Below, piece by piece: positions 1-64,000 of a stretch of DNA of 64,000 nucleotides. Under the pieces are notes generated by a model. It searched no databases. It was not told the DNA's origin and worked only from the letters and a program-made list of their open reading frames with translations. Each line of letters begins with the position of its first letter. Position 1 is the first letter of the stretch. A program made the position numbers and the translations under genes. The stretch is taken from positions 21,610,006-21,674,005 of the forward strand of contig NC_081378.1 in the NCBI RefSeq assembly GCF_030684315.1, in the 5' to 3' direction. The stretch comes from Stegostoma tigrinum (lineage: Eukaryota).

Positions 1-282
1 GGAAATACAACAAAGGTTGGTACAGGGTGGGGATTATGCTGTACTTGAATAAGTTGTAGCAGCCCCTCATATACCTCCCTCTGACGCTAAACCTCCCGCA
101 ATACCTTGACTAGTTCCTCCAGCCCAATAGACTGGCCAGTCCCATACCCCAAACACCAACCCCTCATCCCAATACAATAATCCCCTGCCCCGGTAAATTG
201 ATCATCTTTAAATTATACTGGTCCCATCACATTGTTACAGTGTCCATTCCTGTTATTACATTGCACAGCTCACTCAATGTGT

Positions 283-590
283 TGACCCAGACACCCTGCC
301 CAGCCTCCATTAACTGACCCAATCCCAGAATCTACTGAGAGACTGTCCTGATCCCAGATTGCTTTTGATAGACAAACCTGATTCCAGACCCACCCTGAAT
401 TATGGCCACATTCCTGACCTCCTTGATAGGCTGACCTTGTCCCAGATCCTTCTGGTAGACTGACCTGATCCCAGACCCTCCCATCTAGACTGATCTTATC
501 CAAGATACCCCATAGACAGATGTGATTCTGGGCCCTCCCAGCTAGACTGACCTTGTCCTAGATCCCCTAGTGGACTGACCTGATCCACCA
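283..590. repeat. Degenerate minisatellite, ~29-nt unit (AGACTGACCTGATCCCAGA + variable), ~10 copies
   Basis: The core agactgacct(g/t)(a/g)tcccaga recurs at ~29-30 nt spacing, e.g. near 341, 430, 457, 487 and 544. Confidence 0.7.
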
Positions 591-829
591 GTTGACCAGC
601 ATCCTGTATTAACTCAGTCAGAATATGGTGTGGAGCGTTTACATGGATAGAACAATGACAAACATAAACATAGGGACTTAAACATGGACTGTTTTGCAAA
701 AAAAGGGAAATACATTACTTTAAAATGAGTACTTAACTATATCTGCATCCTCATGACTAGATTCTCTTCATTCCTCTCCTACAGTTCCACTTCCCTAAAG
801 ACTAAGCTTGGTCTAAACTTATTTTAGTA

Positions 830-1160
830 TTCATTTACAGGATGATGGTGTTACTGGCTAGGCCAGCATTTGTTGCCCATGCCTAGTTGCCCAGAGGCCA
901 GTTGACAGTCAACATATTGCAATGAGTCTGGGGTCATATGCAGGCCAGTCCAGGTAAAAAAGGCATAGCCCTTCCCTAAAGGACATTAGTGAACCAGAGA
1001 GGTTTGACTGACAATCAACAATGGATTCAAGGTTATCATCAGGCTCAAAGTTCAGATTTTTATTGAATTCAAATTCCACCAAACCTGGGTGCCCAGAACA
1101 TTGCTTGGGTCTGTGGATTAACAGTCCAGTAATAATACCATGAGGCTGTCACTTTCCAGG
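830..1160 (-). mobile_element. tRNA-derived SINE (family B in this window)
   Basis: Near-identical to copies at 9304-9650 and 39540-39810 (gggcagttaagagtcaaccacattgctgtgggtctggagtcacatgtagg core). The tRNA-like head is on the - strand. Confidence 0.75.
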
Positions 1161-1849
1161 CCTAATATCACAGGAGTTAGATTGGGAAAACATTACATCA
1201 GTTAAATCTACCCTAAACAGTCTTCATTTCCTACCAAGCATACCTCCTAATTTCTTGCTATTTCTGCAAGGTTTATGCTATTTTTATACAGATTGAAATG
1301 CCCTAATTGTTTTGCTGTTAGTTACTGGGACTCCAATCTGTGATCTCCTTCTCCCAGCTCAGCTTCATCATTTTTTTTAAAGGAAATACAATAATTAACT
1401 GTGATAACCGAATTAATAGGGATAAAAGATTATTTATAGTGCAAGATATTTTTGGATTTTATCAAAGTTCATTAACATTTAACCAACGTGTATAAACAAG
1501 TGATTTTCTGTCTGAAGCACCAGCTATGAATTAAATCAATAAATGATCTGTTTTAGGTACAAAGAGTGAGCAATTTTGTATCTACAATTAAGTTTTCTGT
1601 TTCAAACTTACCTTCTTTTACAATATGTGAAATGTATGGGCATATCAATCAGGATTGGATCACAGAAAATCAATTACGACGTCAGGGGACTTGAGAAATG
1701 GGCTTCAATGGGATAGTTGGGGTATAAAGTAATGGGCTTATGCTGGAGAACTAAGGAACACAATGGGATGGGCTTTGACAGTAGAGACAAAGGACTGGAG
1801 AGATGGTCTTTGATACAAGGCCAGGGATTCATGGGATCAGCTTTGATAG

Positions 1850-3920
1850 GACAGTTAGGGCATTTCAGTCAGATTTGGACAAATTGAGTGAGTGGGTAAA
1901 TGCATTAGAAATTATCCTGATGTCAGATCTGATGTTGTTGTTCTCGAACACCCTTTTCCACAGGCAGTTGAAGGCTATGCTAGCGCTCTGGAGGTGATGC
2001 TGTATCTCTTCATGAATACAGCTTTGGCCAACAGGATATTTCCTATGGTATTGGAAGTGGCCAACATTCTCTAAGCCTCTCCTTGTATCTTGATGATCTT
2101 TGGTTTGCTCCACAATACCAGGCCAGATTGATGAAGGATCTTCATCTTGCGGATGTTCAGGGTGAGACCTATGCTGTCATATGTCAAAGGTGCTAACAAT
2201 AGTCTGGAGCATGTCCTTGGCGATTTCACATACAGAAGCATCATCTGCATACTGTAGCTTGATGACACTGGTTGGGGTGACTTTGATTGTGACTTGAAGG
2301 CAGTGCAGTTGAATACTTCCCACGGGTTCTGTAAGTTAGCTCCACTCCAACAGAGAGCTTGTCAGCAGTGAGGTGAAGCATTGCCCTACTTGATACCGGT
2401 CCTAACAGGGGATGCATCACTGTGAAGCCATTTGTTATTACCATGACTTCCATGTCATTATGGAGCAGGTAAAGGATGGTAACAGAGCTGTGGTGGTACC
2501 CACCCTTCTATATAGCTCTGAGACATGGAATGTCTACAGTAGACACCTCAAGGCGCTGGAGCAGTACCACCAATGCTGCCTGCGCAAGATCCTGCAAATC
2601 TGCTGGGAAGAAGACGCATAAGAACCAGTGACCCTGACTAGGCTCACATCCCAGCATCGAGGCTCTGACCACCCTTGATTGGCTATGATGGGCTGCACAC
2701 ATCGTCAACATTACTGACACAAGACTACCCAAGCAGGTGTTCTACTCCCAGCTTTCAAAAGCCAGGGACATCCCAGCTGGACAGAGGAAGTGCTTCAGTG
2801 ATACCCTCAAGGCCTCACTGGTAAAGTGTGGCATTTCCACAGACACCTGGGAATCTCTGGCCCAAGCTCGTCCAACGTGGTCTTGGACCATCTGGGAAGG
2901 TATCAAGCACCTCAAAGTTTTCCATCGGGAAAAAAAATCACAGCAAGGTAATCATACCTAAGGCCCACCCACCCCTTCCTGTGACTACCACCTGCCCCAA
3001 TTTTAACAGAGCCTGCGGTAGCCATATCTGGCTGTACAGCCAACTATAGATTCACACTGAGAATGGAAGAGAGTCATCCTCATCTGCGAGGGACTGCCAA
3101 TGATGATAATGATGATGCTAACGCATGAGAAATGAAGTATAATTCGAATAAATGTGATGCACTTTAATAGCAAAAACAACAAGACCAATTATAATTGAAT
3201 GCCAACAGATTGGGAGAGGGGTAGGTGCAATGAGACCTAGGTGACCTTGTGCACCAGTTGCTAAAAGTAATCATGCAGGGTACAGGAGATGGTGAAGAAA
3301 ACTAATGGTATGTTGGACTTCATAGCAAGAGTATTTGAAAACAGGAGCAGGGATGTGTTCCTGTAATTGTACAGACCACAATTGGAAGAGTGTGTGCAGT
3401 TTTGGTCTCCTTTTCTGATGATAGATGATCTGGCTATAGGGGAAGTGCAACAAAGGATTACCAAACTGATTCCTTGTCTGACATATGAAGAAAGACTAGA
3501 TCAGTTAGGGCTATATGCACAGTAATTTAGAACAATAAGCGGGATTTTATGGAAACCTAAAAAAATTCTAACAGAACTAGACAGGGTAAACACAGGAAAG
3601 ATGTTCTCAATGACCAGGGAGTCCAGAACCAGGAGTCACAGTCTAAGGATAAAAGATAGGGCATTTAGGTTGGAGATGGGGAGCAATGCCTTCACCCAGG
3701 GGGTGGTGAGTTTTTGGAATTCTCTGTTGCCGAAAGCTGTTGAGCCCAAAACACTGAATGCTTTCAAGAAAGGGTTAGATATACCTCAGATTTCTAAAGG
3801 TATCAAATGATATGCAGAAAAATGTAAGAACAGGGTACTGAGTTGGATGATCAGCCATGATCACATTGAATGGTAAAAGGGCCATATGGCCTATTTCCTG
3901 TTCCTATTTTCTATGTTTCT
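1850..3920 (+). mobile_element. CR1 LINE 3' fragment, interrupted by an RTE insertion at 1912-3117
   Basis: FQSDLDKLSEW before the insertion; after it come the CR1 C-terminal motifs (CVQFWSP, TRSHSLRI, FTQGVVSFWNSL) and a CR1-type tail ending ttctatgtttcta. Confidence 0.75.
1912..3117 (+). mobile_element. RTE-clade LINE fragment with inverted 5' part (1912-~2470 on -, ~2475-3117 on +)
   Basis: RTE motifs AVVVPTLLYSSETW, HQCCLRKIL, GQRKCFSDTLKASL and WESLAQ on +; the upstream RT segment (LENVGHF, SASIAFNCLWKRVFEN) on -; (GAT)n tail at ~3100-3117. Confidence 0.8.
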
Positions 3921-4386
3921 AAGTGCGGAGAAATCAGGTACTGGAACAGTTCCCACTGTGGTTTTTTTTTAAGAAAATGTGTTTAAACTATTCATAAAAT
4001 GAAAGATCTTTTCCTCTGGCTGAGAAATCAAGTGTTGAGAGATCATCAAAACAATCACTAAAGCATGAAGACGGAGCTAGCAAATATTCAGCACGCATAT
4101 ACCGTGGTTCAGCTAAAGATCATCTTTCCAGGGAAAAACGTTGCTCAATATTTTAAAGGAAAGAAATAGGGTTAGGGAAATCATGGGGCAGTGAGACTAA
4201 CGCAGGAATTGATGCAGGGGAGGAAAGTGGGATTAATTTTGAAGTTATTCTAGCAAAATAACCAGCACAAATGCAATAGTCTGGAAGGTTTTATATTTTA
4301 GCTTCTAAGAAAAGTGTTATGGCAGTTGTGGAATTATAAAGCAGAGGAAAAACCCTCCAAAGACAGGCAGCTGCTGGGCTCCATAC

Positions 4387-4550
4387 TTGTCCAAATGTCT
4401 GAGATTGGCTGTGCTCCTGATCAATGCTAATCTGTTCCAGGCTGAATGCAATGCAGTAAATGGCATTCTGATGAACAGCAGCCAGAAGTAATGAATGAGT
4501 GAAATAATATTCCATTTGGCCAGCAAAATTCCAGATCATCAACTTTCCAT
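4387..4550 (-). pseudogene. Exon encoding the Roc (ROCO family) GTPase G3 region: GKLMIWNFAGQMEYYFTHSLLLAAVHQNAIYCIAFSL
   Basis: Flanked by ctgtgttcAG and GTatgg; 164 nt open. Matches the Roc signature WDFAGQxxYYxTHxxFL...aiYxxxFsL with D>N in the G3 box. Could be a functional exon rather than a pseudogene exon. Confidence 0.6.
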
Positions 4551-6157
4551 CTGAACACAGGAGTAATCTCAGATCAGCACGTTCCCACCTGGAAGTAGGA
4601 GTAGTACCGAATTAGCTTTCTCCCACTAACAGGAATGATCCAGATCACCTTCCTAGATCACGGCCTTTCACTAGTCTGACAGTGTTACCTATCCCAATGG
4701 AAGTTCAGTCCATCATGTCTCTGTCCTCTACCTTACTGCACAAGACTTTTTTTTCAAAAGTATGATGTGGGTACCTGTCTCAGTCACCCTGTCAGGCACC
4801 AAGTTCCAGACTGTCGCTCCCCCTTCCCCATCCCCACTGGATGAAGGAATTTCCCCTTTTAATTATACTTTTTATCCAGGCCTCCCGGTCAGTGACCTCT
4901 CTACCACAACAGATTGATACTTTATATCCACCCAATCTTGATGCTTTAAATTTTAGAAATGTCACATAAATCTCCCCTCAGCTTCCCTGTTTCAAAGAAA
5001 AAAAATCAGCCTACCTAATCCTTCTGTTAAAAATTGCCAATTCCTGGCAATGTCTTTATAAATTTACTCTAAGCCCTTTCCATCATGATCACAACTTTCC
5101 AGTGATTGGAACTGGAAGCAGTATGTAGCTCTGGTCTAAGTGTTCTGGACAGTTCTGGTGCAATCACCCTTCTACCTTAAAACTAATGAAGGAAAGCATT
5201 TACAAGTTTTCTACCCACTCGTCCAGTTAGAATCAGGGATCTGTAGACATTCACTTCAAGGCCAGTGTTTCTCTATGTGCTACATGTTCTGGTATTCAAT
5301 ACATATTGTCTGCTTTGCTCACCCTTTACAAATACCTCTCCAGATTGTGCTCCATTTGCCTGATTATAATCTTTCCAAATATAAAACAGAACAACCACTG
5401 GAAACTAATTAGATTTGTCAGCAAATGAGGAGGTTAGGATGTTTTTAAAAAATTGGGAAGGGCAGCAGGGGTGATGGTTGTGGTGTTGGTTAGACCAGAA
5501 ATATGGGCTACAAGTATAAGATACTCATTAACAAGGAAATAGGAAATTCAAGACTGATTTCTTTACTTAGACGATGGCAAAATTTGGAACTCACTACCAC
5601 AAGGAGTGGCTGAGACAAATAACAAAGGTGCATTTAAGAGGAAGCTAGGTAAGCACATAAGGGAGAAAGGAATAGAAGGAAATGAAGCTAAGATTAGATG
5701 GTTAGGCATGGGAAGAGTTTAAGCACTGGCACAGTGTTGGCCGAAATGATCTGTCTCTGTGATGTAGGCTCTACGCTACAAGGATTCTGAGTTCAAGTCC
5801 AAGAGCCTCGACAGCACCATACTCATTCTGCTGAGCAGCACCAGCACCACTCTAATCCCAGGGGAAATGATGAGCGAGACCAAAGGCTATTCTCTCACAT
5901 TAACCCTCCACTGGAGTGGGTGGGTGGGGTGTGGAATCCTAACTCTTCTAGGACCAAGTTTGAAAAGCTTATATTTTGAAGCATGAGAGATTTGCTAGTG
6001 TCAGAACCCCTATAGCAGGAATGGTGAAGCCTGGATTTTTCTAGCACCTTCCTGTGCTCAGGAGCTAGTAGTGAGAAGAACCCAAATGCATGCATTTTAA
6101 AATCTACCCTCAGAGTGTGGCAATCCTGGGATTGTGCAGCACAAATATATCTATACG

Positions 6158-6230
6158 GCCTGACTAGATCAGTCAGTAGAGCATGAGGCTCTTAATGTCA
6201 GAGTCCTGGGTTCGAGCCCCATATTGGTCA
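6158..6230 (+). tRNA. tRNA-Lys(CTT)-like sequence, probably a pseudogene
   Basis: 73 nt gcctgactagatcagtcagtagagcatgaggctCTTaatgtcagagtcctgggttcgagccccatattggtca is colinear with vertebrate tRNA-Lys-CTT. There are several stem mismatches (acceptor, D, anticodon); the T-loop GTTCGA is intact. Confidence 0.75.
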
Positions 6231-6241
6231 ACTGGCTCTTT

Positions 6242-6520
6242 AGGGTGGCATGGTGCCTTAATGGTTAGCAATGCTGCCCCACGGTATCGGAAACCTGGGT
6301 TCAGTTCCAACCCCAGGCAACTGTCTATGTAGAGTTTGAATGTATTGCATGCGTTCATCCTAGGTGCTCAGGCTTCCTCCCACAGTTCAAAAATGTGAAG
6401 ATTAGGCCGATTAAACATTGTAAATAAACATGGGGCTACAAGAATAGGGCTGGGACCAAGTGGGATGCTTCTTGAAGGCTCAATAGCTAGAACATCCCCT
6501 TCCATACTGTAGAGATTCTA
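6242..6520 (+). mobile_element. HE1/V-SINE-like tRNA-derived SINE
   Basis: tRNA-like head (tggttagcaatgctgcc...gggttc), V-domain-like ggtgctcaggcttcctcccacag, and a CR1-type tail. Confidence 0.7.
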
Positions 6521-6606
6521 CAGCGAAATGTGTCAGTCTCTGATTTTTTTTCTGAATGCACACCCTGCTGCCCTCAAACCTTCCCTGGACAGGTTAGCTG
6601 ATCAAC

Positions 6607-7050
6607 TGGATTGATTTATTGTCATGTGTACCAGCGTACAATGAAAAGCTTTGTTTATGAAGAATACAGGCAGATCACAGTATGCCAGGATGTACAGGTC
6701 AAAGGTTGGAAAAAAATCTTAGAGGCATACAGGTTACATTGCACAGGGCGTACAGTGGGTGAGATGAATGTTAGCAAGATCAGCGTTATTTGAGGCTTAG
6801 GAGTCCATTCATCAGTCAAATAACAACGTGGAAGAAGCTGTTCCTGAACCAGCTGGTGTGAGTGTTCAAGCTTCTGTATCTTCTTTCTGATTGAAAGGGT
6901 TGTAGGAGGTCATCACTGGTGTGTGATGGTGCTTTGATGATGCAGGCAACCTTTCAGCAACAAACTCTGTAAATGGAAGGTTGGCTTCTGTGATAGTCTG
7001 GGCTGTGCACACAGCTTTCTGTAGTTTCTACAGTCCTGAGCACAGCAGTT
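6607..7050 (-). mobile_element. Rex1/Babar LINE 3' end
   Basis: The minus strand gives RRYRSLNTHTSWFRNSFF, followed by the Rex1-type tail (aagcttttcattgtac...tgacaataaatcaa). Confidence 0.6.
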
Positions 7051-7054
7051 CAGA

Positions 7055-7980
7055 CAGCTCCGACGAACAGGTAAGTCAACATTTCAGGGGAGGGGGAAGG
7101 AGCCCATAAATAAATAGAGGGAGGGGGGTAGAGCTGGGGCAAGGGTAGGAGAGATGGTGAATAGTGGATGTAGATACAGGGTTATTGTGATTGTCCAATG
7201 GGAAGGATAGCTCAGACAGATGAGTTGGAAGATGGATGGGTTAAATCAGGTCGGGAGGGGGAGAACTGGACATGGGTTTAAGGGCTGGAGGTGGAGGGAT
7301 TTTGAAGCTGGTGAAGTCAATGTTAAGGCCATTGGGCTGTAAGCTTTCCAAGGCAAAATATCAGGCGTTGCTCCTCCAGTTTACATTTGGCCTCACTCTG
7401 ACAGTGGAGGAGCCAAGGATGGACATGTCGTCAGGGAAGTGGAAGGGGGTAATTAAAAATGGATGGCAACCGGGTCAGGTTGGTTGATGCGTGCACAAGT
7501 ACAGATGCTCTGCCAACTGGTCCCCTAGTCTGTGTGTGGTCTCCCTGATATACAGGAGACCCACAGCGGGAGCAATGGATACAACAGATAAGGTTCAATG
7601 AGTTGCAGGTGAATCTATGCCAGATCTGGAAGGATTGTTTGGGGCCTTGGACAAAGGTGAGAGGAGAGGTGTGGGGGCAGGTGTTGCACCTCTTGTGGAT
7701 TGGTAGGGAATATAGAGCTGACAAGGGATTCATGGAATGAATCGTCCCTGAGGAAAGCAGACAGGAGTGAGAAAGGAAATATCTTTTTGTAGGTGGCGGA
7801 AATATTGGAGGATGATTTGTGGGATTCAGAGATTGGTGGGGTGGTATGTGAGGACTAAGTGGGCTCTATTCTTATTGCTGTTGAGGGAGTGGCTTTGAGG
7901 GCAAAAGTGCTGGAAATGGAGGAGATGCGATTGAGGGCATCCTTAATTAGAGGAGGTGAAATTACGATTTTTGTAATAGA
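7055..7980 (-). mobile_element. Penelope-like element 3' fragment (GIY-YIG endonuclease region)
   Basis: RCNTCPHTS...RFTCNSLNLICCIHCSRCG on -; homologous to 41064-42400. Confidence 0.8.
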
Positions 7981-8033
7981 AGTTTCAGCAATGAGGGCTA
8001 TCCACCCATAGATCATGGGCTATAATGACATAC

Positions 8034-8145
8034 AGTTTGAAGTAAAGGAGTTGTTACAACCAGTAGCGCAGCACTCCCCATGCCAAATATTAGGATCGAG
8101 CTTTCACATTGACTTCTGGTTCTGGAAGTCGCTGCACATGTAGAC
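8034..8145 (-). pseudogene. Putative decayed P-loop exon of the same Roc-domain gene
   Basis: Flanked by tctttcAG and GTatgt. Reads LHVQRLPEPEVNVKAR, then after a 1-nt frameshift ILIFGMGSA-allvv-TTPLLQT, which resembles beta1-GxxxxGKTTLL with the GK lost. Confidence 0.35.
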
Positions 8146-8724
8146 CTGAAAGATTCAGAGGAACACTGGTTAAAGAGCACGCATGTGTATACACGTAAGG
8201 CAAACATTACATTTCTTTGAAGGGCAAAGTGAGAAAAATGGAAATATGGACGCTGCTGTCTTACAGAAAATGTATAAAGTGTCCTAATTTTCACAATTCA
8301 AAGGTTAAAAGTAGGACTATGTGGTGTCCCCTTATTAGTTACATAAGATCAGGAAACTTCTGGAGTAGATGGATTTGACACTTTGATGAGATAAGCCAGG
8401 TGCCTTTTGCCTGAATTGCTGCCTAGTGTTACACCTAAATGGGGTCGTGTGCTGGAGATCAAGACATCTTATTCCTGAAGGCATCACAAAAGTTGAAAAT
8501 TTTGTACAAGTATGAAAAATTCTTTTGTTTACCTGTCTTTTAAACCCAGTTAGACAAAAAAGCACAGATCAGGGTGTCTGTACTTTACAAGAATTACTAT
8601 TTATTGCAAAAAAAATTCTAGCTACAGACAGATGACACAGCTACAGATGAACCATCAACATAAACTCTGCCCGCCTTATAAAACTCCCTCTATGCACACA
8701 TACACAAAACAAACATGGGTATTC

Positions 8725-9062
8725 ATAGAATTCCTACAGTATAGAAACAGGTTATTCAGCCCGACAAGTCCACACCACCCCTCCAAATAGCATCCCACCC
8801 AAACCCATTCCCCTACACCTGTATTTCCCATGTCTAACCTAACCTAAACATCCCTGAACACTACAGGCAATTTAGCACAGCCAATCCATCTACCCTGCAC
8901 ATCTTTGGACCGTGGGAGGAAACTGGAGCACCTGGAGGAAACCCACGCAGACACGGGGAGAATGTGCAAACTCCACACAGACAGTCACCTAAAGCTGGAA
9001 TCAACCCAGGTCCCTCGCGGTGTGTGGCAGCAGTGCTAACCACTGAGCCACGATGCCACCCT
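8725..9062 (-). mobile_element. HE1/V-SINE-like SINE
   Basis: The minus strand reads ggtggcatcgtggctcagtggttagcactgctgcc...gtggagtttgcacattctccccgtgtctgcgtgggtttcctcc. Confidence 0.85.
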
Positions 9063-9303
9063 GAATGTTATCGGTGAAGGGAGAGATTAGAGAAGCAATT
9101 CAATAGCTTCCTGTTCTGTAATGTGATGCTTTTGGCTGGTCAGGACATGCTACTCTTCATCTTCCTTCTCCAGGTACTTCCACTTGCTGACAAGAGGTAC
9201 AGACTCATACATGTTAAGTCCCTGACTTATTAGACATAAGCCACAACCTAAAGCAATTGATGAGGGGAAATAAACTAGCTTTCTTCAGGCTTGAGGTCCT
9301 TCC

Positions 9304-9650
9304 TTTATTCATTTACAGAACGAGGATGTTGCTGGCTAGACAGCATTTATTGTCCACCCCTAATTGCTTGGAGGGCAGTTCAGAGACCACCACATTGCTG
9401 TGGGTCTGGAGCCACATGTAGGTCAGCCCAGGTAAGGGTGGCAGTTTCCTTCCCTGAAGGACATTTGTGAACAACGTGGGTTTTTCCTGACAATCAACTT
9501 ACAGTCATTATTAGATTCTTAATTCCAGATATTTTATTGAATTCAAATTCCACCACCTACCTTGGTGGGATTCAAACCTGGGTCCCCAGAATGTTAACCA
9601 TGTCTCTGGATTAACAGTCCAGCAACAATACCACTAGGCCATTGCCTCCT
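9304..9650 (-). mobile_element. tRNA-derived SINE (family B)
   Basis: Same family as 830-1160 and 39540-39810. Confidence 0.75.
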
Positions 9651-9889
9651 CTCCCTTCCCGTGTGTTTACTGCACAGAGAAACATAGCTCTTTCCTTTCC
9701 TGGGATTTCAAAGTTTTTCAGTCTCCTGGGTTTCAGTGTTGGAAAAACTTAAGATGGGCACTGGATTCAAATCATTCACTCTGTTTTCTCTCCACAGATA
9801 GAGCTGCTGAGTTTCTGTAACACTTTCTGTGTTTGTTTCAGATTTCCGCAGCTTCTCTGTAATCCCAGTGTTTATTATATCATTAAAGT

Positions 9890-10060
9890 GATATGTCCCT
9901 GCCGGTCTCTACGGTCGCCCACTCTCACCTTTCCCTTCCATCCGGGTCTCCGCCTCCGCACGCGCAATTGTAAAGCCTGCTGGGATCTGTAGTTCCCTAA
10001 AGCAACGGCCGGCGAGGTACCAGGAAATGGCGGCGGAGGGGCGCGTGCGGGCTGGGGGAA
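9890..10060. promoter_or_regulatory. CpG-rich promoter of SCO2, probably bidirectional, with a ZNF143/THAP11-type motif and an NRF1-like site
   Basis: Local CpG cluster. tgctgggatctgtagttc (9978-9995) is the reverse complement of ACTACAnnTCCCAGCA; cgcacgcgca lies at 9957-9966. Splice donors point outward on both strands (9928 on -, 10017 on +). Confidence 0.65.
9929..9941 (-). other. Putative first coding micro-exon (ATG GAA GGG AAA G) of the divergent Roc-like gene
   Basis: Strong donor AAG|GTGAGA at 9928-9927 inside a CpG-rich promoter. Phase 1 joins the 8145 exon in frame (MEGKGLHVQ...). Confidence 0.35.
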
Positions 10061-10374
10061 GGGTTAGGTGGGGCGAGGAAGAGAAGGGTCAGATGCTGGA
10101 TTGATCTAGAGAGGTCGGGGGATGCAGGGTGCGGGGAGAGGAGGAATGTGGGGACAAGAGGGCGATGGAGATGCTGGGGGAACAGGCGTGGTTTCAGTAT
10201 CAGAGGGGCCCTCAACCTGCCACCCAGACAGGGCAGGGACTGCTGGGAGGTGAACCAGGCCGGATTGTGGGTGTTCTTTTTCTCAGGTTTGTGTGGGGTC
10301 GGGTAGGGGGAGAGGGGCACTGGTGTGTTTTGATTGACCTCTAAGCATTTTTCTTTCACCACAGGTTTACCACG

Positions 10375-11574
10375 ATGATCACGAGGGGCCACAATTCATG
10401 CTGGCAACGACTGCTGGTCAGTGGCAGCTTGTCGAAGTCAGGGAGTGAGGATGTGAGCAGAAGAGGTGCTGTGGCCCTGAGACATGCCAGCTGCCTGAGT
10501 AATGGACACTCAGGGGTGAAAACTTTCAGGATCACAGGAAGCAGGGGATGGCATTTGCAACCTGTATCTACAACCATTGATTGCAACCAAAAGTTAAACC
10601 ATAGGAGCATTAATGGGTTGTATTGTTTCTACACCAATGTAATGGGATTGAGCACTGAAACCGTAGCTATTCCATCATCTGAAATCAGTGCAACTGATCC
10701 AAACTATCCATTGGGAAGTGTGCAAGGCACTCCTCACTTAACAATCTGTAACACATCAAGTCAGTCCATGAGAGAGAAGCTACACTTCCAAACTGAGGGA
10801 AGACTATTGGCAGCCCACAGTTTGCTTGGCCTTTCCTCTCTGCCACTTGTGCATGTTAACCCTGGCTGTTCAACTTTCCTGACCCACAGACTATTTTCAC
10901 AGTCTGCCTCAGACAGGAGCTCAGGGAGCCCTCAGATCAGCTTGCGGTCCAAATTCCTGGTGACATGCCTTTTTGGCTGTGCAATAATGGGATTATGGTA
11001 CTATGTTCACTTGGAAAAGAAGCAGCAGGAAAAGGTGAAACGCCAGGAGCAGCTTCAGAAGTTAGCACTAGGTCAAGGTGATTTCACTTTGCTGGATCAC
11101 ACTGGAAAATCTAGAACCAAAAAGGACTTCTTAGGCAAGTGGGTTCTGCTTTACTTTGGATTCACCCATTGCCCTGACATCTGCCCAGATGAGCTGGACA
11201 AGATCTCAAGTGTGGTGCAGATTTTAGACATGGATAGGGCACTGCCTCCAGTCCAACCCATCTTTATCACAGTGGATCCAGACAGAGACGGAGTGGAGGA
11301 GATGGCGAGGTATATCAAGGATTTCCATTCTCGTATGATAGGATTGACTGGGACACCAGAGCAGATCAAGGATTTGGGGAAGGCATTCCGAGTATACTAC
11401 AGTGCTGGCCCCAAGGATGAAGATAATGACTACATTGTCGATCACACAATCATCATTTACCTTCTAAATCCAGATGGGCTTTTCACCGATTACTACAATC
11501 GGAGCAAAAATGACCAGGAAATTGCTGAGAGTATACGCAGCCACATGAAAAACTATGTCAATTTCTTCAGTTGA
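10375..11574 (+). CDS. SCO2: Cytochrome c oxidase assembly copper chaperone SCO2 (399 aa, single coding exon)
   Basis: TM helix FLVTCLFGCAIMGLWYY; thioredoxin-like domain with YFGFTHCPDICPDEL (CxxxC), FITVDPDRD, GLTGT and YIVDHTI (Cu-ligand His). The CDS is intronless, with acceptor ttttctttcaccacAG at 10363-10364, 10 nt before the ATG. It lies tail-to-tail with NCAPH2 as in human, which favours SCO2 over the multi-exon SCO1. Confidence 0.95.
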   Translation: MITRGHNSCWQRLLVSGSLSKSGSEDVSRRGAVALRHASCLSNGHSGVKTFRITGSRGWHLQPVSTTIDCNQKLNHRSINGLYCFYTNVMGLSTETVAIPSSEISATDPNYPLGSVQGTPHLTICNTSSQSMREKLHFQTEGRLLAAHSLLGLSSLPLVHVNPGCSTFLTHRLFSQSASDRSSGSPQISLRSKFLVTCLFGCAIMGLWYYVHLEKKQQEKVKRQEQLQKLALGQGDFTLLDHTGKSRTKKDFLGKWVLLYFGFTHCPDICPDELDKISSVVQILDMDRALPPVQPIFITVDPDRDGVEEMARYIKDFHSRMIGLTGTPEQIKDLGKAFRVYYSAGPKDEDNDYIVDHTIIIYLLNPDGLFTDYYNRSKNDQEIAESIRSHMKNYVNFFS

Positions 11575-11796
11575 TGAGTGGAGATTCTTAGAGAAGATTT
11601 GTGCTGGCATCAGTTGCAGGAGTGTAATTTGTTAAAGTACGTCTACCAGCCTCACTGTGAAAGATGTATTTTTGGCCCTTTGACCCTATTGATACTCTTA
11701 GCCATTCACATGATTCTCAGGTGTTTTGCCAGCCCAACCACAAATCAATGAAATTAGAGAGTTTGGCAGTAATCTTTAGTTATCATGTTTAATTAT

Positions 11797-12100
11797 GATG
11801 TGGAGGTGCAAGTGTAGGATTGGGGTGGACGTAGTCAAGAGTCACATGACACTTGGTTATAGTCCGGCAGATTTGTTTGAAATCACAAGCTGTCAAAGCA
11901 CTGCTCCTTTGTCAGGTGAAGTGAAGAAAGGCACAGAATTTATAGGCAGAGAGAGATCAAATGATCAGAAAAATTGTGTGTGGAGTGTCAGCAGGCTGAA
12001 CAGCAAGTGAAGGGGTGATCTATAATCCGATTAATTGAGGCAGAGAGATGATTTCAAATAAGTCTGTTGGACTTCAACCTGGTGTCGTGTGACTTCTGAA
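11797..12100. mobile_element. Short Penelope-derived insertion with inverted ends
   Basis: 10-bp direct repeat gtttaattat at 11787-11796 and 12101-12110; inverted arms ~11838-11881 and ~12052-12097. Confidence 0.6.
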
Positions 12101-12419
12101 GTTTAATTATCTGGTGGGATTGAATATCAGTCTGTGCGGGATGATTAATTATCCTTTATTTCATGCTTGTAGAAAATCTGGATGTCAACCTACAGTTCAA
12201 TGCAGGGTCCATTCAGTAATCTAATCAGGCGTGAATTGCTGTTTCCACACTGTTGCAAAAGTGTGTGTCTGTATATGTATGTCTGGGATGGTGGTGGTGA
12301 GTGAGTACCCCTCTAATAAATTTGACTGTAACTGTTTGGAATGCCTTGAACCAAACCTTAATTTTAATATGCCAACATACTCCTTAACGTCCACGAACAA
12401 TTTAAGAAGAAAGATATTC

Positions 12420-12685
12420 ATTTATGTAGTACCTTACGTTACCTTGGGTCATCCCGCAGCTGAGGTTAATTTTAAATATTCCAATTAGAAAATGCAGCAG
12501 CCAATTTGCTTATGTTAAGCTCTTACAAGAAGTGACATGATCATATCCAGATAATGTTTTTGAATAATATTGAAGGATAAATACTGATCAGGGACAGATC
12601 TTTTGCATTTCTATGAAATTGTCCGTCTGATGAGGTGCCTGCTGCAAAAGATGGCACTTCCAACAGTGCAGCTTTCCTGTACTAT
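12420..12685 (-). mobile_element. Old Deu-domain-like SINE (SacSINE1/AmnSINE-related)
   Basis: The minus strand has gctgcactgttggaagtgccatctttt and a 3' tail; related remnants at ~18000-18200 and ~37130-37270. Confidence 0.4.
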
Positions 12686-13939
12686 GTAAATAATAAATAG
12701 AATCACAGTCTGTATATTGTCAATATTTTCAACTGAATCAAACCTTCATTGTACATGGGAACAAATCACAATCATTGCCGATGTTCTAGCTATTTACAAC
12801 AGGATTAGCAGGAAGATGGGAGAACTCAGTTAATTTAGGACAGTCTAAATAACAGTTAATGCAATTTTAGCAGTGCTAAAACTCATTTATCTTTGAATTT
12901 TAAGGAGCAGGCTTGGGTCAGTCCTGTGGAACCAACACAGGGAGGCATAGACTTCAAATTGTAATTTGCTGTCCAGCACTGGTCTTCATTATGTTAGAAG
13001 ACTGGGTTCAAAATGGAACAATTCTTGGAGATATTGTGTGATACATGGTTTACTCAAGTTTTAGTACTGCTCCTTGAGATTTTGAATGCCCAAGGTTTCA
13101 AAATGCTCACCTGCAACTTCTGCGATTTCTAACAAGTTATTTGAATAAATCTCAATGTAATTCTGAATTTAATTAATCTACCATTAATAATGTCAACTTG
13201 ATCAGCTGGTCTGTGACACATTTGTATAATGACTGTTTTCATCCTTAGAATAAATTGGCAACAGGTATGACATAACATGAAGTAAAATGACGAATTATGT
13301 AGAAGTTTAAGGGATGAGACAACCTATAACATTCCCAGTGCTAGGACTGCAGTAGAGATTTTTCCTCATCAAAAAGCTATAGAACAATAGGCAAGGTATA
13401 TTCTAAGTTGTTGTGTTCTAACATATTCTAATATAGTCCTGTGATTTTACTCAACTGTCAGGCACCTTTCCATTGCTGAAGTTCTAAATGAAACAAATTA
13501 TCAAAATAAATTTCATTAAATCAGAAATGAAAGGAGGACACCAGCCTATATGAAACACAATCTTGATTCCCTGCTTGTTCCTTCCAAATTTTTCAAATAG
13601 CTGATTAAAGTATTGCATTTAATTCCAGGCAGTCCACTGTAGATATTTTTTAGACTTTAAAGAAGATAATGGCACTATGGTGTTGAGAAAGAGGATGAAC
13701 TGTAATCATTTTGATGGTGGAGCAGGATCAAAGGGCTGAATGGTCTGCTGTTCCCAGTTTCACTGTTTAGGAAAGGTCTCAAGACCTTTGTGAGGGTTTA
13801 AGATATTTTGCAAGAATTGTACGTGAGGAGGGGTTAGAGAAAATGGAATTGTTGTTAGCATAGAAATAGTTAATAACACTAAAGGAATGAAGAAAGCAAT
13901 ACAAAAGAGTTCTTTAAAGTGAATCAGGGTGGAGGAATG

Positions 13940-14960
13940 AGAACACAGAACAGTACTGGCCTTTCGGCCCATGATGTCGTACTGACCTATTATCTGACTA
14001 AGATTAAACTGTCCTGCACACCCTCCATCATAATGTCATCCATGTGCCTATCCAAGAGTCGCTTAGATGTCTCTAATGTATCTGACCCCACTACCACTGC
14101 TGGCTCACGTTCCACACACCTACCACTTTCTGTGTAAAGAACCTACCTCTGACATCTCCCCATACCTTCCTCCAATCACCTTAAAATTATCCTCCCTTGT
14201 AATAGTCATTTGCGCCCTGGAAAAAACTCTCTGGGTATTCACTCTATCTGTGCCTCTCATCATCTTGTACACCTCTGTCAAGTCACCTCTCATCTTTCTT
14301 CACTCCAATGAGAAAAGCCCTAGCTCTCCCAATCTTTCTTCCCAAGACCTGCCCTTCAGTTGAGGCAGCATCCTGGTAAATCTCCTCTGCACCCTCTCTA
14401 AAGCTTCTACATCCTTCCTATAATAAGGCGACCAGAACTGAACACAATATTCCAAGTGTGGTCTAACCAGTGTTTTATAGAGCTGTAGCATAACCTTGTG
14501 GCTCTTAAACTGAATTCCCCTGCCAATGAAAGACAACACACCATACGCCTTGTTTATAACCTTATCAACTTGGGTAGCAACTTTGAGTGATCTATGGACA
14601 CGGACCCCAAGATCCCTCTGTTCCTCCACATTGCAGAGAATCCTGCCATTAACCCTGTATTCTGCATTCAAATTCTACCTTCCAAAATGAATCACTTCAC
14701 ATTTTTTGGGGTGAATCCAATTTGCCATGTCTTTGCCCAGCTCTGTATCCTGTCACTGTCCCATTGCAACCTACAATAGGCCTCCATGCTATCCATTACT
14801 CCACCAACCTTCGCGTCATTGGCAAGCTTACTAATCCACCCTTTCACTTCCTCATCCGACTCAATTATAAAGATGATTAAGAGCAGAGGTGCCAGAACAG
14901 ATCCCTGTGGAACACCACTGGTCACCAAGCTCCAGGCTGAATACTTTCCATCTACTACAA
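13940..14960 (-). mobile_element. CR1 LINE 3' fragment
   Basis: ORFs with VTSGVPQGSVLAP, QRDLGVRVHRSLK and LYKTLVRPHLEYCVQFWSPYYRKDVEALERVQRRFTRM. Confidence 0.92.
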
Positions 14961-16084
14961 GTCAAAGGAACGGCAAAGCAGATTAACCTCAAAAAGACGA
15001 TCTGTGGAGGCAAAAGGCATTGCTGGGAAACACTTCAACAGGCAGAATGACAAGTAGCAATTTGAACGAAATGGGGTCTGTAGAACAGAGACCTGGGGGC
15101 GTATGTAAAACAAATGTTTGAAGCAGCAGGACAACTTGAGAGCAAATGGAATCTTTAGCTTTATATTTAGGAGTAGAGTACAATGGCATGGAAGATATGA
15201 TAGATCTCTTTGAAATATTGATTAGTCCACAGCTGGAGTTTGTGGTTACTGCAATTCATAAAGGAAGTCAAGATTTTGAAGAAAGTTCAACACTACAATA
15301 GTATAAGGATGAATGACCCCAGTTATATGTTGAAAGAGTGGAAAAGCTAGTTTCTCTTTAAAGGTCAAAAGTGAGGATGATTGCACAACATTCAGAAATA
15401 TTTGTGACTCCTCAAATACTGAAACAGTCCATGTCCAAATGCAACAAGATATGGATATTATCCACATTATCCACACCTGCCAAATAACATGCATCCCACA
15501 CAAGTGCCTGGCAATGATCATATTCAACAGATGCTACCAGACCTGTTGTGTTTTTCCAACATTTTCTGTTTGCACTTAGAATTTTCAAAATTCTTTTCAA
15601 ACTACTTCATAGCCTGCCCATGAAGGTCTTGTCACCCAGGAGGTAACATACCTGTTTTTGAGCTAGAAGCTCCATAATCAAGTTACAATTCAAAACTTGT
15701 GAACTATGGAAGGAATGCTTCTGACATGGTCCAACACTTATCCAAGGGGAAAACATATATGAAGATACATATCAAAAAAACAACAGCCTTATCCTTCCAT
15801 ATCTCTAATCTCCTTCAGCCCAACACTTCTCAATCTTTTGCACTCACTCTGCAGTGAAAATTTCAGTAGTAACATTAAACAGTGAGACCCCTCCATTCTA
15901 ATAAATTGCATTCCATTTGTGTTGTGCAGGTTAGTGACACTATGTGAAAGGAAGGCATTGCTTCTGTTTCCCTGGAAGTAAAGGCAGTGGGCTGAAGGTT
16001 CACCTGTATTGCATTGGATCGGTGGGGAAACCACATTCCTTTGAAATCTTACGCTGTGTATCCCAATTTATTACATAACATTGG

Positions 16085-16530
16085 TATGGAGGGATTGTCT
16101 TATGACAGGTTGAGCAGGTTGGGTGTGTACTCATTGGAGTTTAGAATAACAATAGCCTACCGTATTAAAACATACAAGATTTTTAGGGAGCTTAATAGGG
16201 TAGATGCAGAAAGGTTGTTTCCACTTACGGGAGAGCCTAAGACCAGAGCATATAATCTTAGAACGAGGGGTTGTACACTTAAGATCGTGATGAGGAGAAA
16301 TTTTTTCTCTCAAAGGGTTATGAATTTGTGTAATTCTTCACCACAGAGGGCTGCTGAGGTTGAGTCAAGAATATTTAAAGCTGAAGTAGGCAGATCCTTT
16401 ATACATAAGGGAATCAGGGTTATGGGGAAAAGTTAGGAGTGTGGAATTCAGGATGATCAGATCAGTCATGAAAGAATGGCAGAGCAAACTCGATAGGCTG
16501 AATAACCTACTTCTGTGTTTTATGGTATAC
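16085..16530 (+). mobile_element. CR1 LINE 3' end
   Basis: RLSRLGVYSLEFR...RRNFFSQRVMNLCNS. Confidence 0.8.
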
Positions 16531-16740
16531 AATATCCAACGGGCGTTTCATTCCCATTTTCAGGGATCTTCCAATCCCAAATTGATGAAAAAGTTTAAGC
16601 ACAGAATGCAATCGAGTTCTAAGTTTACTGCAGTACTTTTACAAAATTTAGATTTGTACATTTTTAAAAATCCCACTTTGTACAGATTTGTGATTATCTG
16701 CTCCTGATGGCACACACTATTCCCCAAAATACAAGCATCA

Positions 16741-16746
16741 TTTATT
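16741..16746 (-). promoter_or_regulatory. Candidate NCAPH2 polyadenylation signal AATAAA
   Basis: tttatt on + lies ~700 nt downstream of the stop codon; not verified by transcript data. Confidence 0.3.
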
Positions 16747-17441
16747 ACCATCCAATCGAATTTCAATTCATAAACATTTCTGGATTCTCACTTTCTCATT
16801 CAGAAAGGTGAGGCTAGGGAGGAAGAATGTTTGATAAAACAATTGTATTTTTTAAAATATGAAATCAAAGTCTTTCTTCTCCAGCATGGGCTGGAGTGAG
16901 GAAATTATTGCACAAAACCTCACCTAAATATAAATGGACAAGCCCTAACTTTACAAATGTTACACTTGGCACAAGGTTAGATATAGCACTTAATTGAAGA
17001 GATTTTCTCCTTCACAAATCTGCTAAGCATCTCAAAAAGCATAGACAATGATAGCTGCACTCATTTTGATTATATTTCCCTCCATCAGAAAATCATGAGT
17101 TTGTATAAAAATACTGCACAGGATGCAGCCAGTAAACTGCACGAAGCACATTATATAATCAAAACAGCCCAGGATAGTAGCTGTACAGAACACAGCAAAT
17201 ATATAAGCATAAGTAGAGAATAATCACAATCCAGGAATTGTTTTGGCAGGGCTTAGGGCAAGTGGTGCATTCCACTGAAACATGAGGAACATGCATCCTT
17301 TTAGTCAGTGTCCCAGACACTTGCTGTCATACGGCGAGGAAATATGGGCATAGTCCCTCCTGGTGTGCCATAAACAATGGATGTAATGTCAAGATTGCAG
17401 TTTGAGGACTGTGCAAGTTGAATGAAGGTCTGTGAATCTTC

Positions 17442-17582
17442 TCATTTATTTGAAATGGATGGAGCCATGTATGTCCGGAAACGTTCGTGAGCTCTTACTT
17501 TGCTCAAAAGGGTCAGTTCCATTGTGTCGACTGATTCATACAGCCCTTCTTTTTGCCATATGTCCACTGTGTAGTCATTGGC
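17442..17582 (-). CDS. NCAPH2: NCAPH2 coding exon 20 ([46 protein letters not shown])
   Basis: ctttgcAG acceptor; TGA at 17444-17442; 141 nt. Confidence 0.95.
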
Positions 17583-18527
17583 CTGCAAAGGAGAGGAAAC
17601 AGATCTCACCATGAGCAGCTGAGGGATAGTTAATATTCACAGCACTGGAGCTAAACTTGGCATTACCGTAACAGGCATTCAGAGTCCACACTGAAGTAAA
17701 TCTCGTTAGCCCACTCTCTGTACAGAGGCACCCCTGAACATCCAGAAGTTAACACAAGGATGGGGTAAAAACAATGGGTAAATGAGAGGAAAAAAGTAAA
17801 TCCAAAGGAACTGAAGGAAACAAAATCTCAGCGATGGCATACCCAGGAACCTTATGTATCCATCCCAAAGCATCAATTATATAATTGTTCATTGTCACAA
17901 AGTCAAGTAAAACCCATTTGAGACATCTTAAGTTTAAAGTTCTCATCCTCCAACAATACATCACTTCTTCAGTGTGATTCCTCCATGAGTGCAACCACCC
18001 CATGTACCACTCCTCTAATACTGCAGCACCTGTTCAGTGCTGCTTCTCCAACAATGTAGCACTCTCACAGTACTGCCTCTCCAAAGATGCTGCACCCTTT
18101 CAGCAACAACTTAGCTGGTGTTTGACAGCCCTCAGCTCAGGGCTTGAATCTTCAGTCTTCTAACTCAGAGGCAGGAATGCTGTCATTGAGCCAAGCTGGC
18201 ACTGAGACTACCCATTAATGAAATCCATCAGGGAAAAAAGTGCTAGTGTGCAGTAACAACATATCAGGTCATTCATTCATTCATACTATCCACCTGAAAT
18301 ATCTCTATTTTGAACCATTGTTGAGTCGCAACATATTTCTTAGGCTTTGTTCACCGAATTGCTTTCAACTGCATCCCCACATCATATCTGCCTAGTTTAT
18401 AGCAAAGTTCTGTTCTCACTTTCTTTGCACTCACCTTCCTTTCAGTCACCACATGTTGCTATGGTGGTGGGTGCATGAAGCTCCTGATTCTTATCTAATC
18501 TCAATTCACAGTGAAGAACATGCTTAC

Positions 18528-18677
18528 CAGTTGCAGCGTGGCCAGCATATATCTGCACACTTCGAATGCCTCCTTTCCAGCCACAATGCTTGCAAATGAA
18601 CGCCTCTGTCTGATGCAGTCAAACGCATCCATAATTCTGATTCCATAATCATGGATGTCAAAGGCAGCTCGTTCATC
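18528..18677 (-). CDS. NCAPH2: NCAPH2 coding exon 19 ([12 protein letters not shown]...[13 protein letters not shown])
   Basis: AG/GTAAG flanks; 150 nt; C-terminal kleisin domain. Confidence 0.95.
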
Positions 18678-19530
18678 CTACAGGAGATCAGAAACATTGC
18701 AAATAGTCAGAATGTGATAAGGAGGGACTTATAGAATAGAGCCATTAAAACTACCCTCTATGTCCCAATCTTTTCAAAAGATCTATGTAGTTTAAACCCA
18801 TCCTCTGCAAATTACTCAATTTGATTTTGACCATTGCTGTTGAATTTGCTTGCACCACCACTTAGGTCATGCATGCCAAGTTGCGATAATTTGTTGCATG
18901 AAACCTGCCATCTGACTTCTTGACAATTGTCTTTTCTGTTTTATGCTTATATAGAACATATAGTACAGAGAAGGTATTCAAACTAAAATGTTAATGGTGG
19001 CATTTATACTTTTTACTGTAAATCCCTCCCATCCTTCCTTACCCAGCACATTTTGCATGATCCTCCAATTCCTTCCATCTCTACACTTATATACATCCTG
19101 AAGTGTATCTGTACTCTTCACCTTAACTACTCCTTGTAGCAGCAAGTTCCATTTCTCAACCACTCTGGTGAAAGAATTGTTTCTGAATTCCCTATTTGAT
19201 TTTTCTCAATCACCACCTTATGGTGATGTAGTTTTGCTCTTCCTGAAAAAGGAAACATTTTCTCGTGTTTATCTGATAAAACCTTTACAATTTTAAAGGA
19301 TTCTGTTAAGTTAGCCCTCAGCCATTTACTTTCGAGAGAAAAGAGTCCAGTTGTTCAAACCACAACGAAGCTATTGTTGGTGAACTAGCTTTGTTGCAAT
19401 GGTAACAATGTAGGAAATCCAGCAACAACTGGGGCATCCCAACAGGGAGTGACGGCTGCTCCCAAATGGTGCGAACAGCTAAGCTGTGCACGGAGGATTC
19501 AATGCAGTATCCCAGCAAAATCAGCCACAC

Positions 19531-19888
19531 ATTGTAGAATCCCTACAGTGTGGAAGCAGGACATTCAGCCCATTGATTCCACATCAACTCTCCGAACAGC
19601 ATCCCACCAGACCCATTCCCCCACTAACCTTATTCCTTGAAATTCTGCATTTCCCACGACTAATCCATCTAGCCTGCATATTTCCGGACACTATGGCAAT
19701 TTAGCACAGCAGTCCATATAACCTGCACATCTTTGGCTGTGGGAGGAAACCACAGCACCCAGAAGAAACCCCATGCAGACACAGGGAGAACATGCAAACT
19801 CCACACAGATAGTCACCCAAGGGTGGAATCGAACTCAGGTCCTTGGTGCTGTGAGGCAGCAGTGCTAACCACTGAATCACCATGCCAT
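19531..19888 (-). mobile_element. HE1/V-SINE-like SINE
   Basis: Same family as 8725-9062. Confidence 0.85.
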
Positions 19889-21793
19889 TTTTTAAAAAAA
19901 AATATTTCGAGAAATTTGTGCAGCCTCAGGCAAGGTCACTGATGGTTGATCACCTTAAATGCCTTTGAGAAGCTGGTAATAAGCCACATTCCTGAACTGA
20001 TGTAGTCCACGTACTGTTTGTTCACCTGAAGTGCAATTAGGGAGTTACAACTAAAAATGATAAATGGTGACATTTTAATTTACGTTAGTAGCTAAACGAA
20101 GCCTATATAAGTCTGCATGGGCCGAACAAAGTGGTGATAAGACCGCATGGATAACAGAATGGATCGAAACCTTAATCAACGAGATTCTTGAATGGAAGAC
20201 CAGGCTCCAGCACTAAATGGCCTCTTCTTGCATTTAATTCTAGTTTTTGTGATTTTGGAGCAAGTATGCACTTTCCCTAATATAATTGGGAAGATGTCCA
20301 TGAAAGGACAACTACCTGGGCACAGAAACACCATTTCCCCTTTCTCAGCTATGGAATTTTTACAGCCTCCCCAAGCTCCAAATGGAAGGGTTGGGAAATA
20401 GAAGAAATTGTTTAACTACACAGCCTGAAGATTGTTGCAGCAACTCAGTAGCTGCCAGATGAAGGAATAAAAGTGGACTTCAGGTTTGCAAGTTGAAAAA
20501 CAACAAGTTAGAGTTAGGAAGGATTACAGAAATTGAAATTGCAACAATTGAGGGCTAGGGTGGAATAAAATACAACAAGAATTGTCCACCAGATGGATAT
20601 GGTGAAAAGCATAACCAAAGAATCTTTTAAATCCATACTGATAATATGGTACACCATAGTTTACAGCATGTGTGCACAGACAAAATAAATAGTCATAATT
20701 ACTAAGTTAGACTAACTACGTGCGTTTTTGTAAATTCTGTATTAATTGAATATAAACTTCAAAGTGATCCAACATAAAGCCAACAAAAAAAAGATTTACT
20801 GTTGTCTCATGATAATGCCCTTCTCAATTATTATTCACTTCTGCCTAGACATTGCCTAACTCTTACTACCTCCTCTTGGTTTATACCTTAACAGTAGATG
20901 CAATAGTGAATTCTCCTTTATTGCATGCTTGCATACCAGGTTAGAAAGGAGTCCGGAACTCATTGTAGGAACTCTATTCCACTTTACTCATCACTTCTGG
21001 CCAAATTAATTCAGGGTAATGGAACTTCTCCATTTTTCAAAATTCATTTCCTTAATTTGTTTTCATCCTTCTTCCTTTGGTTTATTTTCACTTTTGGATG
21101 GTTTGTAGATTTCCTGAATAAAGTGTTCGATGCTTTTACATCTATTTATGTGAATTCTATTCTGTCTGACTCATGGCTACACCACACTTTGGTACTGCCA
21201 TAGTTATTTCTAACAAAGACAGCTATTTCACGCTCCATTTCCGTTCGTTCCAAATTGCCCCCTCTGGAAGTTTAAGTCTCAGTTTGATTTTTATGAAGCC
21301 ATTTCTCAGTAATTCCTATTATATCTGGTTCCTCATTGTCTCCAGCTTTCCTATTTTATCATGGACATTGCGTATTGTAGAGATAGTTACATTCATTTTT
21401 AATAGCAGTTACTTTCCACTTTATTTATATTATTTGTTCCACAACTCCCTTATCATTTATGGCCTTTCGTTTAATATGCCTTATTACCTCCTTTATTGCT
21501 TCTGTTGCATTGAAGATCATTTCATTTCCTAGGAGGTACATACACCCTTCCAGTATTATTAATTACTGACCCTTCAGCCAGCCCTTCAAAGAACAGCCAC
21601 CATACAAAAGAGAGTTTCAGCAAAGGAAAATCTAAAATAAAACCTGAAAATGCTGGAATGACACTGTCAGTAGGAGACTGAAGTAAGATCATAATTTTCA
21701 GCCTAATTTGTTAAAATGCTAAGTAATCTGCCATAATCACCACACCCCCAAGAATATTGCTTGCCACATTAGGCTCAATGAAATCACTCGTAC

Positions 21794-21895
21794 CTGTTCT
21801 TCAAGTCTTGGGCCAATTTTCTCCTCCCAGTCCCTCACACGAAGGGATAGGGCTGTTTCCTTGGCATACTGCTGGGAGTTAGCGATGAACAGCTC
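21794..21895 (-). CDS. NCAPH2: NCAPH2 coding exon 18 ([34 protein letters not shown])
   Basis: AG/GT flanks; 102 nt. Confidence 0.95.
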
Positions 21896-22674
21896 CTGGA
21901 ACACAAGAATGTGTCAATCTAGAACAGCTCAGTCCAACAATGCACTAGGAATTGCCAAGAATTCAGGATCAGAGATGAACACAAGTCTCAGGTGCATTGT
22001 GAGACTCACTTCTTACATGTACAGGATGTATGTAAATTAGAACAGTAAAAACAGCCTGTACTCCAGCTTACATAGTGTTCATCACAGCCAGGGCATTGTA
22101 AGGAGTATATCACCCTTTTATTCCCTACAACATTGTCCTTTCCTTTCATATTAAAATGAACAGTATATACCTCAACAACACTACTCTTGTATATTTAAAT
22201 AAGGGGGTTATTACCCTCTCCTCCACCACCTTCTCAGGAAAACTAAATTATCATATTTAAATGCCAGCCTTATCACTGATGCTCTCATCCAAAGAATGAA
22301 TTATGAAATCTTTGGATACTGGATACTGGATCTACTGTGAGCCTACTAAATCACAGGAGGCAGCAATTGGGCCCATCGTGTCTGCACCTGCGAGTATGTC
22401 AATCTGCTGCCTTTTCCATATCGCTGCACACTATTTACATTGAAATAATTAATGCCTCAATACCTGAATACCTCAATGAAACCCACCTTTACTGAACTTC
22501 TAGACAGGTCATTTCATACCCTAACTAATAATCAAATAACCTGGTCCTCCAAACATGTGTACTGATTTCAACTGGAGCAGAGATTTTAATTATAACTGAA
22601 TGTTAAAACATTTTCCACATGGTTACTGAATAATGGAGGCTAAAACATATTTCGTTTTCAGGAATTTTACATAC

Positions 22675-22730
22675 CACATTCCTTCTGACAAGTTCCTCAT
22701 AACACGCTGATCCCATTTCTCCAAAAGGTT
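22675..22730 (-). CDS. NCAPH2: NCAPH2 coding exon 17 (PFGEMGSACYEELVRRNV)
   Basis: AG/GT flanks; 56 nt; YEELVRRNV motif. Confidence 0.92.
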
Positions 22731-22891
22731 CTGCAATTACAGATGGTAACTTAATTACTGACAGAAAACAACAGCTGGAAATTGTTGCTGTCTTACAGGA
22801 GTGTTTACCCAGTGTTACACAGAGGAGAGTGGAGTGTTAAACTTGTGTTACAGGGACAAGTTTTATCCATATTTAGAGGAAGGGATATTAC

Positions 22892-22960
22892 CCAGATTTG
22901 GGGGGCTGTGGTTGTCCTGAGCTGCATCAGCTTCTTGATCCAAATTAATGTCGTAATCAT
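22892..22960 (-). CDS. NCAPH2: NCAPH2 coding exon 16 (DYDINLDQEADAAQDNHSPPNL)
   Basis: Poly-T cAG/GTAAT flanks; 69 nt; phase 1-1. Confidence 0.8.
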
Positions 22961-23544
22961 CTGAAAAAAAAAACACAGATTGAAATGTTGCAGCTTTCCA
23001 ACTGCTCACAATATTTTGGTTAATAATGCTAAATTAATATGTCAAACAGCAGGCAAACTCAACTTTCATGCACAATTGGTTCATGACCCAAGCTCACCGC
23101 TGGATCTCACAGACTCATTGCTGATCCCTGACTGCCCTTGAGAAAGGTAGAATGAGCTATCTTTTTCAACCACTGCAGTCCATCTGGTGTAGGTACCTCC
23201 ACAATGCTATAAGGAAGAGTTGTGTGAGAGGAGAGATTGATCAGATCATTTCTACCTGTCCATCTTTGCTCTATATTGCCAGGACAAATGGCCTGTGACC
23301 AAGCACATGAACATTGTTCACTTTTTCCACTCTCCCGTGCCCAAAGGTAATCTGCCTAAACCGCAGCATCCCAAATAATATGACAAGACACCAGAGATTC
23401 TTCCTGGATTATGATGAAGCAGAATCTCGATATTTCAGTGATAGAAACCATTGCTGAATTACTTGGATCTGGATGTGAGAATAGCTTCTCCACGCCATAT
23501 CTAAAAGGAATTCTGTGAACAATTTGGTGCCATTATCTAAGAGG

Positions 23545-24140
23545 AAGGCATACTGACAATGGAGGCATTGAAGGTTCACTAGGTTGTTCCCAGATATTTT
23601 ACGAGAAGATGTTAAGTAGATTGGGCCTGTACTCAGTGGAACTCAGATGAACAAGAGACAATCATATTGAAAGATGCACAATTCTTTGGGAGCTTGACAG
23701 GGTAGATGTGTAAAGGTTGTCTCCAACATTCCCCTCTAAGCTGCACTGTGCATACTCACAGCCAATCCAATGTTCCGCATGTGGTGAGCAGCATGCCAAT
23801 GCTCTAACTTCTGTTGGTGGTTGTCTCCCCTTGTGGCAATGTCTACGACCAGTGGACATAACCTCAGAGTAAGGGTCACGATTTAAGACAAAATGCGGAA
23901 GAATTTCTTCTTTCAAAAAGGTAGTGAATTTATGGAATTCCTTACCACAGAGAGCTCTTAAGTCTAGATCACTAAGTACATTCAAGGCTAAGAAAGAGTT
24001 TTTCTCAGTAAGGGAATTGAGTCTTATAGAGAAGAGTCAGGAAAGTTGACTTGAGGATTATCAGATCATCCATGATCTCATTGAATGGAAGAGCAGAATC
24101 AATGGGTTGAATGGCCTACTTCTGCTCTCATGTTTTATGG
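23545..24140 (+). mobile_element. Degraded CR1 LINE 3' end
   Basis: gggcctgtactcagtggaactcaga...gaatttcttctttcaaaaggtagtgaatttatggaattcc...aatggcctacttctgctc. Confidence 0.7.
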
Positions 24141-25487
24141 TTTTCTAGAAAGTGTCTTGTCTGTTTCAAATTTTGGGTACTGATCACTTAGTTGTCAGAG
24201 ATGCTACAGTACATGTTGTGGCCAATTATAGCATTAATTCATTAAAGTTTAACATTTCTCATTTCTTTTTTGTACCATCCGTAATTAAAGAAGAATTCCA
24301 TTAATTCTAAATCAGGGCACCACCTCCTACTAACCAACAGTGATTGGAGAGTGTTTGCAATCTTTCTTCCTACATGGCAATTAATTTGTATTTGAAATTC
24401 TAGAAAGTCACAGATTTCAATCCAACTTCTGGCAGATTATTGAAGTTCTGTTTCAGCCGCCTTTTTGAGGCACATTGTGGGAGGAAACTAATCCCACCTC
24501 CTACACAAATAAATTATACAAATAAGACAAATGGTGAATATCTAAATATGAAACAATTGCTCTGAAACTATACGAGTGGGCTGTGTGTCACTCTATAGAA
24601 TATTAAAATGTAATTGTGCAATCAGATGATTATCTGCACAGTAAACAGGCTGAACAGGTCCAGCAGATATTGCTCTGGGCACCACCCCACTGATCCCAGT
24701 CATGCTTTCCCTTCACACATACACTGCTGATTTTGATTTCATTCTCTCTCTCTCTATTATAAACGCCCATTACAGCAGCATGCACACAGATCTCTCTCAA
24801 GTAATAAAGGAACAATGCTGAGGGCTAGATGGCCAACTTGTGATTCTATTTGCACTAAGCACAGAAATCAATTAATTTCAGAAATGTTCTCAGTGACAGC
24901 ATTCTCTGAATATTTATGTTTATGGCAGAGTCCCGTTGTGAAAGGTAGCAGATGCAGCACATTTGATATCTTCATATCACACCCCACCCTTAAAACATAC
25001 CCTTACAGAGTAGTGTGTATAACTCTTCAAGCACAATAAGCACTGAGATCAGGGTATATTATCCCTGTAACCCAGATAACAATCACCTCATGTCTGTACA
25101 GAAGAATATTAATCCTTTTTGTGTTGAATACTTATGTAAATTCTACTGAGAGGTAACATGATTGCTTCCAGGATTCTAAAGGATCACAAATTATTTGACC
25201 ATAACAGTAGAGGACCTGGCCTGAGCTAGACTGGGTGACTTCCAAACTAATCTGTGGAAATAATATTTCAGGAACAAACTGGTTAATACATAGCACAGGC
25301 TCTCTTGGAAGATGATGAATGCAGGTAATACCGATCATTGAAATTCAAAATTATATTTCGGGCATAACATTGCGTGGTACAATACAAGTGATTTCAGTTA
25401 CATAAATGGTTACTCAAATTTGGGGGTAACAAGAGACTTCTGATCGACGATTCCCATAACTGTTTGGCACCAGGTGATTTCTCACTC

Positions 25488-25689
25488 GGTAGAGCCAAAA
25501 AAAAACCTGTAGATGCTGGAATCCAGATAGATAAACAGGAGGCTGGAAGAGCACAGCAAGCCAGGCAGCATCTAGAGGAAAGGAGCAGTCAGCGTTTGGA
25601 GTTTTACCCTTCTTCAGGACTGGACCCAGAACATTGACTGCTCCTTTCCTCCAGATGCTGCCTGGCTTGCTGTGTTCTTCAGCCTCTGG
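25488..25689. mobile_element. Mini palindromic Penelope-derived element
   Basis: TSD tttctcactc at 25478-25487 and 25690-25699; ~52-bp inverted arms at 25539-25591 and 25635-25686. Confidence 0.75.
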
Positions 25690-26715
25690 TTTCTCACTCA
25701 TGCCTGTGTTTGTCGTGGATGTGTGTTGATTAGCATGATTAGTCAACAACTCCATTATTGTCAAATCCTGCAAATATTAGGTTATTAAATCAACTACATA
25801 GACATTTTCACCTAGAAATTCTGATATTCACATCTACATCCTGATCTTTTATACCCTGCAAATCAGGACGTGACAATTGACACAGGGGAATGCGATACTG
25901 AAATTTGGTCATTTCAGCAAATTGGAATAATGTTAAATAAACAAAGGGCACAGCTAGTGTCATGGGCCAGGTGATGTAATTTCATGAAACATTCATGAAA
26001 GCAGCAAAAATTCTTAAATAATGAGACTTCAAAGCAAAGTAAAGGGGCCTCAACTAAAGCAAGAAAATGCTGTTAAATCTATACATCTTGTTGAGGCCAC
26101 AGTTAAAGTTCTGGCACTTCATTATCAGGAGAATGTAAAAGCAATGAGAAATATGCAAACTAAATTATGTGCTGAATAGACAGATGCTACAATGAAATTG
26201 ACTAGCACAGGTCAAAATATTAAAAGGAAAGCCAGGTAAGCGCAGGGTAATATAGGATATGCTGTTGGTGTTAGATGGAGAAGGATGGGAGGAGGCACAT
26301 TTAAGTCATAAACACCTGTGCAGATATATTGTGCTAAAATGTCCGTTTCTGTGCTGTATATATTAAGCAGTAGGCTCATAATGCCTTAGAAGAGGTGCTA
26401 CGTAATTTAGAGTCGAGTTAAGGCTCTCCTCACTAGTGTTGAGAAAGTAAACAGAGGTCATTAAGATTGCAATGCAGGCCTATAGAAGATAATAATGTGA
26501 GAGATCAAATGAAAAATAGTTTCAGGAACAGCAGAACACCGCTGTAGATCACAAATCCAAGCAAACAGAACTGTAAGAAAAAGAATCCAACACCAGAATA
26601 TACAAATGGCCTACATAAGGGAAGTAGTCCCTGCAATTGTTTCAGTACAGAAACTATTTCTACATTTGCAACATAACTTAGGTCAGAATGGGAGAAATCC
26701 CTTCTCTTTCATTAC

Positions 26716-26833
26716 CTTCCAGTCCGTCATTATCCAGATGGTCTTCAGCTCGCTCTTGCAAGTCATTTAATTCTTCTTCCATGTTTCCTGCTTCTACATC
26801 TAACTCCTCTATTACCCTCCCACGTAGAGCAAT
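26716..26833 (-). CDS. NCAPH2: NCAPH2 coding exon 15 (IALRGRVIEELDVEAGNMEEELNDLQERAEDHLDNDGLE)
   Basis: AG/GT flanks; 118 nt; phase 0-1; acidic. Confidence 0.82.
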
Positions 26834-27784
26834 CTGCAGAGGAAAGACTTGATTAGCATAATCATATACACAAACAGCAGGAGTTCTGACACAAACCAGA
26901 ACACATCAACGAACACAGCACCTGAATCACACTCCATTTTCATCAGCTTCCTTTCAGATAGGTGACTCAAGGGTGAGCTTAAACTCTGCCACATGTTACA
27001 GCACCTTCATACTGTATGCCCACCCTGTAATGACATACACCTTCAACACATATTGCACAAGCACACCAACATAAGAGCATGCTCACCCACACACCAATAC
27101 CCTCAGTCAACGCTAAACACAAGCACACAAAATTGGATCTGTCATCTCTTCCACAATACAGCAAGAATTAATTATTCTGTATGACGCACTTAAAACAGAA
27201 TTTTATTACAGCACAAGAGGTCATTCTCAGAAAGCTACTCTGAGCTCTCAACGGGCATTTTCCACTTTTATTCCATAGCTTTCTCTTCCAATCCCATTTC
27301 AATTCCCCATTAAACGGATGTAATTGTATACACATACACTAATTTTGTCCTTGAAAGGTCCTTACGGCAAATCATTCGTCATAATAATGTGAAAACCTAA
27401 CTTCCTCCTTCCTTCTCCTTGTAGCATCTTTAATTTGTACCCCTAGTTACAGATTCATAGATCTGAGGATGATGGTGTTTCACAACGTACCATTACCAGA
27501 AGTGTTCATTAGATATTGAACAAGAGCAGAAACCTTGGTGACTTTTCACCTTCTCAAAGTTCTGTCAGACTGGAGTGCCCTGACTGCCATCTGAAAACAA
27601 ACACTTTAACACAGACCTAGCTAAGTGGTTCAATCCCGTCCTGATCCAGTCAAAACTCCTGCTATTAATATTTAACAACTGGTATAAATGCATTTTTTGG
27701 AATAAAATGTACCAAAACACTTAGAGTTTTCCACTATCCACTGGCATTTCTCTCCCTAACAAATGTTTCTCACCAAACACTTAC

Positions 27785-27855
27785 CATCATTTGCTGATGT
27801 TTCCTCTGTGCTCGGAGTCTGTCTTTCATATGTTGCCAGTACAGAACATCCATAT
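27785..27855 (-). CDS. NCAPH2: NCAPH2 coding exon 14 (MDVLYWQHMKDRLRAQRKHQQMM)
   Basis: AG/GTAAGT flanks; 71 nt. Confidence 0.92.
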
Positions 27856-29599
27856 CTGCGAAGGAAAGAGATCATTTTAAAATTAGCAAAAACAAAAGCT
27901 CAAAGTTCCACGCCCTCAGGAAAGTTATTAACTTGATGAGCACCATCAGCCACCCCAATTATAGATAAGTCTTTGCACAATGGTGTCCATTTGTCTGTCG
28001 TGTGAGATCAATGGGAAGCTGAGGAATGGATACTCTGCCAGAGTTGCAAGCGGGAACACTAGGACGAGTCAGACACAGTTCCAAACCAGTCCAGGGTCTC
28101 CCAGCAAAGCACGAACAAATCTTAGGCTGACTCCCCCAGCCCAGACTTGCAGTCTAGGCCGAGGATCCTTGTCTGCAGCTAGGCGTGGCCACCTGAAGGA
28201 GGAGGAAGGCAGACTCAACTCAGCATGGCGGTTGTCCTGTGTGGAGGTCTTCTTCTTCTTTGGCGTCCAGGTATTCAGGGACCCAGCAGGCAGTCTCGTC
28301 CTGGCTTCATCATCATGGTATACCATCGCTCCTTAACCTGTTTTCCCCGAGCCCAGGGGCTGTTAAATGAATCGCGGTGAACTTTGTCTTTACTTTACTT
28401 TTTAGAAGTTATTATATATGTTTTCTGGCATTGAAACAGATGCTGTGGTGGGGCAGCTTGTAAAACTTTTCACTATATTTCTCATGTAAAAGTACATGTA
28501 AATTCCTAGTCTATTATTGCAGGTGAATCAGTTAAGTATATAGGTCTTTTAAATTGTCACGTGCAGCCACATATGTGTGGTATCTGAAAAGCAGACCACT
28601 TGTGCACAGACACTTTCAGGTTACTGAACATTCTACAGGGAGTACTGCCTTGGGCACCTGCACCTTGCAAAGTATCATCCAAAGTGCCTCCCTTTCCTCT
28701 CCAACAAGCTTGAACACTTTATCATCTACAATATTGGACCATTTCTTCCCATAATTCTATCAATGAACCTTTCAATCTGTTTTACATACACATGCCACAG
28801 CAGGAAACAGCCCTTATTGAAATCATAAATGACAAGCTGTGCGACAATGGTAAATTATCCTTCTCGATTTTGCTTATTCACGTGGGTGATCACACCATCC
28901 TCTTGTACCATCCACCAGCTTGTTGAGGACAAACAATGGCATACTGATTTTGTTGCTGGACTAGAAATCCAGAAGAACAGGAAATATTGTGGGGGCCCGA
29001 GTTCAAAATCCACCAGGACAAATGGTGGAACCTGAGTGTAAAAAAAGAAAATGTAGAATTGAAGGTATAATTATGACCACGAAACCATTGTTAAGTATCA
29101 TAAGATTCCATCTGGTTCATTCATCCTTTCAGGAAAGAAATCTACTATCCTTACCTGATTTGGCATACATGCAGTTCCAGACCCTCTAAAGCAACTCTGT
29201 TCTATCAAACTGCCAAAATATCTCAGGAAAAAAGCATGAAACTGTACAGACAACCTGGCATCAGCCAAGGCACTGAAAACGACAATGGTATCACAGCCAA
29301 CATGACTGGGCTAGTAATCCAGAACCCAAAGATTTAACTCATTGGTGACTAAGAAACCGTAAAATCTGTAATTGAAAGTCTAATGATGACCATGAAGCCA
29401 TTGTTGATTGTCATCTAGTTCATTAATGCTCTTTAGGGAAAGACATCTGCCATACTTGCCCAGTCTGGCCTACGTGTGACTCCAGATCCATAACAATGTA
29501 AAGTGACTTTAAACTGCCCCCTGGGCAAACAGGAATGGTCAATAAATTCTGGCCTACCCAGCAATGCCCAAACCTCTTGAACAAAAATATAAAGAAATC

Positions 29600-31795
29600 C
29601 TAAGAGACATTGCTGATAGAACTGGGTCTGCAGCAGCTAGTGATGAAACCAATAAGAGGTGAAAACTTATTTAGTCTCGTTCTCACAAATCTTCCTGCAT
29701 CAGATGTGTTTGTTCATGACAGCAGTGGTAGGAATGACCACCACACAGTCCTTGTGGAAACAAAGCCTTGTTCTTTATATTGAGCATATCCTTCATCATG
29801 GATTGTGACATTACTACATTGCTAAATTGATAGAACAGCTGAAGACAGGGCATCAACAAGGAGTTGTGGGCCATCGTAATCAACAGCAGAACCATACTCC
29901 AACACAATCTGCAATTCCATGGCCTAGCACTTTACCACTAATATCAAGCCAGGGGACTAATCCTGGGTCATAGAAGTGTGCAGGACAATATACAGGAACC
30001 GCATCAGGCATACCTAAAACTGAGGTGTCAACCAGATGAATCACTGGGCAAGAAGGCTCTACAAATATTTCCATCCTCAATTATAGGGAACTTCAACAAA
30101 TCAAGCTAAAGATAACACTGAAGTAGTTTACAACAATCTTCAGCCAGAAGTGCCAAGTGGATAACCCATCACATCAAAGATGGCAGCCTTCAGTCAATTC
30201 AATTCACTCCGCATGATATCAAGAAACAGATGAAAATGCTTGTACGGAAAAGGCTATGGGCCCTGACAATACTCTGGCAATAGCAACTGGAGATGTGTAC
30301 TTTGAACGTGCTGCACCCCAAGCCAAGCCGCTCCAGAACAGATACAACGTTGGTATTCTCCTGACAGTGTGGGAAATTGCCCAGGTATGCCCTGTACAAA
30401 AAAGACAGGACAAATCTAAAATCAGTTCTTGGTAGTGTGGATGTGCAGAGGGATCTTGGTGTCCATGTACATAGATCCCTGAAAGTTGCCACCCAGGTTG
30501 ATAGTGCTGTTAAGGCGGCTTATGGTGTGTTAGGTTTTATTGGTAGAGGGAATGAGTTCCGGAGCCGTGATGTCATGCTGCAACTGTACAAAACGCTGGT
30601 GCGGCCTCACTTGGAATACTGCATGCAGTTCTGGTCATCCCATTATAGGAAGGATGTGGAAGCAATGAAAAAGGTGCACAGGAGATTTACCAGGATGTTG
30701 CCTGGTCTGGAGCGAAGGCCTTATGAAGAAAGCCTGAGGGACTTGGATCTGCTCTCATTAGAGAGAAGGCAGCTGAGAGGGGATTTAATAGAGACATACT
30801 AGATGGTTAGAGGATTAGGTAGGGTGGGCAGTGAGAGTCTTTTTCCGAGGATGATGACGTCAGCTTGTACGAGGGGGCATGGCTACAAATTGAGGGGTGA
30901 TAGATTTAAGACAGATGTCAGTTGCAGGTTCTTTACTCAAAGAGTGGTAAGGGCGTGAAACGCCCTGTCTGCCAATGTAGTTAACTCAGCCACATTAGGG
31001 GCATTTAAACAGTCCTTGGATAAGCAGATGGATGATGCTGGGATAGTGTAGGGGGATGGGCTTAGATTAGTTCACAGGTCGGCGCAACATCAAGGGCCGA
31101 AGGGCCTGTTCTGCGCTGTATTGTTCTATGTTCTAATTTTCTCTTGATTATCAATAATGTGATGGAAAAGACATCAACTGTGTTATCAAGAGGTACTTAG
31201 TCAGCAATAACCTAAGTGATGTTCGACTTGGATTCTGCCAGCGCCGTTCAGCTTCTGTTCCCATTAATGCCTTAATTCAAAGATGGACAAAAGCGCTGAA
31301 CTCGGTGGTGATGAGAGGATGACTGCCCTTTACATTGACGCTGTAACTGACGGCGTGTGGCACCTTGGAGCCCAAGTAAAACAAGAATCAATGGTAATCA
31401 GTGGAATAAAAACAACGTATACAAACATTCACTCTCTCCACCATTGATGTTCAGTATGTGCCATTTATAAGGTGCACTACAGAAATTCATCAAGGGTCCT
31501 TAAGCAGCACCATCTCAGCATCTACCATCGAGAAGACCAATGGCAGTAGATATGTGGAAATGCCACCGTTTTCAAGTTTCCCTCCCCGCCACTCTCTATT
31601 CTGAGTTTAGAAATGGATTACCATTCCTTCAGTGTCACCAGGTCAAAAGCCTGGAACTCCTCCCCAACAGCATTTGTGGGTCTACCTACAGTAAATGAAC
31701 AAAGCAGTTCAAGACGACAGTTCACAGCCATTTTCTCAAGGTAGCTAGGAATGGGCGATGAAGGCTGGCCCAGCCAGCGATGCTCACATCCCAAA
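29600..31795 (+). mobile_element. Degraded CR1/L2-group LINE carrying a nested younger CR1
   Basis: KAMGPDNTLA and WEIAQVCPVQK..DKS motifs before 30420, resuming as LLIINNVME after 31140; 3' tail at 31740-31795. Confidence 0.65.
30422..31135 (+). mobile_element. CR1 LINE 3' fragment (nested insertion)
   Basis: QRDLGVHVHRSLK...LYKTLVRPHLEYCMQFWS...RGDLIETY; tail gggccgaagggcctgttctgcgctgtattgttctatgttcta. Confidence 0.9.
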
Positions 31796-32436
31796 AATTA
31801 AAAATATTTTTTCAAGAACATGCACATACCTGCTTCCACTTTCAGCCATCCAATCAAAGCTAGAGAGTCACATGCAATGGCTCATCTTCCCACTCTCACA
31901 ATTACATTCAAAATCTCCAACGATCTATACTTGTCCCTCTCATATTTATTATCTTATCCATTCCCCAGTGACACAATTTAAAAATATATTCTGAGGGTCC
32001 TCACATAGCCAACAACAATCAACTGTACCTCACAACCACCTCTCCCAACCCTCCAATGTCACTGATTTGGCACACTGCTCATCCTATAACAAAATCACAA
32101 TCTGCAGAAATTTTCTTCATTATTATCTCTAGCTCCCACCCCAAAAAAAAATTATCTAGCTCCTAATTTTATGCTCTTGCTTGGTCAGTGTCTCATAACC
32201 AGATAATTGTATCCCATGGAAGTACACATCATTGGTGGTTGCTGAAGGATTGGGTAACTGAAAAGACAATGGTTGCCTCAGTGAAAGAGTAGGGCTCCGT
32301 CAAGATATGGCCAGTAAGCTTTCTAAAAGCAACTCACTCCAGCTCTTATGTTCCCTAAAGTCTGAGGAAATATGCTAAATTTACCCACTGATGCACAAAT
32401 CAAAGCTGATCCCAGACACCCAGCTCTGCCTCTCAC

Positions 32437-32490
32437 CTGCAAATGTTGGGCCTCTTTTCCGACTCTTTGCCTCACTCCATCCACCATAAT
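32437..32490 (-). CDS. NCAPH2: NCAPH2 coding exon 13 (YGGWSEAKSRKRGPTFA)
   Basis: AG/GTGAG flanks; 54 nt; RxGPxFAD motif. Confidence 0.9.
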
Positions 32491-32734
32491 CTGGAAGGAA
32501 GAGAAAAGCAAATATAAGAGATTGAAAAAGATGGAATGTGCAGAGAAGACTATAAAGTATAATTACTGTAGCAATGAATTTCACAATACATAGCACACCT
32601 AGTGTAAAGTACACAGTACAATGATTCACCTGGGACTGGTGACCAGAGCGTCACAGCAACGTTAGTGTCACCCACAGCACAAAACTGTATAGATTCGGTA
32701 AACACAAGGAGGAAAATGTTCAATGACTACTTAC

Positions 32735-32839
32735 ATGTCTCAGAGAACCATTTCCCAAAATCTTTCAGTTTTACAAAGGTTTTTCGTTTCCGCTTGCCTC
32801 CAGTGATATCAACACGTGGTGGTATAACAAAATGTATTC
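32735..32839 (-). CDS. NCAPH2: NCAPH2 coding exon 12 (IHFVIPPRVDITGGKRKRKTFVKLKDFGKWFSET)
   Basis: AG/GTAAGT flanks; 105 nt; KRKRK NLS-like motif. Confidence 0.92.
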
Positions 32840-33961
32840 CTGAAAAATACAAAATCATAGCATCATATCTAGGACCTGAACAGGTAATAACGTGGATATT
32901 CATCAGAAACAACACACTGTAACCAGACATTCACTCACTCCATGATTCAATAGCTTTCTGGTTGATCAGTGCGCCAGTGTGCTGCACAGTGGCAGTCAGC
33001 TTCTTATTCAGCTGTGCAGGCCAGGACACCAGGTCAGAAATCATTGGCTTATTTTCAAAGTGAGTCAGTAGCAGGGGACAGGTATAAAATCCCAGAGTTC
33101 AAAACCAGGAAATATTCATCTCCTCCGATTTGCTCCACCATTCAAATTAGATCACAGCTGATCTGCATGCCAACTCCATTTATCCACCTCTGCTCTAGAC
33201 CCCACTTTGGCTAAGATCTGCTACTCTAGGTTAAGAGGACCCAAAAATTCCCCAGCACTAAGAATATTGAGGGAAAAGTTCCAGATTTCTACAATTTATT
33301 ATTGAAAACTCCCTACATCACTCTTGAAAGGCCAAGCTCTAAATTTCAGATTGTGGTCAGTTTCCAATCACTGTCCTGTTGGGAGGTGCTTGTGCTAAGG
33401 TAGATTCAGCTGTACAGTCCTTTGTGGTTCAACAGAGGTCAGCCTCAGCCCAAGCTCACTGATGAAAATTGGACAGGTGAGACAGCAGCAAATAACAGGG
33501 GAATTAATCTAATCTGATCACATCCATCTTCCTCAAACTGTTCAGCCTCAGGCACCAGCAGCTGCATTTGCACAAGAGTTGTGATGCAAAACGTGACTCT
33601 CAAAATGTGCTGTCCAAACAGCATCCTGCCAATGTGAGCAGCAGTTGATGGTTGCCACAAAAGACGACTTGAGGAAGAGGGCTATCAAAGAACACTGCTG
33701 AAATTTCCATCATCATCAAAATCACGGCATTCCTTAAAGTAAATATCAGCAGGTGGGAATGTGGAAACAGTGTAAGGTAGAATAATGGAATAATCACACA
33801 ACTATCACGCAACAATACTATGCACAGCTTGTCCCTTGATAATCCATTAATGTTCCCTTTTGAGTGTAAGAAATTTTGCTGAAGTTTAAAATCTCCATGC
33901 CCAGGTTTATTTCCTCTTGGCAGAACTCTGGAGATGGAAACTGATATATCCACCAAGGTAC

Positions 33962-34028
33962 CTTTCTTGAATGGCTTGTCTTGAGTGGCTTCAAAAGGAT
34001 CCAGACTCCTCCAGGGGTCGAGCACTTC
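33962..34028 (-). CDS. NCAPH2: NCAPH2 coding exon 11 (EVLDPWRSLDPFEATQDKPFKK)
   Basis: AG/GT flanks; 67 nt; DPWxSLDPF...KPFKKG motif. Confidence 0.93.
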
Positions 34029-34189
34029 CTATAGTGCAAACAGCCAACAATCATTAAAAGAATTAACTTGTATTTATATATTTCACAACTTGTATGCAAC
34101 ATTTAGTAGAGTTGGCAACTATTTGGAGACAGCAAGATCCATAAACAGCAGTTGAGATGTGTGACCAGATTAACTGGTTTTGATGGAGT

Positions 34190-37135
34190 AAAGTTACTGC
34201 AGATGCTGGGATCTGTTCTGAAAACGACCAATGCTGTAGATTACAGCAGGTTAAAAGAGCTGGAGAAAGAGCAAGCTAACATTTTGTGTCTCAATGATTC
34301 TTCATCACAGCTGAAGTGAAGCATGTAGCGGACAGCATTTGTACTATAATTCAGGTGGGGGGGTGGTGTAAAGTGCTAGGGAGAAGAGATGTGATTGGAA
34401 TGTGAGAATGGCAGAACATTGGTGTATACACCTGCCAGACTAGAAAGAACAGGCAGTCCCACTGGGGTGGGTGGACGGAAGAGAGGACATGGTGATAGAG
34501 AATATAACAAGTAAAGCTAAAAGAAAGGAAAAAAATGTGAGTTACTTTTGAACTCAATATTGAGTCCAGAAGACTGTGAAGTGCTTAGTCTGAAGGTGAG
34601 ATGTTGTTCCTCCAGTTTGCGCTGTGATTCACTGCAGCATGTCAAGGACAGACAAGTGGGCATGCAAGCAGGACACAGTGTTTCAAAGACTGACTACGCA
34701 TAGGTTGGGATCATGCTTGTGCACAGACTGGAGGTGTTCTATTTAGCGGTCACCCAGTCTGCTTTTGGTTTCTCCAACGTACAGTACACCACATTGGGTG
34801 CCGCGAAGGCAATACACAACACGGGAGGAGGTACAGGTGAAGTACTGCTTCACCAGGAAAGATTGTTTAGGCCTTTGGACGGTGAGTAGGGAGGTGGTGA
34901 AGGGGCAGGTGCTGCATCTTCTAAGGTGACATGAGAAGGTGGCGTGGGAAAGGTGTCGTGTTCATGGTCGAGGAATGGACTAGGGTGTCCCGGAGGGAAT
35001 GATCCCTGCAAAATGCTGGCAGGGGAGTGAGGGGAAGATGTGTTTGGTGGTGGCATTCTGCTAGAGTTGTTTGAAATGGTGCAGGATGATCCTTTGGATG
35101 CAGTAGCTGGCAGGACTCAAAGCGAAGACAAGAAGGAACCACCCATGCTATTGTGAGGATTGGGAAGGGACAAGGGTGGAAGCATGGGTGATAGGTCCAT
35201 GGGTACTAATGTCTTTTAGGAAAGGAAACTGCCATCCTTACCTGGTCTGGCCTACATGTGACTCCAGATCCACAGCAATGTGGTTGACTCATAACTGCCC
35301 TCTGAGCAATTAGGGATGGAAAATAAATGCTGGCCTCCCCTGAATGAATAATTATAAAAAAGGTCAGATGTGGTTGAGGGCCCTATCAACCACTATGGGT
35401 GGGAAACCACGTTATGGAAGCGGGAAACCATGTTATGGAAGCAGGAAACCATGTCAGCAGCGCTGTTTTGAAGGGGGCATCATTGAAACAGATGCAATGT
35501 AGCCAAAGGAATTAGGAGAATGGGAGGAGGATGGGTGTGAAGAGCTGTAGTGAAGGTAGCTATGGGAGTCAATGGCTTTGTAGCAGGTGGCAGTAGACGG
35601 TTTAATCCCCAAAATAGAGACAGAGAGATCAAGGAAAGGGAGGGAAGTAGATGATGTGAAAGTTATAGTGGGGTGGAAGCTGGAGGCAAAAATGAACAAA
35701 TTTTCAAGGTCCTGGCAGGAGCATGAAACAGCATTGAAACAGAAAAAAAATGAGTGTTGTGGGAGGGGACTAGTGTAGGACTGGAACAAGGAATGTTCCA
35801 CATATGCCATAAAGACGCAGGCACAACTGGGATACACGCAGGTGCCCATAACTACTCCTTTGAATTGGCAGAAGTAAGATGAATTAAAGGAGAAATTGTT
35901 CAATGACAGAACAATTTAGCCAGGTGGAGGAGAATGGTGGTGGACGAGGAGTGTTCATGTCTCTGATCGAGGAAGAAGCCAAGAGCTTGCAGACTGTCCT
36001 GGTGGGCAACAAAGGAAAAGAGGGATTGCATATCCACGGTGAACACCACTTGAAATTGTCAACGTGGTGGAGGGCATCAGAGGAATTGTGGATGTAGGCA
36101 GGCGGGATCTGGACAAGTGGAGACAGGATGGTGTCAAAGTAGGAGGAAAGGAGCTCAGTGGGGCAGGAACTGGCTGATACCATGGGCCTACCAGGGCAGT
36201 CTGGTTTGTAAATTTTGGGAAGGAGGTAGAAGCGGGCTGTCCAGGGTTGGGAGACCTTTTTGTCTCTATTCCGCAAGGTGGGGGGTTGGCGGGAAATCTC
36301 TGGACTTAATGAGGTCAGTGACAGTTCTGGCAACAACGGCTTGATGTTCGGATGTGGGGTCATGGTCTGGGGGGCAGTAGGAAGACCGATTGAGCCTCCA
36401 CAAGGTAATGGTCAGTGCGCCAGACTACAACAGCACCACCTTTGTCAGTAAGTTTGATAATGAAAGTTAGGGTTGGACCTGTCAGAATGGAGTGTGGCAA
36501 TTTCAGAAGGGGACAGATTAGAGTTGGTGAGAGAAGCAGATAAATTGAGATGGCCGATGTCATATCGGCAGTTTTCACTGAAGAGATCAAAGGCAGGTAA
36601 GAGGCCAGGAGAAGGGGTGCAAATGGAAGGTGAATACTGGAAGTGGGTGAAGGGATCAGTGGAACAGGAAGGGGAGTCCTACTTGAAGAAATGAGTGAGG
36701 AGGCAGAAACAGCAGAAAAACAGTTCAGCATCATGGCAAGCCCAAAATTCAGTGAAGTGGGGATGCAAGGCATGAAGCTGAGGTTATTTTTGCAGAGGAC
36801 ACTATGTTCAGCCTCAGAGAGGGTAGGGTCAGGACGAATGGTGAAAACACGTCAAGGGGTTAGAGGGAGTGGCCTCAGAGACAGAAAGTATTGGCATCGG
36901 ATGGCTGGAAAGGGGTGAGTGCTAAGGGGCAGTCCACAGGACAGATGTTGGAGTCCATAGGCTGTTGGAGCTTGTGCGCTTTGATGTCTGAAAGAAAAAG
37001 TTTTTTTGAGGTGCTGGATGAGGTGGAGGATGAAGTGAACCTGGGGAACGGCACAGCTTTGAGAGAGGGTGAATCAATGTTGCTGCAGAGTGGAATCAAG
37101 TGTGTGCGTATGATTTTGGTTGAAGAATACAGATA
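34190..37135 (-). mobile_element. Degraded Penelope-like retroelement (RT + GIY-YIG), with a SINE inserted at ~35195-35360
   Basis: DKGGAVVVWRTD, ARFYLLPKIYKPDCPGRP and NNFSFNSSYF..KGVVMGT on -; many frameshifts. Confidence 0.85.
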
Positions 37136-37759
37136 TTACATCTGACAGCATAACATACCCTCAGCCAGTGCAGCACTCCATGAGCACTGGTTCTTTACCA
37201 ATGTATCAACCTTTCCGCAGTACCCTGGAATGTCAGCCTGAATTAAGAGTTGAGATCAAGTCCACCAAATTCTCCCTCCAGCATTCTCGAAAATCTAATG
37301 AAAAAAACTGCTCAGGCTAATCCCTGAGCTAATCCCTAAACTGTTCCAATATGTCAATCTATTAAATATCCAAGACCACACATCACACTCCTCCCCCACC
37401 ACATTAGATTTATCTTCATCATTTGTTTCATACTTTCTTCCAGAACGTCTCATCACTCTGAGTACAGATAGGGGCAATAGGATGGAGTAGCAGCTGCTGG
37501 AGAAAGTAGTGATGAATTCTTAAAAACTTTATACCTTTTCTGAAAATGAACTAATTTTCTGAAATCAAGCTCCGACAGAGAATCTTGTTATCTCAGGACA
37601 GGTGAGTCACAACATGCCACTTCCTGGTTCCCCACTCTCTCCACAACAGCCACAGCAACATAAAGAAGGCTAACAAACAGAGACATTTGGTATGTTGTGC
37701 TCAAATCTTTAAAGATGGTAGGCCAGATTAACAAAAGATTTAATAAAAAGGTAACCTTG

Positions 37760-37955
37760 CCATAGTGACAGGGCCACAGGACTGTTCTCATTACAGAGAG
37801 ACCACAGGCGGTGGTTCAACACGAGATTCACCACGACTGAGGCAAGGGGTAAGGTTAAGAAGGCAAGACTTTCATGGTGACCTCAATCAGTGCAGAACTG
37901 AATCCCTACTGTTGGTGTCACTTTGCACCACAAACCAATGGGCCAGCCAACTGAG
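37760..37955 (-). mobile_element. tRNA-derived SINE (family C)
   Basis: Homologous in inverse orientation to 61810-62030, which begins ggttagctcagttggctgg...gggttc. Confidence 0.6.
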
Positions 37956-39162
37956 ACAACACAGCAAAAGTGAAAGAACAGCAATATAATTTCAAGTCAG
38001 GGTAGCGTATGACTTGGAGGGGAACACAAACTTGTAGTGTTCACGTTTCTGCTGCTTGTCTTTCTGGGTGTTAAAGATCACAGGTTTGTAAGATACTTTC
38101 AAAGCAGTCTTCGTGAGTTATTGCAAAAAATCTTTTAGCTGGGATAAGCTAATGGACTGTGCGTTGGCAAAGGAAGGGTGAATGATGAACATGTTAGATG
38201 GGATGCCAGTCAAGTATCTGTCTTGTCCTGGATGGTGTCAAGTTCCTCCAGTATTTTTGAACACTGATGTCCAGTCTACATTCTGTGCTATCCTCAGTGC
38301 TTCCTGCAAGTGCTATTTAACATGAAGGAGTACAGATTTGTCAAATCATGACAAGGGCAGTTTCCTCAGGGATGAAAATTGCAGAAAACAAAAGGTCTGA
38401 AAATTAGTGACTAAAAGCAAGGTCCAAATATTTTTGTGACAAAGAATCATGTAATTAAAACACTCCTGGGCTCATGGGTCTTTCTTCCAAATTTGTTACC
38501 AGCGGTGGACCAGCAAAAAATTAAAAACGTAGAACAGAATTCCATTATCTGAATGCTGGAATTCTGCTTAATGGCACAAGTTCTCTGTCCAGTTTCTTTA
38601 GACATGTTTGACCCAGAGTCACAAGATTTCAAGAAGACTGAATTCAATGAGGACTCTTCAAGCCAATCCCAGATAGTGGGAAAGGTAACAAGAACAATGG
38701 CCAAGGGTACATGTTGCTTAACTCCTTTATAAAATAACTCTCGCTGTTCTGGCACAAGTCCCCAGACGTTATTGAGGAGGGCTTTGCAGGTTTGACGGGA
38801 CTGAGCATGGAGTCATGATGTCCTAAACCAACGCCCAGGTTGCAGTCAGATGATTTGCATGCTTTCATCCTTTCAGTTTTTAAGTAGTGGTTTGACACAA
38901 TGGAATGGCTGGCTGAAGTTTTTTTTTAAAAACAACACCAGATGAAATTAATAGAATTCAAATTGACAGATAACCACATTAAGATTTCCATTCTCATCTT
39001 CAGAGGAGGTACCCAGACGGCTGGTATATTAATCCAGAGAGAAAGACACTGTACTACTATACCCAATGAGAAGATACATATTTTCTGCTGTGATTTCAAG
39101 CTGCCTGCAATTTTCTTTGAAATGAAACAAATGAAAACTGACTTCAGGATTTGCTACACTAC

Positions 39163-39234
39163 CTTTGTGTGCAACACGTCAGGCACCACTGGATCCCGCT
39201 TACGCAGTACATAACCCCGATTTTCATTCTCAGC
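39163..39234 (-). CDS. NCAPH2: NCAPH2 coding exon 10 (AENENRGYVLRKRDPVVPDVLHTK)
   Basis: AG/GT flanks; 72 nt; YxLRxR motif. Confidence 0.87.
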
Positions 39235-39343
39235 CTGCAGGAACATGAAGTGGACAAATTACATTTACACCAAGAGCTGATGGAGTTTAGTATCACTGCA
39301 CACACTCACTAATCTTCAGATCTCCATCATAAACAGCACTCAC

Positions 39344-39435
39344 CTTCTGTGTTGCAATGTGCTCCTGAACGAAATCACCCTCTGCTGAAGGTGGAACAAA
39401 ATTGCCGTCAGCATCACCACCATCATCATCCATTC
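39344..39435 (-). CDS. NCAPH2: NCAPH2 coding exon 9 (MDDDGGDADGNFVPPSAEGDFVQEHIATQK)
   Basis: AG/GTGAGT flanks; 92 nt; phase 1-0; acidic linker. Confidence 0.82.
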
Positions 39436-39539
39436 CTGTGGGACCCAAGACAAGACCACATATTGAAGGCATTTAGTTCGTATTATTCGCTCAGACCCTT
39501 CTGCATGTTAACATCTAAAGGATAAACAGATTTTTTTTC

Positions 39540-39810
39540 TTTATTCATTCACGGGATGAGGGCATCGCTGGCAAGGCAGCATTTATTGCCTGTCCCTAAT
39601 TACCCAGAGGGCAGTTAAGAGTCAACTACATTGTTGTGGGTCTGGAGTCACATGTATGGAGACCATGTAAGGATGGCAGTGAATCAGATGGGTTTTTCCA
39701 ACAATCACAGTCATCGTTAGAATCTTAATTCCAGAACCCGGATCCCCAAATGTTGTCTGGTCACTGGATTAATAGTTCAGCGATAATACCACGAGGCCAT
39801 CGCCTCCCCA
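39540..39810 (-). mobile_element. tRNA-derived SINE (family B)
   Basis: Same family as 9304-9650. Confidence 0.75.
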
Positions 39811-41160
39811 GTTGAGGATTGGGGGTTGTGGATTGCCAATATATTGCATTCCACTTATTTATTCAAAATAACGGCAGTCTTTCCAAAACTAGGCACAGTT
39901 CTACGCACAGGCTCGCGCATGTCTCAACACAAGCCTTTGCCCCAGATATACCCCAAATGTCTTTATCCAATTCTTAAACTTACTCCAATCCTTGGTCCGC
40001 ATGTCAATAATTCTCAATGCTGATCAATCTGTTAGCTCTGAGCAAATACAGCAACTCCCCAGAATAGTAAAGATCAATAATTGGGAGGGCTTTGCGTAGC
40101 AAGCATCCACACTGAGGTCCTGTAACAGTGCTCGGATACACAGTGCAAAGTCCCAAATGTGATTCCCGGCATTGCCAGGCTGAATGGTCTGAAGTCAGGG
40201 TGCTACAACCAGCCTTAGTGATCTTAAGCTCAATAGAAGAGCAATGTTTGGCAACATTTCCAACACTATCCACTACCTTTATATCAATACTGTTGCATAA
40301 AATACAAAGCTCATTCATGATATTGAGGCAAAAACTTTCCAATATACAGTAAACAATGGCTTGAACACTTTGCAAGCTTTCAAAATTTAAATTCCAGAAA
40401 GGTCTTCCATAAAGGAAGGAAGACAATTAGATGTAATGGAAACAAGCAGGTTATGCTTATGCACCCTAGGGATTTGTTTGAATTCAGATAAGCATGCTTA
40501 CATTCTGTCTACTTAATCAGCAACTTGGCCACGCCGTAGCAATTTTAAATGTAGTCGCATATAGAAGAGTTAGTCAGCTTGTTTTGCTGCACTAGGAGAT
40601 GAAATCTATTTCTAGCTGTTGACAATAATGGGAAGGCAGTAGCTTGGCATAGCAGTAGCGACATTGGGCTAGCCATCCAGTGACAGCTGATATAATTTGA
40701 ATTCAATTAAGTTTGGAATATAAAGTGGACTCAGTAATAGTGCTATGGGCCTAACAATGGCCGTCATAAAAATCCATCCAATTCACTAACATCCTTTAGT
40801 GAAGGAAATCCTCCATCTTCGCCTGCTACATGAGACTCCAGATCCACAGCAATGTGATTGACTATTAACTGCCCCCTCTAATGGCCTAGCAAGTCACTAT
40901 GTTCAAGGACAATTAGAAATGTGCAAAAAGTGCTGATCTTTCTAGCGACGCCACATGAATAACACAGAAACAATGAAGAAAAAAAAATTGGAAATGTGCT
41001 TTCAAAAACAATTTGCAAGTTTATTGAAGCTAGGACAGTGATGGGGGCTTATTTACTAGGCTGAGTGATAATGGGAACTGCAGATGCTGGAAAATCCAAG
41101 ATAATAAAATGTGAGGCTGGATGAACACAGCAGGCCCAGCAGCATCTCAGGAGCACAAAA

Positions 41161-41193
41161 GCTGATGTTTCGGGCCTAGGCCCTTCATCAGAG
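41161..41193 (-). ncRNA. Second copy of the minimal hammerhead motif (variant)
   Basis: The minus strand reads CTGATGA-aGGGCCtaGGCCC-GAAAC-ATC-agc; GTC>ATC breaks the ACGT palindrome. Confidence 0.5.
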
Positions 41194-44100
41194 AGGGGGA
41201 TGGGGTGAGCATTCTGAAATAAATAGGGAGAGAGGGGTAGGCGGACTGAAGATGGAGAGAAAAGAAGATAGGTGGAGAGGAGAGTATAGGTGGGGAAGTA
41301 GGGAGGGGATAGCTCAGTCCAGGGAAGACGGACAGGTCAAGGAGGTGGGATGAGGTTAGTAGGTAGGAGATGGAGGTGCGGCTTGGGGTGGTAGGAAGGG
41401 ATGGGTGAGAGGAAGAACAGGTTAGGGAGGCAGAGGCAGGCTGGATTGGTTTTGGGATGCTGTGGGTGGAGGGGACGGGATGGGCTGGTTGTGTGGTGCG
41501 GTGGGGGGAGGGGATGAACTGGGCTGGTTTTGGGATGTAGTGGGGGAAGGGGAGATTTTGAAGCTGGTGAAGTCCACATTGATACCATTGGGCTGCAGGG
41601 TTCCCAAGCGGAATATGAGTTGCTGTTCCTGCAACCTTCGGGTGGCATCATTGTGGCACTGCAGGAGGCCCATGATGGACATGTCATCTAAAGAATGGGA
41701 GGGGGAGTGGAAATGGTTTGCAACTGGGAGGTGCAGTTGTTTATTGCGAACCGAGCGGAGGTGTTCTGCAAAGCGGTCCCCAAGCCTCCGCTTGGTTTCC
41801 CCAATGTAGAGGAAGCCACACTGGGTACAATGGATGCACTATACCACATTGGCAGATGTGCAGGTGAACCTCTGATTAATATGGAAAGTCATCTTGGGGC
41901 TAGGAATAGGGGTGAGGGAGGAGGTATGGGGGCAAGTGTAGCATTTCCTGCGGTTGCAGGGGAAGGTGCCGGGTGTGATGGGGTTGGAGGGCAGTGTGGA
42001 GCGAACAAGGGAGTCACAGAGAGAGTGGTCTCTCTGGAAAGCAGACAAGGGTGGGGATGGAAAATGTCTTGGGTGGTGGGGCCAGATTGTAGATGGCAGA
42101 AGTGTCGGAGGATGATGCGTTGTATCTGGAGGTTGGTGGGGTGGTGTGTGAGAACGGGGGCGATCCTCTTTGGGCGGTTGAGGCAGGGGCGGGGTGTGAG
42201 GGATGTGTTGCGGGAAATGCGGGAGACGCAGTCAAGGGCGTTCTCGACCACTGTGGGGGGAAAGTTGCGGTCCTTGAAGAACTTGGACATCTGGGATGTG
42301 CGGGAGTGGAATGCCTCATCGTGGGAGCAGATGCGGCGGAGGCGTAGGAATTGGGAATAGGGGATGGAATTTTTGCAGGAGGGTGGGTGGGAAGAGGTGT
42401 ATTCTAGGTCGCTGTGGCAGTAGGTGGGCTTGAAATGGGCATCAGTTACTAGCTGGATGCCTGAGATGGAGACTGAGAGGTCCAGGAAGGTGAGGGATGT
42501 GCTGGAGATGGCCCAGGTGAACTGAAGGTTGGGGTGGAAGGTGCTGGTGAAGTGGATGAACTGTTCGAGCTCCTCTGGGGAGCAAGAGGCGGTGCCGATA
42601 CAGTCATCAATGTAACGGAGGAAGAGGTGGGGTTTGCGGCCTGTGTAGGTGCGGAAGAGGGACTGTTCCACGTAACCTACAAAGAGGCAGGCATAGCTGG
42701 GGCCCATGCGGGTGCCCATGGCCACCCCCTTTGTTTGTAGGAAGTGGGAGGAATCGAAAGCGAAGTTGTTGAGGGTGAGGACGAGTTCGGCTAGGTGGAT
42801 GAGGGTGTCGGTGGAGGAGGACTGGTCGGGCCTGCGGGACAGGAAGAAGCGGAGGGCCATGAGGCCATCTGCATGCGGAATACAGGTGTATAGGGACTGG
42901 ACGTCCATGGTGAAAATGAGGTATTGGAGGCCAGGGAATTGGAAGTCCTGGAGGAGGTGGAGGGCGTGGGTGGTGTCACGGACGTAGGTAGCGAGTTCCT
43001 GGAGCAAAGGGGAAAAAATGGAGTCCAGATAGGTGGAGATGAGTTCGGTGGGGCTGGAGCAGGCTGAGACAATGGGTCGACCAGGGCAGGCAGGTTTGTG
43101 GATTTTGGGAAGGAGATAGAAACGGGCTAATCGGGGTTGGGGAACAATGAGGTTGGAGGCTGTGGGTGGGAGGTCACCTCAGGTGATGAGGTCATGAATG
43201 GCGTTGGAGATGATGGTTTGGTGCTCGGGGGTGGGGTCATGAACGCGGGGGCGGTAGGAGGTGGTGTCGGAGGGTTGGCATTTGGTCTCGGCGATGTAGA
43301 GGTCAGTGCGCCATACTACCACTGCGCCACCCTTGTCTGCGGGTTTGATGGTGAGGTTGGGGTTGGAGCGGAGGGAGCAGAGGGCTACCCGTTCTGCAGG
43401 GGAAAGATTGGAGTGGGTGAGAGGGGTGTTGAGGTTGAGGCAGTTAATGTCTCTGGACCTCTCAGTCTCCATCTCAGGCAACCAGCTTGTAACTGATGTC
43501 CATTTCAAGCCCACCGACTCCCACAGCTACCTAGAATACACCTCCTCCCACCCACCCTCCTGCAAAAATTCCATCCCCTATTCCCAATTCCTACGCCTCC
43601 GCCGCATCTGCTCCCACGATGAGGCATTCCACTCCCACACATCCCAGATGTCCAAGTTCTTCAAGGACCGCAACTTTCCCCCCACAGTGGTCGAGAACGC
43701 CCTTGACCGCATCTCCCGCAACACATCCCTCACACCCCGCCCCCGCCACAACCGCCCAAAGAGGATCCCCCTCATTCTCACACACCACCCCACCAACCTC
43801 CGGACACAACGCATCATCCTCCGACACTTCTGCCATCTACAATCCGACCCCACCACCCAAGACATTTTTCCATCCCCACCCTTGTCTGCTTTTCGGAGAG
43901 ACCACTCTCTCCGTGACTCCCTTGTTCGCTCCACACTGCCCTCCAACCCCACCACACCCGGCACCTTCCCCTGCAACCGCAGGAAATGCTACACTTGCCC
44001 CCACACCTCCTCCCTCACCCCTATTCCTAGCCCCAAGATGACTTTCCATATTAATCAGAGGTTCACCTGCACATCTGCCAATGTGGTATAGTGCATCCAT

Positions 44101-44671
44101 TGTACCCAGTGTGGCTTCCTCTACATTGGGGAAACCAAGTGGAGGCTTGGGGACCGCTTTGCAGAACACCTCCGCTCGGTTCGCAATAAACAACTGCACC
44201 TCCCAGTTGCAAACCATTTCCACTCCCCCTCCCATTCTTTAGATGCCACCCGAAGGTTGCAGGAACAGCAACTCATATTCCGCTTGGGAACCCTGCAGCC
44301 CAATGGTATCAATGTGGACTTCACCAGCTTCAAAATCTCCCCTTCCCCCACCGCATCCCAAAACCAGCCCAGTTCGTCCCCTCCCCCCACTGCACCGCAC
44401 AACCAGCCCAGCTCTTCCCCTCCACCCACAGCATCCCAAAACCAGCCCAGCCTGTCTCCGCATCCGTAACCTGTTCTTCCTCTCACCCATCCCTTCCTCT
44501 CACCCCAAGCCGCACCTCCATCTCCTACCTACTAACCTCATCCCACCTCCTTGACCTGTCCGTCTTCCTTGGACTGACCTATCCCCTCCCCACCTATCTT
44601 CTTTTCTCTCCATCTTCAGTCCGCCTCCCCCTCTTTATTTATTTATTCCAGAACTCTCACCCCATCCCTCT

Positions 44672-44704
44672 CTCTGATGAAGGGTCTAGGCCCGAAACGT
44701 CAGC
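44672..44704 (+). ncRNA. Minimal hammerhead ribozyme motif in a Penelope terminal repeat
   Basis: CTGATGA-aGGG tctagg CCC-GAAAC-GTC-ag gives the conserved CUGAUGA and GAAA boxes, stem II, palindromic ACGT and a GUC triplet. Confidence 0.65.
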
Positions 44705-45356
44705 TTTTGTGCTCCTGAGATGCTGCTGGGCCTGCTGTGTTCATCCAGCCTCACATTTTATTATCTTATTTACTAGGCTGTCAGCTGGTGAGTCATGGAT
44801 TTGGTATCTCATCTGCAAGACACTGACACAAAGCAGCCTTCTGCAGCAGGTATTTCATGCTGGGTTAGTTGTGATTAAACATGAACAGAATTGATTTTAC
44901 CCAAAAGATGACAAAAAGGCATCTTATTACTTTGCCCGTTCTGCATACCAGAACAATGTTAAGTATCCCTGATCTTGGACAGAGTAAAATCATTCAAGTA
45001 TCCTGTTTTTAATTAGTGGGCTCTGGGATGTTAAGCAAGGCTAAAACAAAGCTCAGCTGTCATTCTTCCTCGCTTATGCAAGGGACCAGCAGGTGGCACG
45101 GCACCTACAGAACAACAGGAGACACCACCTTCTAAGCCACACAACTGACAATCTGAGTTAGTGTGAAACAAAACACTGAGATTTCTGCAACACATACCTG
45201 GTGAAATGCACCAGTTGTTTACTTTGCATGAATTAATGTGAAATACCAGATTGGTCTGTCAATCCCATGTGGTACTGAAATATACCAAGCAGAAGAGACA
45301 AAGCAGCAACCCTCAAAACGAAATTGTTTCTTTCCTCTCCAGAGTAGCCTACTTAC

Positions 45357-45443
45357 CCGCTTCGTCCAAGAAGTTCAATACTGGAACTGGAGCCTGACAG
45401 TCACTGTTATCCATGCCCATGTCCTCCTGAACATTCTGCAAGC
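45357..45443 (-). CDS. NCAPH2: NCAPH2 coding exon 8 (LQNVQEDMGMDNSDCQAPVPVLNFLDEA)
   Basis: tttacAG/GTAAGT flanks; 87 nt; phase 1-1; PVPVLNF resembles human PVPALGF. Confidence 0.8.
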
Positions 45444-45605
45444 CTGTAAAGATGTAATGCACAGTGTAATGCTCACATTTCAGCAGGGTAATCTGTCTGT
45501 GCCAACATCATATGCTCCACCCAGCCTTCTGTGCACACAGTAAGCACTAACAGCAATCTTTGAAGTCAATAATTATAAGGGGGGCAGATTTCTTCTAAGA
45601 ATAAT

Positions 45606-45930
45606 GGGCAGCATGGTGGCTCATTAGGTAGCACAACTGCCTCACAGCACCGAGGACCCAGGTTCGCTTCCACCCTCAGGAAGCTGTGTGATATTTGCAC
45701 ATTCTCCCCGTGTCTGCATGGGTTTCCTCCGGGTGCTCCAGTTTCTTTCCACAGTCCAAAGATGGGCAGGGTAAGTGCATTGGCCATGCTAAATTGTCCA
45801 GGAATGTCTATGTTAGGTGGGTTAGATATGGGAAATGCAGGGTTAGGGGAATGTGTCTGGGTGGGTTGCTCTTCGGAGAGGCGGTGTGGACTTGTTGGGC
45901 CCCATTTCCAACAGTAGGGACGCTAAGATT
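45606..45930 (+). mobile_element. HE1/V-SINE-like SINE
   Basis: gggcagcatggtggctc...cacagcaccgaggacccaggttcg...ttctccccgtgtctgcatgggtttcctccgggtgctcc. Confidence 0.85.
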
Positions 45931-48900
45931 CAAACTCGATAAATAATACAGCACCGCTGACTATTCAGTCCACCATATCTGTGCTGGGTGTTTGAAAGAG
46001 AATTATACTATAGTCCCATACCAATGCTTTTTAACCCTGGTCCTGCATTTTGTTTTTCCTCTTCAATTATTAATTCAATTCCCATTTGACACTATTGAAT
46101 TTATCTCCATTACACTTGTAGATCATGAATTCTCAATCATAACATAATGTAATGAAAATCTTCTGATCATTTCGTATTTTTACTAATTACCTTCAACCTG
46201 TGCCCCTCTGGTTACTGACTCTGTTGCTAATGGAAAAAATTGCTACTGCCTCCTTTCGTAATTTTGAACACTCAACTAAATCTACGCTTAACTTCTCTAC
46301 ACTGAGAACAACCCAAGTTTCCCAGTCTCATCGCATCAATGATGCTCCTCAACCCTGGAACCATTCTAACAAATGTCTGCACTACCAGTAACCCCCCTTA
46401 ATGCATATCCTGCCAAAAACCCTTCCATTTTTGAGGGCCCTTTAAAAATGAAACCATCCCAATGTATTTCACAAGATAATTAACAAACTTTGATATCAGT
46501 TTATAGGAGGTTATGCACAGATGAACTAAAGCTTGGTTAAATATGGAACCTTTAGTGCAGAAAAGAGATAAAAAAGGCTTAAGGAGACAATTCAAATATT
46601 TAGGACCCAGACAGTTAAAAGAACTGCCACAAATGGTAAAACAATGTAAATTTGAGACATGCAAGATGCCAATATTGAAGATGCTGATATAGCAAGAGTT
46701 GGGTTGAAGGAAACTAGAGGGGCAAGGTCATACAGGGTCTGAAAACATGGAGAAGTGAAGGTCAGGGAGCAAATGGGTGATTGGTGAAATGGACCAGATG
46801 CATGTTAAGATACAAAAATCAGAGTTCTGGACGACCACAAGATGACACAGAATCGAAAACAACAGTCCCTGTGAAGAAGTATGCTGGAATAGTGAATTTA
46901 GAAATAACAAAGATCGGATGAAGGTTTCAGCAGATAGGCCTAGACAGGACCAGAATTGGGTGACGTAACAAAGGTGGAAGCAAGCAGTCTTGTTGAAATA
47001 CATATATAGTCAAAGCTCATCTGTAACAAAATACCAAGCATATGATCTAGTTCAGCTTTGGACAGTTGTCCAAGAGCAGAATGAAAGTGGCAGCGAAGGA
47101 AGAAGAGACAACGACTACTTTCTTCCCAATATTTAGCAGGAGAAAATTTCTGCTTGCCATTTAAAATTGTTTCTTTTTATTTTTCCATAATTTTGATACA
47201 GGACTTAAATGCAAAAAAGACAGTTTTAAAACAAATGATTTGAGGAAGGAATTGCTGCACTTTCAAAAAGCAAGTTCCTGAAACTTCTTGTAGCTCATAT
47301 TTACACTGCTGCTTTGTTCAAACAGTGGAGGAGGCTGGTCGTAACCTGGCTGGCACCAGGGGTGTGCATAAATTGAGATTCAGATAGCAACAGGTTGCTG
47401 ATCAGTTTCTGGAGTTGTGGATGGCAAAGGAAACAAGCCTCGCCTCTCAATCATCTGATTCACTCCTGGGTAGCTGAACAGTTTGTGGGTTTGCATGATA
47501 CTTGCAGAAGTCTTCAGATTTCTGCAACAACAGGTGGTTGTCTGAAGCCTTTCCCCTCTCCAGTTGGTATAAGCTGCGTTTAATAAGTAAGCAAGAGTTC
47601 TGCAGTTAATGTAGCCACAATCAGTGCCTCCTAAAAACAAGTGAAAAGAAGCTGAAGAGAGATTGAATAAGAGGAAATCGTGGCAAACAACAGGATCATC
47701 TCAGTGAAGGTATATTGGGGCCATCAAACTGCTTCACAGTTTTACTCCCCTCCATCCATAAAAACGTTATTTTGTCCAAGTATGCGCGTAGGGGGATTTA
47801 TTGGGGAATTAAGGGTTTTATCTGCTGGATGTTGATAGATTCTAACTACAGAAAAACAACAAGATCTATTTATGTGTAATAAATAGTGCTTCTTGTTAAT
47901 AACCAAAAATGGATACGTGTTTTCTGTTAGTATGAATCTACGGGAAAGGTAAATAGGGTATTTTACATATTTTGAAATTTTATTTTTTTACTTTTACAAC
48001 GACTCTAGATATGGCAGCATTTGATTTCCAGTTAGCTACCCCAGAGAGGCATAACATGCATAGTTATATGCTGGAGAAGCAATCTCGCAAACCAGGACAG
48101 TGGAAGAAACAGAAGTGATGGTGTGGTGGAGCCAAGTATGATTGGCATACACATGAAAGTTGACAGTGCCCTTTTGAATTATGTCACTGAGAGCAGTTTT
48201 GTTTTTTACTCTCTTGTGGGACATGGGCAGCACAGGCAGGCCAGCATTTACTACCCACCCCTAGGTGCCCTTTTGAGAAGTTGGTGGTGAGCTGCATTCT
48301 TGAACCACTGTAGTCCATGTCTGTAGGTAGACTCAATGCATTATGAATGGAATTCCAGGATTTTGGCCAAACAACAATGAAGAAACTTGATATATGACCA
48401 AGTGAGGATGGTGTATGGTTTGGAGGGAACTTGCAGGTGGTGTTGCTCCTATGTGTATGCGACCACTGTCCTTCTAGGTTGAAGCGGTCATGGGTTTGGA
48501 AGGTACTGTCTAAAGATCTTGGGCGATAGACTAAAAGAAAGAGGCCAAGAAAGGGGATCACTGGGGACTCAGGTGATCATATAGCTGTGGGAAAATTTAT
48601 GGAGTATTGTGCCCGATTCTGAGCATTTGATCTCTTCCCACCTCCCTGCATCCCAAAAACAATTTCAGCTTTATTTCATGCTTTGATTATACCAATCTCT
48701 TACAGTGGGAGACACAGTCATTAAGAATTGCATTAAATGATGCCAATCAAGCTCCATCTTAAACAGTGCTTAGTTCAGGGTACTAACACACAGGACAGAT
48801 CTTCAGAGGATTAGGAAAGTCAAAAGGAAATCTCAGGTCTCTAGGATTTTAAGTCTAAGAAAGTCAAGGTGGATTTAATTATAGAAGTGGAGATACTAAG

Positions 48901-49542
48901 TGATCTAGTTGAGACTTTTCCATTATCACAGAACTTTCAATGTTTAACAGCACAGTAGGCCAAGGGGCTCATTTTGCCTATTGTGGACAAATCTTGAGCT
49001 AATGGCAGTGTCCTATTCACTTCCCCAAAGGCCTTTTTTTACCCTTGATACCATACTAATCCTATTCCTTGCCGTAACTCCATAATTCTGTATTAACCCT
49101 AAAATAAACACACAGACTCACTCTTTCCTTGTATTAATCCCAAACCAATCCCATTGCTTCACATTTTCCAGAGATATGTAATTTTGTTTTTTTTAAATAT
49201 TAGTCCACCATTTTGTTTTGAAATGACAAAAAGGTTTCCATTTAAACAAATACCCATAGCAAATCATTCTGTACTCCAGAACGTTCAGCATGGTGCAAAG
49301 TTCAAATGACATGTGTGGTCACAAATAATAGAGGGAATAATTGAGTCAAATCACAACAAATAACATTTAACACGAGTCAGCAACAAGCCAGACATAAATG
49401 GAATAACAGCTATCCAATCAGACAATAACCAAGCTGCAGAGGTATGGCATAGTATTGAGATCAGTGACATATTCAGACTCATTCTCAGCAAGAGTTGCAA
49501 CAAAACAATGTGCAAACTGTTCATTGGCACATAGTTAATTAC

Positions 49543-49697
49543 CATTCCTAGTGTACTCTGTGTTGCCTTGCTGTTGCCTGTGCAGATAGCTCATCGGTGA
49601 CACAGTGGCCAGCTCTAACATGAATGCACCTGTGGCATGAGGGGTACAAGTATTCATTCGGAAATCCTTGCGGCTGCCAAGGATCTCTCCTCTTCGG
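49543..49697 (-). CDS. NCAPH2: NCAPH2 coding exon 7 ([28 protein letters not shown]...)
   Basis: AG/GT flanks; 155 nt; SRKDFRMNT motif. Confidence 0.92.
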
Positions 49698-50690
49698 CTA
49701 CAGTGAAATGGAAAACCAATCAGGTTAGTAACTGAGGACAGAACATTTGCATTATCTTCAAATCTTCTAACTGGTGTCCCATTCCTTCCACGATCCAGTT
49801 TGCACGAAATAGAACAAGTGGACCATTCAGCCTCTTGAACCCGCTCTGCCATTCAATAAGATCATGGTCGATCTGCGTTTGTAATTTGAAATCTACATTC
49901 ACATAATTTCCCAATGTCTCTCTACTTCTGGAATGGACAGAGAGGCAAGACAGTATCAACACCACAACCAAATGTAGAGGGAAGATACCTAATCCTAAAT
50001 CTCACCCTAGGCATCACCCAACATCATTAGTATTTGTACAGGTAACTAGGTTGATTTATATCATCACTGCTCCTCATTAGTTCAAATGGACAACAAAATT
50101 TATCATTGAAGGTAACCTGTAATCTTCCTATTCTACCTGACTCAGTATTGCACTAGTTAACATCTGCCTCCAAATCCTGGAATACAACTTCAGACCTCCT
50201 TGATAAATACAACTCACCTGACAAGAAGCATGCAACATGATCGTATCCCGAATCTGAGAAATTTGCTGTTCTCAAATAAGTGAAACATTTCAGTGCTGGA
50301 AAATGAAGCAAGCTTCAAGCTGGAACTCAATGTCAACATCAAATACCCCCAGGGGATAGGATGCAGAGAAAAGCTCTCTCTATGCAATCCTGCCAAACAA
50401 TTCTTAAGTAACCATCTCCAGACTTGAAAGCACATCTGTACTGTTGGACTGTGACACATCTATTTCTCCAGCCAGTCAATTTAGTATTGAGTGACAGCAC
50501 AAAACTCAATTTGAGTCCTCCAAAGCAACTCGAATAAAGTTGTCTTACGCTTTCAAAACCCACATGGCTAGGAGCTAAGAAGCCTTTCAAATTAGTTTGT
50601 TGGCATACACTGACTGGATCTTCTGCACTCTGTACAGGGCCTACCAACAAGGTGGCTGCCTTTCTGTGTGAGATACAGCAAATTCCATAC

Positions 50691-50770
50691 CTCAGCAGCG
50701 GGTTGTTCTTTTTCTCAATTTCTTCTAGTGGAACCAGTGCCATTGGTGTTAATGGTATAATGTTCACAAC
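50691..50770 (-). CDS. NCAPH2: NCAPH2 coding exon 6 (VVNIIPLTPMALVPLEEIEKKNNPLL)
   Basis: AG/GT flanks; 80 nt. Confidence 0.93.
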
Positions 50771-51844
50771 CTGTAGCATCAAGATAAATCAATACAGGCT
50801 CTCAGTCAGATTAGATACAGTCACAGTCATAGTTAGCTTTGAAAACTCATTCTTCCAACTTAGCTTCCTACCACCTCTGTCCATCGCTACTCAATGTACT
50901 TGCCCACTTTGAATACTGCTCTGCTACTCTCAAATGCCCAAATACCATCTTCTTCCATCACTACCCCCCAGCTCCCATTACTTACTGCAGCTCTTTACTT
51001 GATCGCTTTTTGCAGACTGTCTGCTACACTTTGCCCCATATTCCTTGGCTTGGCCTCAAGTCTTTTGGTCTATCTTCACTGCCACTTTCTATCTCATGCA
51101 AATTATCTACCGAACTGTTGATCCAGATATCAACTTCCCTTAATCTTTAATTCTAACTCTCTTTGGTTCAAATGCATTATTTTCCCAGTATTTGATCTCC
51201 CTGTGATGAATCCTGATGTTGAACTCCAGTCTTTATCCTTTGTGAAAATTGCAGTGAACAGTGTTGGGGACAGTGATAACTCATTGTATAAACAAAGTAC
51301 CACATTGCACTGTTGAAAATTTGAGGAATCACAAATAAAGACACAAATACATGCAACTGGAGAAGCGGGCCATTCAGCAATTAAGCCAGCTCCACCACTC
51401 AATACGATCATGACTGATCTATTTGTGTTTTGAATTCCACATTCCTATCAACTCTCTATAACCCTGAAGTCCCTTTCCTCACAAGAATCTATCCAACTTG
51501 ATCTTAAAGATATTCAATGACCATACCTTCTGAGGCAACATGGAGGGTTGGGGGTAGTCCTCATCTCTAAGGACACTAATTTTAAAACAGTGCCACCTGC
51601 CTCTGCACTAACTCACAAGAGAAAACATACTTTCCACATCCATCTTGTCAAGTCCAATCAGGATCTTATACACTTCAATCAAGTTGCTCCTCTCTCTTCT
51701 AAACTCCAGTGGAAACAATCCCAACATGTTCAACCTATTCTTATAAAACAACATACATCAATCTAGTAGAGCTCCTCTAAATTGTCTCCAATATATTTAC
51801 ATCCTTCTTCAAATAAGGTAGGGAGAATTGCACAGAATACATAC

Positions 51845-51916
51845 ATTTGAACTGTGATCCATCTGCAAATCAATGCTGGCTTTTGATGGACACTCAATAT
51901 CGTCAAGAGACAAAAA
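51845..51916 (-). CDS. NCAPH2: NCAPH2 coding exon 5 (FLSLDDIECPSKASIDLQMDHSSN)
   Basis: AG/GT flanks; 72 nt; FLSLDD motif. Confidence 0.92.
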
Positions 51917-52376
51917 CTGTAAAGAAGGATACAGCAATTAGTGATATTTAACATAGAAAGATAGAAAATTCAAACATTGTTTATACATGCAACGACATAC
52001 ACCAGATCTATGACTGTTATGGTGTTGAAATGTGAAAGGATATTAGGCACAAACATCAATGTCACAGAGACATAAAACCCTCTAGAATAGTGGTTAACCT
52101 AATTCCCAGGGATAGGTATATAAACAACCTCAAGAATATATTATTTGCTTATTTTGACCATACAAAGGAATTAAACAATTTAAGTTTCGGTCCCAAGTCC
52201 CCTGACACCAATATTTTGGCTCACGGAGCAGCTCGCCAACATAACAATCACAGTGCCTGGATCTACTCAACTGTCAGCAATAAGTAAATGCAAGTCTTTT
52301 ATTATTTTGCTCAGTCATTAGTATCTAATTAATTTCAGTCTTAATGAATAATAAGTCCTGAGTCAATGCTCCTTAC

Positions 52377-52455
52377 TTCCCAATCCTGGTCATTGGCCAA
52401 AGACACATCATTATCTGTCCCATCCGCAGCAATGGATGTAACTTTTTGATTCCGT
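52377..52455 (-). CDS. NCAPH2: NCAPH2 coding exon 4 (RNQKVTSIAADGTDNDVSLANDQDWE)
   Basis: AG/GT flanks; 79 nt; phase 2 to 0 fits the neighbours. Confidence 0.85.
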
Positions 52456-53166
52456 CTATAATAACAAACATAAAAAGATCATTTACAACCATTTCAACAA
52501 GAGTACCATAAAAGCATTTTTACTTGGAGAAAGTAGACAAATCCTCTTCTGTGTCTCATGTTAACACTAATTGTTACTTGTTGTTACAGCCCTTTAGTGG
52601 CACAGATTGTATAGTGCCATAGGGCACCCAGAGGAAACCCAGGCAGATACGGGGAGAATGTCCAAACTCCATACAAATAGTCACCTGAGGGTGGAAACGT
52701 ACCCAGGTACCTGGTGCTGTGAGGCAGTTCTCACCACTGTGTCACCTCAAAGCACAGACTGTTACTGGGTGCTACAGTCCCACAGAGACACAGGTGTAAT
52801 ACGCATGTTAAGGCTCACAATCTGTTTAATATGTGCAATATTTCAGTTACTGAGTGTGAAATAATGTGATTTTGAATTGTAATATTTCTGTAATAACAGG
52901 ACATCACTGGGTGTGATGCTCCTGCAGTAACTAAATGTTTAGTTAGATAATTTTGCTACAAAACTGTAAATAGCATCTGAATAATCACCTTATATATTAC
53001 CAAACAATATTCCACTAGGTGTAATACTTTAATATTTGCATAATCTTGTTGTATACACTACATAAGATACCGTGCAATACTGACTGTACTACACTTGTGT
53101 ATATGGAGTATTTAGCATAAACTTCCTGAAGGCCAGTACTGTTTAGTTATTACAAGGATTCTTTAC

Positions 53167-53369
53167 AAAGGCAGAAATTACTGGGAAAACTCAGGTCTGG
53201 CAGCATCTGTGAAGAGAAAGCAGAATTAACGTTTCAGGTCCAGTGACTCTTCCTCAGAACCTAAACCGTAAACTCGCTTTCTTTCCACGGATGCTGCTGG
53301 ATCTGCTGAGTTTTCCCAGACATTTCTGTTTTTTCTTCTGATTTCCAGCATTTGCAGTTCATTTCTTTT
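53167..53369. mobile_element. Mini palindromic Penelope-derived element next to the NCAPH2 exon 3 donor
   Basis: Inverted arms ~53172-53231 and ~53267-53328; probable TSD at(t/c)ctttac at 53158-53166 and 53370-53378. Confidence 0.65.
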
Positions 53370-53378
53370 ATCCTTTAC

Positions 53379-53434
53379 TTTTTGTTGGAGATCAGGTCCA
53401 GCGCTTGGAACACCAGAGAATGCAGATATTCCAC
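53379..53434 (-). CDS. NCAPH2: NCAPH2 coding exon 3 (VEYLHSLVFQALDLISNK)
   Basis: AG/GT flanks; 56 nt. Confidence 0.93.
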
Positions 53435-53811
53435 CTGTGGAGAAATGAAAAACATCCTCATACTATTCAATTTCATCAATCCCATAAGCTAGTTAGCAGC
53501 AGTCATCGGACCAAGACCCACAACATGGGCAGGTCTGACATTTTCCAAACCATGCATTAAATACCTAAGTTTTGAAAGTCTTGCTTTACCCTTTAGGCAT
53601 ATTTCATCATCTTAGTGAAAAATTTAAGGATCAAAAATGATCAATGATTAGCTTCCAGACCCTTCACCTCAAACCAAATTTCTGCCTACCACCCTGTCCC
53701 AATCATCCTCCAGATCTTTTTGCTCTTCTTCTCGACCAGGCCCACCCATTTGCACACCCATGCCACCCCAGACTTCATCCCATTCACCAGTGGAGGATGG
53801 CATAAACAGAC

Positions 53812-53913
53812 CTTCCTGCTGTAAATACATGCCGAGCCCTGGATCAAGAGTGCAGCTTCTGCAAAGTTCATTGTCGTCTTCCCATCATCAAAGGAAATGC
53901 AGATCTGGTCCAA
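53812..53913 (-). CDS. NCAPH2: NCAPH2 coding exon 2 ([34 protein letters not shown])
   Basis: AG/GT flanks; 102 nt; kleisin N-terminal motif. Confidence 0.95.
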
Positions 53914-55255
53914 CTGAAAAAGGCAGAGAGATATTTTCTAATCAAACTGATCAGTTATGCTTGAGCTCGGTTCTTATGGATCAGAGGTATGGACCCTGCT
54001 GACGTGTCATCAGAGTCCTGCCAAGAGGCAGATAGATTGTCGCAAGATTGCACAATGCAACTGCAACCAAAAGAATAGAAAGTCGATTGAAAAAAGGGAA
54101 CAGCAATCAGTTAATTCAATGATACTCAGATCAAAGAGCAGTTGGAACTTGGGGCATCCCTAGATCCTGCACTAAGGGACAAAACTTGGAAGTGGGATAT
54201 CCCACGAGTCCATTCCACAGGGAAGACATTTCAATAATTAGAGCATGGGTAAATGCAGCAAAAATTTACAGAAAATACATTTGGCCAAAATTAAGTTGGT
54301 TGGTCACAAACTGAAATTGCCAGAGTTCAAAACAAGATATGTAAGAAAATGAAAAAGATAACATCATCATTTACACATACTTCAAATATTTTTTAATTAA
54401 ATAAATTGGCTTTATTACCTTTTGAGTAACACTTCTACAGACGCAATGTATCGAATACTTTTCCCTCAGTTATTTGTTGATAGACATAAACTTTGGGAGG
54501 TAAAATCCACGAATAGTAAAAACGCATTTTGAATCCCTATATCTGATACAAAAATGCCTCATCACTTAAGAGGTAAAATAATTAAGAGTGGGGATATTTT
54601 GAAATGCCAGATTTAATATTTTATATGTTTGATGTCCAAAGATTACCATCATTCCTTAACATGCCACAGAATACAGGCCCAGTCTACTTAATCTATTCTC
54701 AGTGGACAATCCCTCTAATTTAAGAATTAGTTCAGTTAACCTTTGTTGCATTTCCTTTACAGCAAGTATATCCTTGTTTAGGTAGGGAGACCAAAACTGT
54801 ACACAATATTCCAAGTGTGGTCTCACTAAGGGCGCTATATAATTTCAGTAAGACATGTACTCCTATACAGTACATAGATTCTTTTAAAATAAAAGTCAAC
54901 GTGCCATTTACCTGCTTAATTGCTTACTGTACCTGCATGTTAATTTTCATGAACAAGGCCACAAAGATTGAGGTCCAACACTTCCCAACTTCCTACTATT
55001 TAACAATTGCTCTGCATTTCTATTCTTCCCAACAGAGACAACCTCAGATTTGTCCACAGCGCAAAGCATTTGCCATATCTTTGCCCAGTCATTTCACTTT
55101 TCCAAGTTCCTACTTGAGCACCTTTGCTTCCCCCTTACAATTCTCACCACCAGTTTTTTGGGTCAAAACAGAAAGTATCAGAGAGAGGGAGAAAAGCAAA
55201 AAGGAATGAATTGTGTCACAAGAGACCAAATAATTTAGCAATACAAAGGCATCAC

Positions 55256-55363
55256 CTCTTCTAGGTATTCCCCAAGCTGAGATGCCACATCAATCTCCCA
55301 GTTCTTCGTCAACTCTCTAATGGGCTGAAGGAGATGTGTGAATCGTGACTCAACATCCTCCAT
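55256..55363 (-). CDS. NCAPH2: NCAPH2 coding exon 1 ([36 protein letters not shown])
   Basis: ATG at 55363, donor GTGAT; 108 nt; conserved N-terminus. Confidence 0.95.
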
Positions 55364-57712
55364 CCTTGACTAAGCACAGAACCCTTGAGACAAGGAGTTA
55401 AAACAGAAGTACTCAGCAGATCAAGCAGCCATCTGTGGGAGAGAAACAGTTAACATTTCAGGTCAATTACACTTCATTAAACCATTAGAAATATGGGAAA
55501 ATCTGTAATAATGTCATAAGGTTGGGGGTATATAATTACTAGAATATGACAATTCATTTCACAGAAGAATCTCTAACTGTATAAAACAGAAATTTCCTTT
55601 TTGTTTGCTATTCTCACAAAGTGAAAAAATACAATTTTCATCGTATGACAAAATCAACTAACAGGGCTGACAATGGTCATATCAAACATTAAAATGTAAT
55701 GAAGAGGATTCCTTCCGACAGGAATTTAGATAGGTACCTGACAGGAAGGTGCTTATAAAAGCACAAACTATAAGATACGCAGGATTAGAACTCAAATAGG
55801 TCCATCTAGCGCAGTCAATTGTGTTGGTGTTTATCCTCTACATGAACAGCACTTTCATCTCCAATCATGGTTTCAGACGGAAACTCTGAAATCTAGGGAT
55901 GCTTCATAAACTATTGCTATTTCCTTCCTTGGTGAATCGTGAAGACAGACTCCAGATAGTTGGTGGTAGTCGAGCAGTATCCAGGTATGGGTTCAAAACT
56001 CTGTCACATATGTTTAGAGTCAGAACACTTAGTCCCAACTTCCGTTATTATTGGTTCCTGGAGGCTTGGTATAAACAGTAAACTGAATGTGACAGCCACT
56101 GGCTCAGACATCATGGCTAACTGTGTCTCAGTAAGTGTCAGGATGGAAGTTATTTGCCCCTCACATTTAGGGTCTTTAGGTCACAGGCTCGGAGACAAGA
56201 TCACAAACCACAAGCAAAATAACAAGTCATAATCTTCTTATTTTCTAGACTTCAGCCTCCTTGAATTCAAAAGAAAGTCTACCTCCACAATTAAAAAGCT
56301 AAATACAAATTCCTTGTCCTTTTTTGTCATGTTCATGTGGATGAACTGATATCATCCATTAGCAGACTTTTGAACAGACCTTTTATGTATTAAACTTGTT
56401 CTTTCTCTGCAACTTTTCTAAGCCTGTAACACTATATTCGTATTCTGTTCTAGCATTTGAATGTACTTTATGTAGGATATGATTTGCCTGTCTCACACAC
56501 AAAACAATATATTTCACTGTATGTCATATGTGACAATAATAAATCAAATCAAATCAAATCCCACAACATCAGCAACAGACTGTAAACAATCTGTTTGCAA
56601 AACCTTTAAAAGAATTTTTAAACATCTCTTTAATTGGGCAAGATGTTCATTTAAAAGGAATACATAATCAAAGCATATAGGGAACAAAGCAAAAAGCCAC
56701 TAATCATCGAACCAAGAAATCATTACTACAGAAAGAGCAACAAAAACATGGGTTGGAGGAAGAGGAGGCATGATTGGGAAAGAAGGGTTAAAAATAATGT
56801 TGTTATTTCAAAGCTTTAAAACACATCACACACTGTTTCATCTAGTCAACACTACCTCAGGCAGAGATCCTAACAGAAAAAATGAGAAATAATACATGGG
56901 GAAAACGCAGCTCGGTTCCAACCCTATTCCTGGAGTACAATAGTCAGTAATTTGCTACCAATGTCTGAGGCCATGAAATTACGGTTTATACAGCAAACAA
57001 AAAGTCTATTGGGAATTACTTTAATCACTTAAATAAGTCCTCATTATTGAGGCAATAGTGTCTCATCCAAGTACATTACTCAGATAATGATAATACAATA
57101 ACAATTAAGGTTACACAACAGAATTAAATAAACTGATTATTGTGACATCAGTTTTTCTGACGTCCTGAATTCTGACCTTGAAGAGCTGTTCCACAGACAT
57201 TCATATTAAGAGCAGGAGTAGGTGATTCAGCACCCTGTACCTGCTCCTATCTACCCCTACACCATTTGATTAATGGAGTCATACGGCTCTGAAACAGACC
57301 CTTCGGTCCTACTAGTCTGTGCTACCTAGACACCCTAATCTGGCCTGGACCCGTTTGTCAGCATTTAACCCATAACCCTCCAAACCATGCATTCACCCAA
57401 TCAAATCCCTTTTAAATGTTGCAATTGTACACACCTCCACCACTTTCTCTAACAGCTTGTTGCATACACACTTTGCGTGAAGTGGTCACCCCTCAGATCC
57501 TTTTTAAAAATCAATGCTCTTTCAGCTTAAAACCTATGTCGTCTGGATTTGGACTCCCCCACCCTTGGAAAAAGACTTTGGCTATTCACCTAACTGGACC
57601 TCTAATGATTTGACAAACCTCTAAGAGGTTACCCCTCAGCCTTCAGTACTCCACCCTATTCAGCCTCTCCCTATAACTCAAACCTTACAGCCCAAGCGAC
57701 ATCCTTTTAAAA

Positions 57713-57886
57713 GAAGAGATAATGGGAACTGCAGATGCTGGAGAATCCAAGATAACAGAGTGTGAAGCTGGATGAACACAGCTGGCCAAGCAACATCTCA
57801 GGAGCACAGCCAAAACGTCAGCTTTTGTGCTCCTGAGATGCTGCTTGGCCTGCTGTGTTCATCCAGCTTCACACTTTGCTATCTCT
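57713..57886. mobile_element. Mini palindromic Penelope-derived element (same family as 41064-44764)
   Basis: 15-bp TSD gacatccttttaaaa at 57698-57712 and 57887-57901; 59-bp inverted arms at 57750-57808 and 57826-57884; 37-nt unpaired tail. Confidence 0.85.
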
Positions 57887-58640
57887 GACATCCTTTTAAA
57901 ACATCACTTTCTTTTCAGTCAAGAATATATTTAACACACCCTTAAAAATGTTCAATGACCATGCCTCCACTGCTCTTACAAATTAATGGCCTGCTCAGGA
58001 AAATAATTCTCATCAATCTCCATTTTAAATGGGAAACCTCTCACTTTAAAATTGTTTCCTAGTCCGAATCTCTCTCGTCCTGCCACCATTCATCCTGCCC
58101 ATTGCCTTCAGTACCTTACATATTTTAACAATATACGCTCTAATTCTTCTGAACTCCAAGGTACACGAGCCCTACCTGCCCATATTTTCCTCATTTCAGA
58201 AATCAATCGATTCAACCTTCTCTGCGCTTCCAATACGATTACATTATTTCTTCAGGTGACCAAACTGTCTACGACACCTGGTTTCACCAAGGGCCGAACA
58301 ACTATAATGACATTTCCCAACGTTTGCGCACCAAAGCCCTTTGCAATAAATAACAATGGTCCATTCCAATATATTTCACACGTTTTATTTTTCTGTTACA
58401 TCATATTATTAAAGACAAGTTGATTTCTGTTGCCGCCAAGAAGTAAACCAGTAACTGCAGTAAACAGAAGTGGTTCAATCAGACACTGTAGGGAAGAAAT
58501 TAGTAAATGATTGAAGTGGGCCGTTCTTCAAAACCAGAACACAAGAAACTGTAACGAACAAGAATACAATCACAGAAATCTGAAAGAAACTATATTTAAC
58601 AAAAGGAGATTCGAACTGACACTGACAAGCCGAGACTCAC

Positions 58641-58820
58641 CCCCCACCGAAGAACCGTATCTAGCTACGTTCCACATTTCTCAAGCACGATTATTATAAA
58701 TCCAGTTCTCAAAATATTCCCCTATTTTCTCTGAATATTCCCTTCTTTTCTCTGATTGTTTTATTTTACCCGTTTTTAGGCCAGCGCCATTTTTTGTTTT
58801 TCCCGCGCAGGTACAAACCA
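58641..58820 (-). other. NCAPH2: Putative non-coding first exon of NCAPH2
   Basis: Consensus donor GGG|GTGAGT at 58640-58635 just downstream of the CpG promoter; matching acceptor ttgtctcaAG at 55385-55384, 20 nt before the ATG. The 5' end is uncertain. Confidence 0.5.
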
Positions 58821-58960
58821 CAGAATGCGCATGCGCGCGACACGGACTCAATCATTAGTCTACTAGTAAGAGGCAAGAAAACAGAGTTTGAAAGAATTTC
58901 CATCACAATAAAACCAGATCGCTAAATTTTTAACGCGGGTTTAAATTTTAATTTGAAATT
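58780..58960. promoter_or_regulatory. Bidirectional NCAPH2/LMF2 promoter with YY1, E2F, NRF1 and CHR-like motifs
   Basis: cgccattttt (YY1, ~58785-58794), tttcccgc (E2F, 58799-58806), tgcgcatgcgc (NRF1, 58826-58836), tttgaa at ~58887 and ~58952; located between divergent genes. Confidence 0.65.
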
Positions 58961-59294
58961 ATTACTTTGTTTTGTTTTTTTTTCAGATGTTTAGAGATGA
59001 TCTCCCCTTCTGCCATGATGGTACAGGCTGCAAATGCAGAAAGACGGTAACGATTAAGAGCAATCCATTCCGGGAACAGGGAATAGTAACTTTAGAAACT
59101 TCTTAAAGTAAAAAAAAACACCGTGGATAATCTGGTTATATATTTCAAAATGTGGTTATTATTTCAAAGCGCGACTCAGTCTGAGTTATATTGTGAGCTA
59201 TTATAATGGAATCGTTATGGATCGAAGCTGTTGACCACCTCCCCCCCCCCCTTTGCGGTGATGAGAGTGGTTATGTCCAGGCCTGCAGCTCGGA

Positions 59295-59388
59295 ATGGGG
59301 GAGATTGTGTTGTCGCGGGCAGCTTTCCTCTGGGGCACGAATGCTATTTACTTGTGTGCATTCACCTCGCTTTATGTACAGATCCCAG
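59295..59388 (+). CDS. LMF2: Lipase maturation factor 2, first coding exon (MGEIVLSRAAFLWGTNAIYLCAFTSLYVQIP); the gene continues beyond the window
   Basis: Matches the LMF2 N-terminus (FLxxxxxxYxxAFxSLYxQIPG); 94 nt then donor GTAAT; head-to-head with NCAPH2 as in human. Confidence 0.9.
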
Positions 59389-60839
59389 GTAATAGTGATG
59401 ACACTGATATTCTGGGTTTTAAAAGCTCTGCCTCGGTGAAGAGTGTAGTCAGTTGGCGGGAGTTGGGTAAAGGAGCCTCATGGAGAAGGGAGAGGTGTGG
59501 TTAATGGAAGGAAACCGACTGAAGTGGAACACATCGTTTATTTCCAAAACAGCACCGTGTGAGTTAGCGTTGGCTGGCAGTTTGGAAAGAGTTGTTGCTG
59601 TTAATGTTGACAGAGTGCATTTTTGTGTTTATGAAGTGGTGCAGTTTAGACTTTGATCTGGGGACTCTGGTGTAGCAGAGCCACTCTATAGTTAACGGCA
59701 ACACACTGCAGATGCTGTAAAGCTAAAACAAACACAGAATGCTGGAGAAACTCAGCAGATCTGGCAGCGTGTGGGGGGAGAGAGAGGGAGTTTGAAGTAA
59801 CGTTTCGAGTTTGGTGCGAGTTTGCTTCAGATTGCATGGTTATTTTGGTGCGAGACTTGAATTGTGTGCTATGTATGGAGGGAATAATGTTTAGGAAATG
59901 ACCATTGCAGTCAGTTCATTGAAACCATTCCATACTGTGAACCCTCCCCTATTGAGGTTCAAGAAGGCAGCTCAGCATCATTCCTAGTTACCCTGAAGAT
60001 GATGGGCAATAAATGCTAGTCCGAACAGAAAAGCCACCACCCCATGACTTTTATTAAAGAAGAAACCTGCTAGGCGTTTTATTTCCATGTTTCTGAACAT
60101 CGTGAGTGCTCTCTCTCTCTCTCTCCATCACATTTCTTTCCAGGGAAGCTTAAGCTTCCCAAGTAAAGACAAAGTGCTGAAGAAAACCAGGTGTGGCAGT
60201 ACCTTGCAGAGAGTAATACAAAAACGTTGAGTCCAATGAGAGTCATGTTGGACAAGCAACATATTCTCTCTCATGGGATAACGAGGTGTACGGCTAGATG
60301 AACACAGCAGGCCAAGCATCTTCTATCTCTATCACTTCTGTCTGTAATTTTTTAACGCGTGTGCGTGTGTGGATTTGAAGTTTTCATTTGAATGCACAGT
60401 TTTTCCTGAATCATCTACCAGTGAGAACAACAGGCCAGCAGTCAGAATGTTGTGCTTCACCTGCAAGGGTGAAATTCTGAATCGTAGGATCAGTTGAACT
60501 CCATTCTGATAAGATGGCAGCTGTGATTGGAAGAGAGCTGTTTGCCAGTATGGGACTGTGATTGGGCTGTTTAGCTGAGGCTGTGTGCCGTTCCCATTAA
60601 GATGATGTCAGAAGGACTTTCAAAACATAACTATTGCAGATCCTAAAAGTAACATTTTTCTTTTTTCACATTGTCCACTCCCTTTCCTTGAATTTTTTGT
60701 CACTGGCCAATTTCAGGTGTGATAAAGGCTTTTAACATGGATATACAGCCAGGAAATTATATTGAAATCAGCAAGTCAGATGGTGAAACTCCTCAATATT
60801 TGTGGAAAGAGAAACGTTTGGAGTACAGTATTTTTTTTA

Positions 60840-61615
60840 CAGCACAGTGTGGGCCGAAGGGCCTGTAATATTGTGCTGAACTTTTACCCTAATCCTAAGC
60901 TCTATCTAACTTGCACCCCTACCTTACACTATCATCCATATGCCCATCTAATAGCCACTTAAATGCCCCTAATGAGACCGACTCCACTACCCTGTCTGGC
61001 AATGCATTCTACTCCACTCACTTTGAAACTATGCCCCCTTGTAACAGCTACCTGCACCCTAGGAAAAAGTCTCTGGTTGTCCACTTTATCTATGCCTCTG
61101 ATCATTTTGTATACCTCTATCAAGTCACCTCTCATCCGTCGTCGTTCTAAAGAGGAAAGCCCTGGCTCTCTCGGCCTTTTCTCCTAAGACCTTCCCTCCA
61201 TTCCAGGCAACAACCTGGTAAATCTTCTCAGCACTTTTTCCAACGCTTCTGCATCTTTCCTGTACTGAGGCAACCAGAACTGGACGTAATATGCCAGATG
61301 TGGCCGAACCAAGCTTTTGTATAGCTGGACCATAACTTTGCAGCTCTTGAACTCGATCCCTCTCTTAATGAAAGCTAACACACCATATGCCTTCTTAACA
61401 ACTGTATCCACCTGGGTCGCAGCTTTCAGGGAACTGCCAGCGTGAACCCCAAGATTCCTCTGCTCCTCCACACTACCAAGAATCTTTCCATTAACCCTTT
61501 TATTCTGCTTTCAAGTTTGTCCTTCCAAAAGAATCACCTCACACTTTTAAGGGTTAAACTCCATCTGCCACTTCTCAGCCTATCTCTGCATCCTATCAAT
61601 GTCCCTTTGTAATCT
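60840..61615 (-). mobile_element. CR1 LINE 3' fragment
   Basis: EEQRNLGVH...LYKSLVRPHLAYYVQFWLPQYRKDAEALEKV. Confidence 0.88.
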
Positions 61616-61809
61616 TTGATTTGAAAATATTTACTCTGTTCCTGCAATGATGCTGCTGGATCTGCTCAGTTTCTCCAGCACTTTGTTTTTATTTCAGATT
61701 TCCTGCATCTTTAATATTTTGCTTTTACTTGAGATTGCATTGAACTTGCATAGTTTGGCCTCAGTTGGATTACTGTGACAGTTTCTGGTGTCACAGTTTA
61801 GAAAGAATG

Positions 61810-62030
61810 AGGTTGGTTAGCTCAGTTGGCTGGACAGCTGGCTTACAGTGCAGAGTGACCCCAGTAGCGTGGGTTCATTTGCACACAAGCAAGGTTAACA
61901 TGAAGGCCCCAACTTGTCAACCTCTCTCATTGCCTGAGACATGTTGATCTTCAGGTTAAATTCGTTACCAGTCTTGTCTCTATCATGAGAGAGCAGTCCT
62001 GTGGTCCTCCAGGACAATGGCAGTTTAACT
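61810..62030 (+). mobile_element. tRNA-derived SINE (family C)
   Basis: A-box-like tagctcagttgg and B-box-like gggttc; homologous to 37760-37955. Confidence 0.6.
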
Positions 62031-63169
62031 TTTCAGGAAGGATGTGAAGGCATTGTAGAGGGCTGAGACTTACAAGGTTAGTTCTAGGGAAATTAATTTT
62101 AGTCGTAAAGATACATTGAAGAAGTTGGGGCTCCTTCCTTTGGCCAAGAGAAGGATGAGAGGAGGTCTGATAAAGGCACTCAAAATTTAGATGTGTCTGA
62201 ATAGAATTGATAGGAAGAAACTGTTTCTCCTGAAATGACCAAGAAATAAAAGGTATAGATTGAAGTAATTGTTCAGCCAAGAAAATTACGAGGAAAAGCT
62301 TTTGCACATAGTACAGTGTTAGGGCCTGGAATGGACTGGAGAGTGGTGGAGGAAGTTTGAAACAAGATATTCAAAAAGTGAGTTTTATTATTTTGCAAAG
62401 GAATGATGTGCAGGAGGTTTACACAGAACACTGGGAAATGTCACTAGGTAATATGATTGTTCAGAAACCATGCACATACACGAAATGACATTCTTCAGTG
62501 ATCTTATCCTGAGACCAATGTTTCTACAGTTATTAACTTCACTGAATTTTTTTTGAGGAAGTAGCACAGCTGATTGATTTTGGATGCTTTTGACAAGCTT
62601 CTAATGCAAAGTAGCCACAAAAGTAAAAGTTGTGAGATGTGCTTTGGCAAAGACTGGAAACAGCTACTCAAGGATGAACCAGTGTCAGAACAATGAGAGG
62701 CATACATGAAGGAGACAGAATATTTGGCATAAATGTACTCCTGTAGAGATAAGGTTTAGGAGTTCCAAATACAGGCTTCCCTCAATGTGAAACAGCATGC
62801 AACAGCTAAGAACCAGTAACGCAGTAACTGAGGGATATGTAGAAAGGGCAGGAGCAAACCTAGACAGGACATTTGAAAAGCAAAATGAGAGAATCATCAA
62901 AGCTAGTTTGTCAATACATATAGTTTCACTGAAACACTTTTTTCCCAGAAATACATAAAGGCTATACAGATAGCCAAAAGTGTAGGGCCGTATAGAGACT
63001 AGAAAGGTATAATGTGTGTAGAGGCCAAAATCAAGGGTATGGTTCTTAATTAATAACTTGCATTCGCCTCCACAAAATAAAGGAAGTGATTTCATAGTTA
63101 CAGAATATAAAATATTGAACAGAATAAACATAGAGAGGAAACTTTAAGAGCAGTGGAATCTTTGAAAGT

Positions 63170-63890
63170 CAGTAAATAACTGGGTCTGAATTATGTACAT
63201 TATAGGCTGCTGGGAGAAGCAATTGAGAAAGTTAAGGTGGATCTGACTGCAATAATTCCAGTCTTTTTGGTTACAAATATAGGGCTGTCAAGGTTCTACC
63301 TTGTTTAAACAGGGAGAAAAGGATTGATCAAGTACTTACAGACAGCCCATCCTAAACCCAATGCAATTTATTAGGGAAAGTTTTGAGGCACGATATAAAT
63401 TGTCATTTAACGGCACATTTATTTAAGACAGCAGAAATGTGTTTAGGAAAGGATAAGTCTATTTAACTTTGCTGAATTTTTTTTGAGAAAGTGGCACAAC
63501 TGATTAATTTTGGGAAGGCTTTTGACAAGTTTTAATGCAAAGTAGCCTCGAAAGTAAAAACCATGAGATTCAAAATTGCCTTTGGGCAGGAAACAAAAGA
63601 CAATGATCCATGTTTTTTTGTGACTGGAAAGGTTTTTCCAGCTATGTTCCATAGGTCTCAGTGTTAAATTGCTCGTTTTTTGTGTTATAAATCACTGATT
63701 TAGAGTAACTCTAGAGGGCATGCTTAAAAAGTTTGCAATGGTTGTTAATAGTGGAAGCCGAAAGCTGTGGACTGATCGATGTGTAGAAAAGTGGCAGGTG
63801 GAATTCAGTGTGAACAGGTGAGAGATAACCATTCGGAGAAGCTTAACAAGGCAGGAGAATACACATTAAATGGCCAAAAATGGAATGAGA
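63170..63890 (+). mobile_element. Highly degraded CR1 RT fragment
   Basis: Remnants of LFKxG.K.D...YR, NFAEFFE...DF.KAFDK, GSVL and KFA motifs. Confidence 0.5.
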
Positions 63891-64000
63891 TGCCAAAGAA
63901 TGAAAAGGAGGAGGCAGAAATGGACAAGCTGAAGTTGGAAGCAAAATTGATAAATTTTTCCAGTTCAGACAAATGAGGGAAGCAGCACCATTGATACATC

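Follow-up and report, generated by a model that had tools for sequence, protein, structure and literature searches.

A Roc-domain exon beside SCO2 in the shark Stegostoma tigrinum: probable relic of a fifth vertebrate ROCO gene

An exon on the minus strand of Stegostoma tigrinum DNA (4550..4387 of the window, the whole stretch of 64,000 nt from contig NC_081378.1 that was analyzed) is, by sequence comparison, the switch II (G3) exon of a fifth vertebrate ROCO gene adjoining SCO2. The shark copy of this gene is probably a decaying relic, because its ankyrin, P-loop and switch I exons are undetectable and the aspartate of its G3 box is an asparagine. Family records were already public under other names; apparently new is their recognition as a fifth vertebrate ROCO, and the shark copy is probably not functional.

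The exon is 164 nt long, is flanked by a pyrimidine-rich AG on its 5' side and GT on its 3' side, is entered in phase 1 and left in phase 0, and reads through 54 codons without a stop, confirming what an earlier note on this DNA had described; to the peptide of 39 residues given there, the full reading adds 15 more. The splice sites are canonical yet weak (acceptor 3.0 and donor 1.7 bits with rough matrices). The assignment to a Roc domain, made in the same note, was borne out by comparison with longer proteins, in which 5.8 billion sequences were searched and six of eight candidates were vertebrate matches (sturgeons, paddlefish, bichir and newt; 57-63% identity to these Roc-bearing proteins, E 1.5e-12 to 2.5e-9). 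An HMM of the orthologues found the exon in the window with E 7e-25, the runner-up site having E 1.7. Because of this homology a chance match is excluded. In Pfam, Roc was indeed the top match of the exon peptide alone, but with E 0.095 and 13.4 bits it stayed under the cut-off of 27; the best PDB match was the Roc domain of LRRK2 (E 0.12). No second copy of the exon was found within the window, and an origin from a repeat or transposable element was rejected on this single-copy state.

The shark exon is 54-63% identical to eight core orthologues, which are 57-85% identical to each other. At the 21 columns invariant in these eight it departs once, compared to 0-3 departures in intact orthologues. 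The departure is the codon AAT (Asn) at 4528..4530 on the minus strand, which turns the G3 motif DxxG into NxxG; all 18 aligned Roc-bearing orthologue records carry Asp. The substitution had been read correctly before, but Asp at this position is not shared by every ROCO, contrary to what had been assumed: DAPK1-type records carry Glu and one distant record carries Asn. Conservation in ROCO proteins is highest at G3, according to one review (PMC6337361).

The family consists of ankyrin-Roc-COR-death-domain proteins of ~940 aa without a kinase, and its members come from sturgeons, paddlefish, gar, bowfin, bichirs, coelacanth, lungfish and amphibians (newts, salamanders, caecilians and frogs, including Xenopus). 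They are stored in protein databases under misleading names (DAPK1-like, TORNADO1-like, pats1-like or uncharacterized), so that 'unannotated', the word used in the earlier note, fits the shark exon but not the gene family, and some 'DAPK1-like' annotations in fish and amphibians refer to another gene. Ank, Roc and Death models were found on paddlefish, sturgeon, gar and lungfish records, and Pfam Roc scored over its cut-off in paddlefish, sturgeon, bichir, newt, lungfish and gar. No kinase model was found on the 10 family records scanned for it, and no LRR model on the family records scanned. In 18 Roc-bearing records the motifs GxxxxGK[ST], WDFAGQ and G[ST][HF]xD were present in every one, and a G2-type motif in 16.

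Pfam COR-A and COR-B remained under cut-off on the family (E 1e-4 to 2e-5). The family profile aligned to LRRK2 residues 1321-1679, its Roc-COR part, with E 5.6e-13, and to LRRK1 with E 0.004. An AlphaFold2 model of the gar protein had a mean pLDDT of 85, and its first structural matches were LRRK1, LRRK2 and the Chlorobium tepidum RocCOR (3dpu, TM 0.68 by target) at 13-19% identity. From the profile alignment and the predicted structure, intact orthologues carry COR directly after Roc. The segment that corresponds to the shark exon (residues 342-395) comprises strand beta3, helix 2, strand beta4 and the start of helix 3 in the gar model. A prediction of a two-copy Roc-COR complex, for which the alignment was not used, scored 0.00 and counts neither for nor against such a complex.

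A search with the paddlefish Roc-COR-death domain region gave 26 matches among 8000 scored candidates, of which 23 came from non-teleost bony fish (sturgeons, paddlefish, gar, bowfin, bichir and lungfish) and from amphibians (salamanders, caecilians and frogs); one of the 23 clusters with ranid frogs. Beyond these, one hemichordate at 26% identity and two distant records were matched. This search overlooked true members (coelacanth and Xenopus). A profile search of 1.84 billion representatives, which shows one record per 50% cluster, yielded 13 matches of at least 446 bits, followed by a drop to 311 bits. Nine of its 145 new hits were clear members, and eight further hits had a weak best match to the family (22-33% identity). 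This search added the coelacanth, one shark (Heterodontus francisci) and frogs, among them Xenopus tropicalis (LOC101732277). No teleost or amniote (mammal, reptile or bird) record of the family was found in either search, both of which can miss members. The absence of mammalian records agrees with the earlier suggestion of a ROCO lineage lost in mammals.

Several records of the family are irregular. The frog orthologues (P0013-P0023, P0181) have about one ankyrin repeat fewer, inserts before Roc and in COR, and a long tree branch. In Rhinatrema (P0012) a stretch at the G3 exon, residues 14-30, looks out of frame, the current coelacanth model (P0182) starts at the G3 exon, and the Bombina gene is split into two records, P0219 and P0185. 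Judging from the records that look damaged or mis-modelled at the G3 exon, decay of the gene may be under way in several lineages.

Reviews count four ROCO proteins in vertebrates (PMC6337361). In a tree of 27 rows, nine vertebrate family records, horn shark included, formed their own clade (100/100), and vertebrate and invertebrate DAPK1 joined as one clade apart from the family (100/99). A forced union of the family with vertebrate DAPK1 was rejected (p-AU 6e-8; AU test, LG+G4, 27 rows), and a quick tree of 44 rows agreed. Both trees were computed under LG+G4 without a mixture model, with 40 and 23 of 67 rows dropped, respectively, and contained neither LRRK1/2 or MFHAS1 rows nor the 54-aa window exon. 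In the tree, the DAPK1 label derives from P0265, which has the kinase-ankyrin-death architecture and is nearly identical to P0252; a kinase model was present on the DAPK1 records P0265, P0296 and P0311. On the family profile, DAPK1 scored 106-114 bits compared to 446-1114 bits for members, and LRRK2 and LRRK1 reached 51 and 19 bits.

DAPK1 (ROCO group 3) resembles the family in having ankyrins, Roc, COR and a C-terminal death domain in common order and no LRR, as far as group 3 is described in PMC6320773. In contrast to DAPK1, the family has no kinase or calmodulin-regulated N-terminal part, has a canonical DxxG at G3 where DAPK1 records have Glu, forms a separate clade, adjoins SCO2 and has no amniote or teleost record among those found. 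The database name 'DAPK1-like' and the domain order of the C-terminal part of DAPK1 would fit a diverged DAPK1 duplicate of vertebrates from which the kinase was lost; given the grouping of vertebrate with invertebrate DAPK1, the rejected union and the gap in profile scores, such an origin is hardly credible, and the same holds for the exon as part of a repeat, against which its lack of a further copy in the window speaks.

LRRK2 and LRRK1 (ROCO group 2) share the Roc-COR tandem and are the best solved relatives by sequence and fold, but they have 2000-2500 residues compared to ~940, and the family has no LRR, kinase or WD40 and possesses a death domain. MFHAS1/MASL1 (ROCO group 1) is likewise a kinase-free ROCO with Roc as its only catalytic part, according to the account of this group in PMC6320773. 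As an LRR-Roc-COR protein it differs from the family, in which ankyrins and a death domain are present and no LRR model matched the records scanned; this separation is made by domain architecture, not by tree. Thus the earlier statement that the exon belongs to none of the four mammalian ROCOs holds for LRRK1, LRRK2, DAPK1 and the LRR-type ROCOs such as MFHAS1. Taken on the sequences, the family is a ROCO distinct from the four listed vertebrate ROCOs. In the passages of the reviews that list vertebrate or human ROCOs (PMC6337361, PMC6320773, PMC4104024), these fall into three groups, none with a kinase-free ankyrin-Roc-COR-death architecture, and the fifth vertebrate ROCO therefore lies outside that scheme. 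No published description of the family was found in a literature search outside subscription journals and supplements.

The best-scoring non-vertebrate relatives (176-311 bits) are kinase-free invertebrate ankyrin-Roc-COR proteins with death-fold tails, which share the N-terminal ankyrins and Roc-COR, whereas their identity to the family is ~26% and their tails vary. They include hemichordate proteins (P0024, P0189) and further relatives (P0196, P0197, P0199, P0205) that carry CARD, death or caspase domains; similar clusters occur in arthropods, molluscs and sponges. P0197, P0199 and P0205 are of the invertebrate ankyrin-Roc-COR type and end in CARD, or in death and CARD domains and the start of a caspase domain. 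Invertebrate ROC-bearing immune and caspase proteins are noted in the literature, where they stand as untested (PMC9334734, PMC11463336).

SCO2 lies 5.8 kb from the G3 exon in head-to-head orientation. Its coding sequence (10375..11574, plus strand; 399 aa) is contained in one exon with an acceptor at 10365, matches SCO1-SenC with E 3e-48, and is 82% identical to that of Hemiscyllium, 67-74% to those of other sharks and 60-62% to those of rays. The exon also encodes a long N-terminal extension; SCO2 has 390-450 aa in most shark and ray records (329 in one) compared to ~245-350 aa in most of the bony-vertebrate records listed. NCAPH2 follows tail-to-tail with SCO2, with exons at 17499..53913 on the minus strand, the strand of the Roc exon. 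Four of its 13 candidate exons match a CNDH2 model, CNDH2_N at 53812-53913 and CNDH2_C at 21794-21895, 18528-18677 and 17499-17582.

The accession number or locus tag of the family gene was next to that of SCO2, or no more than four numbers away, in nine of 13 species for which both records were available (Acipenser oxyrinchus, A. sinensis, Lepisosteus, Atractosteus, Polypterus, Amia, Protopterus, Pleurodeles and Pelobates cultripes), which bears on the question of synteny with SCO2 raised in the earlier note. Accession order is a proxy for synteny, and the comparison covers neighborhood rather than gene orientation. In sterlet, reedfish and Pelobates fuscus the family and SCO2 chromosomes are equal in size and the numbers are not adjacent; the paddlefish SCO2 record is on a different chromosome from the family gene, and in coelacanth and horn shark both records are on equal-sized contigs. 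The conserved address beside SCO2 bears on the idea that the exon is a stray duplicate of a complete gene located left of the window or elsewhere. Such a duplicate would explain why a single exon of the gene lies within the window, and the region to the left is unseen, but the exon occupies the family's own position beside SCO2, and a full-length chondrichthyan record was not found; this explanation is very unlikely.

The first coding exon and the ankyrin, P-loop (G1) and switch I (G2) exons would be expected in the interval 4551..9928 on the minus strand, in which none was detectable. Neither tblastn nor the family HMM revealed other exons of the gene anywhere in the window, and tblastn for remnants of the first exon gave noise only. 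Since the full-length HMM was blind to first-exon and G2 tiles (two of nine upstream coelacanth tiles were missed), segment-level HMMs were built for the first exon, seven ankyrin segments, G1 and G2. The best hit of these ten HMMs had E of at least 3.1 on the minus strand between 4551 and 10100, and E 0.15 or worse over the whole window. In controls, 38 of 40 held-out segments scored E <=1e-5 and the horn shark first exon E 3e-6, the latter being the only control for upstream segments that is shark sequence. A location of the missing exons farther upstream would be a simple alternative, but NCAPH2 occupies that strand and bars it. With only 5.4 kb available, of which 30% or more (at least 1587 of 5378 bases) consists of repeats that recur in other parts of the window, and NCAPH2 on the same strand beyond, the 5' half of the shark gene was most likely deleted. 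On the other side, G4/G5 and COR exons were not found in 1-4386; gaps of 4-6.5 kb are common between candidate NCAPH2 exons here.

An assembly gap, a local misassembly or a rearrangement could produce the same picture while the gene is whole in the animal, the D>N change then being a sequence error or a tolerated change. DAPK1-type ROCOs do tolerate Glu at this site. However, the window contains no N, SCO2 and NCAPH2 stand in the expected order, and neither protein search returned a full-length orthologue from sharks or rays. Four sequencing runs from two samples of the same organism contained all 28 words sampled along the exon, which weighs little since the runs are from one study, possibly the source of the assembly (a fraction of 0.29 of the sampled words was present in a second organism). 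An assembly problem is improbable.

The only chondrichthyan protein record found is that of the horn shark (P0188). It lacks ankyrins and Roc, continues from the first exon directly with COR and breaks off near the start of the death domain. Its COR region departs at 10-14% of invariant columns compared to 3-13% in intact orthologues, which amounts to no clear excess. The gaps in this model may be annotation errors.

At the promoter side of SCO2, a CpG island (9900..10099; CpG o/e 0.85 and GC 64%, compared to 0.27 and 42% in the window) is likely a bidirectional promoter common to SCO2 and a minus-strand transcript. It contains one ACTACANNTCCCA site of the THAP11/ZNF143 type on the minus strand (9981-9993; 0.05 matches expected; motif interpreted from the part of PMC3627581 that deals with it). 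Minus-strand transcription would start with a candidate first exon at 9929..9995, whose 5' end is approximate; it has an ATG at 9941-9939 and a strong GT donor after 9929 (6.4 bits) in phase 1, which is compatible with the G3 exon, as would be the case one time in three by chance.

These elements could belong to a working gene truncated at its 5' end, in which in-frame splicing of the promoter-side first exon to the G3 exon would produce a scaffold of half-Roc, COR and death domain that carries no nucleotide, the D>N change being tolerated as the P-loop is gone. Besides the CpG island, the THAP11/ZNF143-type site and the phase-1 donor, it would account for a G3 exon that is open and conserved except for the GTP-site Asp, for the several family database models that begin at this exon (P0012, P0023, P0027, P0182) and for the open COR exons of the horn shark model. 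However, the phase match has the chance level given above, and models that begin at the G3 exon may represent incomplete annotation; for A. sinensis and coelacanth, longer models exist as well. The missing part contains strand beta1, the P-loop helix and beta2 of the G domain in the gar model. In the Ras fold, beta1 sits inside the sheet. A G domain without these elements is, from this model and the established fold, unlikely to fold. In addition, no shark or ray protein of 96-2000 aa with the G3 exon was found, though the collection searched includes SCO2 from at least 10 sharks and rays, and the horn shark model lacks the exon and has lost most of the death domain. A working truncated gene is thus unlikely. 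A version of it in which carpet sharks kept a rebuilt ROCO, with ankyrins and P-loop deleted and the SCO2-promoter first exon driving a nucleotide-free COR-death-domain protein, a natural GTPase-dead ROCO, is likewise doubtful, and slightly more so.

For the preferred reading, a decaying relic that would have lost its function, the D>N change is specific to the shark copy and, together with the missing upstream exons, favors decay over a working pseudo-GTPase, the two options offered in the earlier note. Against a relic stand the phase-compatible candidate first exon at the shared promoter and the little decay of the exon itself, with its open frame, its canonical splice sites and the change at one of 21 invariant columns. 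In a rough model an unconstrained exon would stay intact in 62, 30 and 9% of cases at 0.02, 0.05 and 0.1 substitutions per site, which indicates that the loss was fairly recent or the decay slow.

The intact protein may be a GTP-switched death-domain scaffold with the ankyrins as input, a proposal to which we give even chances. It is drawn from the domain anatomy, from the behavior of other ROCOs as covered in reviews (PMC6337361, PMC6320773, PMC4104024) and from invertebrate relatives with death-fold or caspase tails (PMC9334734, PMC11463336). The ankyrin repeats would bind a partner and Roc would bind and hydrolyze GTP; by analogy to other ROCOs, the nucleotide state could shift the COR-mediated balance between monomer and dimer. 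This shift would cluster or release the C-terminal death domain, which might then recruit death-domain adaptors in cell-death or innate-immune signaling.

Jawed vertebrates probably began with five ROCOs, the fifth being a kinase-free GTP-switched death-domain scaffold that teleosts and amniotes lost independently. With the shark copy the family reaches into cartilaginous fish, and this copy points to repeated loss. The gene is open to immediate experiment, as it has records in Xenopus tropicalis (LOC101732277), newts and gar. With a canonical Roc-COR and a death domain and no kinase, it offers a small vertebrate model in which the Roc-COR nucleotide cycle can be studied by itself, of relevance to the Parkinson's protein LRRK2 and to DAPK1.

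Some other features of the window were observed. Inside the NCAPH2 span, at 41064-44790, lies a reverse-transcriptase element (RVT_1, E 5e-5) with inverted parts whose arms are 91-98% complementary; presumably it is Penelope-like, and older copies are present at ~7250-7930 and 34800-37000. A second CpG-rich block (58000-59200), with o/e above 1 and AT-rich, is probably the NCAPH2 promoter. Rfam and ARAGORN gave no match in the window; by eye, a tRNA-like sequence is visible at 6150-6230 on the plus strand, which is probably the head of a SINE.
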